Of a stretch of DNA of 64,000 bases, positions 1 through 64,000 are shown piece by piece. The stretch lies in contig DASXAQ010000103.1 in assembly GCA_036406615.1 (NCBI GenBank), positions 4,574 through 68,573 on the forward strand, written 5' to 3'. Both the position numbers and the translations under genes were made by a program. This DNA is from Actinomycetota bacterium (GTDB lineage Bacteria; Actinomycetota; UBA4738). Under the pieces are notes generated by a model. It worked only from the letters and a program-made list of their open reading frames with translations. It was not told where the DNA came from and ran no database searches. Numbering within the stretch: position 1 is the first letter of the stretch; the number at the start of each line of letters is the position of its first letter.

Positions 1-1
1 A

Positions 2-205
2 CGCGCGCGGGCTCGCGCGCTGGCCGGCGGCCAGGGCGCGGGCGGCGCCTCCACGGGCGCGCTCATCACCGACTCCCGTGAGATGGAGGCGGGCGGCCCG
101 GCGGTCCCGGCGGTGCCGGAGGCGCCGAAGGAGCAGCCCGGCCGTCCGCAGCAGCGCCGGCCCGGCGGCCGTCCCGGCCCCGGCCGTCCGCGAGGAAGGT
201 CCTGA
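2..205 (+). CDS. rpsC: 30S ribosomal protein S3, C-terminal fragment (start lies upstream of the window)
   Basis: Same frame as rplP, ends at TGA 203-205 with a Gly/Pro/Arg-rich tail ...[28 protein letters not shown]. Sits immediately 5' of rplP, as in the S10/spc operon. Identity rests on position and tail composition only. Confidence 0.5.
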
Positions 206-208
206 CCG

Positions 209-631
209 ATGCTGGCGCCGAAGAAGATCAAGCACCGCAAGCAGCACCGGGGCCGGATGCGCGGCCGCGCCAAGGGCGGCACCGAGGTGCACTTCGGCGA
301 CTACGGCCTGCTCGCCCTGGAGCCGGGTTGGATCACCAACCGCCAGATCGAGGCGGCCCGTGTCGCGATGACCCGCCACATCCGCCGCGGCGGCAAGGTG
401 TGGATCAACATCTTCCCCGACAAGTCGTACACGAAGAAGCCGGCCGAGACCCGCATGGGCTCGGGCAAGGGCAACCCGGAGGGCTGGGTCGCGGTCGTCA
501 AGCCCGGACGCGTGATGTTCGAGCTGTCCGGGGTGACCGAGACCATGGCCCGCGAGGCCATCCTTCGGGCCGCCCACAAGCTGCCCATCAAGACGAAGTT
601 CGTGACTCGCGCGGGAATGGAGAGCTCATGA
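209..631 (+). CDS. rplP: 50S ribosomal protein L16
   Basis: Translation [16 protein letters not shown]...[49 protein letters not shown] is the canonical L16 sequence. Confidence 0.95.
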
Positions 632-996
632 AGCCGGCCGAGCTCCGCGAGATGCCCGACGACGAGCTGATCGCGCGCATGGAGGACATGAAGGAGGAGC
701 TGTTCAACCTCCGCTTCCAGATGGCGACGGGCCAGCTGGACAACCCCATGCGGATCAAGCAGGTCCGCCACGACATCGCCCGGGTCATGACCGTGCTGCG
801 CGACCGCGAGATCGTGGACCTCGACGTCCTGATGGCCCGCGCCGACGCCGAGGCCCTGGAGGAGCGCCGGGCGAAGATCGCCAGCGGCGAGCTGAAGGGC
901 GTGTCGCTCGCCGAGGCCGCCGAGGAGCAGATCATCGAGTCGGAGGCCGCCGCCGGCGCCTCCGCCGTGCCGGACGAAGACGAGGAGCGGCCATGA
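628..996 (+). CDS. rpmC: 50S ribosomal protein L29 with a C-terminal acidic extension
   Basis: [57 protein letters not shown] is the L29 core. Its ATG overlaps the rplP stop (ATGA). The 123-aa product has a ~55-aa Ala/Glu-rich tail. Confidence 0.9.
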
Positions 997-1289
997 GCGC
1001 CGAGCAGGCCGGCACCGCCGGGAGCGCGACGGACGGCGGCCGCGGCGCGCGCAAGGTGCGCACCGGCGTGGTTGTGTCCGACGCCATGGACAAGACCGTG
1101 GTCGTTCGCATCGCGTCCTCGGTGCGCCATCCGCTGTACGGCAAGATCGTGCGCCGCTCCACCAAGCTCAAGGCCCACGACGAGGCCGGCGACGCGCACG
1201 TGGGCGACACGGTTCGCATCGCCGAGACCCGTCCGCTGTCCAAGACCAAGCGCTGGCGCGTGGTCGAGGTCGTGGAGCGGGCCAAGTGA
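993..1289 (+). CDS. rpsQ: 30S ribosomal protein S17
   Basis: [44 protein letters not shown]...RWRVVEV is the S17 signature. Confidence 0.95.
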
Positions 1290-1308
1290 GCGGACCCGGG
1301 GCGGCTCG

Positions 1309-1677
1309 ATGATCCAGCAGGAGACCCGGTGCAAGGTCGCGGACAACACCGGCGCGAAGGAGGTGCTGTGCATCCGCGTGCTGGGCGGCTCCGGCCGCCG
1401 CTACGCGGGCATCGGCGACGTCATCGTCGCGTCGGTGAAGGAGGCCCTTCCCGGCGGCGGCGTGAAGAAGGGCGAGGTCGTCAAGGCGGTCGTGGTGCGC
1501 ACGGCGAAGGAGCGCCGGCGCCCCGACGGCTCGTACATCAAGTTCGACGAGAACGCGGTGGTGCTGATCAACGATCAGCGCAGCCCGCGCGGGACCCGCA
1601 TCTTCGGCCCCGTGGCGAGAGAGCTGCGCGAGAAGCGGTTCATGAAGATCATTTCGCTTGCGCCAGAGGTGCTTTGA
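1309..1677 (+). CDS. rplN: 50S ribosomal protein L14
   Basis: [46 protein letters not shown]... is near-invariant L14 sequence. Confidence 0.97.
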
Positions 1678-1678
1678 G

Positions 1679-1996
1679 ATGTCAACGGGCGTGAACATCC
1701 GCAAGGGCGACGAGGTCATGGTGATCGCGGGCAAGGACCGCGGTCGCACCGGCCGCGTCGTGAACGTGCTGCCACGCAAGAACCGGGTGATGATCGAGGG
1801 GATCGGCCGTGCCAAGCGCCACGCCCGGCCCTCGAAGAGGAACCAGCAGGGCGGCATCATGGACATCGAACTGTTCATCGACCTGTCGAACGTGCAGGTC
1901 GTGTGCAAGCACTGCGGCAAGCCCACGCGGGTGGGCCACCGCATCGAGGACGGCGTCAACGCCCGGATCTGCCGCCGGTGCGAAGGCGAGCTGTAG
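1679..1996 (+). CDS. rplX: 50S ribosomal protein L24
   Basis: [42 protein letters not shown] contains the KOW motif. Gene position follows rplN. Confidence 0.93.
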
Positions 1997-2005
1997 GGAG
2001 CCGAA

Positions 2006-2716
2006 GTGACGGACCAGGACGACACGCAGATCGAAGCCGGCGAGGCACAGGTCGACGCGGCCGACGACGGCGCCGGATCCGGCGCCGCGGACGCGGGCGC
2101 GACGAAGGCCGCCAAGGCGCCGAAGCGCGCGCCCGAGCCTGCGCCGCCGCCGCGGCTGAAGCAGCGCTACCAGCAGGAGATCCTGCCCCGGCTCCAGCGG
2201 GAGCTCGAGCTGTCCAACCCGATGCGCGTGCCGCGCCTGGTCAAGATCGTCGTGAACATGGGCGTGGGCGAAGCCGTGCGGGACTCCAAGCTGCTGGACT
2301 CCGCCGTCGAGGACCTCGGGATCATCACCGGCCAGAAGGCCGCCGTCACGAAGGCCCGCAAGTCCATCGCGAACTTCAAGCTGCGCGAGGGGATGTCGAT
2401 CGGGGCGCGGGTGACGCTGCGGGGCGCCCGCATGTGGGAGTTCCTCGACCGCCTGCTGTCGACGGCGCTGCCGCGCATCCGCGACTTCCGCGGGCTGAAC
2501 CCGCGCGCGTTCGACGGCCACGGCAACTACACGCTGGGCGTCACCGAGCAGCTGATCTTCCCGGAGATCGACTACGACAAGGTCGCGAAGGTCCGCGGGA
2601 TGGACATCACGATCGTGACGACGGCCGCCGACGACGACGAGGGGCGGGCGCTGCTGCGCGCGCTCGGGATGCCGTTCGCCGGCATGGAGGCCGTGAGCGC
2701 GGCCGCGGCCCGGTAG
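2006..2716 (+). CDS. rplE: 50S ribosomal protein L5 with an acidic N-terminal extension
   Basis: [40 protein letters not shown]...FPEIDYDKV matches L5. A ~50-aa Asp/Ala-rich N-terminal extension precedes the conserved core. Confidence 0.93.
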
Positions 2717-2750
2717 GCTAGACGGCCCCGAAGACACCGAGGACAGACGA

Positions 2751-2936
2751 ATGGCGAAGAAGGCACTGGTCAACAAGCAGCGAGGGCGCGCCAAGTTCCG
2801 CGTACGCACGTACACGCGGTGCCGGCGGTGCGGGCGCCCCCGCGCCGTGCTTCGCCGGTTCATGCTGTGCCGGATCTGTTTCCGGGAGCTGGCCCACGCG
2901 GGCGAGATCCCGGGCGTCACGAAGGCGTCGTGGTGA
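2751..2936 (+). CDS. rpsZ: 30S ribosomal protein S14 type Z (zinc-binding)
   Basis: 61 aa, [61 protein letters not shown], with two CxxC pairs. Confidence 0.95.
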
Positions 2937-2940
2937 TCGC

Positions 2941-3339
2941 ATGGTCATGACCGATCCCATCGCCGACCTGCTCACCAGGATCCGCAACGCGAACATGGCG
3001 TACAAGCTGGACGTCGCGGTGCCCGGCTCAACGCTGAAGCGCCACGTGGTCGACATCCTGGCGCGCGAGGGCTTCGTCCAGGGCGTCGAGCAGGAGCAGG
3101 ACGGCCCGCGCTCGACCATCACGGTGACGCTGAAGTACGGCCCGAATCGCGAGCGCACGATCACCGGGATCAAGCGCGTGTCCAAGCCCGGCAAGCGCGT
3201 GTACGTGGGGCGCGACGAGATCCCGAAAGTGCTCGGCGGGCTCGGCATCGCCATCCTGTCCACCTCCCAGGGCGTCATCACCGACCGCCAGGCCCGCAAG
3301 CAGGGCGTCGGCGGCGAAGTCCTGGCCTACGTCTGGTAG
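2941..3339 (+). CDS. rpsH: 30S ribosomal protein S8
   Basis: [44 protein letters not shown] matches S8. The start could instead be the ATG at 2947. Confidence 0.95.
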
Positions 3340-3347
3340 CCAACGAG

Positions 3348-3893
3348 ATGTCGCGGATCGGCAAGCAGCCCATCGAGATCCCCTCCGGCGTGGAGGTGAC
3401 GATCGACGGCACGCGCGTGGCCGTGAAGGGCCCGCGCGGCTCGCTGGAGCGCACCCTGCATGCGGACATGATCGTGCGCCGCGAGGACGGGACCGTGGTG
3501 GTGGAGCGCCCGAGCGACGAGCGGCTGCACCGCTCCCTGCACGGCCTCACCCGCACGCTCGTGGCCAACATGGTCCAGGGCGTGACCGACGGGTACGAGA
3601 AGCGGCTGGAGATCGTCGGCGTCGGCTACCGCGCGGCCATGAAGGGCAACGACCTCGAGCTGGCGCTGGGGTTCTCGCACCCAGTGAACGTCGCCGCACC
3701 GTCGGGCATCGAGTTCGAGGTGCCGGCCCCCAACCGCATCACGGTGCGGGGCATCGACAAGGAGCTGGTCGGCGAGGTCGCGGCGAACATCCGCAAGATC
3801 CGAAAGCCGGAGCCGTACAAGGGCAAGGGCATCCGCTACGAAGGGGAGTACGTGCGAAAGAAGGCCGGCAAGGCCGCCAAGGGAGCCGCGTGA
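3348..3893 (+). CDS. rplF: 50S ribosomal protein L6
   Basis: [37 protein letters not shown]... matches L6. Confidence 0.95.
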
Positions 3894-4237
3894 TGGCGGG
3901 CCAGCTCACCCGCGAGGCGCGCATCCGCCGCCACCGCCGCGTCCGGCGCAAGGTCTCGGGCACGTCGGAGCGCCCGCGCCTGGCCGTGTTCCGTTCGAAC
4001 CGGCACATCTACGCGCAGCTCATCGACGACGCGGCCGGCCGCACCGTGGCCTCGGCGTCGGACGAGAACGGAGCCGGCGACAAGACGGCGCGGGCCACGG
4101 CCGTCGGCAAGACCCTGGCCGAGCGCGCGAAGGCGGCCGGCATCGACCGCGCGGTCTTCGATCGCGGAGGACGCCTGTACCACGGCCGCGTGCGCGCGCT
4201 GGCCGAGGGGGCGCGTGAGGGAGGCCTGAGGATTTGA
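3890..4237 (+). CDS. rplR: 50S ribosomal protein L18
   Basis: [37 protein letters not shown]...[20 protein letters not shown] matches L18. Confidence 0.95.
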
Positions 4238-4833
4238 GGCGGTACGACAGCGCAGCCGAGCGAAGCCCATACGAGGAGCGGGTGGTCTCGATCAACCGCG
4301 TCGCCAAGGTGGTCAAGGGCGGCCGGCGGTTCAGCTTCACGGCCCTGGTCGTCGTCGGGGACGGCGCCGGCCGGGTCGGCGTGGGTCACGGAAAGGCCAA
4401 GGAGGTGCCCACCGCCATCCAGAAGGGCGTCGAGGAGGCGAAGAAGGGGATGTTCGAGGTCCCGCTGATGGGCTCGACGATCCCGCACGAGGTGACCGGC
4501 GAGGACGGGGCCGGAAGGGTCCTGCTCAAGCCGGCCGCACCCGGGACCGGCGTCATCGCCGGCGGCCCGGTGCGGGCCGTGGTCGAGGCCGCCGGCATCA
4601 AGGACATCCTGTCGAAGTCGCTCGGCTCGTCGAACCCGATCAACATCGTGCACGCCGCCATCTCGGGCCTGCGCGACCTGAAGCGTCCGCACGAGATCGC
4701 GGTGCTTCGCGGGCGCGAGGTGCACGAGATCGCGCCGCGGCCGATGCTGGACGCCCTCGAGGAGGCGAAGGTCGCGAGCGCCGCCAAGCGCATCGAGCTC
4801 GGCCTGCAGGAGAACCCCGATGCCGAGGCTTAG
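4234..4833 (+). CDS. rpsE: 30S ribosomal protein S5
   Basis: [56 protein letters not shown] matches S5. Confidence 0.95.
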
Positions 4834-5005
4834 GATCACCCAGACGCGAAGCGTCATCGACCGGCCCAGGGAGCAGAAGGCGACGGTACGCGCCCTCGGG
4901 CTGCACCGGATCCGCGACTCCGTGGTCAAGGACGACCGGCCCGAGATCCGCGGCATGATCGAACGCGTCCGTCACCTGGTGTCGGTGGAGGAGGTCGACG
5001 CATGA
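4820..5005 (+). CDS. rpmD: 50S ribosomal protein L30
   Basis: [36 protein letters not shown] matches L30. Confidence 0.92.
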
Positions 5006-5448
5006 AGCTGCATCATCTGCGTCCGGCGAAGGGCTCGTCGCGCCCGCGCAAGCGCGTGGGTCGCGGCCGCGCGGCCGGCCAGGGCAAGACGGCCGGCCGT
5101 GGGACCAAGGGCTGGGGCGCCCGGCACACCCCGAAGCTCGGCTTCGAGGGCGGCCAGATGCCGCTGCAGCGCCGGGTCCCGAAGCTCAAGGGCTTCACCA
5201 ACCCCAACCGCGTGGAGTTCGCCGTGGTCAACGTGCACCGGCTGGGGAACGCCTTCGACGCCGGTGCGGAAGTCACGCCTCAGTCGCTGCGCGACCGTGG
5301 TCTGGTCAAGGGGCGCCTGCCGGTGAAGATCCTCGGCCAGGGCGAGCTCGGGCACGCGCTGACCGTGCGCGCGCACGCCGTCTCCGGGACCGCGCGGGCG
5401 AAGATCGAGCAGGCTGGCGGCACCGTCGAGCTGCTGGGCGGACGGTAG
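5002..5448 (+). CDS. rplO: 50S ribosomal protein L15
   Basis: [37 protein letters not shown]... matches L15. Confidence 0.95.
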   Translation: MKLHHLRPAKGSSRPRKRVGRGRAAGQGKTAGRGTKGWGARHTPKLGFEGGQMPLQRRVPKLKGFTNPNRVEFAVVNVHRLGNAFDAGAEVTPQSLRDRGLVKGRLPVKILGQGELGHALTVRAHAVSGTARAKIEQAGGTVELLGGR

Positions 5449-5490
5449 ACTGAGGGGGCTCGTCGGCCCGAATCCGGAGGCAGCCGTCAG

Positions 5491-6765
5491 GTGCTAAGGG
5501 CGTTCGTCAACGCGTTCAAGATCCCGGACCTTCGCAAGAAGATCCTGTTCACGCTGTTCATCATCGCGATCTTCCGGCTCGGCTCCCACATCCCCGCCCC
5601 GGGCATCGACGTCGGCAAGCTGTCGCAGGAGTTCCAGCAGGCGGGCAGCCAGAGCGTCCTGCAGTTCATCGACCTGTTCTCCGGCGGGTCGCTGACGCGG
5701 TTCGCCGTGTTCTCGCTCGGCATCATGCCGTACATCACCAGCTCGATCATCATGCAGCTGCTCACGGTCGTGATCCCGCGCCTCGAGCAGTGGCAGCGCC
5801 AGGGCGAGATCGGCATCAAGAAGATCACCCAGTGGACGCGCTACATGACTGTCACGCTGGCGCTGCTGCAGTCGACCGGCCTGGTGTTCCTGTTCCAGAA
5901 CTCGTTCCAGATCATGAAGCCCGGCACGTTCAACGCCCCGCACATCGCGCTGATCGTGCTGACCCTCACGGCCGGGACCGCCATGATCATGTGGCTCGGC
6001 GAGCTGATCACCCAGCGGGGGATCGGAAACGGGATGTCGATCCTGATCTTCACCAGCGTGATCTCCCGGCTGCCGGCCGAGGGGCTCGCGATCATGCAGC
6101 AGGGCGGCGCCGCGAAGTTCTACTTCTTCCTGGCCATGGGCGTCGGCATCGTGTTCGCCGTCGTCTACATGGAGCAGGGCCAGCGCCGCATCCCGGTGCA
6201 GTACGCCAAGCGCATCGTCGGGCGGCGCCAGACCTCGGGCGGCTCGACGTACATCCCGCTGAAGGTCAACCAGTCCGGCGTGATCCCGATCATCTTCGCG
6301 GCGTCGATCCTGTACTTCCCGAGCCTGCTGGCCAGCGTCATCCACGGCCAGTGGTTCCAGAACTTCGTGAACAACTACATCCTCAACCAGGCGAGCCTGG
6401 TCTACATGCTGATCTACGGCCTGCTCGTGGTGTTCTTCGCGTACTTCTACACCGCGATCGCGTTCGACCCGGTGCGGACCGCCGACGACATCCGCAAGTA
6501 CGGCGGTTTCATCCCGGGCATCCGCCCGGGCCGGCCGACGGCCGAGTACCTGGCGAACGTGCTGAACCGGATCACCCTTCCCGGTTCGCTGTTCCTGGCG
6601 GCCATCGCGCTGCTGCCGTCGATCTTCCTGTCGATCTGGCACATCCAGTCCTTCCCGTTCGGCGGCACCAGCATCCTGATCACGGTCGGGGTCGCGCTGG
6701 AGACGATGAAGCAGGTCGAGTCCCAGCTGCTGATGCGCCACTACGAAGGGTTCCTGCGCTCGTGA
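5491..6765 (+). CDS. secY: Preprotein translocase subunit SecY
   Basis: 424-aa polytopic protein, IPDLRKKILFTLFIIAIFRLGSHIPAPGIDV...GGSLTRFAVFSLGIMPYITSSIIMQLL. Exact start codon is uncertain. Confidence 0.93.
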   Translation: MLRAFVNAFKIPDLRKKILFTLFIIAIFRLGSHIPAPGIDVGKLSQEFQQAGSQSVLQFIDLFSGGSLTRFAVFSLGIMPYITSSIIMQLLTVVIPRLEQWQRQGEIGIKKITQWTRYMTVTLALLQSTGLVFLFQNSFQIMKPGTFNAPHIALIVLTLTAGTAMIMWLGELITQRGIGNGMSILIFTSVISRLPAEGLAIMQQGGAAKFYFFLAMGVGIVFAVVYMEQGQRRIPVQYAKRIVGRRQTSGGSTYIPLKVNQSGVIPIIFAASILYFPSLLASVIHGQWFQNFVNNYILNQASLVYMLIYGLLVVFFAYFYTAIAFDPVRTADDIRKYGGFIPGIRPGRPTAEYLANVLNRITLPGSLFLAAIALLPSIFLSIWHIQSFPFGGTSILITVGVALETMKQVESQLLMRHYEGFLRS

Positions 6766-7421
6766 GGCTCGTGCTCCTGGGACCGCCGGGGGCCGGGAAG
6801 GGTACGCAGGCTCACCGTCTCGCCGACCGCTACCAGCTCACGCTGATCGCGACCGGCGACATCTTTCGCTCCCACGTCGCGCACAACACCGAGCTCGGAC
6901 AGGAGGCGCGCCAGTACATGGACGCCGGCGAGCTCGTGCCGGACGACGTGGTCGTGCGCATGGTGACCGGGGCGCTGGCGGAGGCCGGCCGCGGCTTCAT
7001 CCTGGACGGCTTCCCGCGCACGCGCCCGCAGGCCGAAGCGCTCGACCGGGTGCTGGAGGACCTGGCCGCGCCGATCTCGGCGGTGCTGGTGTTCGAGGTG
7101 GACGACGAGACGACGGTCAAGCGCCTGGCCGGGCGGCGGACGTGCCAGCGCTGCCAGCGGACCTACAACGTGGAGTTCAACCCCCCACGTCAGGAGGGGG
7201 TGTGCGACGTGTGCGGTGGCGACCTCGGGCAACGGACGGACGACGAGGAGGCCACCGTGCGCCATCGACTCGAGCTGTATCACGACGTGTCGCAGGCGCT
7301 CACGACGTTCTACGGGCAGCGCGGGCTGGTCCGGGTGGTGGACGCCGACGGGACGCAGGACGAGGTGACCGAGCGCGCCGTGGCCGCGCTGTCCGACCTG
7401 GCGCCGGCTGCGGGGTCGTGA
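6762..7421 (+). CDS. adk: Adenylate kinase
   Basis: GTG start overlaps the secY stop. VRLVLLGPPGAGKGTQA P-loop, a zinc-lid CQRCQRTYN...CDVCGG, and GFPRT motif. Confidence 0.93.
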   Translation: MRLVLLGPPGAGKGTQAHRLADRYQLTLIATGDIFRSHVAHNTELGQEARQYMDAGELVPDDVVVRMVTGALAEAGRGFILDGFPRTRPQAEALDRVLEDLAAPISAVLVFEVDDETTVKRLAGRRTCQRCQRTYNVEFNPPRQEGVCDVCGGDLGQRTDDEEATVRHRLELYHDVSQALTTFYGQRGLVRVVDADGTQDEVTERAVAALSDLAPAAGS

Positions 7422-7434
7422 CGGAGGGGCGCGC

Positions 7435-8247
7435 GTGATCGTCTACAAGTCGCCGGAGGAGCTCGAACGGATGCGCGTGGCCGGCCGCGTCGTGGCCCGG
7501 ACGATCGAGCGGCTGGTCGAAGCGGTGCGGCCGGGGATGACCACCGCCGACCTGGACACGATCGGGGAGCGGAGCATCCGCGACGAGGGATGCGTGCCGT
7601 CGTTCCTGGGCTACCGGGGCTTCCCCGCGTCGATCTGCACCTCGGTGAACCAGGAGGTCGTGCACGGCATCCCCAGTCGCAAGCGCGTGCTCAAGCCGGG
7701 GGACCTGCTGTCGCTGGACGTCGGCGCCATCTGGGAGGGCTACCATGGCGACGCCGCCGTCAGCCTGTTCGTCGGCGGCTCGGCGCCGTCGCCCGAGGCG
7801 GAGACCCTGGTGGAGGTGACCGAGCGGTCGCTGGACGCAGGGATCGGCGCGCTTCGGCCCCGCGGACGTCTGTCGGACGTGGGTCACGCGGTGGAGCAGG
7901 TGGTCGATGCGGCCGGGTTCTCCGTCGTCCGCGAGTACGTCGGGCACGGCGTGGGGCGCGCCCTGCACGAGGATCCGCAGATCCCGAACTACGGCGAGGC
8001 CGGCCGCGGGCCCGCCGCCAAGCCGGGCCTGGTCGTGGCCATCGAGCCGATGGTCAACGCCGGTGGGTGGCGCACGAAGGTCCTGAAGGACGACTGGACG
8101 GTCGTGACGCTCGACGGCAGCCTCTCGGCGCACTTCGAGCACACGCTGGCCGTCACCTCGGAGGGCATCGAGGTGCTCACGGCCCACGGCTACCGTTTCT
8201 CGAAGGCGCCGGCGGGGGACGGCGGGAAGGCCGGGGCTCGGGCCTGA
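7435..8247 (+). CDS. map: Type I methionine aminopeptidase
   Basis: VHGIPSRKRVLKPGDLLSLDVGAIWEGYHGD...HFEHTLAVT metal-ligand motifs. Confidence 0.93.
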   Translation: MIVYKSPEELERMRVAGRVVARTIERLVEAVRPGMTTADLDTIGERSIRDEGCVPSFLGYRGFPASICTSVNQEVVHGIPSRKRVLKPGDLLSLDVGAIWEGYHGDAAVSLFVGGSAPSPEAETLVEVTERSLDAGIGALRPRGRLSDVGHAVEQVVDAAGFSVVREYVGHGVGRALHEDPQIPNYGEAGRGPAAKPGLVVAIEPMVNAGGWRTKVLKDDWTVVTLDGSLSAHFEHTLAVTSEGIEVLTAHGYRFSKAPAGDGGKAGARA

Positions 8248-8374
8248 ACCCCGGCGAACCCGCGCAAATCGGTCACACCGGTAGACGTTTGCGCTGCTCG
8301 CGCCCTATACTTGGCGGTCGGCCTCTGAGGTACCCCTCGAGGTCGCGTTCATTGTCGAGAGGTCATCCCGGAGC

Positions 8375-8593
8375 GTGGCGAAAAAGGATGCAATCGAGGT
8401 CGAGGGCACGGTCGTCGAGCCGTTGCCCAACGCCATGTTTCGGGTGGAATTGGAGAACGGGCACAAGGTCCTGACCCACATCTCCGGCAAGATGCGGATG
8501 CACTACATCCGGATCCTGCCGGGAGACCGGGTGCTCGTGGAGCTGTCGCCCTACGACCTGACCCGGGGCCGGATCGTCTACCGGTACCGGTAG
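8375..8593 (+). CDS. infA: Translation initiation factor IF-1
   Basis: [69 protein letters not shown], with a GTG start. Confidence 0.95.
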
Positions 8594-8629
8594 CGGGCGG
8601 ATCACCGGGCCGAGCACGGGAAGGTATCG

Positions 8630-8743
8630 ATGAAGGTTCGTCCGTCGGTCAAGAAGATGTGCGAGAAGTGCAAGCTGATCCGCCGAAACGGCGTGGTCAT
8701 GGTCATCTGCACGAACCCGCGGCACAAGCAGCGGCAGGGCTAG
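8630..8743 (+). CDS. rpmJ: 50S ribosomal protein L36
   Basis: Read directly from the DNA, since it is too short for the ORF track: [37 protein letters not shown], with the CxxC...C...H zinc ribbon. Confidence 0.93.
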
Positions 8744-8752
8744 GAGGCGGCA

Positions 8753-9130
8753 GTGGCTCGGATCGCAGGCGTCGACCTTCCGCGCGACAAGCGCGTGGAC
8801 GTCGCCCTTCGCTACATCTACGGCATCGGATCGACCCGGGCGCGGCTCACCGTCGACGGGCTCGGCCTTGACGGCGGCCGCAAGGTCCGCGACCTGACCG
8901 AGGAGGAGGTCGTCCGGATCCGCGACTGGATCGACGGCAACTACAAGGTCGAGGGCGACCTTCGCCGCGACGTCGCGCAGGACATCAAGCGCAAGATCGA
9001 GATCGGCGCGTACCAGGGCATCCGGCACCGCCGGAGCCTCCCGGTCCGGGGACAGCGCACGCACACCAACGCCAGGACGCGCAAGGGGCCGAAGAAGACG
9101 GTCGGCGTCAAGCGCAAGAAAGGCAAGTAA
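8753..9130 (+). CDS. rpsM: 30S ribosomal protein S13
   Basis: [30 protein letters not shown]... matches S13. Confidence 0.95.
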
Positions 9131-9141
9131 GGGGATAGCCG

Positions 9142-9534
9142 GTGGCCAAGCCGAAGACCAAGAAGCCGCGGCGGCGGGAGAAGAAGAACATCGCCCACGG
9201 CCAGGCCCACATCAAGTCCACGTTCAACAACACCATCATCACGATCACGGACCTGGACGGGAACACGATCTCGTGGGCCAGCGCCGGCAACGTCGGCTTC
9301 AAGGGATCCCGAAAGTCCACGCCGTTCGCGGCGCAGCTGGCCGCGGAGGCTGCCGCCCGCCGCGCGCAGGAACACGGCCTGCTGAAGGTCGACGTGTTCG
9401 TCAAGGGACCGGGGTCGGGCCGCGAGACGGCCATCCGGTCGCTCGCGGCGACGGGTCTCGAGATCCTGGGCATCCAGGATGTGACGCCCGTTCCGCACAA
9501 CGGCTGCCGCCCGCGCAAGCGGCGGCGCGTCTAG
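9142..9534 (+). CDS. rpsK: 30S ribosomal protein S11
   Basis: [48 protein letters not shown] matches S11. Confidence 0.95.
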
Positions 9535-9629
9535 CACCACGCACCAACCCCGCCCGCGAAGGCGCGCGGCGGGAGGAACACACGAGGCGGGGCAGGAGTG
9601 GATGATCCCCCGCCAAGGAGGGAACGAAC

Positions 9630-10559
9630 GTGCTCATCGTCGCAAGACCCGAGATCCAGGAAGAGTCCATCTCGCCCACGCGCTCGAAGTTCGTCGTCGA
9701 GCCCCTCGAGCCGGGCTTCGGCTACACGCTCGGCAACGCGCTTCGCAGGACCCTGCTGTCGTCGATCCCCGGCGCGGCCATCTCCTCGGTGAAGATCGAG
9801 GGTGTGCTGCACGAGTTCTCGACGATCCCGAAGGTCACCGAGGACGTCACCGACATCATCCTGAACCTCAAGCAGCTGGTGATCCGCTCCGAGGTGGACG
9901 AGCCCGTGTCGGCGTACCTGCGCGTCAAGGGCCCGGCCACCGTGACGGCCGGCGACATCCAGCCGCCCTCGGGCGTCGAGATCCTCAACGGGGACCTGCA
10001 CATCGCCTCGCTCGGCAAGGGCGCGAACCTCGAGCTCGAGCTGGTGGTCGAGCGCGGCGTCGGCTACGTCACGGCGGAGCGCAACAAGAACCCGCGCGAC
10101 CCGATCGGCGTGATCCCGGTCGACTCGATCTACTCGCCGGTGCGGCGCGTCACGTACGCCGTCGAGAACACGCGCGTCGAACAGATGACCGACCGCGACC
10201 GCCTGATCCTGGACGTCGAGACCAACGGCGCCATCTCGCCGAAGGAGGCCATGGCGTCGGCCGGTAACACGTTGGCCGAGCTGGTCAACCTGTTCTCGGA
10301 CCTGGCGGAGAGCGACCACGTGCGCGTCGGTCCGGCCGCCGTCGAGCCGCCGCAGGGCGATCTGGCGCTCACGATCGAGGAGCTCAACCTGTCGGTGCGC
10401 TCCTACAACTGCCTCAAGCGCGAGGGCATCAACACGGTCGGCGACCTCATCCAGAAGTCCGAGCAGGAACTGATGGACATCCGCAACTTCGGCCAGAAGT
10501 CCATCGACGAGGTGAAGGCCAAGCTCGACGAGCTCGGCCTCGGGCTGCGGGAGGACTAG
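9630..10559 (+). CDS. rpoA: DNA-directed RNA polymerase subunit alpha
   Basis: 309 aa with N-terminal domain [31 protein letters not shown] and C-terminal domain [20 protein letters not shown]. Confidence 0.95.
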
Positions 10560-10943
10560 ATGCCGAGGCCCCGACGAGGCCCGCGCCTGGGCAGCGGTCC
10601 CGCCCACGAGCGCCTGATGCTGGGAGGCCTTGCGGCGCAGCTGTTCACGCACGAGAAGGTCCGTACGACCGAGGCGAAGGCCAAGGCGCTGCGGCCGCTG
10701 GCGGAGCACCTGATCACGTTCGCGAAGCGCGCCCAGGGCGAGGACGCCAACTCGGTGCACCTTCGCCGCCAGGTGCTGAGGACGATCCCGGACCGCGACG
10801 TGGTCCACAAGCTGTTCTCGGAGATCGGCCCCCGTTACGAGGAGCGCGAGGGCGGCTACACGCGGATCCTGAAGCTCGGCCAGCGCAAGGGCGACGGGGC
10901 GCCGATGGCCATCATCGAGCTGCTCGGCGAGGACGAGGGCTAG
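10560..10943 (+). CDS. rplQ: 50S ribosomal protein L17
   Basis: [49 protein letters not shown] matches L17. Confidence 0.95.
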
Positions 10944-10955
10944 CCAGCGCCGAGG

Positions 10956-11702
10956 GTGACGGTCGTCAGGCTCCTGTTGGCGTACGACGGCACTGGGTTC
11001 CACGGCTGGGCGCGCCAGCCCCGCGTGCGCACCGTCCAGGGCGTCGTGGAGGATGCGCTCGCGCGCTTCCTCGGTGAGCGGCCCGTCCTGTCCGTCGCCG
11101 GTCGCACCGACGCCGGCGTCCATGCGGCCGGCCAGGTGGCGTCGTTCGTGTGGCCGGCTCCCGTCGACGTCGACCGTGTCCAGCGGGCGCTCAACGGCAT
11201 GCTGGGGCCGGAGGTGGCATGCCTTCGCGCGACACGGGCGGCCGACGGGTTCGACGCCCGCCGAAGCGCCACCGCCCGAGAGTACGTCTACCGCATCCAC
11301 ACGGGGGCGGCCGCAGACCCGTTCCGGTCCCGGTACGAGTGGCACCGCCCGGAACGGCTCGCCCTGGCGCCCATGCGGGCCGCGGCCCGCCACCTGGTGG
11401 GCGCGCACGACTTCCGGTCGTTCTGCCGGCTGCCGCCCGACGGCGGCGCGACCACCCGGACGCTGCGCACGCTGTCGGCCTCCGCGGCCGGCGAGCGCCT
11501 CGAGATCCGGGCCGTCGCCGACTCCTTCCTGCATCAGATGGTGCGCAGCCTCACCGGCACGCTGGTGGCGGCCGGGTCCGGGCGCCTGGACCCCGGGGAG
11601 GTGCCGCGGATCCTCGAGGCCCGGCGACGCGACGCCGCCGCACAGATGGCGCCTCCTCACGGGCTCACGTTGATGCGCGTCCGATACCGGGCGAACGGGT
11701 GA
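10956..11702 (+). CDS. truA: tRNA pseudouridine(38-40) synthase TruA
   Basis: LLAYDGTGFHGWARQP...VAGRTDAGVHAAGQV catalytic-Asp region. Follows rplQ as in Actinobacteria. Confidence 0.9.
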   Translation: MTVVRLLLAYDGTGFHGWARQPRVRTVQGVVEDALARFLGERPVLSVAGRTDAGVHAAGQVASFVWPAPVDVDRVQRALNGMLGPEVACLRATRAADGFDARRSATAREYVYRIHTGAAADPFRSRYEWHRPERLALAPMRAAARHLVGAHDFRSFCRLPPDGGATTRTLRTLSASAAGERLEIRAVADSFLHQMVRSLTGTLVAAGSGRLDPGEVPRILEARRRDAAAQMAPPHGLTLMRVRYRANG

Positions 11703-11880
11703 ACGATGGACGAACGTTGGTACTTTAGGCGCGAATTAGCCCGATCGCCCTATTGATGGTCCGCGCGGCGTCGACCATCCTTGGAGCGCGGCCCGGGCTG
11801 GGTGAATCGGGTCTAGACAGGATGGGCTAGCAGACCCTAGTCTGTTACCTCCGTCGGCGCGGGGCGCTGCTTTTGAACAC

Positions 11881-13323
11881 ATGCTGACCAGAGAACGCAC
11901 GACCGAGTTCGCTCCTGAGGAGCGCGTCCTTCCCCCTCGGGGAGGGACGGTTCAGCGTTTCGCCCGGTTGGCGGTCTGGGTGGCCGTCACCGACGTGCTC
12001 GCGCTCATCGCCGCCATGGGGATGGCCTACTGGGTCCGCTACGGGCTCAAGGCGCCGGGGTTCAAACCCGACCTCGTCGTGCTGCTGGCGCCGCTCATCT
12101 TCGTTCCCATCTACGCGGCACTGCGCCTCTACAGCCTGTCGCGGTTGTCCCCCGCGGAGGAGTTCCGGCGAATCCCGGCAGGCGTGAGCCTCGGCATCAG
12201 CGCCCTGGTCGTGCTGGGGTTCTGGTCGAAGGCCACGTATTCGCGCCTGTGGATCGGCATGGTCTGGGGATTCGCGCTGCTGTTGACGTTCATTGCGCGC
12301 AAGTGCTGGCACGTGTACATGGGCCGGGCCAAGGCGCGCGGGGCGCTGTCGTTCCGCACGCTGGTCGTTGGCTCGAACCAGGAGGCCCGCCGGGTCGCCC
12401 AGGCCATGAAGACCCCGGCCCTCGGCTTCGAGCCGGTCGGGTTCGTCACGCTGAAGTCCGACTATGTGCGGCTGGACGGGCTGCCGGTGTACGACTCCTG
12501 TTCGATCGAGGACGCCATCCGCGACTGCCACGCCGACTGCGTGTTCGTCGCGGCCAGCGACGTGACCTCGGAACAGATGGCCACGATCACCAAGGCCGCG
12601 CGCGTCGCGGGCGTCGAGATCCGCGTCTCGGCCAACCTGGCGGAGATCCTGTCGTCGCGGCTCACCGTGCAGACGATCGGCAACCTGCTCGCGCTGTCGC
12701 TTCGCCCGGTGAACCTCACCGGGCGCCAGGCGCTGCTCAAGCGGACGTTCGACGTCGTGGTGTCCAGCCTCGCGCTGGTCATCACCCTCCCGTTGTGGCT
12801 GGTGATCGCCATCGCGCTCAAGCTCGAGACGCACGGGCCGGTTCTGTACCGGCAGGAGCGCATCGGCGCGAAGGGCCGGCCGTTCCAGATCCTGAAGTTC
12901 CGAACGATGGTCGTCGGCGCCGACCGGATGCTGGACGAGCTGCAGCATCGCAACGAGGCCACCGGCCCGATGTTCAAGCTTCGCGACGACCCCCGCGTCA
13001 CCCGGGTCGGGCGGTACCTGCGCCGCTTCAGCCTGGACGAGCTGCCCCAGCTGGTGAACGTTCTGAAGGGAGAGATGAGCCTGGTGGGTCCGCGGCCGGC
13101 GCTGCCGAGCGAGGTCGCGGCCTACGAGGACTGGCACCTGGACCGGCTGGAGGTGCCGCCTGGCATCACCGGCCTGTGGCAGATCCGCGGCCGCAGCCAG
13201 CTCCCGTTCGACGCCTACGTGCGCCTGGACCTGTTCTACATCGAGAACTGGTCGATGGCCTACGACCTGTACATCCTGGCGGAGACGCTTCCGGCCGTGT
13301 TCACGCGCAAGGGCGCCTACTAG
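11881..13323 (+). CDS. Polyprenyl-phosphate hexose-1-phosphate transferase (WbaP/CpsE-like bacterial sugar transferase)
   Basis: N-terminal TM helices, a central CoA-binding-like domain, and a C-terminal sugar-transferase domain with RPGITGLWQI and ERIGAKGRPFQILKFRTM motifs. Confidence 0.85.
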   Translation: MLTRERTTEFAPEERVLPPRGGTVQRFARLAVWVAVTDVLALIAAMGMAYWVRYGLKAPGFKPDLVVLLAPLIFVPIYAALRLYSLSRLSPAEEFRRIPAGVSLGISALVVLGFWSKATYSRLWIGMVWGFALLLTFIARKCWHVYMGRAKARGALSFRTLVVGSNQEARRVAQAMKTPALGFEPVGFVTLKSDYVRLDGLPVYDSCSIEDAIRDCHADCVFVAASDVTSEQMATITKAARVAGVEIRVSANLAEILSSRLTVQTIGNLLALSLRPVNLTGRQALLKRTFDVVVSSLALVITLPLWLVIAIALKLETHGPVLYRQERIGAKGRPFQILKFRTMVVGADRMLDELQHRNEATGPMFKLRDDPRVTRVGRYLRRFSLDELPQLVNVLKGEMSLVGPRPALPSEVAAYEDWHLDRLEVPPGITGLWQIRGRSQLPFDAYVRLDLFYIENWSMAYDLYILAETLPAVFTRKGAY

Positions 13324-13479
13324 GGGTCTCCGCCGCCCGCCGGGGCAGCCCGGGACCGGGTCCGACCAGCGGGAATCTAGTATCCTTCCCGGGCTCTCCG
13401 CGTACGGATCCGGGCGTCAGCGCGTCCCGACCAGTCGCCGGCGAGCCGCCGAGACCCTGGCCAGTCCGAAGAGACACCG

Positions 13480-14277
13480 ATGAAGACTTACGCCCCGAAG
13501 CCCGCCGACATCGAGCGCGGGTGGTACGTGGTCGACGCCGACGGCGTCGTCCTCGGCCGCCTGGCATCCGAGGTCGCCAAGATCCTTCGCGGCAAGCACA
13601 AGCCCATCTACGCTCCACACGCCGACACCGGCGACCACGTGATCGTGGTCAACGCGTCCGGGATCCGGCTGACCGGCGGCAAGGAGACGAAGAAGGTCTA
13701 CTCGCGCCACTCGGGCTATCCGGGCGGGCTGACGCAGGTGGACTACGGGCGACTGATGTCCGAGCGCCCGGCCGTGGCCGTCGAGCGTGCGGTCCGCGGC
13801 ATGCTCCCCAAGAACCGCCTCGGCCGCAAGATGCTCGGCAAGCTCTCGGTGTACGAGGGCGCCGAGCACCGGCACCAGGCGCAGAAGCCGAAGCCGCTGG
13901 CGCTCGGTGAGGTGCCGCCCTGGACGGGCCTGCCGGTTCCCGCGCCCAAGCCCGAGCCGAAGCCGAAGGCCGAGGCGCCGCGCCGTCGCGGCGCGGCCAA
14001 GCCCGCCGGCGGCAAGCCCGCGAGCCGTTCCGGCTCCGCTGCGGGTGGACGAGCCGCGGGGGCCAGGGGCGGGACGAAGTCGGCGACGAGGAAGTCGGCG
14101 ACGCGAAAGTCGGCGACGCGAAAGTCGTCGACGCGGTCCGGCACATCGACGTCGGCGCGCCCGTCGACGGCGAAGAGCACCGCGAAGTCGAGCGCCGAGT
14201 CGACGGCGAAGTCGACCGCGAAGGCGAGCACGCGCACGCGGCGGACGAAGGCCGCGTCGAAGGCCGAACAGGAGTAG
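13480..14277 (+). CDS. rplM: 50S ribosomal protein L13 with a ~125-aa basic low-complexity C-terminal extension
   Basis: L13 core [42 protein letters not shown]...[10 protein letters not shown]. The tail carries [17 protein letters not shown] and [22 protein letters not shown] repeats. Confidence 0.92.
14075..14134 (+). repeat. Imperfect 15-bp tandem repeat (~4 copies, GAAGTCGGCGACGMG) inside the rplM tail
   Basis: Direct reading of gacgaagtcggcgacgaggaagtcggcgacgcgaaagtcggcgacgcgaaagtcgtcgacgcgg. It encodes the (T/A)RKSA peptide repeats. Confidence 0.7.
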
Positions 14278-14281
14278 GGAG

Positions 14282-14683
14282 ATGGCGGAGACCACGACGA
14301 CCCGGGCCCTGGGAACCGGCCGCCGCAAGGAAGCGATCGCGCGCGTCACGGTGACGCCGGGCACGGGCCAATTCGTCCTGAACGGACGCACGCTCGAGGA
14401 TTACTTCCCGAACCGCGCGCACCGTATGCAGGTCGCCGCGCCGCTTCGGGTCATCGGCCGCGAGAAGGACTTCGACGTCGTCGCCCGCATCGAGGGCGGC
14501 GGCGTGAACGGCCAGGCGGGAGCGCTTCGCCACGGGATCGCGCGCGCCCTGATCCAGTACGACCCCGAGGTGCGGCCGCAGCTCAAGCGCGAGGGCTTCC
14601 TGACGCGGGACTCGAGGGAGAAGGAGCGGCGCAAGTACGGCCTCAAGAAGGCGCGCAAAGCTCCGCAGTACTCCAAGCGGTAA
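14282..14683 (+). CDS. rpsI: 30S ribosomal protein S9
   Basis: [14 protein letters not shown]...[24 protein letters not shown] is the S9 C-terminus. Confidence 0.95.
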
Positions 14684-14746
14684 TCGCGGGCGCGCGGGCC
14701 TTCGACCTCCTCGTTGCGAACGAACGCGCGGTTTCGATCGGGCGCG

Positions 14747-15028
14747 TCAGCCGGTCGAGCCGTCGGCAGAGTCGGTCTCGGCCGCGAGCGTTCCGGACGC
14801 CGCTTCGGCAAGCAGCTCCCGCGCGGCGGCCTCGTCCTGTTCGAACACCCACAGGTACACGGCACCGGTCTTGTAGACGCCCTCGCCTTCGCCCTTCATC
14901 AGCACGGGGATGCCCGCGGACTCCAACAGGCCCTTGGCCAGCTCCGCCTCGGGCAGCGAGCCCGAGGTGAACACGCGCACGAGCTTGCTCGCGTCGAGCT
15001 CCGGGTTGGGTTCGTCCATTGGCTCCAT
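14747..15028 (-). CDS. DUF2007-like small protein (putative signal-transducing, PII-like fold)
   Basis: LVRVFTSGSLPEAELAKGLLESAGIPVLMKGEGEG motif. Start taken at MEPMDEP, but the 15058 TTG and 15019 starts are also possible. Divergent from glmM. Confidence 0.55.
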   Translation of the reverse strand: MEPMDEPNPELDASKLVRVFTSGSLPEAELAKGLLESAGIPVLMKGEGEGVYKTGAVYLWVFEQDEAAARELLAEAASGTLAAETDSADGSTG

Positions 15029-15051
15029 GGCGCCCCCGTAAGATAGCCCAT

Positions 15052-16392
15052 ATGCCAAGGCTGTTCGGAACCGACGGCATCCGGCTCATCGCGAACTCCG
15101 AGCTCACCGGCGACCTCGCCCATGGAATCGGTCGTGCCGCGATCGTCGCGCTGAACGAATCGCGCGGCCGGCGTCCGCGCATCGCGGTGGGGCGCGACAC
15201 GCGCGCGTCGGGCGAGTTCCTGGAGGCGGCGCTCGTCTCGGGCATCTGTTCCGCGGGCGGCGACGCGCTGCTGCTCGGCGTCGTGACCACGCCGGGCGTC
15301 GCGTTCCTGACCCGCGACCTCGAAGCGACCGCCGGGATCGTGATCTCGGCGTCGCACAACCCCGTGGAGTACAACGGCATCAAGATCTTCGGCGCGAACG
15401 GATACAAGCTGCCGGACGAGGTGGAGGACGACATCGAACGCACGCTGTCGGCGGACGACGGTCCCCGGCCGACGGGGCGGGGCATCGGCAGGATCCGGCC
15501 GGCGGCGGACGCGCACCGGCGGTACCTGGACCACCTGGCCGGCGCGGCCGAGGGGACGCTCGACGGGATGCGGCTGGTCGTCGACTGCGCCAACGGGTCG
15601 GCCTCGGCGGACGCGCCGGCGCTGTTCCGCCGACTCGGGGCCGACGTCGTCGAGCTGAACGCCGAACCGGACGGGTGGAACATCAACGAGGGCGGCGGCG
15701 CGACGCAGCCGGAGGCCATGGCGGCCACGGTCGTCGCCGCGTCGGCCGACGCCGGCGTTGCGTTCGACGGCGACGCCGACCGCGCGATCTTCGCCGACGC
15801 CGAGGGCAACGTGATCGACGGCGACCAGGTGCTCGCCGCGTGCGCGGTGGCGATGCACGAGGACGGCGCGCTTCCCGGCGACCAGGTCGTTGCCACGGTG
15901 ATGTCGAACCTCGGGCTGCGCCGGTGCCTGCACGAGGCCGGCGTGGCGATGCTTGAGACCCGGGTCGGCGACCGCTACGTGCTCGAGGAGATGCTCCGAT
16001 CCGGCGCGGCGCTCGGCGGCGAGCAGTCCGGGCATGTCATCTTCATGGCGCATGCCACCACGGGCGACGGGCTGCTCACGGGCGTGCACTTCCTCACCCT
16101 CGCCACGCGTCGCGGCGTTCCGGTGTCGAAGCTGGCCGCCACGATGCGCCGATACCCGCAGGCGCTCGTCAACGTCGAGGTCCGCGACCGCGAGGCCCTG
16201 GACGGCGCCGACGAGGTCTGGGCGGCGGTGCGCGGCGCGGAGGGGGCCATGGGCGAGCGAGGCCGCGTCCTGGTGCGGGCGTCGGGGACGGAACCGCTGG
16301 TCAGGGTCATGGTGGAGGCCCCCACGCAGGAGGAGGCCGACGGCTACGCGGAGTCCATCGCGGGCTCCGTCCGGGTGGCCCTCGGCGCCTGA
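15052..16392 (+). CDS. glmM: Phosphoglucosamine mutase
   Basis: MPRLFGTDGIRL..., active-site GIVISASHNP, follows rpsI as in Actinobacteria. Confidence 0.93.
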   Translation: MPRLFGTDGIRLIANSELTGDLAHGIGRAAIVALNESRGRRPRIAVGRDTRASGEFLEAALVSGICSAGGDALLLGVVTTPGVAFLTRDLEATAGIVISASHNPVEYNGIKIFGANGYKLPDEVEDDIERTLSADDGPRPTGRGIGRIRPAADAHRRYLDHLAGAAEGTLDGMRLVVDCANGSASADAPALFRRLGADVVELNAEPDGWNINEGGGATQPEAMAATVVAASADAGVAFDGDADRAIFADAEGNVIDGDQVLAACAVAMHEDGALPGDQVVATVMSNLGLRRCLHEAGVAMLETRVGDRYVLEEMLRSGAALGGEQSGHVIFMAHATTGDGLLTGVHFLTLATRRGVPVSKLAATMRRYPQALVNVEVRDREALDGADEVWAAVRGAEGAMGERGRVLVRASGTEPLVRVMVEAPTQEEADGYAESIAGSVRVALGA

Positions 16393-16440
16393 ATCGCGTC
16401 CCCGGGCGGTCCCGGCCGCCGGGGTACCATGGACCGTCGC

Positions 16441-18267
16441 ATGTGCGGGATCGTCGCCTACGTGGGGCCCGAGCAGGCCCTTCCCATCCTGATCGAGGGG
16501 CTTCGGCGTCTCGAATATCGCGGCTACGATTCGGCCGGTGTCGCCGTCGTGGATGGCGGCCTGGGGGTCGTGAAGCGTGCCGGCAAGCTGTCGGAGCTCG
16601 AGGCGGCCCTGGCCGAGCACGGGTCCCCCGCCGGCACGACCGGGATGGGCCACACGCGCTGGGCGACGCACGGCGCGCCCACCGACCGCAACGCGCACCC
16701 GCACCTGGACTGCTCCGGCGCGGTCGCCGTCATCCACAACGGGATCATCGAGAACTACCAGTCGCTGCGCGAGGGCCTGGCCAAGTCCGGTCACCGCCTG
16801 GTTTCCGAGACCGACACCGAGTGCGTCGCACACCTGATCGAAGACGTGTACGCCGGCGACCTGGCCGCCGCCGTTCGATCGGCCGTCGCGCAGCTGACCG
16901 GCGCCTACGCGCTGGTCGTCACCCACGCCGCGCAGCCCGGCGTCGTCGTCGGCGCGAAGGTCTCGTCCCCGCTCGTCGTCGGCCTGGGGGACGGGGAGAA
17001 CCTGCTGGCCTCCGACATCCCGGCGCTGCTGTCGCGGACGTCGAGCTTCGTGCCGGTCGACGAGAACCAGATCGTCGAGATCCGGCCCGACGCCGTGCGC
17101 ATCACCGACCTGGACGGCGGCGATGTCGAGATCACGCCGATGGAGGTCACGTGGGACCTGGCGGCCGCGCAGAAGGGCGGCTACCCCGACTTCATGCTGA
17201 AGGAGATCCACGAGCAGCCCGCGGCGGTCGCCGACACGCTGCGGGGGCGCATCGGGGCGCACGGCCGGCTGGAGCTCGACGAGCTGTCCATGCGCGAGGA
17301 CCAGATCCGCGACGTCGACAAGGTGTTCGTGGTGGCGTGCGGGACGGCGTTTCACGCGGGACTCGTGGCGAAGTACGCGATCGAGCACTGGGTTCGGATG
17401 CCGGTCGAGATCGAGATCGCCAGCGAGTTCCGCTATCGCGACCCCGTCCTCGACGCGCGCACGCTGACGCTCGGCGTGTCGCAGTCGGGCGAGACGATCG
17501 ACACCCTGGAGGCGGTCCGCCACGCGCGTCGCCAGGAGTCGCACGTGATCGCGATCTCGAACACCGTCGGCTCCTCGATCGCACGGGAGTCCGACGGTGT
17601 GCTGTACACGCACGCGGGGCCCGAGGTCGGCGTGGCGGCGACGAAGACGTTCGCGACCCAGATGGCCGCGCTGCACCTGACGGCGCTGTACCTGGCGCAG
17701 GTCCGCGGCACGCTGTTCCCGGAAGAGATCGCCGAGCGCGTCGCGATGATGCGGCGCCTGCCCGAGCAGGTGCAGCGCGCGCTTGGGCTGGAGGAGCAGG
17801 CGCGCGCGCTTGCCGAGCGCTACGGCAGCGCGCGCGACGTGTTGTTCATCGGCCGGCACACGGGGTATCCGGCGGCGCTCGAGGGCGCGCTGAAGCTCAA
17901 GGAGATCTCGTACATCCACGCGGAGGGCTACCCCGGCGGTGAGCTGAAGCACGGGCCCATCGCCCTCGTGGAGCCCGGGGTGCCGGTCGTGGCCGTCGCC
18001 ACGGAATGTCACGTGCGTCCGAAGATGCTGTCGAACATCCAGGAGGTGAAGGCACGCGGGGCGGAGGTGATCGCGGTGGCCACCGAGGGCGATGCCGAGA
18101 TCGCCGCGCTCGCCGACCACGTCCTGTACGTGCCGCGAACCGACGAGCTGCTGTCGCCGATCGTCGTGTCCGTGCCGCTGCAACTGTTCGCGTACCACGC
18201 GGCCAAGCTCCGCGGCTGCGACGTCGACCAGCCGCGGAACCTGGCCAAGAGCGTGACGGTCGAGTAG
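16441..18267 (+). CDS. glmS: Glutamine--fructose-6-phosphate aminotransferase
   Basis: MCGIVAYVG N-terminal nucleophile, two SIS domains, and a C-terminal ...KSVTVE. Confidence 0.95.
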   Translation: MCGIVAYVGPEQALPILIEGLRRLEYRGYDSAGVAVVDGGLGVVKRAGKLSELEAALAEHGSPAGTTGMGHTRWATHGAPTDRNAHPHLDCSGAVAVIHNGIIENYQSLREGLAKSGHRLVSETDTECVAHLIEDVYAGDLAAAVRSAVAQLTGAYALVVTHAAQPGVVVGAKVSSPLVVGLGDGENLLASDIPALLSRTSSFVPVDENQIVEIRPDAVRITDLDGGDVEITPMEVTWDLAAAQKGGYPDFMLKEIHEQPAAVADTLRGRIGAHGRLELDELSMREDQIRDVDKVFVVACGTAFHAGLVAKYAIEHWVRMPVEIEIASEFRYRDPVLDARTLTLGVSQSGETIDTLEAVRHARRQESHVIAISNTVGSSIARESDGVLYTHAGPEVGVAATKTFATQMAALHLTALYLAQVRGTLFPEEIAERVAMMRRLPEQVQRALGLEEQARALAERYGSARDVLFIGRHTGYPAALEGALKLKEISYIHAEGYPGGELKHGPIALVEPGVPVVAVATECHVRPKMLSNIQEVKARGAEVIAVATEGDAEIAALADHVLYVPRTDELLSPIVVSVPLQLFAYHAAKLRGCDVDQPRNLAKSVTVE

Positions 18268-18286
18268 TGGCCGCGCGCTGAGGCCC

Positions 18287-18661
18287 ATGGACGTCGTCGG
18301 CATCGGCGTGGATCTCGTCGACGTGCAGCGGGTCCAGCGGATGCTCGATCGCCATCCCACGTTCGCGCCCCGCGTGTTCACGCCGCAGGAGATCGAGTAC
18401 TGCGACCGTCAGGGTAGTCCCGCGGAGAGCTACGCGGCGCGGTGGGCCGCACGCGAGGCGTGCCGAAAGGCGCTCGGCGGCGTGCGCGGCATGCGCTGGC
18501 ACGAGGTGCGCGTCGATCGCGCGCCCACCGGCGCGCCGGCGCTGGCGTTGAGCGGCAACGTCGCGCGGCGGGCGGCCGCCCTGGGCGTGACCGAGGTGAA
18601 GGTGGCGCTCACGCACGAGCGCCGGATGGCGGCGGCGTTCTGCGTCGCGGTGACCGCCTGA
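18287..18661 (+). CDS. acpS: Holo-[acyl-carrier-protein] synthase
   Basis: GIGVDLVDVQRV...ARWAAREACRKALG 4'-phosphopantetheinyl-transferase motif, 124 aa. Confidence 0.9.
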   Translation: MDVVGIGVDLVDVQRVQRMLDRHPTFAPRVFTPQEIEYCDRQGSPAESYAARWAAREACRKALGGVRGMRWHEVRVDRAPTGAPALALSGNVARRAAALGVTEVKVALTHERRMAAAFCVAVTA

Positions 18662-20208
18662 TGCTGCCGATCCTGACGCCCGCGCAGGCCATGGCGCTGG
18701 ACCGCGACGCCGCCGCGCGCGGCGTCGCCGTCCTGGATCTGATGGAGCGCGCGGGCCGCGCGGTGGCCCGCGCGGCCCAGGACATCGCCGGCGGCGCCTA
18801 CGGCCGGCGGGCGGTCGTGGTGTGCGGGAGTGGCAACAACGGCGGCGACGGACTCGTCGCGGCCCGGCACCTCGAACGCGCGGGGTTGGGCGTGACCGCG
18901 GTGCTGATCGCCGGACCTTCGTCGTTCGCCGGCCCGGCCGCGGAGAACTTCCGGCGCTTCCACGCGTCCGGCGGCCGCTGGCGCACCCTCGGCGAGGGTT
19001 CCCCCGGCATGGTGGGCTTGCGGCGCGAGCTGTCGCGGGCCGACGTCGCGATCGATGCGATGTTCGGCACCGGCTTCCACGGTCCCGCCGCGGGCACGGC
19101 CGCCGCCGCGATCGAGGCCGTCAACGCCTCGGCCGCCGCCGTCGTGGCCGTGGACATCCCCTCCGGCGTGGACGGGGAGAGCGGCGCGGTCGCCGGCCCC
19201 GCGATCGAGGCCGACACGACGGTGACCTTCGGCGCGCTCAAGCCGGGCGTTGCCTTCTACCCCGGCGCCGCCTTCGCCGGCGAGGTGCTCGTCGCCGACA
19301 TCGGGTTCCCGCCGGACCTGGTGCGAAGCGATCTGGTGCTCGTCGAATCGCGCGATGTGGCGCCGCCGGTCGTCGACCGGGAAGCGCACAAGCGCTCGCG
19401 GGGGACGGCCTTGATCGTTGCGGGGTCGCGGCGGATGACCGGCGCCGCGGCGTTGTGCGCGTCCTCCGCCGGACGGGCCGGCGCGGGCCTGGTGGTGCTC
19501 GCCGTGCCGGAGAGCATCGTGCCCGTCGTGCAGGGCCTGGTGCCCGAGGCGGTCTTCGCGCCCCTGCCCGAGACGCCGGAGGGAACGATCGCGGCATCTG
19601 CCGTGTCGCAGGTCCTCGAGCGCGCGGCGGATGCGCACGCGGTGGCGATCGGGCCGGGGCTGACGACGAACGAGGAGACGGCGCAGGCGGTTCGCCGCCT
19701 GGTTGCCGAGTGCGAGCGCCCGATGGTGGTGGACGCCGACGGCCTCGGCGCGTTCGCCGGCCGCGCCGAGCTGCTCGCGGAGCGCCGGGCGCCCGCCGTG
19801 CTGACGCCGCACGCCGGCGAGTTCGGCCGGCTGGTCGGCATGTCCGCGCAGGACGTCGGCGCCGATCGCGTCGGCCTGGTGCGAAAGGCCGCCGAGGAGC
19901 TTCGATGCACGGTGCTGCTCAAGGGGCCGCGCACGCTCGTGGCCGACCCCGACGGCATCGTGCGCGTGAACCCGACCGGCGGACCCTCGCTGGCGACCGG
20001 GGGGACCGGCGACGTGCTCACGGGGATGGTGGCGGCGCACCTGGCCGCGCGCCGTGGCGAGCCGACGACCGTCGCGGTCGCCGCCGCGTTCGAGCACGGG
20101 CTCGCCGGGGACCTCGCGGCCTCGGAGCTCGGCGACGGGATGGTGGCCTCGGACCTGCTGCGGTTCGTGCCGGTCGCGGTCTTCCGGCGGTTCGCGGGGC
20201 CGTCGTGA
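18661..20208 (+). CDS. nnr: Bifunctional NAD(P)H-hydrate epimerase/dehydratase (YjeF N+C)
   Basis: VVVCGSGNNGGDGLVAARHL (YjeF-N) and ...GGTGDVLTGMVAA (carbohydrate-kinase-like C domain). ATG overlaps the acpS stop. Confidence 0.88.
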   Translation: MLPILTPAQAMALDRDAAARGVAVLDLMERAGRAVARAAQDIAGGAYGRRAVVVCGSGNNGGDGLVAARHLERAGLGVTAVLIAGPSSFAGPAAENFRRFHASGGRWRTLGEGSPGMVGLRRELSRADVAIDAMFGTGFHGPAAGTAAAAIEAVNASAAAVVAVDIPSGVDGESGAVAGPAIEADTTVTFGALKPGVAFYPGAAFAGEVLVADIGFPPDLVRSDLVLVESRDVAPPVVDREAHKRSRGTALIVAGSRRMTGAAALCASSAGRAGAGLVVLAVPESIVPVVQGLVPEAVFAPLPETPEGTIAASAVSQVLERAADAHAVAIGPGLTTNEETAQAVRRLVAECERPMVVDADGLGAFAGRAELLAERRAPAVLTPHAGEFGRLVGMSAQDVGADRVGLVRKAAEELRCTVLLKGPRTLVADPDGIVRVNPTGGPSLATGGTGDVLTGMVAAHLAARRGEPTTVAVAAAFEHGLAGDLAASELGDGMVASDLLRFVPVAVFRRFAGPS

Positions 20209-21359
20209 CCGTGGGCGCGGCGCCCCCCTCGACGCACGCGCGCGGACGATTCCGCCCGACCGTCGCGACGATCGACCTGGATGCCGTTCGGCACAACGTG
20301 TCGCTGATCCGGCCGGCCGGGGCCGCGCTCATGGCGGTGGTCAAGGCCGACGGCTACGGGCACGGCGCGTCCGAGGTGGCGCGTGCCGCCCTGGAGGCCG
20401 GCGCCGCGTGGCTCGGCGTGGCACTGGTCGAGGAGGGCATTCGGCTTCGCGACTCCGGGATCGATGCGCCGGTCCTGGTGCTTGCCGAGTTTCCGCCGGG
20501 TTCGGAGGCCGACGCGCTCGCGGCCGGCCTGACGCCCACCGTGTACTCGCCGGAAGCGATCCGCGCGATCGCCGGCGCGCGCGGGTCGGCGCATCCCATC
20601 GGACCCGTCGGCGTCCACATCAAGGTGGATACCGGCATGCACCGCGTCGGCGCCGCGCCCGGCGATGCCGCCGGGCTCGTTCGCGCTGCCGTCGCTGCCG
20701 GGCTGAGCGTCGATGGGCTGTGGACGCACCTTGCCGTGGCCGACGAGGGCGGCGACCCGTACACGGACCGGCAGCTCGAGCGGTTCCGCGCCGCGGCGGC
20801 GGAGGTCGCGGCCGACGGCGTCCGTCCGATCCTGCACGCGGCGAACAGCGCCGCGCTCCTGTCGCGCCCCGACGCCCACTTCGATCTCGTTCGCGCCGGC
20901 ATCGCGGTGTACGGCCTGTCGCCGGATCCGGCGCTCGATTCCGGGGCAGCCGGCCTTCGCCCCGCCATGTCGTGGACGAGCCGCGTGTCGTTCGTGAAGC
21001 GCCTCGCGGGGGCCGAGGCCCTCGGCTACGGGCTTCGGTACCGCCTCGACCGCCGGGCGAACGTTGCGACGGTGCCCGTCGGGTACGGCGACGGGTACGC
21101 GCGCGCGCTGTCCGGCCGGGCTTCGGTGCTGATCCGTGGCCGCCGTCGCCCGGTCGCCGGCACGATCTCGATGGACCAGCTGCTCGTGGACGTCGGCGAC
21201 GATCCGGTGCGGGCCGGCGAGGAGGTCGTGCTGCTCGGCCGGCAGGGCGATGAGGAGATCACCGCCGGGGAGCTCGCGCGGCTCGCGGGCACGATCGCGT
21301 ACGAGGTGGTCTGCGCCGTCGGGCGACGCGTCCCCAGGGAGTACGTGCATGTCGGGTGA
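20205..21359 (+). CDS. alr: Alanine racemase
   Basis: AVVKADGYGHG PLP-lysine motif. GTG start overlaps the nnr stop. Confidence 0.9.
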   Translation: MTVGAAPPSTHARGRFRPTVATIDLDAVRHNVSLIRPAGAALMAVVKADGYGHGASEVARAALEAGAAWLGVALVEEGIRLRDSGIDAPVLVLAEFPPGSEADALAAGLTPTVYSPEAIRAIAGARGSAHPIGPVGVHIKVDTGMHRVGAAPGDAAGLVRAAVAAGLSVDGLWTHLAVADEGGDPYTDRQLERFRAAAAEVAADGVRPILHAANSAALLSRPDAHFDLVRAGIAVYGLSPDPALDSGAAGLRPAMSWTSRVSFVKRLAGAEALGYGLRYRLDRRANVATVPVGYGDGYARALSGRASVLIRGRRRPVAGTISMDQLLVDVGDDPVRAGEEVVLLGRQGDEEITAGELARLAGTIAYEVVCAVGRRVPREYVHVG

Positions 21360-22518
21360 CGCCCGGCCCACCGACGGCGCCGGAGCGAACGACGCGACGG
21401 GCCCGGCGCCCGGCCGCGGGGCGTGGGCCGCGCTCGCGAAACCCCTGGCCGCGGCCGCGCTCGCTCTCGGCGCCCTCGCGATCGGCGCCGCGGTCGAGCG
21501 CGCGGTCGTCCGGCGGGCGCGATCGGTGCCGGACCCGTCCGCGGGGGATCCGCTGGCCGAGCGGCCGGGCGCGAACCGGATGGTCGCCTCCTTCGACGGC
21601 ACGCGGCTGGCCGTCGCCCAGATCGGTCCCGGTGCGACGGAGACCGCGGGGCGCCGGGGTGGGAGCCGCACGTCCGAGCCCACGCTGGTGTTCCTCCACG
21701 GCTTCAGCCTGGACGTCGCCGCGTGGCACTACCAGTGGACGCACTTCTCCGAACGCTACCGCTGCGTGCTGTACGACGCGCGCGGGCACGGCGACAGCGA
21801 ACGCGCGGCGAGCGGCGACTACTCCGTCGAGGCGCTCGGCCGCGACCTGCTGGCGGTGATGGACGCCGCGTGCGGCGACGCGCCGGCCGTGCTGATCGGC
21901 CACAGCATGGGCGGCATGACGATCCTGTCGCTTGCGGCGGTGCGCCCCGAAGCGTTCGGCGATCGGATCGCCGGCGTCGTGCTCGCCGACACGGCCGCCA
22001 GCGACGTGGTGCAGGAAGGCGCGGGCGGGATGCTCGCGCGACTCGAGGCGGCGCTGCGCCCGTCGGTGCGAGCCCTCGCCGGTGACCGCGCGCGTGCGGA
22101 GCGGGTGCGCACGCTCGCCGCCGCGCGCCGCGCGGACCTGGCGTTCCTGGTCGCGCGCGCGACGAACTTCGCGCCGGGCGCGCCGCCGTCGCTCGTCGAC
22201 CACGTCGTGCGCGCGGCGCTGGCCGCCGACGTGGAGATCTGGCCCAAGCTGCTGCCGGGCCTGGTGGCCGTCGACCTTCGCCCGGCGCTGCGGGACGTGC
22301 GCGTGCCGGCGCTGGTCGTCGCGGGGGCGCGGGATCGGATGACGTCGTCGAGGTCGGCCGTCGCGCTGGCCGGGGACCTTCCGGACGCGCGGGCGGTGAT
22401 CCTGGACGGCGCGGGTCACGCCGCGCCGCTGGAGCAGCCGGCGGCGTTCAACGACGAGGTCGGCCGCTTCCTGGATGGGCTCGCGCAGCGGCGCGGGGCG
22501 CGGCGGCGGGCCGGATGA
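21349..22518 (+). CDS. Alpha/beta-hydrolase fold protein with an N-terminal membrane anchor
   Basis: LVFLHGFSLD and IGHSMGG nucleophile-elbow motif, plus C-terminal DGAGHAAPLEQP. Confidence 0.75.
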   Translation: MSGDARPTDGAGANDATGPAPGRGAWAALAKPLAAAALALGALAIGAAVERAVVRRARSVPDPSAGDPLAERPGANRMVASFDGTRLAVAQIGPGATETAGRRGGSRTSEPTLVFLHGFSLDVAAWHYQWTHFSERYRCVLYDARGHGDSERAASGDYSVEALGRDLLAVMDAACGDAPAVLIGHSMGGMTILSLAAVRPEAFGDRIAGVVLADTAASDVVQEGAGGMLARLEAALRPSVRALAGDRARAERVRTLAAARRADLAFLVARATNFAPGAPPSLVDHVVRAALAADVEIWPKLLPGLVAVDLRPALRDVRVPALVVAGARDRMTSSRSAVALAGDLPDARAVILDGAGHAAPLEQPAAFNDEVGRFLDGLAQRRGARRRAG

Positions 22519-23468
22519 TCACGCGCGTCCCGGGGATCCGTGTGGGCCACTGGACAGACTTGGCCGGCCTGACGGGATGCACCGTGGTGCTGACCCCCCC
22601 GGGCACCGTGGGTTCCGGCGAGGTCCGCGGCGGAGCGCCGGGCACGCGCGAGACCGACCTGCTCCGGCCGGGCACGCTGGTGCAGGAGGTGAACGCCGTC
22701 CTGCTCACGGGCGGCAGCGCGTTCGGCCTGGCCGCCGCCGACGGCGTGATGTCGTACCTCGAATCCCGCGGCGAGGGCTACGACGCGGGCGTGGCGCGCG
22801 TGCCGATCGTTCCCGCGGCGGTGCTGTTCGACCTGGACGTGGGCGACCCGGCGGCCAGGCCGGGTGCCGAGGACGGCCGCGCGGCGTGCGAGGCCGCCGC
22901 CGACGGTGACGTCGCCGAGGGCAACGTGGGGGCCGGGACCGGCGCGACGGTGGCCAAGCTCAACGGCCGCGACGGGGCGTTGAAGGGCGGGATCGGCTCC
23001 GCATCGGCCGAGGCCGGCGGGCTGATCGTCGGCGCGATCGCCGCCGTGAACGCCCTCGGCGAGATCGTGGACGAGGACGGCTCGACGCTGGCCGCCTCCC
23101 GGATCCCCGCGCCGGCCAACGACGCCGTCCCGTCGACGAGCGAGGCATCGCCGCCGGGCGACCAGCCGCCGACCGCCGGGACGAACACGACCCTGGTCGT
23201 CGTGGCGACGAACGCCCGGCTCGGCAAGGAGCGCGCACACCTGCTCTGCCTCGCGGCGCACGATGGCCTGGCCGCCGCCATCCGCCCGGCGCATACAATC
23301 TGGGACGGCGACACGGCCTTCGCGCTCGCGACGGGTCAGATCGACGCGGACCAGCGTGCGGTCGAGGCGCTGGCGGTCGACGCCGTCGGGGACGCCATCC
23401 GGCGGGCGGTGCTCGCCGCGACGGGCGTACCGGGCTTCCCCTCGGCACGGGAGGTGGCAGGAGCATGA
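22515..23468 (+). CDS. P1/S58-family peptidase (DmpA/L-aminopeptidase-like)
   Basis: GIRVGHWTD...GCTVVL...VLLTGGSAFGL and TNTTLVVVATNA motifs typical of DmpA/OAT-fold peptidases. Confidence 0.7.
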   Translation: MITRVPGIRVGHWTDLAGLTGCTVVLTPPGTVGSGEVRGGAPGTRETDLLRPGTLVQEVNAVLLTGGSAFGLAAADGVMSYLESRGEGYDAGVARVPIVPAAVLFDLDVGDPAARPGAEDGRAACEAAADGDVAEGNVGAGTGATVAKLNGRDGALKGGIGSASAEAGGLIVGAIAAVNALGEIVDEDGSTLAASRIPAPANDAVPSTSEASPPGDQPPTAGTNTTLVVVATNARLGKERAHLLCLAAHDGLAAAIRPAHTIWDGDTAFALATGQIDADQRAVEALAVDAVGDAIRRAVLAATGVPGFPSAREVAGA

Positions 23469-24076
23469 CCAATGTGGTCGCGACGCTTGAGGAGGTCGGG
23501 GAGCAGGCCGCGACGTGCACGCGGTGCCGCTTGGCGCAGGGCCGCACCCAGGTGGTGTTCGGCACGGGGAGCCCCGACGCCGACATCATGTTCATCGGCG
23601 AGGGCCCCGGCTATCACGAGGACAAGCAGGGCGAGCCGTTCGTCGGGGCCGCCGGTCAGTTGCTGACGAAGCTGCTCGCCGGCGTGGGCCTGTCGCGCGG
23701 CGACGTGTACATCGCGAACGTCGTCAAGTGCCGGCCGCCGGGCAACCGCGATCCGCTGCCCGACGAGATCGAATCCTGCACGCCGTGGCTGCAGGCGCAG
23801 ATCGAGCACATCCGCCCGCGCGTGATCGTGACGCTGGGCAACTTCGCGACCCGGTTCGTCCTCGGCAGGCAGGTCTCGATCAGCCGCGTGCGCGGCGAGC
23901 GGTTCGAGATCGACGGCCGCACGGTGGTCCCCACCTTCCACCCTGCGGCGATCCTGCACGGCGGGGGGGAGTCCAGTGCGCAGATGCAGTCGCTCAAGGG
24001 TGACTTCGAGCTCATCAAGCGGATCGCGGACGAGCCGCCGCCGCCCGAGCCCGAGGAGCAGCTCGGGCTGTTCTGA
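23465..24076 (+). CDS. udg: Uracil-DNA glycosylase family 4
   Basis: CTRCRL...VFGTGSPDADIMFIGEGPGYHEDKQGEPFVGAAGQLL...HPAAILHGG motifs. Confidence 0.88.
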   Translation: MTNVVATLEEVGEQAATCTRCRLAQGRTQVVFGTGSPDADIMFIGEGPGYHEDKQGEPFVGAAGQLLTKLLAGVGLSRGDVYIANVVKCRPPGNRDPLPDEIESCTPWLQAQIEHIRPRVIVTLGNFATRFVLGRQVSISRVRGERFEIDGRTVVPTFHPAAILHGGGESSAQMQSLKGDFELIKRIADEPPPPEPEEQLGLF

Positions 24077-24106
24077 GCGGGCGGCCGCGAGGGGGCCTGC
24101 CGTCGA

Positions 24107-24610
24107 ATGGGCGAAGCGATCGAGCTGATGACGACGTCGGCGGACCAGACCCGCCGCCTTGCCGCGTCGGTGGCGGGCCTGCTTCGCCCCGGCGACGTGG
24201 TCGCGCTGGCGGGCGACCTGGGCGCCGGCAAGACGACGTTCGTCCAGGGCGCGGCCTCGGCGCTCGGCGTCGAGGGCGCGGTGGTGTCACCGACCTTCAC
24301 GCTCATGCGCGAGTACGCGGGCGACATCGACGTCGTGCACGTGGACGTCTACCGCCTGGACCGCATCCACGACGTGGCCGACCTGGGGTTCGACGAGGCG
24401 CTGGAGCGGGGCGGGGTGGTCTTCGTCGAATGGGGCGACGCGATCGAGGCGCTGCTGCCGCCCTCGCGCCTGATCGTGCGCCTCACGGTCCCGGAGGGCG
24501 ACGACCTCGCGCTCGAGCGGCGCCTGGTGGCCGTGGAGTGTGTCGGCCCGGCGTGGACGTCGCGCGTCTCGGCGCTGCGGGCGGCCACGTCCGAGTGGAA
24601 GGCCGCCTGA
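24107..24610 (+). CDS. tsaE: tRNA t6A biosynthesis ATPase TsaE
   Basis: LAGDLGAGKTTFVQG P-loop, SPTFTL, and HVDVYRL motifs. Confidence 0.88.
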   Translation: MGEAIELMTTSADQTRRLAASVAGLLRPGDVVALAGDLGAGKTTFVQGAASALGVEGAVVSPTFTLMREYAGDIDVVHVDVYRLDRIHDVADLGFDEALERGGVVFVEWGDAIEALLPPSRLIVRLTVPEGDDLALERRLVAVECVGPAWTSRVSALRAATSEWKAA

Positions 24611-24611
24611 G

Positions 24612-25316
24612 GTGCTCGTCCTCGGCATCGACACGTCGACGGTGTCCACCTCGATCGCCCTCGGGACGGAGCACGGGCCGGTCGCGTCGGTTCAGGTTGC
24701 GTCCCAGACCCCGAGCCACGAGACCGTGACGCCGGCGCTGACCGGGCTGTTGGAGTGGGCGGGCGCGTCGCTGGCCTCGGTCACCGGGCTGGCCGTCGGG
24801 CTCGGCCCCGGGGCGTTCACCGGGCTTCGAGTCGGCGTCGCCATGGCCAAGACGCTTGCGCAGTCGCTCGGCGTGCCGATCGTGGGCACGCCGTCGCTCG
24901 ACGTCGTCGCGTACCCGATGCGCCAGACCCGGCGGCTGATCTGCGCCACGATCGACGCCAAGCGAGGGGAGCTGTTCTACGCCTTCTACCGGCCGTTGCC
25001 CGGCGGCGTCGCCCGCGAGACCGGCTTCGAGGCGGGGCCGCCGAGCCGTCTGGCCGCGGAGCTGGAGACGCGGCGGGAGGATATCCTGCTGGTGGGAAAC
25101 GGCTCGCTCCTGTACCGTCAGCAGCTGGAGGTGGCCGGGATCCATGTGGAGCTCGCGTCGGCGACCAGGGGGTATCCCGACGCGGCGTCGCTCGTGGAGC
25201 TCGCCGTCCCGCGGCTCCAGCGCGAGGAGTTCGACCGGCTCTACGACCTCCAGCCCTATTACGTGAGGAAGGCGGATGCGGAGATCGCTTGGGATCAGCG
25301 CCGACGAGCCGGCTGA
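24612..25316 (+). CDS. tsaB: tRNA t6A biosynthesis protein TsaB
   Basis: VLGIDTSTVSTSIAL...GLGPGAFTGLRVGVAMAKTLA matches TsaB. Confidence 0.88.
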   Translation: MLVLGIDTSTVSTSIALGTEHGPVASVQVASQTPSHETVTPALTGLLEWAGASLASVTGLAVGLGPGAFTGLRVGVAMAKTLAQSLGVPIVGTPSLDVVAYPMRQTRRLICATIDAKRGELFYAFYRPLPGGVARETGFEAGPPSRLAAELETRREDILLVGNGSLLYRQQLEVAGIHVELASATRGYPDAASLVELAVPRLQREEFDRLYDLQPYYVRKADAEIAWDQRRRAG

Positions 25317-25332
25317 GCTCGAGATCGTGCGC

Positions 25333-25827
25333 ATGCGCCGGCGCCACCTCCGCGGCGTCATGGAGATCGAGCGCCGCGTCTACCCGCGCCCGTGGAGCCC
25401 CAACCTGTTCGTCTCCGAGATGAGCGACCCGCGCAACCGGACCTACCTGGTGGCCAGGCTCGGCCGCGACGTCGTCGGCTACTCGGGCCTCATGTGCTAC
25501 GGCGAGGAGGCGCACGTCACGACCATCGCGGTGTCGCCCGACCACCATCGCCGCAAGATCGGGACCCGGCTGCTGTACGAGATCGTCCGCGAGGCGATCC
25601 GGCTGGGCGCGTCGGCGGTCTCCCTGGAGGTGCGCGTCACGAACTACGCCGCGCAGCGCCTGTACGCGCGGTTCGGGTTCCGACCCGTGGGGATCCGCAA
25701 GAATTACTACCAGGAGACCTCCGAGGATGCCCTGGTCATGTGGGCCGACGACATCCGCACCCGTGACTACCGGCACCGGCTCGAGTTCATCATCGACCAC
25801 GTCCCCTCCTTCGCCGGGCCGAACTGA
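25333..25827 (+). CDS. rimI: Ribosomal-protein-alanine N-acetyltransferase (GNAT)
   Basis: IAVSPDHHRRKIGTRLL...LEVRVTNYAAQRLYARFGF GNAT motifs. Start is ambiguous among 25276, 25327 and 25333. Confidence 0.8.
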   Translation: MRRRHLRGVMEIERRVYPRPWSPNLFVSEMSDPRNRTYLVARLGRDVVGYSGLMCYGEEAHVTTIAVSPDHHRRKIGTRLLYEIVREAIRLGASAVSLEVRVTNYAAQRLYARFGFRPVGIRKNYYQETSEDALVMWADDIRTRDYRHRLEFIIDHVPSFAGPN

Positions 25828-25842
25828 CGACGCGGGGGTCGC

Positions 25843-26847
25843 GTGCGAATCCTGGGCATCGAGACCTCCTGTGACGAGACGGCCGTCGCGGTGGTGCAGG
25901 ACGGGCGCACCGTGCTGTCGAACCTCATCGCGAGCCAGGCGCACCTGCACGAGCGTTTCGGCGGCGTCGTGCCCGAGGTCGCGTCCCGCGCGCACCTCGA
26001 GAACATCAACCCGCTGATCGACCTGGCGCTTGACGCGGCCGGCTGCGGGCTGGGCGACGTCGACGCGGTGGCGGTCACCGTAGGACCGGGGCTGGTCGGC
26101 GCGCTACTGGTGGGGATGGCTGCCGCGAAGGCCCTGGCGCTCGGCCTCGGCGTCCCGTTCGTCGGCGTGAACCACCTCGAGGGACACATCTACGCGAACG
26201 TGATCGAGCACGGTCCGTTCGACGAGCCGTACGTCGCGTTCCTGGTCTCCGGCGGCCATACGATGCTGGTGTACGTCCCGCGCCCGCACGCGTACGAGCT
26301 CCTCGGCCAGACGCTCGACGACGCCGCGGGCGAGGCGTTCGACAAGATCGCGCGCTTCCTCGGGCTCGGCTTCCCCGGCGGTCCGGCCCTGGACGCGCTG
26401 GCGCGCAAGGGGAATCCGTCGGCCGTGCGGTTCCCCCGCGCGCTGAACGAACCCGGCTCGTACGACTTCTCCCTGTCGGGGCTGAAGACCGCGGTCGTGC
26501 GGCACGTGAAGGCCGAGCGCGCGCGGGGCGAGCGGACGTCCGACGAGGACCTGGCGGCGTCGTTCCAGGAGGCGGTTGTCGAAGTCCAGGTCGACAAGAC
26601 GATGGCAGCCGCGCTGGACCGGGGCGTGCGCACGATCGTGCTGGGCGGCGGCGTCGTTGCCAACACGCGGCTTCGCGAGCTGATGGCCGAGCGCGCACGC
26701 GACGGCGGAATGCGGCTGATGATCCCGCCGACGGACCTGTGCACCGACAACGCGGCGATGATCGCGGCGGCCGGCTACTACCGGCTGGCGGCCGGGGAAC
26801 GCACGCCGCTGTCGGTCGGCGCGAACCCGTCGCTGGCGCTGGCATGA
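25843..26847 (+). CDS. tsaD: tRNA N6-adenosine threonylcarbamoyltransferase TsaD
   Basis: MRILGIETSCDETAVAV...GVNHLEGH...SGGVVAN Kae1/Gcp motifs. Confidence 0.93.
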   Translation: MRILGIETSCDETAVAVVQDGRTVLSNLIASQAHLHERFGGVVPEVASRAHLENINPLIDLALDAAGCGLGDVDAVAVTVGPGLVGALLVGMAAAKALALGLGVPFVGVNHLEGHIYANVIEHGPFDEPYVAFLVSGGHTMLVYVPRPHAYELLGQTLDDAAGEAFDKIARFLGLGFPGGPALDALARKGNPSAVRFPRALNEPGSYDFSLSGLKTAVVRHVKAERARGERTSDEDLAASFQEAVVEVQVDKTMAAALDRGVRTIVLGGGVVANTRLRELMAERARDGGMRLMIPPTDLCTDNAAMIAAAGYYRLAAGERTPLSVGANPSLALA

Positions 26848-27782
26848 GCACCTACCTGGTCACCGGGGGCGCCGGGTTCATCGGGTCGCACCTGTGCGAC
26901 CGGCTGCTGGCCGAAGGCAAGCGGGTCGTGGCGGTCGACGACCTGTCGGGCGGGCGGATCGCGAACCTGGTGGAGTCGCGCGCGTACGGACAGCAGTTCA
27001 CGTTCTACAACGTGGACATCCGCGCCGAGGGCCTGGTCACGATCTTCGAACGGCACCAACCCGAGGTCGTCGTGCACCTGGCCGCGCGGCGGGGCGACCG
27101 CGGCGCGCCCGACCCGATGGCCGACGCCAGCGTCGGCGTGCTCGGACTGCTGAACGTGCTGGAGTGCGCCGTCGCGACCGGCGCGCGCAAGGCCGTGTAC
27201 GCGTCGACGGCGGCCGTGTACGGCGACCAGCGGCGCCTTCCGGCCAAGGAGTCGGTGATCGGCTCCTCGCGCCCGCTCACCCCGGCCGCCATCGCGGCGA
27301 AGCTCGCGGCCGACTACCTCCGGTTCTACGAGCGGTACCGGGGGATCGAGCAGACCGCGCTGGTGCTCGGCAGCGTGTACGGCCCGCGGCAGGCTGCGGA
27401 CGAAGGCCGCGGGGTGGTCGGGGTCATGGCGGCGAAGATGCTGTCCGGCGAGCAGCCGGTCATCTTCGGCGACGGGAACCAGACCCGGGACTTCGTCTTC
27501 CTGGACGATGCGGTCCACGCGTTCTCGCTCGCCGCGGACCGCGGGGCCGGGCGCGTGATCAACATCGGTACCTCGGTCGAGACCAGCGTCAACGGCGTGT
27601 TTCGCATGCTGGCCGAGATCGTCGGGTACCGTGGGCAGCCGGTCTTCGGGCCGCCGGGAGTCGGCGAGGTGCGGCGAAGCCTGCTCGACAACGAGCTCGC
27701 CGAGCGAGAGCTCGGCTGGAAGCCGTGGACGCACCTCGAGGACGGGCTGGCCGAGACCGTCGCGGCGATGCGCCACGGCTGA
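26844..27782 (+). CDS. NAD-dependent epimerase/dehydratase (short-chain dehydrogenase/reductase (SDR), UDP-hexose 4-epimerase-like)
   Basis: YLVTGGAGFIGSHL Rossmann motif and YASTAAVYGD. ATG overlaps the tsaD stop (ATGA). Confidence 0.8.
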   Translation: MSTYLVTGGAGFIGSHLCDRLLAEGKRVVAVDDLSGGRIANLVESRAYGQQFTFYNVDIRAEGLVTIFERHQPEVVVHLAARRGDRGAPDPMADASVGVLGLLNVLECAVATGARKAVYASTAAVYGDQRRLPAKESVIGSSRPLTPAAIAAKLAADYLRFYERYRGIEQTALVLGSVYGPRQAADEGRGVVGVMAAKMLSGEQPVIFGDGNQTRDFVFLDDAVHAFSLAADRGAGRVINIGTSVETSVNGVFRMLAEIVGYRGQPVFGPPGVGEVRRSLLDNELAERELGWKPWTHLEDGLAETVAAMRHG

Positions 27783-27845
27783 GCCCCGCCGGTCAAGGGC
27801 GGGAGCCCCTCGGTCGATGCTCCTGGTGAGAGGGGTTGTGTCGCC

Positions 27846-28286
27846 ATGCCAACCGAGTCCTGCGCTTCCTGCGGCGCCCGGCTCTCGCCGGACGTCGACT
27901 GGTGCGGCCAGTGCTACCAGCCGGTGCGAACCGCCCCGGCGCCCGCGCCGGCCGCGACCGCTGTGCGCCCCGCTGCGCCCGCTCCGGACGTCAAGGCGTC
28001 GGCCCAGCCGGCAACCGCGGCCGGTGACGCCGGGGTCGACCCGGCGGTCATGGCCCGGTTCGACCTCGAGCTGGCCAGCCTGCGGACGCGCTCCGGGCGG
28101 GTGTCGAAGGCCGAGATGGGCGGCGTGGTCGCGGGGATCGTCGGCCTGGCGCTGGCGGCGGAGGTCGCCCTTACGGTGATCCACGGCCTGGGCGGCGTTC
28201 TGGTGGCCATGTGCGCCCTGGGATGCACAGTCGTTCCGCTGCGGGCCATGTGGCGCAAGGCCAAGGCCGCCGGGGTGACCGGCTGA
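27846..28286 (+). CDS. Hypothetical protein with an N-terminal zinc ribbon and a C-terminal transmembrane segment
   Basis: CASCGARLSPDVDWCGQCYQP (CxxC...CxxC), an Ala/Pro-rich linker, and a hydrophobic C-terminal stretch. Confidence 0.55.
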   Translation: MPTESCASCGARLSPDVDWCGQCYQPVRTAPAPAPAATAVRPAAPAPDVKASAQPATAAGDAGVDPAVMARFDLELASLRTRSGRVSKAEMGGVVAGIVGLALAAEVALTVIHGLGGVLVAMCALGCTVVPLRAMWRKAKAAGVTG

Positions 28287-28378
28287 GCCCGGACCGGCGA
28301 GCCTGTACACTCTCGGGACGCGCCGAAAGGTTCGCGACCAGGCCAAATGGACGGGGTCGGGTATGGGCCTTGGGGGGA

Positions 28379-28407
28379 TTGACGCTTTTCGACTTGCGTG
28401 TGATAGT
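28379..28407 (+). promoter_or_regulatory. Putative sigma-70-type promoter TTGACG-N17-GATAGT (TG-extended) upstream of the radical-SAM gene
   Basis: Pattern match within the 173-bp lower-GC intergenic region. It lies ~50 bp upstream of the ATG at 28460. Confidence 0.35.
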
Positions 28408-28459
28408 CCCGTAAAGGTGACGAATCCCGCATTTATGCGGGCAGAGAGGGGCCAAATCC

Positions 28460-30172
28460 ATGATGGAGCTTGATCTCCTTCTCGTGCACGCTCCAAGCGT
28501 GTACGACTTCCGGGATCGCGACGACATCCTTTTCGCGTATCTGAGCAACTCCGACAGCGTCCACGTCAGCCCGATCTTCGAGATGCCGCCGGTCGGCGTG
28601 TTCGCGATCGAGCAGCACGTCCGCAAGCAGGGGTTCCGCTCGGCGTTCCTCAACGTGGCCTCCTCGATGCTCAAGCGCCCGGACCTGGACGTGGAGGAGC
28701 TGTTCGCCAACATCAAGACGAAGGTCATCGGGTTCGACCTGCACTGGCTGATCCATTGTCAGGGCGGCCTGGCCCTGTCCAAGCTGTTCAAGGAGATGCA
28801 CCCCGAGACGAAGGTCCTGTTCGGCGGCATCGCCTCGACGTACCACAACGAAGAGCTGTTCCAGTACCCCTGGGTCGACTACGTGATCCGCGGCTACGAC
28901 ACGCTGTACCCGGTCGAGCTGCTGATGAAGTCCGAGAACCGGCCCGAGGCGCTCGAGGAGATCCCCAACCTGACGTGGCGCCGGGGCAGCGAGATCGTCT
29001 CGAACCCGCTGACGTACCTGCCGCGCGTGTTCAGCGCCGCGGTGGACTGGTCGCAGGTGTTCAACCCGGACCGGTCGAACATGACGCCGTACAACCTGGT
29101 GATCCCGCAGGCGGGCTGCGAGTACAACTGCAAGTGGTGCGGCGGCAGCCGGTACTTCTTCGGCAAGTACATGGGCATCTCCAAGCCCTCGCGCGTGCAC
29201 AAGAGCCCGGAGCTGCTCCAGATGGAGCTCAGCAGCATCGCCAAGGCGAACACCGACAACCAGACGGTGACGATGATCGACTTCTGGCACGAGTACGAGG
29301 AGCTGTTCACCGTCGCCGAGGACGTGTTCTTCGACGACAAGATCAAGTCCGTGCATTTCAGCCTGCACCGGCTGCCGAAGATCGAGAAGGCGCAGCGCAT
29401 GGGCGACGGCATCAAGGCGGTGTTCGAGTTGTCGCCGGACTCCCACAACGTGGAGGTGGCGCGCGCCAGCGGCCGCGGCCTCTACACGATGGAGGAGATG
29501 GAGGAGTTCATCGACGCGCTGATCGACAAGGTCTACTCGTTCGAGATCTATTTCATGATCGGGCTGCCGAAGCAGACGCCCGAGCTCGTCATGGAGAACG
29601 TGGAGTACTGCGAGCACCTGCTCGAGAAGTACAAGGGCAAGCGCGTCGTCCCGTTCATGTGCCCGATGCTGCCGTTCCTTGACCCCGGCAGCGAGATCTT
29701 CGACAACCCGGAGAAGAACGGCTACCGCCTGTTCCACCGCACGCTCGAGGAGCACCGGCAGGCGCTGGGCGAGATCAACTGGCGCGACCGGCTCAACTAC
29801 GAGACCGAGTGGATGACCCGCGACCAGCTGGTCGAGGTCTCCTACAAGGCCGTGCGCCAGCTGACGCTGGCCAAGGCCAAGGCGGGGAAGCTCCCGCGGG
29901 GCATCGCCCAGGGCATCGTGGCGCTGATCGACCAGACCCACGAGCTGCTGGACCGGATCGACGCCGTGCAGACGATGCCGGAGGGGCCGGAGAAGGAGGC
30001 GGAGAGCGCGCGGATCCGCGAGGAGGTTCGCGAGTACAACGCGAACCAGTTCCGTTCGATCCGCAGCCAGCAGCGCCCGACCGACGCCGGCTTCGCCCAG
30101 GAGCAGTGGTTCGACACCGAGGGCCTGATCGACCAGATCCTGGGCCGCTCGCTCGAGCCCGCCTCCGCCTGA
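28460..30172 (+). CDS. Cobalamin-binding-domain radical SAM enzyme (class B), substrate unknown
   Basis: N-terminal Rossmann-like B12-binding region (LLLVHAPSVYDF...KVIGFDLHW...KVLFGGIASTY), radical-SAM CEYNCKWC (CxxxCxxC) motif, and a ~200-aa C-terminal extension. GC is roughly 62-64% against a window average near 70%. Confidence 0.8.
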   Translation: MMELDLLLVHAPSVYDFRDRDDILFAYLSNSDSVHVSPIFEMPPVGVFAIEQHVRKQGFRSAFLNVASSMLKRPDLDVEELFANIKTKVIGFDLHWLIHCQGGLALSKLFKEMHPETKVLFGGIASTYHNEELFQYPWVDYVIRGYDTLYPVELLMKSENRPEALEEIPNLTWRRGSEIVSNPLTYLPRVFSAAVDWSQVFNPDRSNMTPYNLVIPQAGCEYNCKWCGGSRYFFGKYMGISKPSRVHKSPELLQMELSSIAKANTDNQTVTMIDFWHEYEELFTVAEDVFFDDKIKSVHFSLHRLPKIEKAQRMGDGIKAVFELSPDSHNVEVARASGRGLYTMEEMEEFIDALIDKVYSFEIYFMIGLPKQTPELVMENVEYCEHLLEKYKGKRVVPFMCPMLPFLDPGSEIFDNPEKNGYRLFHRTLEEHRQALGEINWRDRLNYETEWMTRDQLVEVSYKAVRQLTLAKAKAGKLPRGIAQGIVALIDQTHELLDRIDAVQTMPEGPEKEAESARIREEVREYNANQFRSIRSQQRPTDAGFAQEQWFDTEGLIDQILGRSLEPASA

Positions 30173-30232
30173 TCCCGGCCGGGACGGCGCACCTCGAAAC
30201 CGGGGCCGATCCCCGGCCGCTTCGCCTCGCCG

Positions 30233-30261
30233 TTGACCACTTGCGGTCTCGCCGCTAGACT
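30233..30261 (+). promoter_or_regulatory. groES promoter TTGACC-N17-TAGACT
   Basis: Near-consensus -35 and -10 hexamers with 17-bp spacing, immediately 5' of CIRCE. Confidence 0.5.
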
Positions 30262-30262
30262 G

Positions 30263-30289
30263 TTAGCACTCGCATCGGTCGAGTGCTAA
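30263..30289 (+). promoter_or_regulatory. CIRCE operator (HrcA binding site) TTAGCACTC-N9-GAGTGCTAA
   Basis: Perfect match to the CIRCE consensus inverted repeat, ~55 bp upstream of groES. Confidence 0.92.
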
Positions 30290-30343
30290 CAGCGGCTGAA
30301 GCCCGATGGCGGGCTCAGCCGCCCACCTGGGTCAGAAGGAGGA

Positions 30344-32333
<1,990 letters not shown>

Positions 32334-32371
32334 GAAGTGCGCGCCCGGCGACGGGCGACCAGGTACGAAGC

Positions 32372-32398
32372 GTGAGGCCCCCACGACGGGGGCCTCAC
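32372..32398 (+). terminator. Stem-loop GTGAGGCCCCC-ACGAC-GGGGGCCTCAC downstream of groEL
   Basis: Perfect 11-bp inverted repeat 39 bp after the groEL stop. The U-tract is weak. Confidence 0.5.
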
Positions 32399-32402
32399 TG
32401 CG

Positions 32403-33173
32403 TTGCGGCCCAGGGGTATGCTCGCGGACCGGGGAGGCGAGGCCATGGAGGTCGCGAAAGGCGTTCACCGCCTGACGGGCGGCATCGTCAACTTCTACCT
32501 GGTGGAAGAGGCCGGAAAGCTGACGATCGTCGACGCCGGCGCGCCGACGGACTGGGGGCTGCTCGCCGGAGCGATCGCCCGCATGGGGCTGTCGCCCACG
32601 GACCTTGAGGCGGTGCTGCTGACGCACGCGCACAGCGACCACACGGGCTTCGCGGAACGCGCCCGCGCGTCGGGGTCGCCCGTCTGGGTCCACGAGGCGG
32701 ACGCCGCGGTGGCCAAGGGGGCGAAGCCGCCGAAGAACGACGGCGCCGCGTGGCGCTACCTGTGGCGCCTCGAGTTCTACCGCACGCTGATCTCACTGGC
32801 CCGGCGCGGAGCCACGAAGATCGTGCCGGTCCTGGAGGTCTCGACGTATCGCGACGGGGAGACGATCGAGGTCCCGGGCAGCCCGCGGGTCGTGCATGTG
32901 CCCGGGCACACGCCGGGCATGTGCGCGCTCCTGCTCGAGGACCGGCGCGCGCTGCTCAGCGGCGACGCGGTCGTCACCCGCAACCCGCTGACCGGCCGGA
33001 CCGGACCGCAGATCGCTCCGTCCGGCCTCAACCGCGACACGCCGCTGGCGCTGCGTTCGCTCGACCGGCTGGAGGGCCTCGGGGCCGACGTGCTGTTGCC
33101 CGGACACGGCGAGCCGTGGGAGGGCAGCCTCGGCGACGCGGTGCGCGAGGCCCGGGCCGCCGGCACCTCCTGA
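32403..33173 (+). CDS. MBL-fold metallo-hydrolase
   Basis: LLTHAHSDHTG HxHxDH motif and a later PGHTPG. The start may instead be the ATG at 32445. Confidence 0.75.
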   Translation: MRPRGMLADRGGEAMEVAKGVHRLTGGIVNFYLVEEAGKLTIVDAGAPTDWGLLAGAIARMGLSPTDLEAVLLTHAHSDHTGFAERARASGSPVWVHEADAAVAKGAKPPKNDGAAWRYLWRLEFYRTLISLARRGATKIVPVLEVSTYRDGETIEVPGSPRVVHVPGHTPGMCALLLEDRRALLSGDAVVTRNPLTGRTGPQIAPSGLNRDTPLALRSLDRLEGLGADVLLPGHGEPWEGSLGDAVREARAAGTS

Positions 33174-33177
33174 GGCC

Positions 33178-34320
33178 TCAGCCGAGCGCCGCCGCGCCGG
33201 GCGGCGCCGGCGGGAACGACACCTCGACGCCTTCGGCGGCAAGGTCGTCCAGGAACGCCTCGGCCGCCACCGACGTCTCCGGTGGATGCACGCCGGGCTG
33301 GATGCGTCCCGCCGCCTGCCACCGCGCCATGGTCGCGATGGGGATGGCCGTGCCGAACGCCCCCGCGGACAGTCCCTCCGGCGAGGGACGGAGCAGGGCG
33401 CGCCCAACGAACGTCGTCCCACGGCCGTCGCGCAGGCCGCGGACCACCGCGTCGATGCACTCGACGTCCTGCGGCGCGTCGCCGGCGGATGGAAGCCGGT
33501 TCAGGAGTGCGATCAGCAGGTCCCGCGGCGCGACGGCGCCGCCGGGAAGCTCGACCGGGTCCGTGCCGGCCAGGCCGACGGACACCAGCAGCCGGAACCC
33601 CCGGGCGATCGCTTCGGGGAGCGCCAGTCGCCAGCGCACGTCCCGCACGCCCTCGATCGTGGCCGGCAGCGTCGCCGGCTCGGAGTGCAGCGTGTAGAAG
33701 GCCTCCTGCGCCCCGATCGGCTCGGGGAACTCGTAGCGGACGGTGCCGGACGCGGCCGGGACCTCGCGCATCGTTCCGTCCTCGTAGACCATCGCCGGCA
33801 ACGTGAACTCGTCCAGGACCGTCTCGGCGGAGTACGGCAGCCCGAACTCGCCGCTCCGGTCGACCGCCCCGTCGAGCATGTCGACGGACGTCACCGCGTC
33901 CAGGCGGTCGGCGCCGGCGCGCGCGAGCAGGTTGGTGATCCCGGGGGCGCTCCCGATGCCGAGCACCGCCGACAGGCCGGCCTCCCGGAACTTCGCGTTC
34001 AGCTCCAGCTGCCGGCGCGTCGTGTGGAACAGCCCGCCAAGGTCGGCGTAGTGGCAGCCGGCTGTCAGCGCCGCCTCCATCACCGGCAGGTTCAGCCGGT
34101 AGGGGATGCAGGCCGCGACCGACTGCACGCCCGACAGGGCATCGCGCAGCGATCCCGATCCGATGTCGACGCCGCGATGGTCCGCGCCGATCTCGGCCGC
34201 GACCGTTCGGGCGCGGTCTGCGTCGATGTCCAGCACCAGGATCTCGACGTCGTCGTGGCGCCCGAGGAGGCGCGCGGCCGCGCTCCCCATGGCGCCTGCA
34301 CCCAGCACCCCGATCCGCAT
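33178..34320 (-). CDS. Saccharopine dehydrogenase-like NAD(P)-binding oxidoreductase
   Basis: MRIGVLGAGAMGSAAARLL Rossmann motif. Overall architecture matches a saccharopine dehydrogenase NADP-binding plus C-terminal domain. Confidence 0.65.
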   Translation of the reverse strand: MRIGVLGAGAMGSAAARLLGRHDDVEILVLDIDADRARTVAAEIGADHRGVDIGSGSLRDALSGVQSVAACIPYRLNLPVMEAALTAGCHYADLGGLFHTTRRQLELNAKFREAGLSAVLGIGSAPGITNLLARAGADRLDAVTSVDMLDGAVDRSGEFGLPYSAETVLDEFTLPAMVYEDGTMREVPAASGTVRYEFPEPIGAQEAFYTLHSEPATLPATIEGVRDVRWRLALPEAIARGFRLLVSVGLAGTDPVELPGGAVAPRDLLIALLNRLPSAGDAPQDVECIDAVVRGLRDGRGTTFVGRALLRPSPEGLSAGAFGTAIPIATMARWQAAGRIQPGVHPPETSVAAEAFLDDLAAEGVEVSFPPAPPGAAALG

Positions 34321-34372
34321 GGCGCCCGCAGCATACCGGCGGCGGCGTCCCCGGCCGGCGGAGAGCCCCGTC

Positions 34373-34768
34373 TCAGGGCGGGTTGGCGCGGGCCGTTCGG
34401 GACAGCGCCCATAGCAGCCCGAACGCCAGGGCCACCGTGACGGCCGAAAGGGCCCACCAGACGCCGGCCGACTGGCCGGGATCCAGGCCGAAGGCCAGGT
34501 TGAGGACGGCCACGCTCGCCGCGGCCACCGTCACGAGTTCGAACGCCCAGGCCCACCACCACAGGTCCTCCAGGCGCCGGGAGACCAGCACCTCCAGCAT
34601 GGCCAGGCCGATCGCCTGGACGCCGGCGATGCGCAGCCAGGCCGGATCGGAAGGGGCGGGTTGGCCGAACAGTGAGACCAGCGTGAAGCGGGGAGCCAGG
34701 GCCAGCGCAAGCCCGAGCAGGGCCCACAGGGCGGCCTGCGCCAGGAGGGTGCGCCTGAGGGCGGTCAT
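34373..34768 (-). CDS. Small integral membrane protein (4 predicted TM helices)
   Basis: Hydrophobic segments in MTALRRTLLAQAALWALLGLALALAP... The ATG at 34768 was chosen over the longer ORF reaching 34897. Confidence 0.5.
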   Translation of the reverse strand: MTALRRTLLAQAALWALLGLALALAPRFTLVSLFGQPAPSDPAWLRIAGVQAIGLAMLEVLVSRRLEDLWWWAWAFELVTVAAASVAVLNLAFGLDPGQSAGVWWALSAVTVALAFGLLWALSRTARANPP

Positions 34769-34878
34769 GCGTCCAGTACAATACTTGGGCTTCGGGAGGG
34801 CGGCCGTAGCTCGGCCGCTCTCGCCGTGTTTCAGGGCCGAAGCCGAGGCCGGCCCAATGGGAAGCAGCAGGGGGCCTG

Positions 34879-36288
34879 ATGACGTCGCAAGGACCACGGG
34901 TGGCGGTGATCGGATTGGACTGCGGCACGCCGCAGCTCCTGTTCGACAAGCTCGCCGATGAGATTCCGAACATCAACGCGCTCATGCAACGCGGCATGCA
35001 CGGAGAGCTGGCAAGCATCACGCCGCCGATCACCATTCCCGCATGGGCGTGCTCGATGACCGGCAAGACGCCCGGCCAGCTGGCGATCTACGGGATGCGC
35101 AACCGTAAGGACACGACGTACGACGGGCTGTCGATCGCGTCCAGCCTTGCCGTCAAGGAGCCGGCCGTGTGGGACCTGCTGGGGCAGCGGGGGCTGAAGT
35201 CGCTGCTGATCGGCGTGCCGCCCGGCTTCCCGGCGCGCCCGCTCGAGGGCTGGCGGGTGTCCTGCTTCCTGACGCCGCCGTCCGCCCAGCCCGAGACGAT
35301 CGCGCAGCCGGTCGAGCTGTGGTCGCAGGTGCAGGAGGAATTGGGCGGCGAGGAGTACATCTTCGACATCGCGAACTACCGGGAGAAGGGCAAGGACTTC
35401 GTCCTGGACCAGGTCTTCAAGATGACGGAGCGCCGCTTCCGCGTGGCGCGCAAGCTCGTCAAGGACAAGCCCTGGGACTACTTCATGATGGTCGAGATGG
35501 CGGCCGACCGCCTGCACCACGTCTTCTGGGACGACTTCGATCCGGAGCATCCGAAGTTCGTGCCGGGCAACCCGTTCGAGAACGCGTTCCGCGAGTACTA
35601 CCGGTACCTCGACCGCGAGGTCGGCGCGCTGATCGAGACGCTGCCCGACGACGCCGTCGTCATCCTGATGTCCGATCACGGCGGCCGGCGGATGGTTGGT
35701 GGGGTGTGCTTCAACGACTGGCTGATCCAGGAGGGCTACCTGACGCTGTCGGAGCCGGTGGATACCCAGACGCCCATCGGCAAGGCGCCGATCGACTGGA
35801 GCCGCACGGTGGCGTGGGGCGACGGCGGCTACTACGGGCGCTGCTTCCTGAACGTGAAGGGCCGCGAGCCGCAGGGCATCGTGGACCCCGAGCGCTACGA
35901 GCAGGTCCGCGACGAGCTCATCGCGAAGCTCGAGGCGATGACGGGGCCCGACGGCGAGCCGCTGGGCACCAAGGTCATCAAGCCGCAGGACGCGTACCCC
36001 GAGGTGCGCGGCGTCGCGCCCGACCTCATCGTGTACTTCGGCGACCTGGAGTGGCGCTCGGTCGGCGCCGTCAAGGGCGCCACCGTCGGGGGCGTGTTCA
36101 CGTACGAGAACGACACCGGACCCGACGGCGCGAACCACGACCGCACCGGGGTCTTCGCCATGGCCGGGCTGCCCGGCCAGGCCACCGGCCGGCGCGAGGG
36201 CCTGTCGTTGATCGACGTCGGCCCCTCGATCCTGTCCATGTACGGCATCGACGCGCCCGAGGGCGCGGTCGGAAGGAGCTTCCTGTGA
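34879..36288 (+). CDS. Alkaline-phosphatase-superfamily protein (nucleotide pyrophosphatase/phosphodiesterase-like)
   Basis: [15 protein letters not shown]...[21 protein letters not shown] and ILMSDHGG metal-site-like motifs of the AlkP/NPP superfamily. Confidence 0.7.
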
Positions 36289-36977
36289 CCACCCATCCCC
36301 AGCAGAAGGGCTTCACCGTCTGGTTCACCGGCCTGTCCGGGGCCGGCAAGTCGACGCTGGCCGAGATGCTGTTCCACGAGCTGCGCCGCCGCGACATGCG
36401 CGTCGAGGTGCTGGACGGCGACGTGGTCCGAACGAACCTGTCGAAGGGGCTCGGATTCTCGCGGGAAGACCGCGACACCAACATCCTTCGAATCGGCTTC
36501 GTGGCGAACCTGCTGACCCGAAACGGCGTCGCGACGATCGTCTCGGCGGTCTCACCCTACCGGGATGCCCGCAGTCAGTGCCGGTCGCAGATCAAGGACT
36601 TCGTCGAGGTCTACGTGCACGCCACGGTGGACGAGTGCGCCAAACGCGACGTGAAGGGCTTGTACGAGAAGGCCATGCGCGGCGAGATCACGGGCTTCAC
36701 CGGGGTGAACGATCCGTACGAGGAGCCTCAGAGCCCGGAGATCTATGTCGACACCATGCAGGAGCAGCCGGACGGATCGCTGCAGAAGATCCTGGACTCG
36801 CTGGTGGAGTACGGCTACATCGAGAGCGCCCGGCGCCTGGTGCACGCCGGTGGCGAGCACTCGGGCATGACCGACCTGGACGGATCCATCGGCAACCGCC
36901 TCGCGACCCAGCACTCGACGGCTCCCGCCGACAGCGCGTCCAACGGGAAACAGGAGAGCGCCGAATCCAGCCGGTGA
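36285..36977 (+). CDS. cysC: Adenylyl-sulfate (APS) kinase
   Basis: [19 protein letters not shown]-loop and [35 protein letters not shown] start overlaps the upstream gene's stop (GTGA). Confidence 0.9.
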
Positions 36978-37017
36978 TCGTCGGCCGGTCTGCTAGCCTT
37001 CCTCCATGAATCGTCGG

Positions 37018-37045
37018 AACGCCTGCCCTTCCCCGGGCGGGCGTT
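37018..37045 (+). terminator. Hairpin AACGCCTGCCC-ttcccc-GGGCGGGCGTT followed by GTTCTGCGCGTTCTG
   Basis: 11-bp stem with one G-U pair, 40 bp after the cysC stop. The downstream tract is moderately T-rich. Confidence 0.4.
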
Positions 37046-37097
37046 CTGCGCGTTCTGGGGCAGTGTCGCGGCAGGGCTGAGCCACCGGAGGCGGGCC

Positions 37098-38255
37098 ATG
37101 GACATCGAGATCGGCATCGGCAAGACGGGCAAGCGCGCCTACGGCTTCGACGAGGTCGCGATCGTGCCATCGCGTCGCACGCGCGACCCCGACGACGTCG
37201 ACGTGTCGTGGGAGATCGACGCGTGGACGTTCGGCCTGCCGCTCATGGCCTCGGCGATGGACGGGGTCGTCTCGCCGGCGACCGCGATCGAGGTGGGGCG
37301 CCTCGGCGGACTGGCCGTCCTCAACCTCGAGGGCCTGCAGACCCGCTACGACGATCCCGAGCCGGTCTTCGACGAGATCGCGGCCCTGCCTGCGGAGAAG
37401 GCCACCCAGCGGATGCAGGAGCTGTACCGCGAGCCCATCAAGGAGGAATTGATCGTCCGGCGGATCCGAGAGGTCAAGGAATCCGGGGTCGTGACCGCCG
37501 CCTCGCTCACGCCCCAGCGCGTCCGGTCGTACGCCGGGCTCACCCTCGAAGCCGAGCTGGACATCCTGGTCATCCAGGGAACGGTCGTGTCCGCCGAGCA
37601 CGTGTCCACCCAGACCGAGCCGCTGAACCTGAAGGAGTTCATCGCGTCGTTCGACCTCCCGGTGATCGTCGGCGGCTGCGCCTCGTACCAGACGGCCCTG
37701 CACCTGATGCGCACCGGCGCGGTCGGGGTGCTGGTCGGCGTCGGGCCCGGCGCGGCGTGCACCACGCGAGGGGTCCTCGGCGTGGGCGTGCCGCAGGCCA
37801 CTGCCATCGCCGACGCGGCCGGCGCGCGGATGGAGCACCTTCGTGAGACCGGGCGCTACGTCCACGTCATCGCGGACGGCGGGATGCGCACGGGCGGCGA
37901 CGTCGCCAAGGCGATCGCGTGCGGCGCCGACGCGGTCATGATCGGCTCGCCCCTGGCCAAGGCGTACGAGGCGCCCGGCCGCGGCTTCCACTGGGGCATG
38001 GCGACGTTCCACCCGGACCTCCCCCGGGGCGCGCGCGTTGCGACGAAGCAGATCGGGTCGCTCCGCGAGATCCTGGTCGGTCCGGCACACGAGAACGACG
38101 GGACGCTGAACCTGTTCGGGGCGCTGCGCACCTCGATGGCGACGTGCGGCTACGGCTCGGTCAAGGAGTTCCAGAAGGCCGAGCTGGTGGTGGCGCCCGC
38201 GATCAAGACCGAGGGAAAGAAGGAGCAGCAGGCTCAGCAGGTGGGGATGGGCTGA
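37098..38255 (+). CDS. guaB3: GuaB3-type IMP-dehydrogenase-family protein (no cystathionine beta-synthase (CBS) domain pair)
   Basis: [27 protein letters not shown]...[12 protein letters not shown]...[30 protein letters not shown]-barrel motifs. It lacks the CBS domain insert. Confidence 0.82.
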
Positions 38256-38293
38256 ACTCGGCCGAGGGGCGCGATGGACCGAAGGGGGGTGGC

Positions 38294-39835
38294 GTGACGG
38301 GAGAGCCGCGACCGGTCCTGGTCATGGACTTCGGGGCGCAGTACGCGCAGCTGATCGCCCGCCGCGTGCGCGAGGCCCACGTTTACTCGGAGATCGTCCC
38401 GTTCGACACGCCCGTCGACGAGCTGGCCGCGCGACGACCGGCGGCCCTGATCCTGTCCGGCGGCCCGGCCTCCGTGTACGAACCCGGCGCGCCCGACGCC
38501 GATCCGCGGCTGTTCGACCTCGGCGTGCCGGTGCTCGGCATCTGCTACGGGCAACAGGTGATGGCACGCGCGCTGGGCGGGCGGGTCGAACGCACCGGCG
38601 TGCGCGAGTACGGGCGCACCGAGCTGACCGTCGACGATCCCGGCCGCGTGCTCGCGGACCTGCCCGGCACCGACACGGTGTGGATGAGCCACTCGGACAC
38701 GGTCACGGCCGCTCCGGAGGGGTTCGCCGTGACCGCACACACGTCCGCGGCGCCGGTGGCCGCGTTCGAGGATCGGGCCCGGGGGCTGTACGGGGTGCAG
38801 TTCCATCCCGAGGTCGCGCACACGCCGCACGGCATGCAGGTGCTCAAGCGGTTCCTGTACGACGCGTGCGAGTTGCTGCCCGAATGGACGCCGGCCAACG
38901 TCATCGAACGCGCGGTGGAGCGCGTGCGCCACCAGGCCGGCGACGGCCACGTGCTGTGCGCGCTGTCGGGCGGCGTCGACTCGGCCGTGGCGGCCCTGCT
39001 CGTCTACAAGGCCCTGGGCAAGAACCTTACGTGCGTGTTCGTCGACACCGGCCTGCTGCGCGACGGCGAGGCCGAGCAGGTCGTCGAGACGTTCGACCGG
39101 CACTTCCACGTCCCGCTCGTGCACGCGGAGCGCCGGGACGCGTTCCTGCAACGGCTGGCCGGGGTGGAAGATCCGGAGCGCAAGCGCAAGGTCATCGGCG
39201 AGCTGTTCATCCGCACGTTCGAGGAGATCGCGACCGAACACGGGGAGGCGCGGTTCCTGGTGCAGGGCACGCTGTATCCCGACGTGATCGAGTCGGGGTC
39301 GCGCACCGCCGCCGTGATCAAGAGCCACCACAACGTCGGCGGGCTGCCCGAGGACATGGCCTTCGAGCTGATCGAACCGCTGCGGGACCTGTTCAAGGAC
39401 GAGGTGCGACGGGTGGGCGAGGAGCTGGGGTTGCCGCCCGAGATCGTGTGGCGCCAGCCGTTCCCCGGGCCGGGCCTCGCGGTGCGCGTCGTGGGCGAGG
39501 TGACCCGGGAGCGCCTGGCTGCCGTCCGGGCGGCGGACCGAATCGTGCAGGAGGAGCTTCGGCGCTCGGAGGCCGGGCACGGGCTCTGGCAGGCGTTCGC
39601 CGTGCTGCTCGCCGGCGTGCGAAGCGTCGGCGTCATGGGCGACGGGCGCACGTACGAGAACCCGATCGTGGTGCGGGCGGTCACGAGCGAAGACGCCATG
39701 ACGGCGGACTGGGCACGCCTGCCCCACGACGTGCTCGAGGGCATCTCGTCGCGGATCGTGGCCGAGGTGCCCGGCGTGAACCGGGTCGCCTACGACATCA
39801 CGTCCAAGCCCCCCGGCACGATCGAGTGGGAGTAG
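38294..39835 (+). CDS. guaA: GMP synthase (glutamine-hydrolysing)
   Basis: GATase domain GICYGQQ...HSD, ATP-PPase SGGVDSAV, and canonical C-terminus ...PPGTIEWE. Confidence 0.95.
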
Positions 39836-39851
39836 CCGGGGGCGACGGAAG

Positions 39852-40415
39852 CTAAGCGACCCCGGCGGACCGCCCTCGAGCGGCGCCGGCCATCAGGAAC
39901 GCGGCGGCCAGGGCGAGGCCGAGCGCCATCTCCACGGGCCAGATCCAGGCGGGTCCGAGCAGCCTGCCGTCCACCTGCCTCGCCAGGGGTTCCAGCACGA
40001 ACGCGCCGGCGACGAGCGCGGCGCTCGGCCACCAGCGTTCGACACGCCACCGCTGGCCCAGCAGCCCGAAGACCGGACCGGTCACCAATCCGCCCACGAT
40101 CACCGGGAGGTTCGTGCGGATCCACGCCCAGGCCCCGGACGGGACCGCCCGCAGCGCCACGTTCTCGACCGGGCTCACCGTCATCGCCAGGTAGCCGACC
40201 AGCGCCGCCACCGTCGCGACCAGGCCGAGCAGCATCGCCCGGCGAGCCCGGTTCTGGGTGCAGCCGAACGCGAACGGCAGCAGCAGCCAGGGCGCCGACA
40301 TCTGGCTCACCGACACCGCCCAGGGTCCCAGGGCGAGCATGCTCCTGAGGCTCCCCAGGTACTGGTCGGCCGCACCGAAGGCCAAGCCGGCGAGCGCGGC
40401 GGCGAGGAAGATCAC
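39852..40415 (-). CDS. Hypothetical integral membrane protein
   Basis: Multiple hydrophobic segments (VIFLAAALAGLAFGAADQYLG...). The N-terminal 350 aa of the 542-aa ORF-track entry is low-complexity GC-frame noise, so the start was placed at the GTG at 40415. Confidence 0.45.
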   Translation of the reverse strand: MIFLAAALAGLAFGAADQYLGSLRSMLALGPWAVSVSQMSAPWLLLPFAFGCTQNRARRAMLLGLVATVAALVGYLAMTVSPVENVALRAVPSGAWAWIRTNLPVIVGGLVTGPVFGLLGQRWRVERWWPSAALVAGAFVLEPLARQVDGRLLGPAWIWPVEMALGLALAAAFLMAGAARGRSAGVA

Positions 40416-40453
40416 GCGGCCACGATAGCCGACGGGTTCGCGGCCCGAGCCGG

Positions 40454-41272
40454 TTACGCGGCCGTCACGCGCGCTCGCGTCGACCGCGACGCCGCCTCGG
40501 GACGACCTGAGGGCGAGACGGTCAGGTCGTAGGTGATGTCCAGCGAGAAGCCGCTGCTGAACGCGCCGCCGAAGTCGATCACGTGATCGCCGGCCGGCAG
40601 CGGGTTCAGTAGCACCCAGTAGCCGTCGGAGACCACCGGGAAGATGTAGCCCTGGCCGTCCTCGAACCCCTGCACGGCGTTGTCCTGCGGGGGCAGTCCG
40701 TAGGCGAACACCGGCGACTGCACGCGATGGTCGAACAGGACGTCGCTCGGGACCGACCTGCCGTCGACGCTCAGGTGCAGCTCGTCCACCGTGTCGATGC
40801 CGGCGGCGACCGCGGCGCGCAGCTCCGACGGCGAGAACGGGGGAACGACGCCGATGTTGTCGCCCTCGATGTTGATGAGCGGGATGAGCAGCTTCACGCC
40901 GGCCGGCACCGTGCACGAACGGGTCACCGAGCCGCCCGTGCTCGTGCCCGCCAGGAACCAGACCGGCCCGGCCTGGCCGACCGCGCACACCGCTCCGGTC
41001 GGGTCGAACAGCGGATTGGAGATGGGCCCGGTGAACGGCGGGTTGTGAACCGGTGGCGCATAGGCCCACTGCCACCACAGCGCCGTCCACTGGCTCACGG
41101 ACAGGTTCCCGACCGGGCCGTCCACCAGCAGGCCGGCACTGGAGCGGGCCGGCGCGGCGGGAGCCGCCGCCAGGGAGAGCGCGAGCGCGCCCGCCGTCAC
41201 CGACAGGACGAGCGCCCGTCGGCGCGCCCTCGCGCGACTGCGAACGGGAAGGCCTTTCGCCGATGCCGCCAT
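40454..41272 (-). CDS. Hypothetical secreted protein with a Tat-like signal peptide
   Basis: MAASAKGLPVRSRARARRRALVLSVTAGALALSLAAAPAAPA is a twin-Arg-type signal. The mature domain is unrecognised. Sits upstream of the 39852 membrane gene on the same strand. Confidence 0.5.
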   Translation of the reverse strand: MAASAKGLPVRSRARARRRALVLSVTAGALALSLAAAPAAPARSSAGLLVDGPVGNLSVSQWTALWWQWAYAPPVHNPPFTGPISNPLFDPTGAVCAVGQAGPVWFLAGTSTGGSVTRSCTVPAGVKLLIPLINIEGDNIGVVPPFSPSELRAAVAAGIDTVDELHLSVDGRSVPSDVLFDHRVQSPVFAYGLPPQDNAVQGFEDGQGYIFPVVSDGYWVLLNPLPAGDHVIDFGGAFSSGFSLDITYDLTVSPSGRPEAASRSTRARVTAA

Positions 41273-41451
41273 CGATCCTCCTTCCGGGCGCGCGCGCCTC
41301 GCGGCGTCGCGCACCGCATCCGTGGCGGGCATCGGTTCGGACCCGGCCGGCGCGGCCGGGTCCGAGTGTTCTACGCCCGGCGCCGCGGACGGTCAAACCG
41401 GCCCTGTTCGCCATCCGGATCGACAGTGGGCGGGCGTAGGATTCCCTCGCC

Positions 41452-42879
41452 GTGTTGTTTCCGACGACCGATTTCGCCATCTTCTTCGTCGTCGTCTTTC
41501 TTGGGCACTGGCTGCTGAATCACCGTCACCGGCCCTGGCGCCTGTTCATGCTCGCGGCCAGCTACGTCTTCTACAGCTGGTGGGACTGGCGGTTCGTGTT
41601 CCTGCTGGCTGCGTGCACCGTGTTCGCGCAGGCGGGCGCCGTGATCGTGCACCGCTCGAGCGGCGACCGCGCCCGGCGGGCGGCATTGACGATGACGCTC
41701 GTGGCGTTGCTCGGACTGCTGGGGTGGTTCAAGTACTACGGCTTCTTCGCGGTGAACCTGGCCAACCTGCTGCGGACGTTCGGCATCAGCCCCCCGCTTC
41801 CCCTGCTGCAGATCACGCTGCCGGTCGGCATCTCGTTCTTCACCTTCATGGCGGTCAGCTACGTGATCGACGTGTACCGCCGCGTGCTGGTCCCGGCCCC
41901 GTGGCTGGACTTCGCCGTGTACCTATCGTTCTTCCCCCACCTGGTGGCGGGCCCGATCGTGCGCGGCGGCGAGCTCATTCCCCAGATCCGAACCCGCCGC
42001 GACCCACGCCGGATCGACCTGGGCCGCGCGGGGTACCTCATCCTGAGCGGGCTCTTCCGGAAGGTGGTCCTTTCGAGCTTCATCGCATCGGCGATCGTCG
42101 ACCCCGTGTTCGGCAGCCCCGGCCAGCACTCCTCGCTCGAAGTGCTCTTCGCGATCTACGGCTATGCGATGCAGATCTACTGGGACTTCAGCGGGTACAC
42201 CGATATCGCGATCGGGCTGGCGCTCCTGCTCGGCTTCACGTTCCCCGAGAACTTCAACGCACCCTACGCCGCGCTGTCGGTGCAGGACTTCTGGCGGCGC
42301 TGGCACATCACGCTGTCGCGCTGGCTGCGCGACTACCTGTACATCCCGCTCGGGGGCAACCGCAAGGGCCGTGCCCGCACGTACGCGAACCTCATGATCA
42401 CGATGCTGCTCGGCGGCCTGTGGCACGGCGCGTCGTGGACGTTCGTCGCGTGGGGCGGCCTGCATGGGGCCGGCCTGGTCTTCGATCACCGCCGGGCGGA
42501 GCGGCGCGCGGCGCAGGGCCTGCCGCTGGAGCCTCAGGACGCCCGCGGCCGGGCGCTGCACCGGCTGGCCACGTTCCACTTCGTGTGCCTCGGCTGGGTG
42601 TTCTTCCGCGCGGGCTCGTTCGCCCTGGCGTTGCAGGTGTTGGCCCGCCTGTTCACGGGCTGGTTCCAGGCATCCCCGCTGGTCACGCCCCTGGTCCTGC
42701 TCGCGGTCGCGGTGGGGATCGGCACGCAGTACGTGCCGCGGGACGTCCCAGAGCGTGCGCAGGCGATGTTCTCCCGGCTGATGCCGCCCGTCCAGGGCGT
42801 CGTGGCCGCCGGGGCGCTGTTCGCCATTACCCTGCTGGGGCCGCAAGGGGTGGCCCCCTTCATCTACTTCCGGTTCTGA
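41452..42879 (+). CDS. MBOAT-family membrane-bound O-acyltransferase (AlgI/DltB/PatA-like)
   Basis: 475-aa polytopic protein with conserved MBOAT motifs FWRRWHITLSRWLRDYLYIPLGGNR and a catalytic-His region LWHGASW. Confidence 0.85.
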   Translation: MLFPTTDFAIFFVVVFLGHWLLNHRHRPWRLFMLAASYVFYSWWDWRFVFLLAACTVFAQAGAVIVHRSSGDRARRAALTMTLVALLGLLGWFKYYGFFAVNLANLLRTFGISPPLPLLQITLPVGISFFTFMAVSYVIDVYRRVLVPAPWLDFAVYLSFFPHLVAGPIVRGGELIPQIRTRRDPRRIDLGRAGYLILSGLFRKVVLSSFIASAIVDPVFGSPGQHSSLEVLFAIYGYAMQIYWDFSGYTDIAIGLALLLGFTFPENFNAPYAALSVQDFWRRWHITLSRWLRDYLYIPLGGNRKGRARTYANLMITMLLGGLWHGASWTFVAWGGLHGAGLVFDHRRAERRAAQGLPLEPQDARGRALHRLATFHFVCLGWVFFRAGSFALALQVLARLFTGWFQASPLVTPLVLLAVAVGIGTQYVPRDVPERAQAMFSRLMPPVQGVVAAGALFAITLLGPQGVAPFIYFRF

Positions 42880-42882
42880 GCC

Positions 42883-43971
42883 ATGGCCGGCACGACCGTC
42901 GACGAGCGCCTCGATCCGACGCCCGATCCTGGGGGCGGCGGGGACGGGCACGTGCCCCGCCGGTTGGAGCCGGCTGGCCAGGTGCTGGTCGCCATGCTGG
43001 TGTGCCTGCTGCTGTGGGCGCTGGTGTCGGCGCCGTCGCTGAAGGCGAATGCGGAAGCCTCGCCGTTCGGGGCGCGGCGAACGGCGGCGCTGGCGGTGCT
43101 GACGCCGCTGTCGGCGATCTCGCACGCGCTCGGGCTGGCGCGCCTGGACGCGAGGGCCGAAACGGCGCTCGGCCGTCCCGACCCGCTCGCGCCGCCCCCG
43201 ACCGTGCCGCCGGTGACGCCGCTCAAGCGACGGGCGCACGCGACGCCGCTGCCGCCGCTTCGAACGCCGACGCGCTCGCAGCCGCTGCACGTGCTGGTCC
43301 TCGGGGACTCGACCGCCCTGGATCTCGGGTACGGGCTGGAGCGGGCCGCGACGCCGGCCGGGAGGTACCGCGTGACGCTGGACGGCCGCATCTCGACCGG
43401 CCTGGCCCGGCTGGACTACTTCAACTGGCTGGCGCAAGCGCAGAAGGACGTCGCGCGCTACCGGCCCGACATCGTCGTGGTGCTCCTCGGCCTCAACGAC
43501 CTGCAGGACTTCCGGGCGCAGAGCCACTACCTCGTGCGGTACACGCGGCCGTGGATCCGCGCCTACGCCCAGCGCGTGAACGCCATGCTCGCCGAGGTCG
43601 TCGCAACGGGCCGGCGCGTGCTGTGGGTGGGGGAGCCGATCGTGTCGAACCGCAACATCGCCTACGGCCTGCGGGTGGTGAACAAGATCTACCGCAACGT
43701 CACGCACGGGGTCCTCGGCGTGTCGTACGTGGACTCGTGGCACCTGTTCGTCAACTCGCAGGGTCGCTACGCCGCCTACCTGCGCAACGCTTCGGGGGAC
43801 CTGCAGCAGGTCCGCGAGGCCGACGGCGAACACCTCACCCCGGCGGGCCAGGACCGCATGGGGCAGTACGTGCTCGGGATCATCCGGTCGCTCTCGAGCC
43901 CGGCCGCCTCCACGCCGTCGCCCCCGGTCTCCCCGACGCCGCACGCCAGCCGGTCGGGGCCTCCCACCTGA
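42883..43971 (+). CDS. SGNH/GDSL-family hydrolase/acyltransferase partner of the MBOAT (AlgJ/PatB/DltD-like)
   Basis: N-terminal membrane anchor, HVLVLGDSTALDLGY (GDS block I), a later GLNDL, and DGEHLTPAG (block V DxxH). Confidence 0.75.
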   Translation: MAGTTVDERLDPTPDPGGGGDGHVPRRLEPAGQVLVAMLVCLLLWALVSAPSLKANAEASPFGARRTAALAVLTPLSAISHALGLARLDARAETALGRPDPLAPPPTVPPVTPLKRRAHATPLPPLRTPTRSQPLHVLVLGDSTALDLGYGLERAATPAGRYRVTLDGRISTGLARLDYFNWLAQAQKDVARYRPDIVVVLLGLNDLQDFRAQSHYLVRYTRPWIRAYAQRVNAMLAEVVATGRRVLWVGEPIVSNRNIAYGLRVVNKIYRNVTHGVLGVSYVDSWHLFVNSQGRYAAYLRNASGDLQQVREADGEHLTPAGQDRMGQYVLGIIRSLSSPAASTPSPPVSPTPHASRSGPPT

Positions 43972-44001
43972 GCGGCGGCGACCGACCGTAGAATCACATC
44001 C

Positions 44002-46191
44002 GTGGCATCCTCCGGTTCGCGCTCGATCCCCCTGCTCGAAGGCCTGAACCCCGTCCAGGCCGAAGCGGTGCTGCACACCGAGGGGCCCGTCCTGATCGTT
44101 GCCGGCGCGGGGTCGGGCAAGACGCGCGCGCTGACCCACCGCGTGGCCCATCTGATCCGCGACGAGGGCGTGTCGCCGTACGAGATCCTGGCGATCACCT
44201 TCACGAACAAGGCCGCCCGGGAGATGGCCGACCGTGTCGAGGGCCTCATCGGGTCCCGCATCGCGAAGGGGATGTGGATCCTCACGTTCCACGGCGCGTG
44301 CGTGCGGATCCTCCGGCGGGAGCACGAGCATCTCGGCATCCCCTCGTCGTTCTCCATCTACGACGAGGGCGACACCGAGCGCGTGATCGCCATGGTGCTC
44401 AAGGCGATGAACGTCGACCCGAAGCGCTACCCGCCCCGGCAGGTCGCGGCCATGATCGGCCGGGCGAAGGATCAGCTGGTGTCCGCGGCGGGGTACGCCG
44501 AGCAGGCGGGGAGCCACTTCGAACAGGTCGTGGCCGAGGTCTACGCCGAGTACCAGCGCCGGCTCCGCGCCGCGGGCGCGCTCGACTTCGACGACATCAT
44601 CATGGAGACCGTCCGCCTGTTCCGCGAGCACCCGGAGGTGCTCGAGCACTACCAGCGGCGGTTCCGCTACGTCCTGATCGACGAGTACCAGGACACGAAC
44701 CGGGCCCAGTACCACCTCATCAACATGCTGGCCGCCGCGCACCGCAACCTGTGCGTGGTGGGCGACGCCGATCAGGGCGTGTACTCGTGGCGTGGCGCCA
44801 CCATCCAGACCCTCCTGGACTTCGAACGCGACTACCCCGAGGCGGCCGTGTTCGTGATGGACCAGAACTACCGATCGACCCAGGCGATCCTGGAGGTGGC
44901 CAACGCGCTGATCGAGCACAACGTCCAGCGCAAGCCCAAGTCGCTGTGGACCGAGTCGGACCAGGGCGACCTGGTCGTGCGCTTCCGCGCCGACAACGAG
45001 CACGACGAGGCCTGGTTCGTGACGGCCGAGGTCCAGCGCCTGGTCGAGACCGAGGGCGTGCGCTACGCCGACATCGCGATCTTCTACCGGACGAACGCGC
45101 AGTCCCGCGTGCTCGAAGACGTGCTGATGCGCGTCGGACTCAACTACAAGATCGTCGGCGGCGTCCGGTTCTACCAGCGCCGGGAGATCAAGGACCTGCT
45201 CGCGTACCTGCGCGTGGTGGCCAACCCAAGCGACGTGGTCAGCCTGCGCCGCGTCATCAACACCCCCAAGCGGGGCATCGGCGATGCGACGGTCGCCGCG
45301 CTGGAGGAGTTCGCGCGCGACGAAGGCATCGCGCCGCTGGACGCGGTGAACCGGGTCGACGAGATCTCGGTGCTCGCTGCACGGGCGCGCGGCGCGGTCC
45401 ATGGGTTCGCCGGCGTCGTCGCCACCCTGCGCGCGGCGGCGGAGGAGGGCGCCGGCGTCGCCCGCATGGTCGAGGCGGCGATGGAGGAGTCCGGGTACGT
45501 GGCGCAGCTCGAGGCCGAGCAGACGATCGAGGCGATCGGCCGGGTCGAGAACCTCAAGGAGCTCGTCGGCGTCGCGGCGGAGTTCGAGCAGCGAAGCCCC
45601 GAGGGGAAGCTCGCGGACTTCCTGGAGCAGATCTCGCTCGTGTCGGAGCAGGACGAGTACGACGAGGAGGATCCCGGGGTCACGCTGATGACGCTGCACA
45701 ACGCCAAGGGGCTGGAGTTCGACATCGTGTTCATCGTCGGGATGGAGGACGGAATCTTCCCCCACTACCGTTCGATGACGGACTCCGCGGAGCTGGAGGA
45801 GGAGCGGCGGCTGGCGTACGTGGGCATCACGCGCGCCCGCAAACGGCTGTACCTGACCCACGCGTGGAGCCGTTCGCTGTTCGGCGGGTCGAACTACAAC
45901 CCGCCGTCGCGGTTCCTCGGCGAGATCCCCGGGCACCTGGTCCGCGAGCTGGAGAAGGACTCGGCCATCGACGAGGGCCGGTTCCCCGCTCCCTTGCCCG
46001 AGCCGCCCCCCCGGGAGCCGATGGCCGTGCGCGAGGGCGACACGGTGTTCCATGAGAAGTGGGGCGAAGGCGTGGTGCTGTCGGTCCGGGGCGCCGGCAG
46101 CCGCGCGGAGGCCACGATCGCGTTCCAGGACGTCGGCGACAAGACGGTGCTGCTGGCGTACGCGCCGCTCGCCCCGCGCCCCGCCGGGTGA
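44002..46191 (+). CDS. pcrA: ATP-dependent DNA helicase PcrA/UvrD
   Basis: LLEGLNPVQAEAV...LIVAGAGSGKTRALTHR...ILAITFTNKAAREM SF1 helicase motifs. 729 aa. Confidence 0.93.
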   Translation: MASSGSRSIPLLEGLNPVQAEAVLHTEGPVLIVAGAGSGKTRALTHRVAHLIRDEGVSPYEILAITFTNKAAREMADRVEGLIGSRIAKGMWILTFHGACVRILRREHEHLGIPSSFSIYDEGDTERVIAMVLKAMNVDPKRYPPRQVAAMIGRAKDQLVSAAGYAEQAGSHFEQVVAEVYAEYQRRLRAAGALDFDDIIMETVRLFREHPEVLEHYQRRFRYVLIDEYQDTNRAQYHLINMLAAAHRNLCVVGDADQGVYSWRGATIQTLLDFERDYPEAAVFVMDQNYRSTQAILEVANALIEHNVQRKPKSLWTESDQGDLVVRFRADNEHDEAWFVTAEVQRLVETEGVRYADIAIFYRTNAQSRVLEDVLMRVGLNYKIVGGVRFYQRREIKDLLAYLRVVANPSDVVSLRRVINTPKRGIGDATVAALEEFARDEGIAPLDAVNRVDEISVLAARARGAVHGFAGVVATLRAAAEEGAGVARMVEAAMEESGYVAQLEAEQTIEAIGRVENLKELVGVAAEFEQRSPEGKLADFLEQISLVSEQDEYDEEDPGVTLMTLHNAKGLEFDIVFIVGMEDGIFPHYRSMTDSAELEEERRLAYVGITRARKRLYLTHAWSRSLFGGSNYNPPSRFLGEIPGHLVRELEKDSAIDEGRFPAPLPEPPPREPMAVREGDTVFHEKWGEGVVLSVRGAGSRAEATIAFQDVGDKTVLLAYAPLAPRPAG

Positions 46192-46293
46192 TCGCTTCAG
46201 CGTTCCTCGTTGCAAACCGATGATGGGCCCAGTGAGGCCGAAGGCGGTTGGTAGACTGGGCCGGCCGCCCCGACCAGGACGGACACCGCGTCG

Positions 46294-48606
46294 ATGAACC
46301 CCTCCGATCCGCTGCCCGAATCTCCCTCGCCGTCAGAACGCCACGACGGCGACGACTCGCGCCCGGATTGGCAGCCCGACTCGGAAGAGGCGTGGCAGGA
46401 GGCCCGCGCGGCCCGGGAGACCCGGGCGAGCGAGGCCCGCGCGGCCTCGCCCACCCCCCTGTCGCGGCGCCACCGGCGTGAGCGGCGCCGGTCTTCCCGT
46501 TCCTCGACATCGCGCCATGACTCCGGCTCGGGGTCCTCGTCCGCCGCCGCCGCGCCCGGGACGCGGGTCTCGCCATCGGGTTCGAAGGGTCGATCGCGCG
46601 GCTCGGGCGAGCGTGCGTCATCGAACGGGTCGCGATCGGCGTCGAAGCGCCGGCGACGCCGCCGGCGCCGGACGCGGCCGCGCACCCGTACGCTCGTGCT
46701 GCTCGCCGCCGGCGCGGTGGTTCTCATCGGCGCCGCTGTGGTGGCCGACGGCTACTACCAGGCGTACCGCGCCTACCAGGACGTGGCCGACGTCTTCCCG
46801 CAGCTCCAGACGGCCCGCGCCGCCCTGGCGGGCGGCCGGGTGCCGTCCAACGATTCGCTCGCGCAGGCTTCGGGCGAGGCGGCCCAGGCGCAGGCCCGGC
46901 TGGACCACGCGCGGTTCACGCTCTCCGCGACGGCAGCGCTGCCGTGGCTCGGCCGGCCCGTCCAGGCGATCCGCCAGGGCGTGGCCGCCGCCGAGGACGA
47001 GGCGCAGGCGGCGACCACCGTCCGCGACATGCTGGTCGACCTGCTGGGGCCGGAGGCGCTGAGCGGCAGGCGCGGCGGGCCGGCGCCGGTATTCCGCAAC
47101 GGGACGATCGACGTGAACCTGGTGGAGAGCCTGGGCCCGCGCCTGGCGATCCTCCTGCAGCAGCTGCGGGCCGGGGACGCCGCGATCCGCGCGATCCCGT
47201 CGGTGCCGTTCTTCCATCGCGTCGACGAGCTGAAGGCCCAGGCGCTGAACGATTCGACGCAGGCGTTGCGGCTGGCCGTGCGCGCGAACGCCGCCGTGAA
47301 GGTGCTGCCCGGGTTCCTCGGCGCCCACGGCGACCGCACGTATTTCATGGCGCTGCAGAACAACGACGATCAGCGCGGCACCGGGGGCGCGGTTCTGGCC
47401 TACGCGCTGGTGCACATCGATCACGGGAAGATCTCGCTGGCGGGCGGCGGCCCCGTGAACGGGATCGACAACACGCTTCGAGGCATCCACGTGCCGATGC
47501 CGCCGGGCATCGCCTGGTACGTGCACGCGGCGCGCGTGAACCCGCGCATCAACAACGGCGCGAACTATTCGCCGAACTTCCCCGACGTCGCCCAGACGTG
47601 GGCGGCCATGGTTCGCAAGTCCGTCGACCAGCCGGTTGACGGCGTGATCGCGATGGACCCGCAGGCGATCGCAGACGCCCTGGACGGCGAGCGCCCCATC
47701 CGCGTCCGGTCGTTCCCCGGCCCGATCTCCGCAGACAACGTCGTGGCCGTCACCGAGAATCAGCAGTACCTGTTGCCGAAGAGCGCGCAGTTCGTCTTTC
47801 CCGCGCAGCTGGTTGCCGCGGCGTTCAAGGTCTTCACCAACCCGCGGGACGTCACCGCGCTGGTGCGCGAGTTCAGCACCGCGCTCGCGCAGAAGCGCGT
47901 CCAGCTGTGGTCGCAGAACCCGCAGGAGCAGCAGCTGCTCGCCCAGCTCGGCTGGGACGGGGGATTGCAGCACCATCCCGGCGACTACCTCTACCTGGTG
48001 CAGAACAAGCGCGTCGCCAACAAGGTCGACTACTTCGCGCAGCAGAGCATCCACGACACGGTAGACGTGCTTCCCTCGGGCGGCGTGCGCTCCACGTACC
48101 AGGTGACGCTCACCGGCGACGTGCCGTTCGGGCAGGGCAGCTCGATCGTCGGTCCGTGGTCGCCGTACGGCCTGAACCTGGCGATGATGAGCCTGTATGT
48201 CCCGAAGCGCTCGACCTTCGTCCGCGTCGACCCGCCGGGGCCGTTCCCGCATTCGATCCAGCCGTGGAGCGGCGTTGCGCACGTGCAGCCGGCGGGCTTC
48301 GTCCAGCACGTCGAAGGCGACTTCCGCGTCCTGACGCAGACGATCGCCGCCTGGCGCGACCATCCCGCGCACCTGACGTTCACGTACACGACGCCCGGCG
48401 TCATCCAGAAGACCAGCCAGGGCCACGTCTACGAGCTCACGATCCAGCACCAGCCGATGACGAACCCCGCGGACGTGACCGTGACCGTCCACCTTCCTCC
48501 CGGCTCCAACGTCCAGTCGGTGGACCCGGGGTGGCTCGTGACGGGCGACACGGCCACGTTCCGCGCGACGCTCACGCACGACGTCGTGACGCGGATCGTG
48601 TTCTAA
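46294..48606 (+). CDS. Large membrane-anchored hypothetical protein (DUF4012-like) with an Arg/Ser-rich disordered N-terminus
   Basis: ~140-aa low-complexity N-terminus including RRRRRRRR, a single TM (LVLLAAGAVVLIGAAVV), then a ~600-aa extracytoplasmic domain. Family assignment is from memory of the actinobacterial DUF4012 architecture and was not searched. Confidence 0.55.
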   Translation: MNPSDPLPESPSPSERHDGDDSRPDWQPDSEEAWQEARAARETRASEARAASPTPLSRRHRRERRRSSRSSTSRHDSGSGSSSAAAAPGTRVSPSGSKGRSRGSGERASSNGSRSASKRRRRRRRRTRPRTRTLVLLAAGAVVLIGAAVVADGYYQAYRAYQDVADVFPQLQTARAALAGGRVPSNDSLAQASGEAAQAQARLDHARFTLSATAALPWLGRPVQAIRQGVAAAEDEAQAATTVRDMLVDLLGPEALSGRRGGPAPVFRNGTIDVNLVESLGPRLAILLQQLRAGDAAIRAIPSVPFFHRVDELKAQALNDSTQALRLAVRANAAVKVLPGFLGAHGDRTYFMALQNNDDQRGTGGAVLAYALVHIDHGKISLAGGGPVNGIDNTLRGIHVPMPPGIAWYVHAARVNPRINNGANYSPNFPDVAQTWAAMVRKSVDQPVDGVIAMDPQAIADALDGERPIRVRSFPGPISADNVVAVTENQQYLLPKSAQFVFPAQLVAAAFKVFTNPRDVTALVREFSTALAQKRVQLWSQNPQEQQLLAQLGWDGGLQHHPGDYLYLVQNKRVANKVDYFAQQSIHDTVDVLPSGGVRSTYQVTLTGDVPFGQGSSIVGPWSPYGLNLAMMSLYVPKRSTFVRVDPPGPFPHSIQPWSGVAHVQPAGFVQHVEGDFRVLTQTIAAWRDHPAHLTFTYTTPGVIQKTSQGHVYELTIQHQPMTNPADVTVTVHLPPGSNVQSVDPGWLVTGDTATFRATLTHDVVTRIVF

Positions 48607-48638
48607 ACGTCGCTTCGCCGCGGCCCGGCCGCGGCGCC

Positions 48639-49145
48639 TCACCCGCAGGGCGCGGCGGCCCTCGCCGGCTCGGGGGCCGGTGCGCGAACGATCGGATGGT
48701 CCGGGTCGACGTACACCGTGCCGCGATACACCGCGACGGGCAGCGTCGTGAGCCCGCCGGCCCCGCCGGGAGCCAGGCCGTCCAGCCCGTAGACCGCGCC
48801 GCGGCAGTCAACGAACCGGCCGTGACAGAACTGCAGCGTGCAGCCGTCCTCCTGAAGCACGGCGAACAGCTGTCCCGCGCTGCGCGTGACGAACGCGCCC
48901 GGCACGTCGACCGGGGTGGCCGTCCCCTCGGCGAACGACGAGAGCTTGCCGACGGGAACGAACGAGCCGCCGGGCGGGTGCGGCCGCAGGAACAGGTACC
49001 ACCCGAAGCCCAGCAGGACGGCCCCCACGACCAGGGGAGCGATCACCCACTGTAGCCCCAGCCGACCGCGGAACGGGCCGAGCGGCCCGATCCTGGTCCA
49101 GGGTTTCACGCCCGGTGGCCGCAGGCGAGGTCGGCGGGGGGGCAT
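48639..49145 (-). CDS. Hypothetical membrane-anchored protein with a C-terminal Cys-rich motif
   Basis: Signal-anchor [25 protein letters not shown]-terminal [18 protein letters not shown] is not a canonical Rieske motif. Start assumed at the ATG at 49145. Confidence 0.4.
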
Positions 49146-49173
49146 GGTCGATTGGCGAGTATATTGGCCCGCG

Positions 49174-49578
<405 letters not shown>

Positions 49579-49582
49579 GCGC

Positions 49583-50731
49583 ATGGACCTGTTCGAGCAC
49601 CAGGGCAAGGAGCTGTTCGCCCGGTATGGGATTCCTCTGGTCGAGGGCTTTCCGGCACAGTCGCCCGACGAGGCGCGCCAGATCGCCCAGCGGCTGGGTG
49701 GGCGCGTCGCGGTCAAGGCCCAGGTCCAGATCGGGGGGCGTGGCAAGGCCGGCGGCATCGCCCTGGTCCAGTCGGCGGACGAGGCCGCCGAGGCGGCAGC
49801 GCGGATCCTCGGGGAGGGGTTCCGGGGCACGCCCGTGACCCGGGTGCTCGTCGAACGCCTCGTCGAGATCGCCGAGCAGTTCTACGCGGCCATCACGCTG
49901 GATCGAAGCGTGAAGCGTTACGTCGCAATGGTTTCGGCAGAAGGCGGCATGGACATCGAGGAGACGGCGCGCACCTCGCCGCAGGCGATCCGCCGTGCCG
50001 AGATCGATCCGCTCCTGGGGCTGAAGCCGTACCAGGTGCGCTACCTCACCGGTCACCTGCACCCCGAGGCCCGCGAGGGCACCGGGGACGTCCTGACGAA
50101 GATGTATGCGGTGGTCCGCGAGGCCGACGCCACGCTGGTCGAGGTGAACCCGCTGGCCATGCTTGCCGGCGGCGTGGTCGTCGCGCTGGACTCGAAGGTC
50201 ACGATCGACGATAACGCGCTCTTTCGCCAGCCCGAGCTCGCGGCGCTGCGTTCCAGCTTCCCGGTGGAACCGACCCAGGCGCGGGCGAACGAGAAGGGCC
50301 TGCAGTACGTCAAGCTCGACGGCGAGGTCGGCATCATCGGCAACGGGGCCGGCCTGGTCATGTCGACCCTTGACGTCGTGACGCAGGCTGGCGGCCGCCC
50401 CGCCAACTTCCTCGACGTGGGCGGCGGCGCGAGCGCCGACGAGATGGCGACGTCGCTGGAGGTCGTGCTGTCCGATCCGGCGGTGCGCTCGGTGCTCGTC
50501 AACATCTTCGGGGGCATCACGCGTGGCGAGGTCGTCGCCCGCGGGCTGCTCGAGGCCCTGGGCCGCGTCGACGCGAAGGTCCCGATCGTCGTGCGGCTGG
50601 ACGGCACGAACGCGGAGGAGGGCCGGCGCATCCTCGAGGAGGCGCAGCATCCGCGGATCGTGCCGGCGCCGACGATGCTCGACGCCGCGCGCGTCGCGGT
50701 GGAGCTCGCGTACGAAGGGTGGGTGGCCTAG
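49583..50731 (+). CDS. sucC: Succinate--CoA ligase subunit beta
   Basis: MDLFEHQGKELFARYGIP...ATP-grasp...GIIGNGAGLVMSTLD matches SucC. Confidence 0.95.
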   Translation: MDLFEHQGKELFARYGIPLVEGFPAQSPDEARQIAQRLGGRVAVKAQVQIGGRGKAGGIALVQSADEAAEAAARILGEGFRGTPVTRVLVERLVEIAEQFYAAITLDRSVKRYVAMVSAEGGMDIEETARTSPQAIRRAEIDPLLGLKPYQVRYLTGHLHPEAREGTGDVLTKMYAVVREADATLVEVNPLAMLAGGVVVALDSKVTIDDNALFRQPELAALRSSFPVEPTQARANEKGLQYVKLDGEVGIIGNGAGLVMSTLDVVTQAGGRPANFLDVGGGASADEMATSLEVVLSDPAVRSVLVNIFGGITRGEVVARGLLEALGRVDAKVPIVVRLDGTNAEEGRRILEEAQHPRIVPAPTMLDAARVAVELAYEGWVA

Positions 50732-51610
50732 GTGGCCATCCTGCTTGACGAGCGATCTCGCGTCGTCGTGCACGGCATCACCGGGCGCGAGGGTTCGTTC
50801 CACGCGCTGCGCAACAAGGCGTACGGAACCAACGTCGTTGCCGGCATGACCCCCGGCAAGGCCGGCCAGTCGGTGGACGGCGTCCCCGTGTTCGACACCG
50901 TGACCGAGGCGGTGGACGAGACGGGCGCCGACACGTCGCTGATCTTCGTGCCGGCTCGGTTCGCGGGCGACGCGATCCTGGAGGCGGCCGACGCCGGCAT
51001 CGGGCTGATCGTGTGCATCACCGAAGGCATCCCCGTTCGGGACATGGCCGGGGTCGAGAACTACCTGCGCGGCAAGCCGCACCAGCTGGTCGGGCCGAAC
51101 TGCCCGGGCCTGATCTCGCCCGGCAAGGCCAACGTCGGGATCATCCCCTACGAGATCTGCGCGCCCGGCCCGGTCGGGCTGGTCTCGCGGTCCGGCACGC
51201 TCACGTACCAGATCGTCAACGAGCTCACGCAGCGCGGGATCGGGCAGTCGACGTGCGTGGGGATGGGCGGAGACCCGATCCACGGCGTGGGGTTCGTGGA
51301 ATCCCTCGAACGGTTCGAGGCCGACCCCGAGACGACCCTGATCGTGATGATCGGGGAGATCGGCGGCAGTGACGAGGAGACGGCCGCGGCGTACATCCGG
51401 GACCACGTGACCAAGCCCGTGGTCGCCTACGTCGCCGGGTTCGCCGCGCCGCCGGGCAAGCGCATGGGCCACGCGGGGGCGATCATCACGGGATCGAGCG
51501 GCACGGCGCAGGCCAAGTCCGACGCGCTGGAGGCGGCCGGCGTGCGCGTGGGACGCAACCCGACGGAGGTGGCCGACCTGGTGCGGGAGGCGCTGGCCAC
51601 GATCGGCTAG
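50732..51610 (+). CDS. sucD: Succinate--CoA ligase subunit alpha
   Basis: [14 protein letters not shown]...[11 protein letters not shown]...active-site His in GHAGAII. Confidence 0.95.
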
Positions 51611-51622
51611 GCTCCGCTCATC

Positions 51623-53167
51623 ATGGGGGACACGCCCGGGGACGCCGGCGATCCGAGCCCGGATGACCCCGGCGCAACCGGTACCGCCGGCGACGAGGAC
51701 CTCGGCGTCGTCCCCAGCCGGGCGCGACGCGGCCGCGATCGGCCGTCGCCGCTTCGGCTGCTGTCCGTCGGATGGGTCGCCACGATCGCATGGGCGCTCG
51801 CGGTGGCGGCGATCGTCGCCCTGCTCGCCGAAGCCGTCGTGGCGCTCGCCGCGTTCGCCGGCCACTCCTCGGCCGGTGTCGGCGAGGTGGCCCGCGCCGG
51901 CGGCATCCTGTTCCTGACGTTCCATCACGTCCCGATCGTGCTGGAGCCGCCGCGGACGCCGTCGGGACTGTCGTCCTTCGGCCTCATCGGCGGATTCCAG
52001 ATCGTCCTGGCGTTCGCGGCCCTGCTCGGAACGTGCGCCGTCGTGGCGGGGCTGTGGCTGGGCGGCCGCGCGGTCGCGGAGCGTGCCCCCGGGTCGGGAT
52101 GGATGCGGGCGCTGCACGGGACGAAGGTCGCGCTTCCGTACGCCGCCGCGTGCTTCGGCATCTCGTACCTGCTGGACATGGGGGTGCTCGTAAGCGCGGG
52201 GACGACGCAGCTCGGCCTGAGCTCCCAGGTCGTCTCGGTGGCGCCCGATCACCTGGCCGCGTTGCTCTGGCCGCTCGTCGTGGGCGCGGTCGCCGGATTC
52301 TCGGGCGGCGTGTTCGCGCGAACCGGGGGGGTCGAACCGGAGCGCGCTCTCCCCGACGCGCGGTTGCGCGCGGCGGTGGCCGGCGGCTGGACCATGGTGG
52401 TTCTGGGGCTGGCATTCGCGTTCGCCGGTCTGCTCGTGCTGGCGGTCGTGCACCCGCACACCGCCAACGCGTACGTGCACGGCATGTTTGCCGGCGGCAC
52501 GTTCCGAGGACTTGCGCTGCTGGTGCTGAACCTGCTGGCCGTGCCGAACATGGCGTCGTGGGTGCTGTTCCCCTCGATGGGAGCGTGCGTGGGAGGCTCC
52601 GCGTCGTTCACGTCATCGATCGGCCACGGCGCGGTGTCGCAGTGCCTGGTCTCGTACACGGCGTTCGGGTTCCACGGCGGCGGCGGCGCGATCCTGCAGG
52701 GCGCCGCGACGGGCGGTTTGCCGACGAACCCGGTGCCGGCCGCGTACTTCCTGTTCGTGGCCGTCCCGGTCGCCGCCGTCCTGCTCGGGGCACGCTCCGC
52801 GGTGCGGGCCGGCGGCGTACGGAGCCGAGCCGATGGCGCGGCGCTCGGGTCGCTGGCCGGCGTGGTGTACGGGCTCCTCGCGCTGGGGCTGGCACTCCTG
52901 TCCCAGATCATCATTCGGATCCACGCGACCGCGGCCGTCGCGACGGGGCGCCTCGGCGCGGGCGGTCAGCTTCGACTGGGTCCGTACGTGCTGATGGGTG
53001 GCGCGGTCGCGCTCGGCTGGGGAGTCGTCGTCGGCGCGTTCGGCGGCTGGCTCTTCGGCACGGGACCTCCGTCGATGGCTTCCGCCGGCGAATCCGTGCA
53101 GGGCGACCCTGCGCTCGACGTCGGGGCCGGGCTGCCGGAGGGCGGCCCCGACGCCCCGGGCCTGTGA
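51623..53167 (+). CDS. Hypothetical polytopic membrane protein (>=10 TM) following sucCD
   Basis: Long Ala/Gly/Leu-rich hydrophobic segments throughout. Acidic/Pro-rich N-terminus. No recognisable catalytic motif. Confidence 0.5.
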   Translation: MGDTPGDAGDPSPDDPGATGTAGDEDLGVVPSRARRGRDRPSPLRLLSVGWVATIAWALAVAAIVALLAEAVVALAAFAGHSSAGVGEVARAGGILFLTFHHVPIVLEPPRTPSGLSSFGLIGGFQIVLAFAALLGTCAVVAGLWLGGRAVAERAPGSGWMRALHGTKVALPYAAACFGISYLLDMGVLVSAGTTQLGLSSQVVSVAPDHLAALLWPLVVGAVAGFSGGVFARTGGVEPERALPDARLRAAVAGGWTMVVLGLAFAFAGLLVLAVVHPHTANAYVHGMFAGGTFRGLALLVLNLLAVPNMASWVLFPSMGACVGGSASFTSSIGHGAVSQCLVSYTAFGFHGGGGAILQGAATGGLPTNPVPAAYFLFVAVPVAAVLLGARSAVRAGGVRSRADGAALGSLAGVVYGLLALGLALLSQIIIRIHATAAVATGRLGAGGQLRLGPYVLMGGAVALGWGVVVGAFGGWLFGTGPPSMASAGESVQGDPALDVGAGLPEGGPDAPGL

Positions 53168-53266
53168 ACGGGCGAACGCACGGTAGCGGCCCGCTCGGGC
53201 GATGACGCCGGGGCCTCGCGTATACTCCCGAGGACGGTCCGACATCCACCGGGGGAGGTGACGAGC

Positions 53267-53329
53267 ATGGCCCACAACGCGCCGCACGCCGAAGAGGTCA
53301 CGCCCCGTCCCTCGAGGGCCGCCCGCTAA
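53267..53329 (+). CDS. Candidate 20-codon leader/small ORF (MAHNAPHAEEVTPRPSRAAR)
   Basis: A strong RBS (GGGGGAGGTG) sits 6 nt before the ATG. A TATACT -10-like hexamer lies at 53221, and a canonical terminator follows 30 nt downstream. Purely sequence-based. Confidence 0.25.
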   Translation: MAHNAPHAEEVTPRPSRAAR

Positions 53330-53359
53330 CCGCGCCCGAACTTCGAACTCCGCGCACGC

Positions 53360-53395
53360 CGGCCGCCCCATCGGGGCGGCCGTTCTCGTTTCTCC
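53360..53395 (+). terminator. Intrinsic terminator CGGCCGCCCC-atc-GGGGCGGCCG + TTCTCGTTTCTCC
   Basis: 10-bp GC stem with a 3-nt loop, followed immediately by a T-rich tract. It is the best rho-independent terminator in the window. Confidence 0.65.
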
Positions 53396-53504
53396 ACCCC
53401 ATGATCGAAGGAGGCCGTCATGTCCGAACCTGCCGCGCGCCGGCCACAGCCGCCGGCATCCCCGATCACCGACGTCACGTTCGATCCACCGACAGGAGGA
53501 CATC

Positions 53505-54233
53505 GTGCATCACGACGAGACCATCGAGGCCTTCCTCGATGCGGGTGACATCGCCGGCGTGATCCGGCCCATCAAGAGCGGCAAGGAGGCCTCCGTGTAC
53601 CTGTGCCGCGCGAACGGCTCGACCCGGGGCCCGGAACTGCTGGCGGCCAAGGTCTACCGGCCGCGGGACCATCGCGCGTTCCGCAACGACGCGGCGTACA
53701 AGGCAGGACGCGTCTTCACCGAGGGACGGGACCGGCGCGCGGTCCAGCGCCGCTCGTCGTTCGGTCGCGGCCTGGAGGAGGCGCTGTGGATCGACCACGA
53801 GTACGAGGTGCTGCGCACGCTCCACGCCTCGGGAGCCGACGTGCCCGAACCGATCGTCATGCGGGAGCGCGGCATCCTGATGGAGTACGTCGGCGACGAG
53901 CGGGATCCGGCCCCGCAGCTGCGCCAGGTGCGACTGGATCCGGGGGAGGCGGCGGCCGCGTTCGAACGGCTCATCTGGAACGTGGAGCTGGCGCTGTCGC
54001 ACAACGTGATCCATGCGGACCTGTCGCCGTTCAACGTGTTGTGGTGGGAGGGCCGCATGACGATCATCGATTTCCCGCAGGCCGTCGACCCGCGGTCGAA
54101 TCGAAACGCGCAGGGGCTGCTCGCGCGGGACGTGGAGCACGTGTGCGCCCACTTCCGCAAGGCGGGCGTGCCGGCCGACCCGGAGGCGATCCTGCGCGAC
54201 CTGTGGGTGCGGTTCCTGTTCGCGGAGCTGTGA
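53505..54233 (+). CDS. RIO-type atypical serine protein kinase
   Basis: Lys-containing SVYLCRANGS...LLAAKVYRP ATP-binding region, ILMEYVGD hinge, and HADLSPFNVLWWEG catalytic loop, as in RIO1/RIO2 kinases. GTG start follows a GGAGGA RBS. Confidence 0.75.
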   Translation: MHHDETIEAFLDAGDIAGVIRPIKSGKEASVYLCRANGSTRGPELLAAKVYRPRDHRAFRNDAAYKAGRVFTEGRDRRAVQRRSSFGRGLEEALWIDHEYEVLRTLHASGADVPEPIVMRERGILMEYVGDERDPAPQLRQVRLDPGEAAAAFERLIWNVELALSHNVIHADLSPFNVLWWEGRMTIIDFPQAVDPRSNRNAQGLLARDVEHVCAHFRKAGVPADPEAILRDLWVRFLFAEL

Positions 54234-54375
54234 TCGCGCTCGCCGTTCGGCGCTAGGCCCAAAGACCTATTGCGGCTCCCCCGCCCGAGCAGGGACCATC
54301 CCTGCGGAGCTAGGATGAGCGGCTTCCCCGCATGGGGGAAGAGACCCAGGGGAAGCCGGGGGGGTCGGATTCGTC

Positions 54376-55932
54376 ATGAGCGAACGGCTGCAGGAGGCGG
54401 CCGAGCTGGCGCGCTACGAGCGCCGCCGAAGGCTGCAGCGCGAGATCGCCCGCTTCGTCGACCCGGGCGAGCGGGTGATCGAGGTGACGGCGGGTCGGAT
54501 CGCCACGCCCGGCAGCGCCCATGACGGCGCGGCGGTGCGCGTCGCGGTCACCGACCGGCGGCTCCTGGTCCTGCGCAAGATGGCGTTTCGACAGTTCGCC
54601 GTCGACGAGTTCGGCTACGCGGACGTGGCCGTGTCCCTCGGCTTCACCGCCCAGGCCGGCGGGCTGCTCGTCCTGGAGGATCCGGGCAAGCGGGTCGCCG
54701 TCGACGGCGTGCCGGAGTTCGACCTGCAGCCGCTGTACGCCGCGTGCGGGCCGCGCACGGGACCCGACCGCGTCAAGATCTCGCTCGAGGTGGCGCAGCC
54801 CGTCGCCGCGCTGTCGCTCGCGCGGGGCCCCGGCGAACGTCGCGGGGACAGGCCTGGAGACGATCCGGCCGCGGATGCGATCGACGTCTTCGCGAGCGAC
54901 GACGGAGGTGCCGAAGGCGATCGCGACGACGTCGCACCGGACGGGTCCGAGACGTCGCCCGCCGTCTACGACATGGACGGCCTCCCGCCGGATCCTCCCC
55001 GGCCGCCACGCCACGTGGTCGCCGACGCGCAGGCGAGCATCCTGCGATGGCTCGTGGCGCAGACGGGAGCCCGCGCCGCCATGTACCTGGGCGTCTCCTC
55101 GACGGGGGAGGAGCGTCTGCTCATCGAGCCGCGCCGGCTGGACGCCGACACGGTGACCGATTTGCTGCGACAGGCTCGCCACGAGCTGACGCTCGGTGAG
55201 CCGCGCGATCGCGACGGTGGACCCGCGGCGCTTCGGTGGAGCGACGAGGGTGGTGACAACATCCTGCTGCTTGCCGGCGCACGCGCCGAAACGCGCGAGC
55301 GTGCGCGCTTCGCACGCTTCGTCATCGAGTGGCTCGACGTGCCCGTCGCGCCGCCACAGGCCGGCCCGGAAGCGACGGAGCCGACGATCCGGCTCGAGGA
55401 AGCCGCGCCGGAGCCCGAGGCCGCAGAGCCCCCGGAGCCCCCGGGACCCGGCGGCTGGGCCCCGCCCGAGCGGCGTTCCGACCGGCCGGCGATCGCGTCC
55501 TCGGCACCAGCCCCTTCCGGACAGCCCGGCGGCACCGCGGAGCCACGTGCCACCCTGCTGGCCGTCGACGTCGACGAGGAGTCCGGCCGTCCCGCCGCCG
55601 AGGTCCGGCTGCGCTGGCGGGGCCGCGAGCTGACCGGCGTGGGGTTCGGCCACACCACCGTCGTCGGCCGGCACCTGGCCGCCGCGCGAGCCACGCTGGA
55701 GGCGCTGGCGCCCGCCGTCGGCCGGGAGGCGCTGATCGAGCACCTCTATCTGACGTACCCGCCGATGGACGTGGAGCTCGTCGTGGTCGTCGTGGCGATC
55801 GCGGGCGAGCGGTTCGTGGGCGCGGCCGCGGTCGAGCGAGGGGCGGAGGACCTGGGGGCGGCGCGGGCGGTGCTCGACGCGCTCAACCGGCAGCTCGCGA
55901 CGCTATCGGGAACGGCCACGCTCGAGCGTTGA
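54376..55932 (+). CDS. Hypothetical protein (518 aa) with acidic/Pro-rich linkers
   Basis: Long ORF with coding-like periodicity. The N-terminal ~120 aa (TDRRLLVLRKMAFRQFAVDEFGYADV) resembles a bacterial PH/GRAM-like fold. No catalytic motif recognised. Confidence 0.5.
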   Translation: MSERLQEAAELARYERRRRLQREIARFVDPGERVIEVTAGRIATPGSAHDGAAVRVAVTDRRLLVLRKMAFRQFAVDEFGYADVAVSLGFTAQAGGLLVLEDPGKRVAVDGVPEFDLQPLYAACGPRTGPDRVKISLEVAQPVAALSLARGPGERRGDRPGDDPAADAIDVFASDDGGAEGDRDDVAPDGSETSPAVYDMDGLPPDPPRPPRHVVADAQASILRWLVAQTGARAAMYLGVSSTGEERLLIEPRRLDADTVTDLLRQARHELTLGEPRDRDGGPAALRWSDEGGDNILLLAGARAETRERARFARFVIEWLDVPVAPPQAGPEATEPTIRLEEAAPEPEAAEPPEPPGPGGWAPPERRSDRPAIASSAPAPSGQPGGTAEPRATLLAVDVDEESGRPAAEVRLRWRGRELTGVGFGHTTVVGRHLAAARATLEALAPAVGREALIEHLYLTYPPMDVELVVVVVAIAGERFVGAAAVERGAEDLGAARAVLDALNRQLATLSGTATLER

Positions 55933-56092
55933 GGCCGTTCGCGGCCGGTTTCTTCCGATCGGGGTCCCCCGTGCGGGGGAAGGAAAGATCACGCTCGATG
56001 CTTGCGCGGCATGGGCCAGGTGCGGGCGTAGAATGAGCCGACAATCCCCCATCGGGCTACACATCCGTAGCTAATCTGTCGATACCTCAACC

Positions 56093-56743
56093 ATGTCCAT
56101 CAAGCTGGTCATCGCCGACGATCACGGCCTCGTCCGGCAGAGCCTCCGCCAGTACCTCGAAATGGAAGAAGACATCGAGGTCATCGGCGAGGCCTCCAAG
56201 GGCAGCGAGGTCATCGACCTGCTCGAGCATCCGGGCGCCGAAGGCCTGCCCGACGTCGTGTTGCTCGACACCCGCATGCCCGAGACCGACGGGTTGGACG
56301 CGGCGCGCAAGATCCGCGCCGGCCACTCGGAGGTCGGGGTGGTCATGCTCTCCGCCTACGACGATCCGCAGTTCGTCGTGGAGGCGTTGCGCGCGGGGGC
56401 GCAGGCGTACGTGCTGAAGAACAAGGACGTGCAGTACCTGATCCAGACCGTGCGCCTCGTGGCCGAGGGCCGCATCGTGATCGACCCCGATCTCGCGCCG
56501 GCGCTGGCCGAGGGGCTCACGCCCGGCAAGAGCGGCGTCAAGCGGACCGACACGCTCACGACGCGGGAGATGGAGGTGCTGCAGCTGCTGGCGTTCGGCA
56601 ACACGAACAAGGACATCGCCGAGCGCCTGTCCATCTCTCCGGAGACCGTGAAGGCACATCTCGAGCACATCTTCGAGAAGCTGCAGGTCTCCGACCGCGC
56701 CGCCGCCGTCGCGAAAGCGTTTCGCCGGGGCCTGATCGAGTAG
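56093..56743 (+). CDS. Two-component response regulator, NarL/FixJ (LuxR-HTH) family, orphan
   Basis: Receiver domain VIADDHGLVRQ...VVLLDTRMPETDG...VVMLSAYDD and C-terminal LuxR HTH LTTREMEVLQLLAFGNTNKDIAERLSISPETVKAHLEHIF. No histidine kinase gene is adjacent. Confidence 0.9.
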   Translation: MSIKLVIADDHGLVRQSLRQYLEMEEDIEVIGEASKGSEVIDLLEHPGAEGLPDVVLLDTRMPETDGLDAARKIRAGHSEVGVVMLSAYDDPQFVVEALRAGAQAYVLKNKDVQYLIQTVRLVAEGRIVIDPDLAPALAEGLTPGKSGVKRTDTLTTREMEVLQLLAFGNTNKDIAERLSISPETVKAHLEHIFEKLQVSDRAAAVAKAFRRGLIE

Positions 56744-56786
56744 TCGCCGTCGCCCCTTCCGGCGACGGTGCACGGCGTTCCGCGCG

Positions 56787-57425
56787 TCAGCCGCGTCCGG
56801 CGCGTTCCAAGTTCGAACGCCTCCCGCCCGAGGAGGGTTCGTCGTGGGGCGCGATCCGCATCGCGGCGCCGATCAACGCGAGCGCGGCGCCCGCCATCGG
56901 CGCGATCCAGGCGTAGGCCCACACCCGGGAGAAGGCGGATGGGGGTCGCAGGGCGTGCAGCCCAGCTCCCATGACCACGAGCAGCGCGAGCCCGGCGATG
57001 GCGGCCGCCTCGAGCCGTGGATCCCGCGGCCGCCGGTGCCACGCGATCGTGACCACCAGCCCGGCCAGGGCTGCCGCCGCCGCCAGCAGCGACCAGTGGG
57101 GAGTCCACGCCTGAAGGAACCCCGACGCGTCCCCATACCGGGACCACGGCAGCACCGACACGGCGACCACCAACCCGAACCCGGTGAGCGTCAGCGCCTC
57201 GCCGCGCGGGCCGATCGGTGCAGGCGCGGCGACCGGTTCTGCCACCTCTTCGAGCACGACGGACAGGCATTCGCCGCCGACCAGCGCGCCCCGCACGGGG
57301 ATCGCGCACGCCAGGCACAGGGGCCGCCCGCATGCCTCGCAATTGCCCACGGCGGAGGCCGTCGGGTGCACGGCGCAGCGGCCGGGCCTCGGCGCCGCCT
57401 CGCCCCGCTGTTCGGACACGGCGAC
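56787..57425 (-). CDS. Hypothetical membrane protein with an N-terminal zinc ribbon
   Basis: CAVHPTASAVGNCEACGRPLCLAC followed by ~4 hydrophobic helices. The start is uncertain (GTG candidates 57400-57430). Lies 43 bp downstream of the HTH-TPR regulator on the same strand. Confidence 0.45.
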   Translation of the reverse strand, partial: VAVSEQRGEAAPRPGRCAVHPTASAVGNCEACGRPLCLACAIPVRGALVGGECLSVVLEEVAEPVAAPAPIGPRGEALTLTGFGLVVAVSVLPWSRYGDASGFLQAWTPHWSLLAAAAALAGLVVTIAWHRRPRDPRLEAAAIAGLALLVVMGAGLHALRPPSAFSRVWAYAWIAPMAGAALALIGAAMRIAPHDEPSSGGRRSNLERAGRG

Positions 57426-57468
57426 AAGCCTACGCGCTCTCGCGCGCTGGCCTCGGGCGCCGGTGAGC

Positions 57469-58770
57469 TCATCGAGTCCCCGGAGCCTCCCGCGACCACG
57501 AGGACGGCTCCAGCACGCCGAGCCCGGCGCGCATCGCCTCCACACCGCCGTCGACGTTGCCGGCGTCCAGCTCGATCTCCCCGAGCTCGCGCCAGCACAG
57601 CGCCGCCTCCTGGCGGCCGCCGTGGCGCTCGAAGACGGCCGCAGCCTCGTGCAGGGTGGGCTTCGCCTCGTCGGTGCGGCCGAGCTCGCGCAGCACCCGG
57701 CCCTTCAGCAGCAGCGATCGCGCGCGCTCCAGCCCGTCCTGGGAGGGCATGTCGATCGCGCGCTCGACGTGGTCCAGCGCCTCCTGGAAGGATCGCTCCA
57801 GGTAGGCGAGACGCGCACGCTCCTGTTCGACGAACGCCAGGTCGTCCTCGCGGCCCATTCGTTCGAGCGTGGCCTGGGCGCGATCCAGGTGCTCTCGCGC
57901 CTCGGCCAGGCGGGGCGGGTTCGTCTCCAGGCACAGGAACGCGTAGGCGTTGTGCAGTCGCGCGACGTTGCGCTGATCGTCCAGCTCCTCCATCAGCACG
58001 CGCGCGCGGGTCGCGAGGTCCAGCGCCTCGTCCCACTTGCCCATCTCGGCGAACAGCTGGCTGGCGTTCCAGTAGGCGCCGGCGCGAACCTCGACCGGAA
58101 TGGTCTCGTCGGCCTGGGACAGGGCGCGCCCCGCGGCGCGCTCGGCGCGGTGGATGTCCCCGCGCTCGACGTAGACCGAGACCAGCACGGCGTGGATGGC
58201 CACCGCCACCGTGGGGTCGAGCGGCCCCTGGTCGCGGCGGTTGAGATGGCCCTCGAGAAGCTCCACGGCGTAGGCCAGATCGCCCATCGTTCGGTATGCC
58301 GCGCCAAGGCCGACCAGCGCGATGCCGGCCTCGCGGCTGGGCAGCGACCCGTCCAGGGCCTCCTCGTACGCCTCGATGGCCTCGCGGACGCGGCCCCCCT
58401 GCGTCAGGACGTCGCCCAGCAGGGCGTTCCCCCGCGCGGCCGTGGTCGCCAGCCCGTAGCCCGCCGCCTCCTGGATGGTCTCCCGCGCCGTCCGCTCGGC
58501 CGGCTCCAGCCGGCGTTCCCGCAGCGCGGCGCGCCCCTGCTCGATCCGGTACCCGAGGCGGCGATCCGCCCCCTCGGGGACGCCGGTCGCGAGGTACTCG
58601 GGGGAGGTGCCCAGGCGCTCGGCGAAGTACGCCATGGCCTCGGGTGAGGGAGTCCGGCGGCCCGCCTCGATCTGGGTGACGTAGCTGCCGGTGTACTTGG
58701 GCTTGGCCAGGGCGACCTTGGTCAGCCCTGCCCTGGTCCGGAGCTCCGTGAAACGCGCAGCCAGGTCCAT
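57469..58770 (-). CDS. XRE-family HTH + tetratricopeptide-repeat transcriptional regulator (RNPP/Rgg-like architecture)
   Basis: N-terminal HTH LTKVALAKPKYTGSYVTQIEAGRRTPS, then ~370 aa of TPR-like helical repeats (AIEAYEEAL, ALVGLGAAYRTMGDLAYAVELLEGHL, AYWNASQLFAEMGKWDEAL...). Start taken at the ATG at 58770 (MDLAARFTELR). Confidence 0.8.
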   Translation of the reverse strand: MDLAARFTELRTRAGLTKVALAKPKYTGSYVTQIEAGRRTPSPEAMAYFAERLGTSPEYLATGVPEGADRRLGYRIEQGRAALRERRLEPAERTARETIQEAAGYGLATTAARGNALLGDVLTQGGRVREAIEAYEEALDGSLPSREAGIALVGLGAAYRTMGDLAYAVELLEGHLNRRDQGPLDPTVAVAIHAVLVSVYVERGDIHRAERAAGRALSQADETIPVEVRAGAYWNASQLFAEMGKWDEALDLATRARVLMEELDDQRNVARLHNAYAFLCLETNPPRLAEAREHLDRAQATLERMGREDDLAFVEQERARLAYLERSFQEALDHVERAIDMPSQDGLERARSLLLKGRVLRELGRTDEAKPTLHEAAAVFERHGGRQEAALCWRELGEIELDAGNVDGGVEAMRAGLGVLEPSSWSREAPGTR

Positions 58771-58917
58771 CAGTTTCACTTTAGCCCGGCCAAATACCCA
58801 TATGCCATCAGGGGAAAGGCCGGATCGCCCAACCCGAATTTGACGTAGGCCGGTGACGCTCGGTTTAGTACATGAGTTAGCCTTTCGGTCCTCGACCAAA
58901 GGAAAGGAGGGGGATCA

Positions 58918-59016
58918 ATGAAGCGAATCGCTCGCATCGCTTCCGTGCTGATCGGGCTCGCCGGCCTGGCTGCCATGGTGCTCGCCGGCAGCGCCGGGTT
59001 CCCGCACTGGCCGTAG
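58918..59016 (+). CDS. Candidate exported signalling pro-peptide, 32 aa: MKRIARIASVLIGLAGLAAMVLAGSAGFPHWP
   Basis: Not in the ORF track because it is under 60 aa. Found by reading: consensus RBS AAAGGAAAGGAGGGGG 7 nt before the ATG, a K/R n-region, a hydrophobic core, an A-x-A-like site (GSA|G), and a C-terminal GFPHWP. It lies 147 bp from, and divergent to, the HTH-TPR regulator. Confidence 0.4.
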   Translation: MKRIARIASVLIGLAGLAAMVLAGSAGFPHWP

Positions 59017-59144
59017 GCGAACCCCGCACACGGTGCCGGAACGCCCGGCGCGGGCGCTCCTTCCCCAGCCGCGCGCGCCGGGTCGTTCCGGCCATCCCCC
59101 CGGCGTTTGACACTCGCTCGCCGCCCCCATAGCTTTGCCCGGTC

Positions 59145-59765
59145 GTGGAGGACGCTCGCATCGCAGTGCTCGCATCGGGCACCGGAACCAACCTCGAGAA
59201 GCTGCTGGACGACGCTCGCGTCGGTCCGCTGATCGCGCTCGTCGTCTCGGACGTGCCGGGAGCCGGCGCGCTCGAACGGGCTCGCAAGCGCGGCGTGAAG
59301 GCCGTCGTGCTGGATCCGGCCGCGTACGCGTCGCGCGAGCTGCACGACGCCGCGCTGGAGACGCTGCTCGAGGAGGAGGCCATCGAGTTCGTCCTCAACG
59401 CCGGCTACATGCGGATCATCGGCCCGACGGCCGTGCGCGCCTTCGAGCACCGGATGCTGAACGTGCACCCGTCGCTACTGCCGGCGTTTCCCGGCGCGCA
59501 CGCGGTGCGCGACGCCCTCGACTGGGGGGCGAAGGTCACCGGCGTCACGGTGCACCTGGTCGACGAGGAGCTCGACCACGGCCCGATCGTGTTGCAGGAG
59601 GCCGTGCCCGTGCTGCCGGACGACGACGAACGGTCCCTGCACGCGCGGCTCCAGCAGGCGGAGCACCGCGTGTACCCCGCCGCCGCGCGGCTGCTGGTCG
59701 AGGGACGCCTGAAGATCGAGGGCCGCCGCGTGCACGTCCTGGACGGCGGGGCCGGCCCCGAGTGA
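59145..59765 (+). CDS. purN: Phosphoribosylglycinamide formyltransferase
   Basis: IAVLASGTGTNL...NAGYMRIIGP...NVHPSLLPAFPGAHAV matches PurN. Confidence 0.92.
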   Translation: MEDARIAVLASGTGTNLEKLLDDARVGPLIALVVSDVPGAGALERARKRGVKAVVLDPAAYASRELHDAALETLLEEEAIEFVLNAGYMRIIGPTAVRAFEHRMLNVHPSLLPAFPGAHAVRDALDWGAKVTGVTVHLVDEELDHGPIVLQEAVPVLPDDDERSLHARLQQAEHRVYPAAARLLVEGRLKIEGRRVHVLDGGAGPE

Positions 59766-59793
59766 TCTCGCTGGCGGGCAAGGGTCCGGCGGC

Positions 59794-61356
59794 GTGAGCC
59801 GCGGTTCCGACGTCGTTCCCGTGCGACGGGCGCTGGTCTCGGTCGCGGACAAGCGTGGCCTGGACGACCTCGGCCGCGCGCTGTCCTCGGCCGGCGTCAC
59901 GATCGTCTCCACCGGTTCGACCGCTGCCGCTCTCGCCGATGCCGGGGTGCCGGTCGCCGCGGTCGCCGACGTGACGGGGTTCCCGGAGATGCTGGACGGT
60001 CGCGTCAAGACGCTGCACCCGCGCATCCACGCAGGGATCCTGGCCGACCGTCGCAAGCCGGACCACCTGGAGGAGCTTCGCGCGCAGGGAATCGAGCCGA
60101 TCGACCTGGTGGTCGCCAGCCTGTACCCGTTCGAGCGCACGGTGGCGTCGGGCGCGGCGCACGACGAGGTGGTCGAGCAGATCGACATCGGCGGTCCGAC
60201 GCTGGTGCGGGCCGCCGCGAAGAACTTCGAGTCCGTCGGGGTGGTGGTCTCGCCGGACGACTACTCGACCGTTGCGGAGGAGATCGCGAACGCCGGCGGG
60301 TTGTCGCGCGAGACGCGGCTGGCGCTGGCGCGGCGCGCCTTCGATCACGTGGCCGCCTACGACGAGGCGATCGCCACCTGGTTCGCGGGGCCCGGGTTGT
60401 CAGGCCTGACCGAAGATGAGTTGCCAGCCCGCATCGCGCGCGTGTACGCGCGCCGCGCGTCGCTTCGCTACGGCGAGAACCCGCACCAGCGCGGTGGCCT
60501 GTATGCGCTGACGGGATCGGCGGGGCCGCTCGGCGGCGCGGAAGTCTTGCAGGGCAAGGAGATGTCGTTCAACAACTGGCTCGACGCCGAAGCGGCCAGG
60601 GGGGTCGCCGCCGGCTTCGAACGCCCGGTTGCCGTCATCGTCAAGCACCACAACCCGTGCGGGGTCGCGCTCGCGGACTCGCTCGCCGAGGCGTACTCGC
60701 GGGCCCTGGACGCCGACCGCGTGTCGGCGTTCGGCGGGATCGTGGCCTACAACGTGACCGTCGATGACGCCGCGGCCGAGGCGATGGCCGGCGTCTTCAC
60801 CGAGGTGGTCATCGCCCCGGCGTTCACGCCGGAGGCGCTCGACGCGTTCGCGGAGCGCGAGAACCTTCGCGTGGTTCGCGCGCCGATGCCGGAGGGCGGC
60901 GGGCTCGACGTGCGCCCGATCGACGGCGGAGCGCTGGTCGAGGACCAGGACCTGGTCGTGGAGTCCCGCGACGAGATGAAGGTCATGACGAGCCGCGAGC
61001 CGACCGAGTCCGAGTGGCGCGATCTGCTGTTCGCCTGGACCATCGCGGCGCGCGTGAAGTCGAATGCGATCGTCCTGGCACGGGACGAGGCGACGGTGGG
61101 GGTCGGCGCCGGCCAGATGAACCGCCTGTACTCGGTCGACATCGCGGCGCGCCACGCCGGCGAGCGGGCGCGCGACGCCGTGCTCGCGTCCGACGCGTTC
61201 TTCCCCTTCCGCGACGGCATCGACCGCGCGGCCGACGCCGGCGTGGCCGTGATCGTCCAGCCGGGCGGCGCCATGCGCGACGAGGAGATTGTCTCTGCCG
61301 CGGAGGAGCGCGGGATGGCGATGGTCTTCACGGGCCGCCGGCACTTCCGGCACTGA
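59794..61356 (+). CDS. purH: Bifunctional AICAR transformylase / IMP cyclohydrolase
   Basis: RALVSVADKRGL...KTLHPRIHAGIL (MGS-like) and C-terminal AICARFT domain ...GGAMRDEEI. Confidence 0.95.
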   Translation: MSRGSDVVPVRRALVSVADKRGLDDLGRALSSAGVTIVSTGSTAAALADAGVPVAAVADVTGFPEMLDGRVKTLHPRIHAGILADRRKPDHLEELRAQGIEPIDLVVASLYPFERTVASGAAHDEVVEQIDIGGPTLVRAAAKNFESVGVVVSPDDYSTVAEEIANAGGLSRETRLALARRAFDHVAAYDEAIATWFAGPGLSGLTEDELPARIARVYARRASLRYGENPHQRGGLYALTGSAGPLGGAEVLQGKEMSFNNWLDAEAARGVAAGFERPVAVIVKHHNPCGVALADSLAEAYSRALDADRVSAFGGIVAYNVTVDDAAAEAMAGVFTEVVIAPAFTPEALDAFAERENLRVVRAPMPEGGGLDVRPIDGGALVEDQDLVVESRDEMKVMTSREPTESEWRDLLFAWTIAARVKSNAIVLARDEATVGVGAGQMNRLYSVDIAARHAGERARDAVLASDAFFPFRDGIDRAADAGVAVIVQPGGAMRDEEIVSAAEERGMAMVFTGRRHFRH

Positions 61357-61394
61357 GCGGCCCCACCCGCGGTTCGTCGAGACGGAGGACGCGA

Positions 61395-62273
61395 GTGACC
61401 GCAACGATCATCGACGGCAAGGCGATCGCGGCCGCCGTCCGCGCCGAGGTCGCCGGCCGCGTGGCGGCACTTCGCGAGCGCGGCGTGACGCCGGGGCTGG
61501 CGGCCGTGCTCGTCGGCGACGACGAGCCATCCAAGATCTACGTCGGCGGGAAGGTGCGGGCGTGCGCCGAGGTGGGGATCCACTCGGAGCGGCTGGACCT
61601 GCCCGGCGACATCTCCCAGAAGGACCTGCTCGGCGAGATCGCCCGGCTGAACGCCGACGATTCGATCCACGGGATCCTCGTGCAGCTTCCGTTTCCCCCG
61701 CAGATCCAGGAGCTGGCGGTCCACCAGGCCCTGTCGGCCGACAAGGACGTCGACGGGCTCACCCCGGTGAGCGTGGGCCGGATGGAGCGGGGAGTCCCCA
61801 CGTTCCTGCCCTGCACGCCGCTCGGGATCGTCGAGATGCTGGTTCGCTCGGGCATCGAGATCGAACACCAGGAGGTGGTGATCGTCGGCCGCGGGCACCT
61901 GGTCGGCATGCCGCTGGCCATCATGCTGGCGCAGAAGGCGCCGAATGCGAACGCGACGGTGACGCTGTGCCACACGGGCACGCGAGACATCCCGGCACAC
62001 ACGCGGCGAGCCGACATCCTCGTCGTGGCCGCGGGACGGCCCGGCACCGTCACCGGGCCCCTGATCAAGCCCGGCGCCGCCGTGGTGGATGTGGCGGTCA
62101 ACCGCCGGCCGGACGGCAAGCTCGTTGGCGACGTGGACTTCGCCTCGGCCTCCGAGGTGGCCGGCGCGATCACGCCGGTGCCGGGCGGCGTGGGACCGAT
62201 GACCATCGCGATGCTGCTGTCGAACACGGTCACGTCTGCGGAGCGCCGGATCGGCGCCGGTCCGCCGCGATGA
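61395..62273 (+). CDS. folD: Bifunctional methylene-THF dehydrogenase / methenyl-THF cyclohydrolase
   Basis: TIIDGKAIAAAVRAEV...HGILVQLPFP...VIVGRGHLVGMPLA...PGGVGPMTIAML matches FolD. Confidence 0.93.
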   Translation: MTATIIDGKAIAAAVRAEVAGRVAALRERGVTPGLAAVLVGDDEPSKIYVGGKVRACAEVGIHSERLDLPGDISQKDLLGEIARLNADDSIHGILVQLPFPPQIQELAVHQALSADKDVDGLTPVSVGRMERGVPTFLPCTPLGIVEMLVRSGIEIEHQEVVIVGRGHLVGMPLAIMLAQKAPNANATVTLCHTGTRDIPAHTRRADILVVAAGRPGTVTGPLIKPGAAVVDVAVNRRPDGKLVGDVDFASASEVAGAITPVPGGVGPMTIAMLLSNTVTSAERRIGAGPPR

Positions 62274-63193
62274 CGATCCGTTCGGGGAGCCGGCTCGAAC
62301 GACTGCTGCACCACGGCGTGTTCTGCGTGACCGCGGAGGTGGTGCCGCCGCGCTCGGGGAATCCCGCCTCGGTCGACCACCAGGCGCGCGAGGTGATCGG
62401 CTACGCGGACGCCGTCAACGTCACCGACAACCCCACCGCCTCGGCGCACATGAGCGCCGTCGCCGGCGCGTCCCTCGTCGCGGAGTCCGGGCTCGAGCCG
62501 GTGGTGCAGCTGACGTGCCGGGATCGAAACCGGCTGGGGCTGACGAGCGACCTGCTCGGCGCCTGGGCGCTGGGCGCGCGGGCCGTGCTGTGCCTGACGG
62601 GGGACCCGCCGGATCGAGGCGACCACCCCGACGCGCCGGGCGTGTTCGACCTGACGAGCGTCGACCTGGTTGGACTGGCCGCGGGGCTTCGCGACCGCGG
62701 ACGTCTGCCGACCGGCGCGGAGGTGCCGGACGCGCCACGCTACTTCGTCGGCGTCGCCGACGTCCCGCTGGCGCAGCCGTACTCGTGGGAGGCGATCGAG
62801 CGCAAGGTCGATGCCGGGGCCGACTTCGTGCAGACGCAGATCGTGTTCGACGTGGAGGCGTTCGCCGCGTGGGCGGAGCAGGCGCGTTCGCGGGGATTGC
62901 TGGAGCGCGTGTTCGTGCTTGCCGGGGTCGCGATCCCGCGCGGCGCGGCCACGGCGCGATATCTGAAGACGCACGTCCCGGGCGTGATCGTGCCCGACGA
63001 CGTCGTCCGGCGTCTGGATGAGGCCGGCGACGACGCCGAGGAGGCGGGCGTACGGATCGCCGTGGAGCTCGTGGCGCGCTTGAAGGGGATCGCCGGCATC
63101 CACGGCGTGCACCTGATGGGGCTCGGGCGCACCGACCTGGTCCGGCGCGTGGTCACGGGGGCTGGGCTGCTGCCGCGCCCTGCGGTTGCCTAG
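62270..63193 (+). CDS. metF: Methylenetetrahydrofolate reductase (actinobacterial MetF-type)
   Basis: ATG overlaps the folD stop. FCVTAEVVPPRSGN...VNVTDNPTASAHMS...VQTQIVFD motifs of the FAD-dependent MTHFR TIM barrel. Placement in a folate operon supports the call. Confidence 0.75.
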   Translation: MTIRSGSRLERLLHHGVFCVTAEVVPPRSGNPASVDHQAREVIGYADAVNVTDNPTASAHMSAVAGASLVAESGLEPVVQLTCRDRNRLGLTSDLLGAWALGARAVLCLTGDPPDRGDHPDAPGVFDLTSVDLVGLAAGLRDRGRLPTGAEVPDAPRYFVGVADVPLAQPYSWEAIERKVDAGADFVQTQIVFDVEAFAAWAEQARSRGLLERVFVLAGVAIPRGAATARYLKTHVPGVIVPDDVVRRLDEAGDDAEEAGVRIAVELVARLKGIAGIHGVHLMGLGRTDLVRRVVTGAGLLPRPAVA

Positions 63194-63222
63194 GGACCGG
63201 GTCCGGAGAGGAACCGGGTACC

Positions 63223-64000
63223 TCAGGAAGCGATGGCCTCGCGGTCCTCGATCGCCACGTAGTGCAGATCGCGAGGCCCGACGTACACCGACTCGGGCCG
63301 GATCACCCGGTTGTTCGCGTACTGCTCCCGCACGTGCGCGGTCCACCCGGCGGACCGGGCTGCGGCGAACACCGGCGTGAACAGGTCGGTGGGCACGCCC
63401 AGCGAGCGCAGCGCGCTGGCGGCGTAGAAGTCGACGTTCGGGTACAGCTCGCGCTCGGCCAGGACCGCGTCCAGCACGGCCTCGGAGATCTCGAACCACC
63501 GGGTGTCCCCGCTCCGGCGCGCCAGGTCGCCGGCGAGCTCGCGGAAGATGGTGGCGCGCGGGTCCCACGTCCGGTACACGGGGTGGCCGAAGCCCATCAC
63601 CTTCTGTTTGCGCGCGAACAGGTCCTTCACGTACGGCGCGGCGCGAGTCGGATCGCCGATCTCATCGAGCATGCGCATCGCGCCCTCGTTCGCGCCGCCG
63701 TGCAGCGGACCCTTGAGCGCGGCGATCGCGGCCACCATCGCCGAGTGCATGTCGGCCAGCGTCGACGCCACGATCCGCGCCGCGAACGTGGACGCGTTCA
63801 TGGTGTGGTCGGCGTACAGGATGAACAGCACGTCGAATGCCCGTGCGGCCTCCTGGGCGGGCTCCTGGCCGTCCAGCATCGACAGGAAGTTGGCGGCGTG
63901 GGGGAGCCGGGGATCGGCGGACACGGGCGCCAGCTCGCGGCGGTGCCGGTCGTACACGGTGATGAGCGTGGGCATCAGCGCGACCAGCCGCATCGCCTTG
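63223..64000 (-). CDS. Citrate synthase / 2-methylcitrate synthase, C-terminal part (gene continues beyond the window end)
   Basis: GFGHPVYRTWDPRA...FYAASALRSLGV...catalytic His/Asp region of type II citrate synthases. No start codon within the window. Confidence 0.85.
   Translation of the reverse strand, partial: KAMRLVALMPTLITVYDRHRRELAPVSADPRLPHAANFLSMLDGQEPAQEAARAFDVLFILYADHTMNASTFAARIVASTLADMHSAMVAAIAALKGPLHGGANEGAMRMLDEIGDPTRAAPYVKDLFARKQKVMGFGHPVYRTWDPRATIFRELAGDLARRSGDTRWFEISEAVLDAVLAERELYPNVDFYAASALRSLGVPTDLFTPVFAAARSAGWTAHVREQYANNRVIRPESVYVGPRDLHYVAIEDREAIAS

Follow-up and report, generated by a model that had tools for sequence, protein, structure and literature searches.

The main finding of this study is that the radical SAM gene lying between tsaD and groES in the 64,000-nucleotide stretch of DNA analysed here (the window), which comes from an uncultured actinobacterium, appears to encode a cobalamin-dependent radical SAM C-methyltransferase of the CloN6/CouN6 family, intact and with the look of an expressed protein, a reading that we hold with moderate confidence. 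The gene (28460-30172, + strand) encodes a protein of 570 amino acids with PF02310 and PF04055 domains and appears to fall within one branch of that family, group A. An earlier sequence-only reading had recognized a class-B enzyme of this length, and our results agree. The Rossmann-type B12-binding domain (residues 40-148; 28577-28903, + strand) scores 47.7 bits on PF02310 against a cut-off of 32.1, and the PF04055 match, at 29.7 bits, barely exceeds its cut-off of 29.5. The [4Fe-4S]/SAM cluster motif, Cys220-x3-Cys224-x2-Cys227 (GCEYNCKWCGGS; 29117-29140, + strand), is invariant in a 24-sequence alignment as well as among 43 homologues linked to a biosynthetic cassette. The AF2 model of the protein (pLDDT 89, pTM 0.89) shows alternating strands and helices over residues 40-148 with pLDDT above 90, and its best Foldseek matches in the PDB are all class-B enzymes, led by TokK (E 4e-16) and followed by TsrM, CysS, MgmA, AprD4 and OxsB (E 4e-16 to 2e-11, TM 0.48-0.56); the matches to TokK, TsrM and CysS cover the B12-binding domain. 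The fold shared with these solved enzymes, TokK (7KDX), TsrM (6WTE/6WTF), CysS (9N1B), MgmA (9CCB), AprD4 (6FD2) and OxsB (5UL3), consists of a Rossmann cobalamin domain and a partial TIM-barrel radical SAM domain, although they are only 12-16% identical to the window protein and only TokK is detectable by sequence (E 0.006). Sequence and model alike place the protein among the predicted class-B (cobalamin-dependent) radical SAM enzymes. Models for BchE, HpnR, KedN5, the RiPP C-methyltransferase TIGR03975, ApyD and the Sden_1168 P-methyltransferase give only 16-45 bits against cut-offs of 251-750, and these matches are limited to the B12 domain and the cluster region.

Our comparisons assign the protein to the family of antibiotic pyrrole methylases represented by CloN6 and CouN6. 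By BLASTP it shares 39% identity and 58% positives over 556 aligned residues (E 6e-145) with P0265, whose 90% cluster includes cloN6 (AAN65235.1) and couN6 (Q9F8U1) and whose locus is the clorobiocin gene cluster, with the genes N2-N3-N4-N5-N6-N7, a halogenase, CloP, CloQ and CloR. An identical protein bears the KO-based JGI label 'CloN6'. The window protein is equal in length to CloN6 and CouN6, has the same order of B12-binding domain, radical SAM barrel and helical C-terminal domain, and has in common with them the motifs CxxxCxxC, HAPSVYDFR..., DLHW, SPDSH/SPESH and CPM(L/V)PFLDPG. Among the 99 residues invariant in the 43 cassette-linked proteins, 97 are kept, and the two altered ones, A107S and T380N, are common to the window protein and its closest relative, L001. 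A neighbour-joining tree, built with neither bootstrap nor outgroup, places the protein in group A, sister to group B, which contains CloN6 itself; identity to the window protein is 38-42% in group B and 48-84% within group A. In the same tree, again read without bootstrap values, both groups include cassette-linked members, and the window protein nests among those of group A, a subclade known mainly from Myxococcota, Acidobacteriota, Planctomycetota, Gemmatimonadota and Bacillota MAGs. The CloN6-type family has no solved structure, and reviews up to 2026 list CloN6 and CouN6 as structurally uncharacterised. The function of CloN6 is known from gene knockouts only, and the enzyme has never been reconstituted.

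The closest NCBIfam model might suggest another assignment, namely membership of the archaeal-type TIGR04190 (B12_SAM_Ta0216) equivalog instead of the CloN6 family. This model is indeed the top NCBIfam match of the protein and aligns over nearly its full length (residues 5-502 against model positions 1-508 of 554; 369.5 bits, E 3e-110), but the score falls under the 500-bit cut-off. Eight other family members, bona fide CloN6-clade and cassette-linked proteins included, score equally sub-threshold at 336-390 bits, so that the match shows only that the two families are sisters. With the direct BLASTP match to the representative of the CloN6 cluster also against it, we consider this assignment very improbable. 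In the literature searched, we found no paper on TIGR04190 or Ta0216.

The predicted catalytic core of the enzyme is intact. The N-terminal Rossmann domain would hold the cobalamin, while Cys220, Cys224 and Cys227 would hold the [4Fe-4S] cluster at which SAM is bound. Cob(I)alamin would be methylated by one SAM and the methyl group then passed to a substrate carbon; reviews propose such a TsrM-like polar route for CloN6 and CouN6. Homology and the gene linkage seen across the family point to a carrier-protein-bound pyrrole-2-carboxyl thioester derived from L-proline as the expected substrate, and to the methylated pyrrole as the expected product. The earlier description of the substrate as unknown now seems too pessimistic, since the protein can be assigned to a family whose substrate class is expected by homology. 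At 43 of 85 family loci, an acyl-CoA dehydrogenase-type gene (ACAD) and a stand-alone adenylation domain both lie within 10 kb, and the linked cassette comprises a prolyl-AMP ligase (CloN4), a carrier protein (PCP, CloN5) and a prolyl-PCP dehydrogenase (CloN3). The ACADs adjacent to group-A genes score 334-455 bits on the PigA/RedW models (true CloN3, 428/375), the specificity residues of the adenylation domains match those of CloN4 (D-L-L/F..L-A-L-V-C), and carrier proteins are present at cassette-linked loci. Subclade relatives of the window protein, like CloN6 and CouN6, have a cassette of the CloN3/N4/N5 type.

The window gene differs from cloN6 and couN6 in this respect. No N3/N4/N5/N7 cassette or aminocoumarin gene lies within the 64 kb, and tblastn of CloN1-5, CloN7 and the group-A cassette proteins against the window returned nothing below E 0.1, as the earlier reading had anticipated in describing the enzyme as lacking nearby pathway partners. 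Nor are the two genes upstream of it, an SDR gene and a zinc-ribbon gene, its partners. The gene sits instead in housekeeping surroundings, flanked by the t6A operon and groESL, and has a promoter-like site to itself. Such features raise the question of whether the window protein and L001, perhaps together with the Polyangiaceae copy L177, have left the pyrrole pathway and become stand-alone enzymes acting on a different substrate, perhaps a molecule of primary metabolism or of the cell envelope. Like the window gene, L001 (84% identity) and L177 (65%) are orphans outside any BGC context, and the substrate of this small clade may be a different one. The codon usage of the window gene, the most host-typical in the window and equal in adaptation to that of groES and groEL, its strong purifying selection, its separate promoter-like site and the occurrence of A107S and T380N in both the window protein and L001 all fit such a change of function. 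However, 97 of the 99 family-invariant residues are kept, and the protein is 61-66% identical to the cassette-linked L002, L010 and L178, which is close enough that the substrate class is usually retained. Moreover, a tailoring gene often stands apart from its pathway in fragmented MAG data, and the orphan loci yielded no other conserved neighbour. We regard a change of function as rather unlikely, if clearly worth considering. The reading that we favour, and think somewhat the more probable, is that of a CloN6-type C-methyltransferase with its pathway partners elsewhere. The rest of the genome would then probably carry a proline-to-pyrrole cassette or supply a similar substrate in some other way. 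Several observations speak against this CloN6-type reading: the supply of substrate is only putative given that no cassette gene occurs in the 64 kb, a tailoring enzyme of secondary metabolism would not ordinarily match groEL in codon adaptation, identity to CloN6 is 39% with a position in a sister subclade (CloN6 being in group B), and the closest relatives, L001 and L177, are orphans. Being orphaned from every pathway gene could also indicate a decaying, non-functional remnant of a lost biosynthetic cluster. Such decay appears quite improbable to us in view of the full-length frame, the retention of all cluster and family-invariant motifs, the highest codon adaptation in the window, an identical sequence in four samples and a divergence pattern, described below, that indicates a protein under selection.

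The position of the gene also deserves comment. The region runs from tsaD through the SDR gene, a zinc-ribbon/2-TM ORF and the class-B radical SAM gene to the CIRCE/groES promoter. Upstream of it the order is YjeF, alpha/beta-hydrolase, S58 peptidase, UDG, tsaE, tsaB, rimI and tsaD, so the proposed conserved order alr-tsaE-tsaB-rimI-tsaD-groES-groEL stands for tsaE-tsaB-rimI-tsaD, but alr is not directly beside tsaE. The conserved tsaE-tsaB-rimI-tsaD operon ends with tsaD (25843-26847, + strand; TIGR03723 431 bits, PF00814 5e-96), the left edge of the region, whose product matches HEY1331966.1 of an 'Actinomycetota bacterium' MAG at 100% identity. The SDR gene (26844-27782, + strand; PF01370 5.8e-47, PF16363 1.6e-42), annotated as 'NAD-dependent epimerase/dehydratase', begins with an ATG that overlaps the tsaD TGA (ATGA at 26844), just as had been noted earlier, and is translationally coupled to tsaD. 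Its product has the NAD-binding GxxGxxG motif (TGGAGFIGS, residues 7-15) and reaches no NCBIfam equivalog, the top model being dTDP-glucose dehydratase with 130 bits against a cut-off of 365. In a 6-sequence MAFFT alignment, none of the four tsaD-linked SDRs, those of the window and three relatives, has the catalytic Tyr of YxxxK, in whose place stands Ile/Val or Ala, with Ile or Val in the three relatives; the window SDR reads PAAIAAK where the dTDP-glucose dehydratase of the clorobiocin cluster reads PYAAAK. SDR homologues with 59-65% identity lie directly 3' of tsaD in L087, L171 and L173, and in the rSAM-free relatives L087, L171 and L173/174/175 the SDR start likewise overlaps or abuts tsaD. 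The gene is thus a conserved feature of the clade, present in the same place after tsaD even where the radical SAM gene is missing, and lies outside the insertion.

An insertion of three genes had been proposed here. The positions hold, and the zinc-ribbon and radical SAM genes are lineage-specific, but the SDR gene does not belong to it. In relatives, the SDR gene is kept after tsaD and the cargo 5' of groES differs, with the radical SAM gene and the zinc-ribbon ORF absent from their tsaD-groES intervals. The interval from the tsaD-SDR operon to the groES promoter is a hypervariable slot in which only these two genes are specific to the lineage. The zinc-ribbon/2-TM ORF (27846-28286, + strand; 146 aa, GC3 0.91), recognized from its translation and hydropathy, agrees with its earlier description: a CxxC-x12-CxxC zinc ribbon at residues 6-23 is followed by an Ala/Pro-rich linker and by a C-terminal stretch, residues 89-136, with hydropathy above 1.6 and room for two predicted transmembrane helices. 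It has no match in Pfam, NCBIfam or PADLOC, and its 90% cluster has three members, from the same MAG contig and from short JGI/Logan contigs. It was not found in any relative's tsaD-groES interval and is lineage-specific. In a PADLOC scan for anti-phage defence systems, none of the three proteins matched a model significantly; the radical SAM protein gave only a match of 44 residues and 23 bits to the candidate PDC-M51A.

The composition of the radical SAM gene had been taken as a sign of horizontal acquisition. The gene is, as reported, less GC-rich than its neighbours (0.644 against about 0.72, and 0.70-0.77 for most window genes), and its Lys, Glu, Phe, Tyr and Asn contents are each about twice the window mean. 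However, its GC3 is 0.97, and its codon-usage z-score of +1.76, the highest of any window gene, marks it as the one most typical of the host. Its low total GC stems from amino-acid composition acting on GC1 (0.61) and GC2 (0.35), a pattern of low GC1/GC2 with host-like GC3 shared with cloN6 and couN6. A GC dip of 4-9 points with host-like GC3 recurs in nearly all family members from high-GC hosts, genuine cloN6 included, and as a family trait it is no evidence of transfer. Phylogeny does support horizontal acquisition. The nearest homologues lie on a 55%-GC contig (84% amino-acid identity) or in phyla other than Actinomycetota, namely in MAGs of Polyangiaceae, Acidobacteriota and Planctomycetota (60-66%), and typical actinobacterial copies are 38-40% identical to the window protein. 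Compared with L001, amino-acid identity of 84% contrasts with 45% identity at 4-fold degenerate sites, which points to an ancient divergence under strong purifying selection. These relationships suggest that the gene entered the lineage by ancient horizontal transfer and has since been fully ameliorated. We consider it extremely improbable that the SDR, zinc-ribbon and radical SAM genes form a recent foreign island marked by the lower GC of the last. The GC difference, the relatives that have neither the radical SAM gene nor the zinc-ribbon ORF, and the nearest homologues in other phyla would fit such an island; however, there is no foreign codon signature, the GC dip is recurrent in homologues, 4-fold sites are near saturation, and a search for an integrase, a tRNA, a transposase or convincing repeats at the flanks gave nothing. 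Native codon usage and near-saturated sites refute recency, and the clade-conserved SDR refutes the three-gene unit. Of the pattern that the earlier reading had named as refuting its view, the same three genes throughout the clade with native codon usage, only the codon usage was observed; the genes do not recur as a trio in the clade. The radical SAM gene is a long-resident and fairly ordinary gene rather than a recent import, and its sequence and arrangement are the same in four independent JGI samples.

The 173-bp leader of the radical SAM gene (28287-28459) contains, as had been described, a promoter-like element, TTGACG-17-GATAGT with a TG extension (28379-28407, + strand), and a scan of 4.2 kb found two promoter-like sites against 0.3 expected. 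A ribosome-binding site, GAGAGGGG, lies about 6 nt 5' of the ATG. The leader does not fold more stably than shuffled sequences (z = 0.23), Rfam gave no match over 25-33 kb, and the scan that gave the promoter-like sites yielded no intrinsic terminator for the + strand. At the right edge of the slot stand the groES promoter, TTGACC-17-TAGACT (30233-30261, + strand), found in the promoter scan and conserved in relatives, and 3' of it the CIRCE operator, TTAGCACTC-N9-GAGTGCTAA (30263-30289, + strand). The -35, the -10 and CIRCE are conserved in L087, L171, L173 and L176, with similarity starting at the -35. The genes that follow, groES (30344-30655, + strand) and groEL (30714-32333, + strand), encode products identical to HEY1331970.1 (GroES) and HEY1331971.1 (GroEL), and the identical contig L167 bears recorded PF00166 and PF00118 for them. 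Between the radical SAM gene and this promoter, 28 nt past the stop codon, a GC hairpin, CCGGGG-CCGAT-CCCCGG (30200-30216, + strand), can be read from the sequence; it has no U-tract and would be a weak terminator at best, making read-through into groES possible.

The radical SAM gene of the window (28460-30172, +) encodes WIN, a 570-aa class-B protein with PF02310 and PF04055 matches and the motif C220-x3-C224-x2-C227, as the sequence-only reading had described. Our HMM searches confirmed both domains but took WIN past no subfamily cut-off in NCBIfam, where it scores far under the threshold of every named class-B subfamily. A nearly full-length match to TIGR04190 remains sub-threshold (369.5 against a 500-bit cut-off), and all tested members of its family, including those with pyrrole-cassette neighbours, behave in the same way (336-390 bits), so that TIGR04190 is to be regarded as a sister family. 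None of nine family members compared with NCBIfam reaches the cut-off of any model. In the PDB, the AlphaFold model of WIN (pLDDT 89) has class-B enzymes as its sole matches, namely TokK, TsrM, CysS, MgmA, AprD4 and OxsB, at TM values of about 0.5-0.56 and identities of 12-16%. By fold and sequence comparison no solved structure in the PDB represents the family of WIN; a PDB sequence search with either the single sequence or a profile returns TokK alone (E 0.006), and the 13% identity to TsrM is too low for a reliable alignment. Homologues are numerous in metagenomes, where JGI labels them 'CloN6', and we tested this label in two steps, by the cluster membership of a representative protein, P0265, and then by its locus. 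P0265 was recovered by a search from a Streptomyces member, and its 90% cluster includes cloN6 (AAN65235.1) and couN6 (UniRef Q9F8U1). Its locus is a recognisable clorobiocin cluster with CloN2-N3-N4-N5-N6-N7, a halogenase, a TylF-type methyltransferase, a CloQ prenyltransferase fold and CloR. WIN shares 39% identity with P0265 over 556 residues (E 6e-145), so the subfamily of the enzyme, whose substrate had been called unknown, can be named as CloN6/CouN6, and the NCBI 'cobalamin-dependent protein' is now assigned to this family. CloN6 and CouN6 are known from knockouts as Csp2 methyltransferases for which a TsrM-like polar mechanism has been proposed, and neither in-vitro nor structural work has ever been done on them (reviews 2022, 2026). 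Our literature search likewise found no structural or in-vitro study of the CloN6/CouN6 family, and nothing on TIGR04190 or Ta0216. WIN adds a new and divergent member to a family that is known but still unexplored in its biochemistry.

The genomic context of the family was examined in 80 genome loci and additional metagenome contigs, with linkage counted over 85 loci. All-against-all clustering of neighbouring ORFs reveals two recurrent partners, an acyl-CoA-dehydrogenase-like protein of about 381 aa (ACAD) and a stand-alone adenylation enzyme of about 520 aa, both of which lie within 10 kb of the radical SAM gene in 43 of the 85 loci. The partner dehydrogenases score best on PigA/RedW, the L-prolyl-PCP dehydrogenase (334-455 bits; true CloN3 gives 428/375 bits there), small PP-binding proteins are found in the cassette loci, and the adenylation enzymes agree with CloN4 at those specificity positions for which core motifs provide an anchor. 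Together these features define the family context as conversion of proline to pyrrolyl-2-carboxyl-S-PCP. The family falls into two subclades. Group B contains CloN6, is 38-42% identical to WIN and occurs in Streptomyces, Streptosporangiaceae, Chloroflexota and Myxococcus. Identity to WIN is 48-84% in group A, whose hosts are Sorangium, Polyangiaceae, Acidobacteriota, Planctomycetota, Gemmatimonadota, Bacillota and 'Rickettsiales' MAGs. In a neighbour-joining tree without bootstrap or outgroup WIN nests inside group A, next to cassette-linked members, and of the 99 positions invariant across 43 cassette-linked proteins it keeps 97. Among group-A loci, L002 has a methyltransferase and an N-acetyltransferase beside its adenylation enzyme, ACAD and PCP, and L004/L005 carry the radical SAM copy among PKS and sugar genes. 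Another group-A copy with adenylation enzyme, ACAD and PCP lies in what looks like an exopolysaccharide locus of PEP-CTERM type (L178 1-21692), together with GNVR, a tyrosine-kinase-like ATPase, a polysaccharide deacetylase, FemAB-like proteins, a glycosyltransferase and an asparagine synthase. In L179 (10001-13093) the radical SAM gene accompanies an adenylation enzyme and ACAD, with a PCP and an LpxL-like acyltransferase directly 3'. These two contexts hint at pyrrole acylation of envelope polymers. The comparison thus reveals, outside Actinomycetota, a CloN6-like subclade with frequent cassette linkage, some of whose loci resemble polysaccharide or lipid-acylation loci. A conserved and apparently undescribed cluster recurs in about 17 loci of Streptosporangiaceae and Actinomycetota MAGs (L043, L047, L048, L050, L053, L057, L058, L061, L066, L068-L073, L077, L080, L082; for example, L073 86-10650), in the order CloN6-like radical SAM enzyme, P450, PLP-dependent (DABA-type) decarboxylase, MurT-like ligase, GatD-like amidotransferase, prolyl-PCP dehydrogenase and proline adenylation enzyme.

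The window itself holds no such cassette. A tblastn search of its 64 kb with CloN1-N5, CloN7 and group-A cassette proteins returned nothing (all E > 0.1), in agreement with the earlier remark that no pathway partners lie nearby. The closest homologue of WIN, L001 (3680-5512; 84% amino-acid and 80% nucleotide identity), is likewise an orphan, on a 55%-GC contig between genes for a TPR protein, hypothetical proteins and a downstream MatE transporter, and its similarity to the window gene ends exactly at the CDS ends. The L001 protein bears a C-terminal extension of about 40 residues. A Polyangiaceae orphan copy is flanked by LigD, DNA ligase and RbfA. Judged from homology and family-wide gene linkage, WIN most likely performs a CloN6-type C-methylation of a carrier-protein-bound pyrrole-2-carboxyl thioester, or a closely similar one, and genes elsewhere would supply this substrate. 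That the orphan clade acts on a different substrate is a real minority possibility. In its specific form, WIN and L001, and possibly the Polyangiaceae copy, would have been recruited off pyrrole-PCP as a constitutively well-expressed stand-alone enzyme acting on a cellular molecule other than a natural product. The lack of partner genes in the 64 kb, the promoter-like site of its own gene, a codon usage equal to that of groEL, strong purifying selection and the alteration of two otherwise invariant residues in both orphans speak for such recruitment, which we consider unlikely next to the retention of nearly all cassette-linked invariant residues. If orphan copies had a new substrate, the reaction scope of this mechanistically unexplored Csp2-methylase family would be wider. 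The full-length protein is taken from 28460, as in NCBI. JGI gene calls place the start at 28499, 13 codons downstream (557 aa); conservation of D5, L8, H10, A11 and P12 throughout the family and a ribosome-binding site preceding 28460 support the upstream start as the probable one.

The radical SAM CDS is indeed less GC-rich (0.644) than the window (0.71 overall), and its K, E, F, Y and N contents are about twice the window mean, a composition that had been taken as a sign of horizontal transfer. This argument fails at the codon level. GC by codon position is 0.61, 0.35 and 0.97, and under a leave-one-out codon model conditional on amino acid its synonymous usage (z = +1.76) is the most host-typical among the 49 genes scored, so that the gene looks native rather than foreign and its low total GC stems entirely from the amino-acid sequence. 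Its score groups with those of groES, groEL and the genes of the first 14 kb, which by appearance only look like ribosomal-protein and rpoA genes. In 16 of 19 homologous loci the gene likewise lies 4-9 GC points under its neighbours with GC3 equal to theirs, the exceptions being L018, L019 and L001, where the gene matches its 55%-GC host; genuine cloN6 has the same dip (0.60 vs 0.65). Low total GC with host-like GC3 is thus a family trait. Conservation across phyla is high in this family (mean column identity 56%), and a drift of its composition toward Ala, Gly, Arg and Pro is presumably precluded. In high-GC genomes a dip in GC can therefore be a family-specific amino-acid effect, and GC3 and codon usage are worth checking before horizontal transfer is inferred. 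Phylogeny nevertheless points to a horizontal origin, and the acquisition would be old, since GC3 is host-like in both WIN (0.97) and L001 (0.70) and their 4-fold sites are only 45% identical despite 84% protein identity.

The window is identical in sequence to part of a 148.6-kb MAG contig encoding HEY1331966-71 (NCBI 'Actinomycetota bacterium'). Around the radical SAM gene the order is YjeF, alpha/beta-hydrolase, S58 peptidase, UDG, tsaE, tsaB, rimI, tsaD (25843-26847), an SDR gene (26844-27782), a Zn-ribbon/TM ORF (27846-28286), the radical SAM gene, groES and groEL (30344-32333) and a metallo-beta-lactamase-fold gene, followed by a minus-strand saccharopine dehydrogenase. On checking, the coordinates and motifs of the sequence-only reading were all correct, including the ATGA overlap of tsaD and SDR, the ribbon (CxxC...CxxC) of the 146-aa ORF with its two hydrophobic helices, the promoter-like TTGACG-17-GATAGT with TG extension inside the 173-bp leader, and the CIRCE operator TTAGCACTC-N9-GAGTGCTAA (30263-30289) directly 3' of the groES promoter-like site. 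The supposedly conserved alr-tsaE adjacency does not exist in this clade, where the hydrolase, peptidase and UDG-family glycosylase genes intervene (21136-24076); the hydrolase start at 21136 looks over-extended, because the domain begins only at residue 182. A structured leader upstream of the radical SAM gene was rejected, as it folds no better than shuffles and an Rfam search of 25-33 kb (E<=1) found no riboswitch or structured RNA there.

The three genes between tsaD and groES had been read as one insertion, and this stands for the Zn-ribbon ORF and the radical SAM gene but not for the SDR. A metagenome scan with TsaD gave, among the matches listed, mostly distant relatives (50-57% identity), the useful one being L087; closer relatives were obtained by protein search, and those compared have TsaD identities of 68-81%. 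The order is tsaD-SDR-groES in L087, tsaD-SDR-cupredoxin-like-groES in L171 (cargo 5771-6421), tsaD-SDR-Rrf2-TauE-531 aa-groES in L173/174 (L173 cargo 9966-13340) and tsaD-cNMP-binding (minus strand)-groES in L176 (cargo 3452-3892); in L175 the genes after TauE differ from those of L173/174 (cargo 9966-13517), and in L172 a HATPase gene follows tsaD. The radical SAM gene and Zn-ribbon ORF are in none of these loci, so this cargo is lineage-specific and by synteny confined to this species, with an identical arrangement in four JGI samples. The 531-aa protein has no Pfam match and was rejected as a radical SAM counterpart, being non-homologous. The groES -35, -10 and CIRCE block is conserved in relatives, similarity starting at the -35 element, and among the matches listed more distant relatives have tsaD-groES gaps of 0.1 to 9 kb. 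The stretch from tsaD(-SDR) to the groES promoter (about 27783-30232) is thus a hypervariable slot, with the species-specific part limited to about 27.8-30.2 kb, which documents the junction as a hot spot of lineage-specific cargo in an uncultured actinobacterial clade.

The SDR, in contrast, extends the tsaD operon of this clade as a conserved gene (L087 10999-11925; L171 4795-5727; L173 9008-9940). Unlike a canonical dTDP-glucose dehydratase (PYAAAK), the tsaD-coupled SDRs lack the catalytic Tyr of YxxxK (PAAIAAK, PHGVAKK or PAAISKK), and from these motifs they may be non-catalytic or atypical SDRs linked to the t6A operon. We rejected the SDR as a sugar-pathway partner of WIN, since relatives without the radical SAM gene keep it and it lacks this Tyr. 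The Zn-ribbon ORF was also rejected as a conserved companion, since no similar ORF adjoins any homologue. A mobile-element signature was rejected as well; no integrase, transposase or convincing flanking repeats were found, and the repeats present are short and imperfect, such as a pair of direct 22-nt repeats located at the two stop codons. An 18-nt inverted repeat (28274-28291 / 30310-30327, 89% complementary) brackets the radical SAM gene, groES promoter and CIRCE; both pairs are probably due to chance at such GC content. A defence island was rejected, with no notable PADLOC match. Downstream, the metallo-beta-lactamase-fold and saccharopine-dehydrogenase genes (32403-34320) are absent from L171, where groEL is directly followed by a 131-aa minus-strand ORF and a phosphodiesterase gene, which suggests a second variable slot just after groEL.
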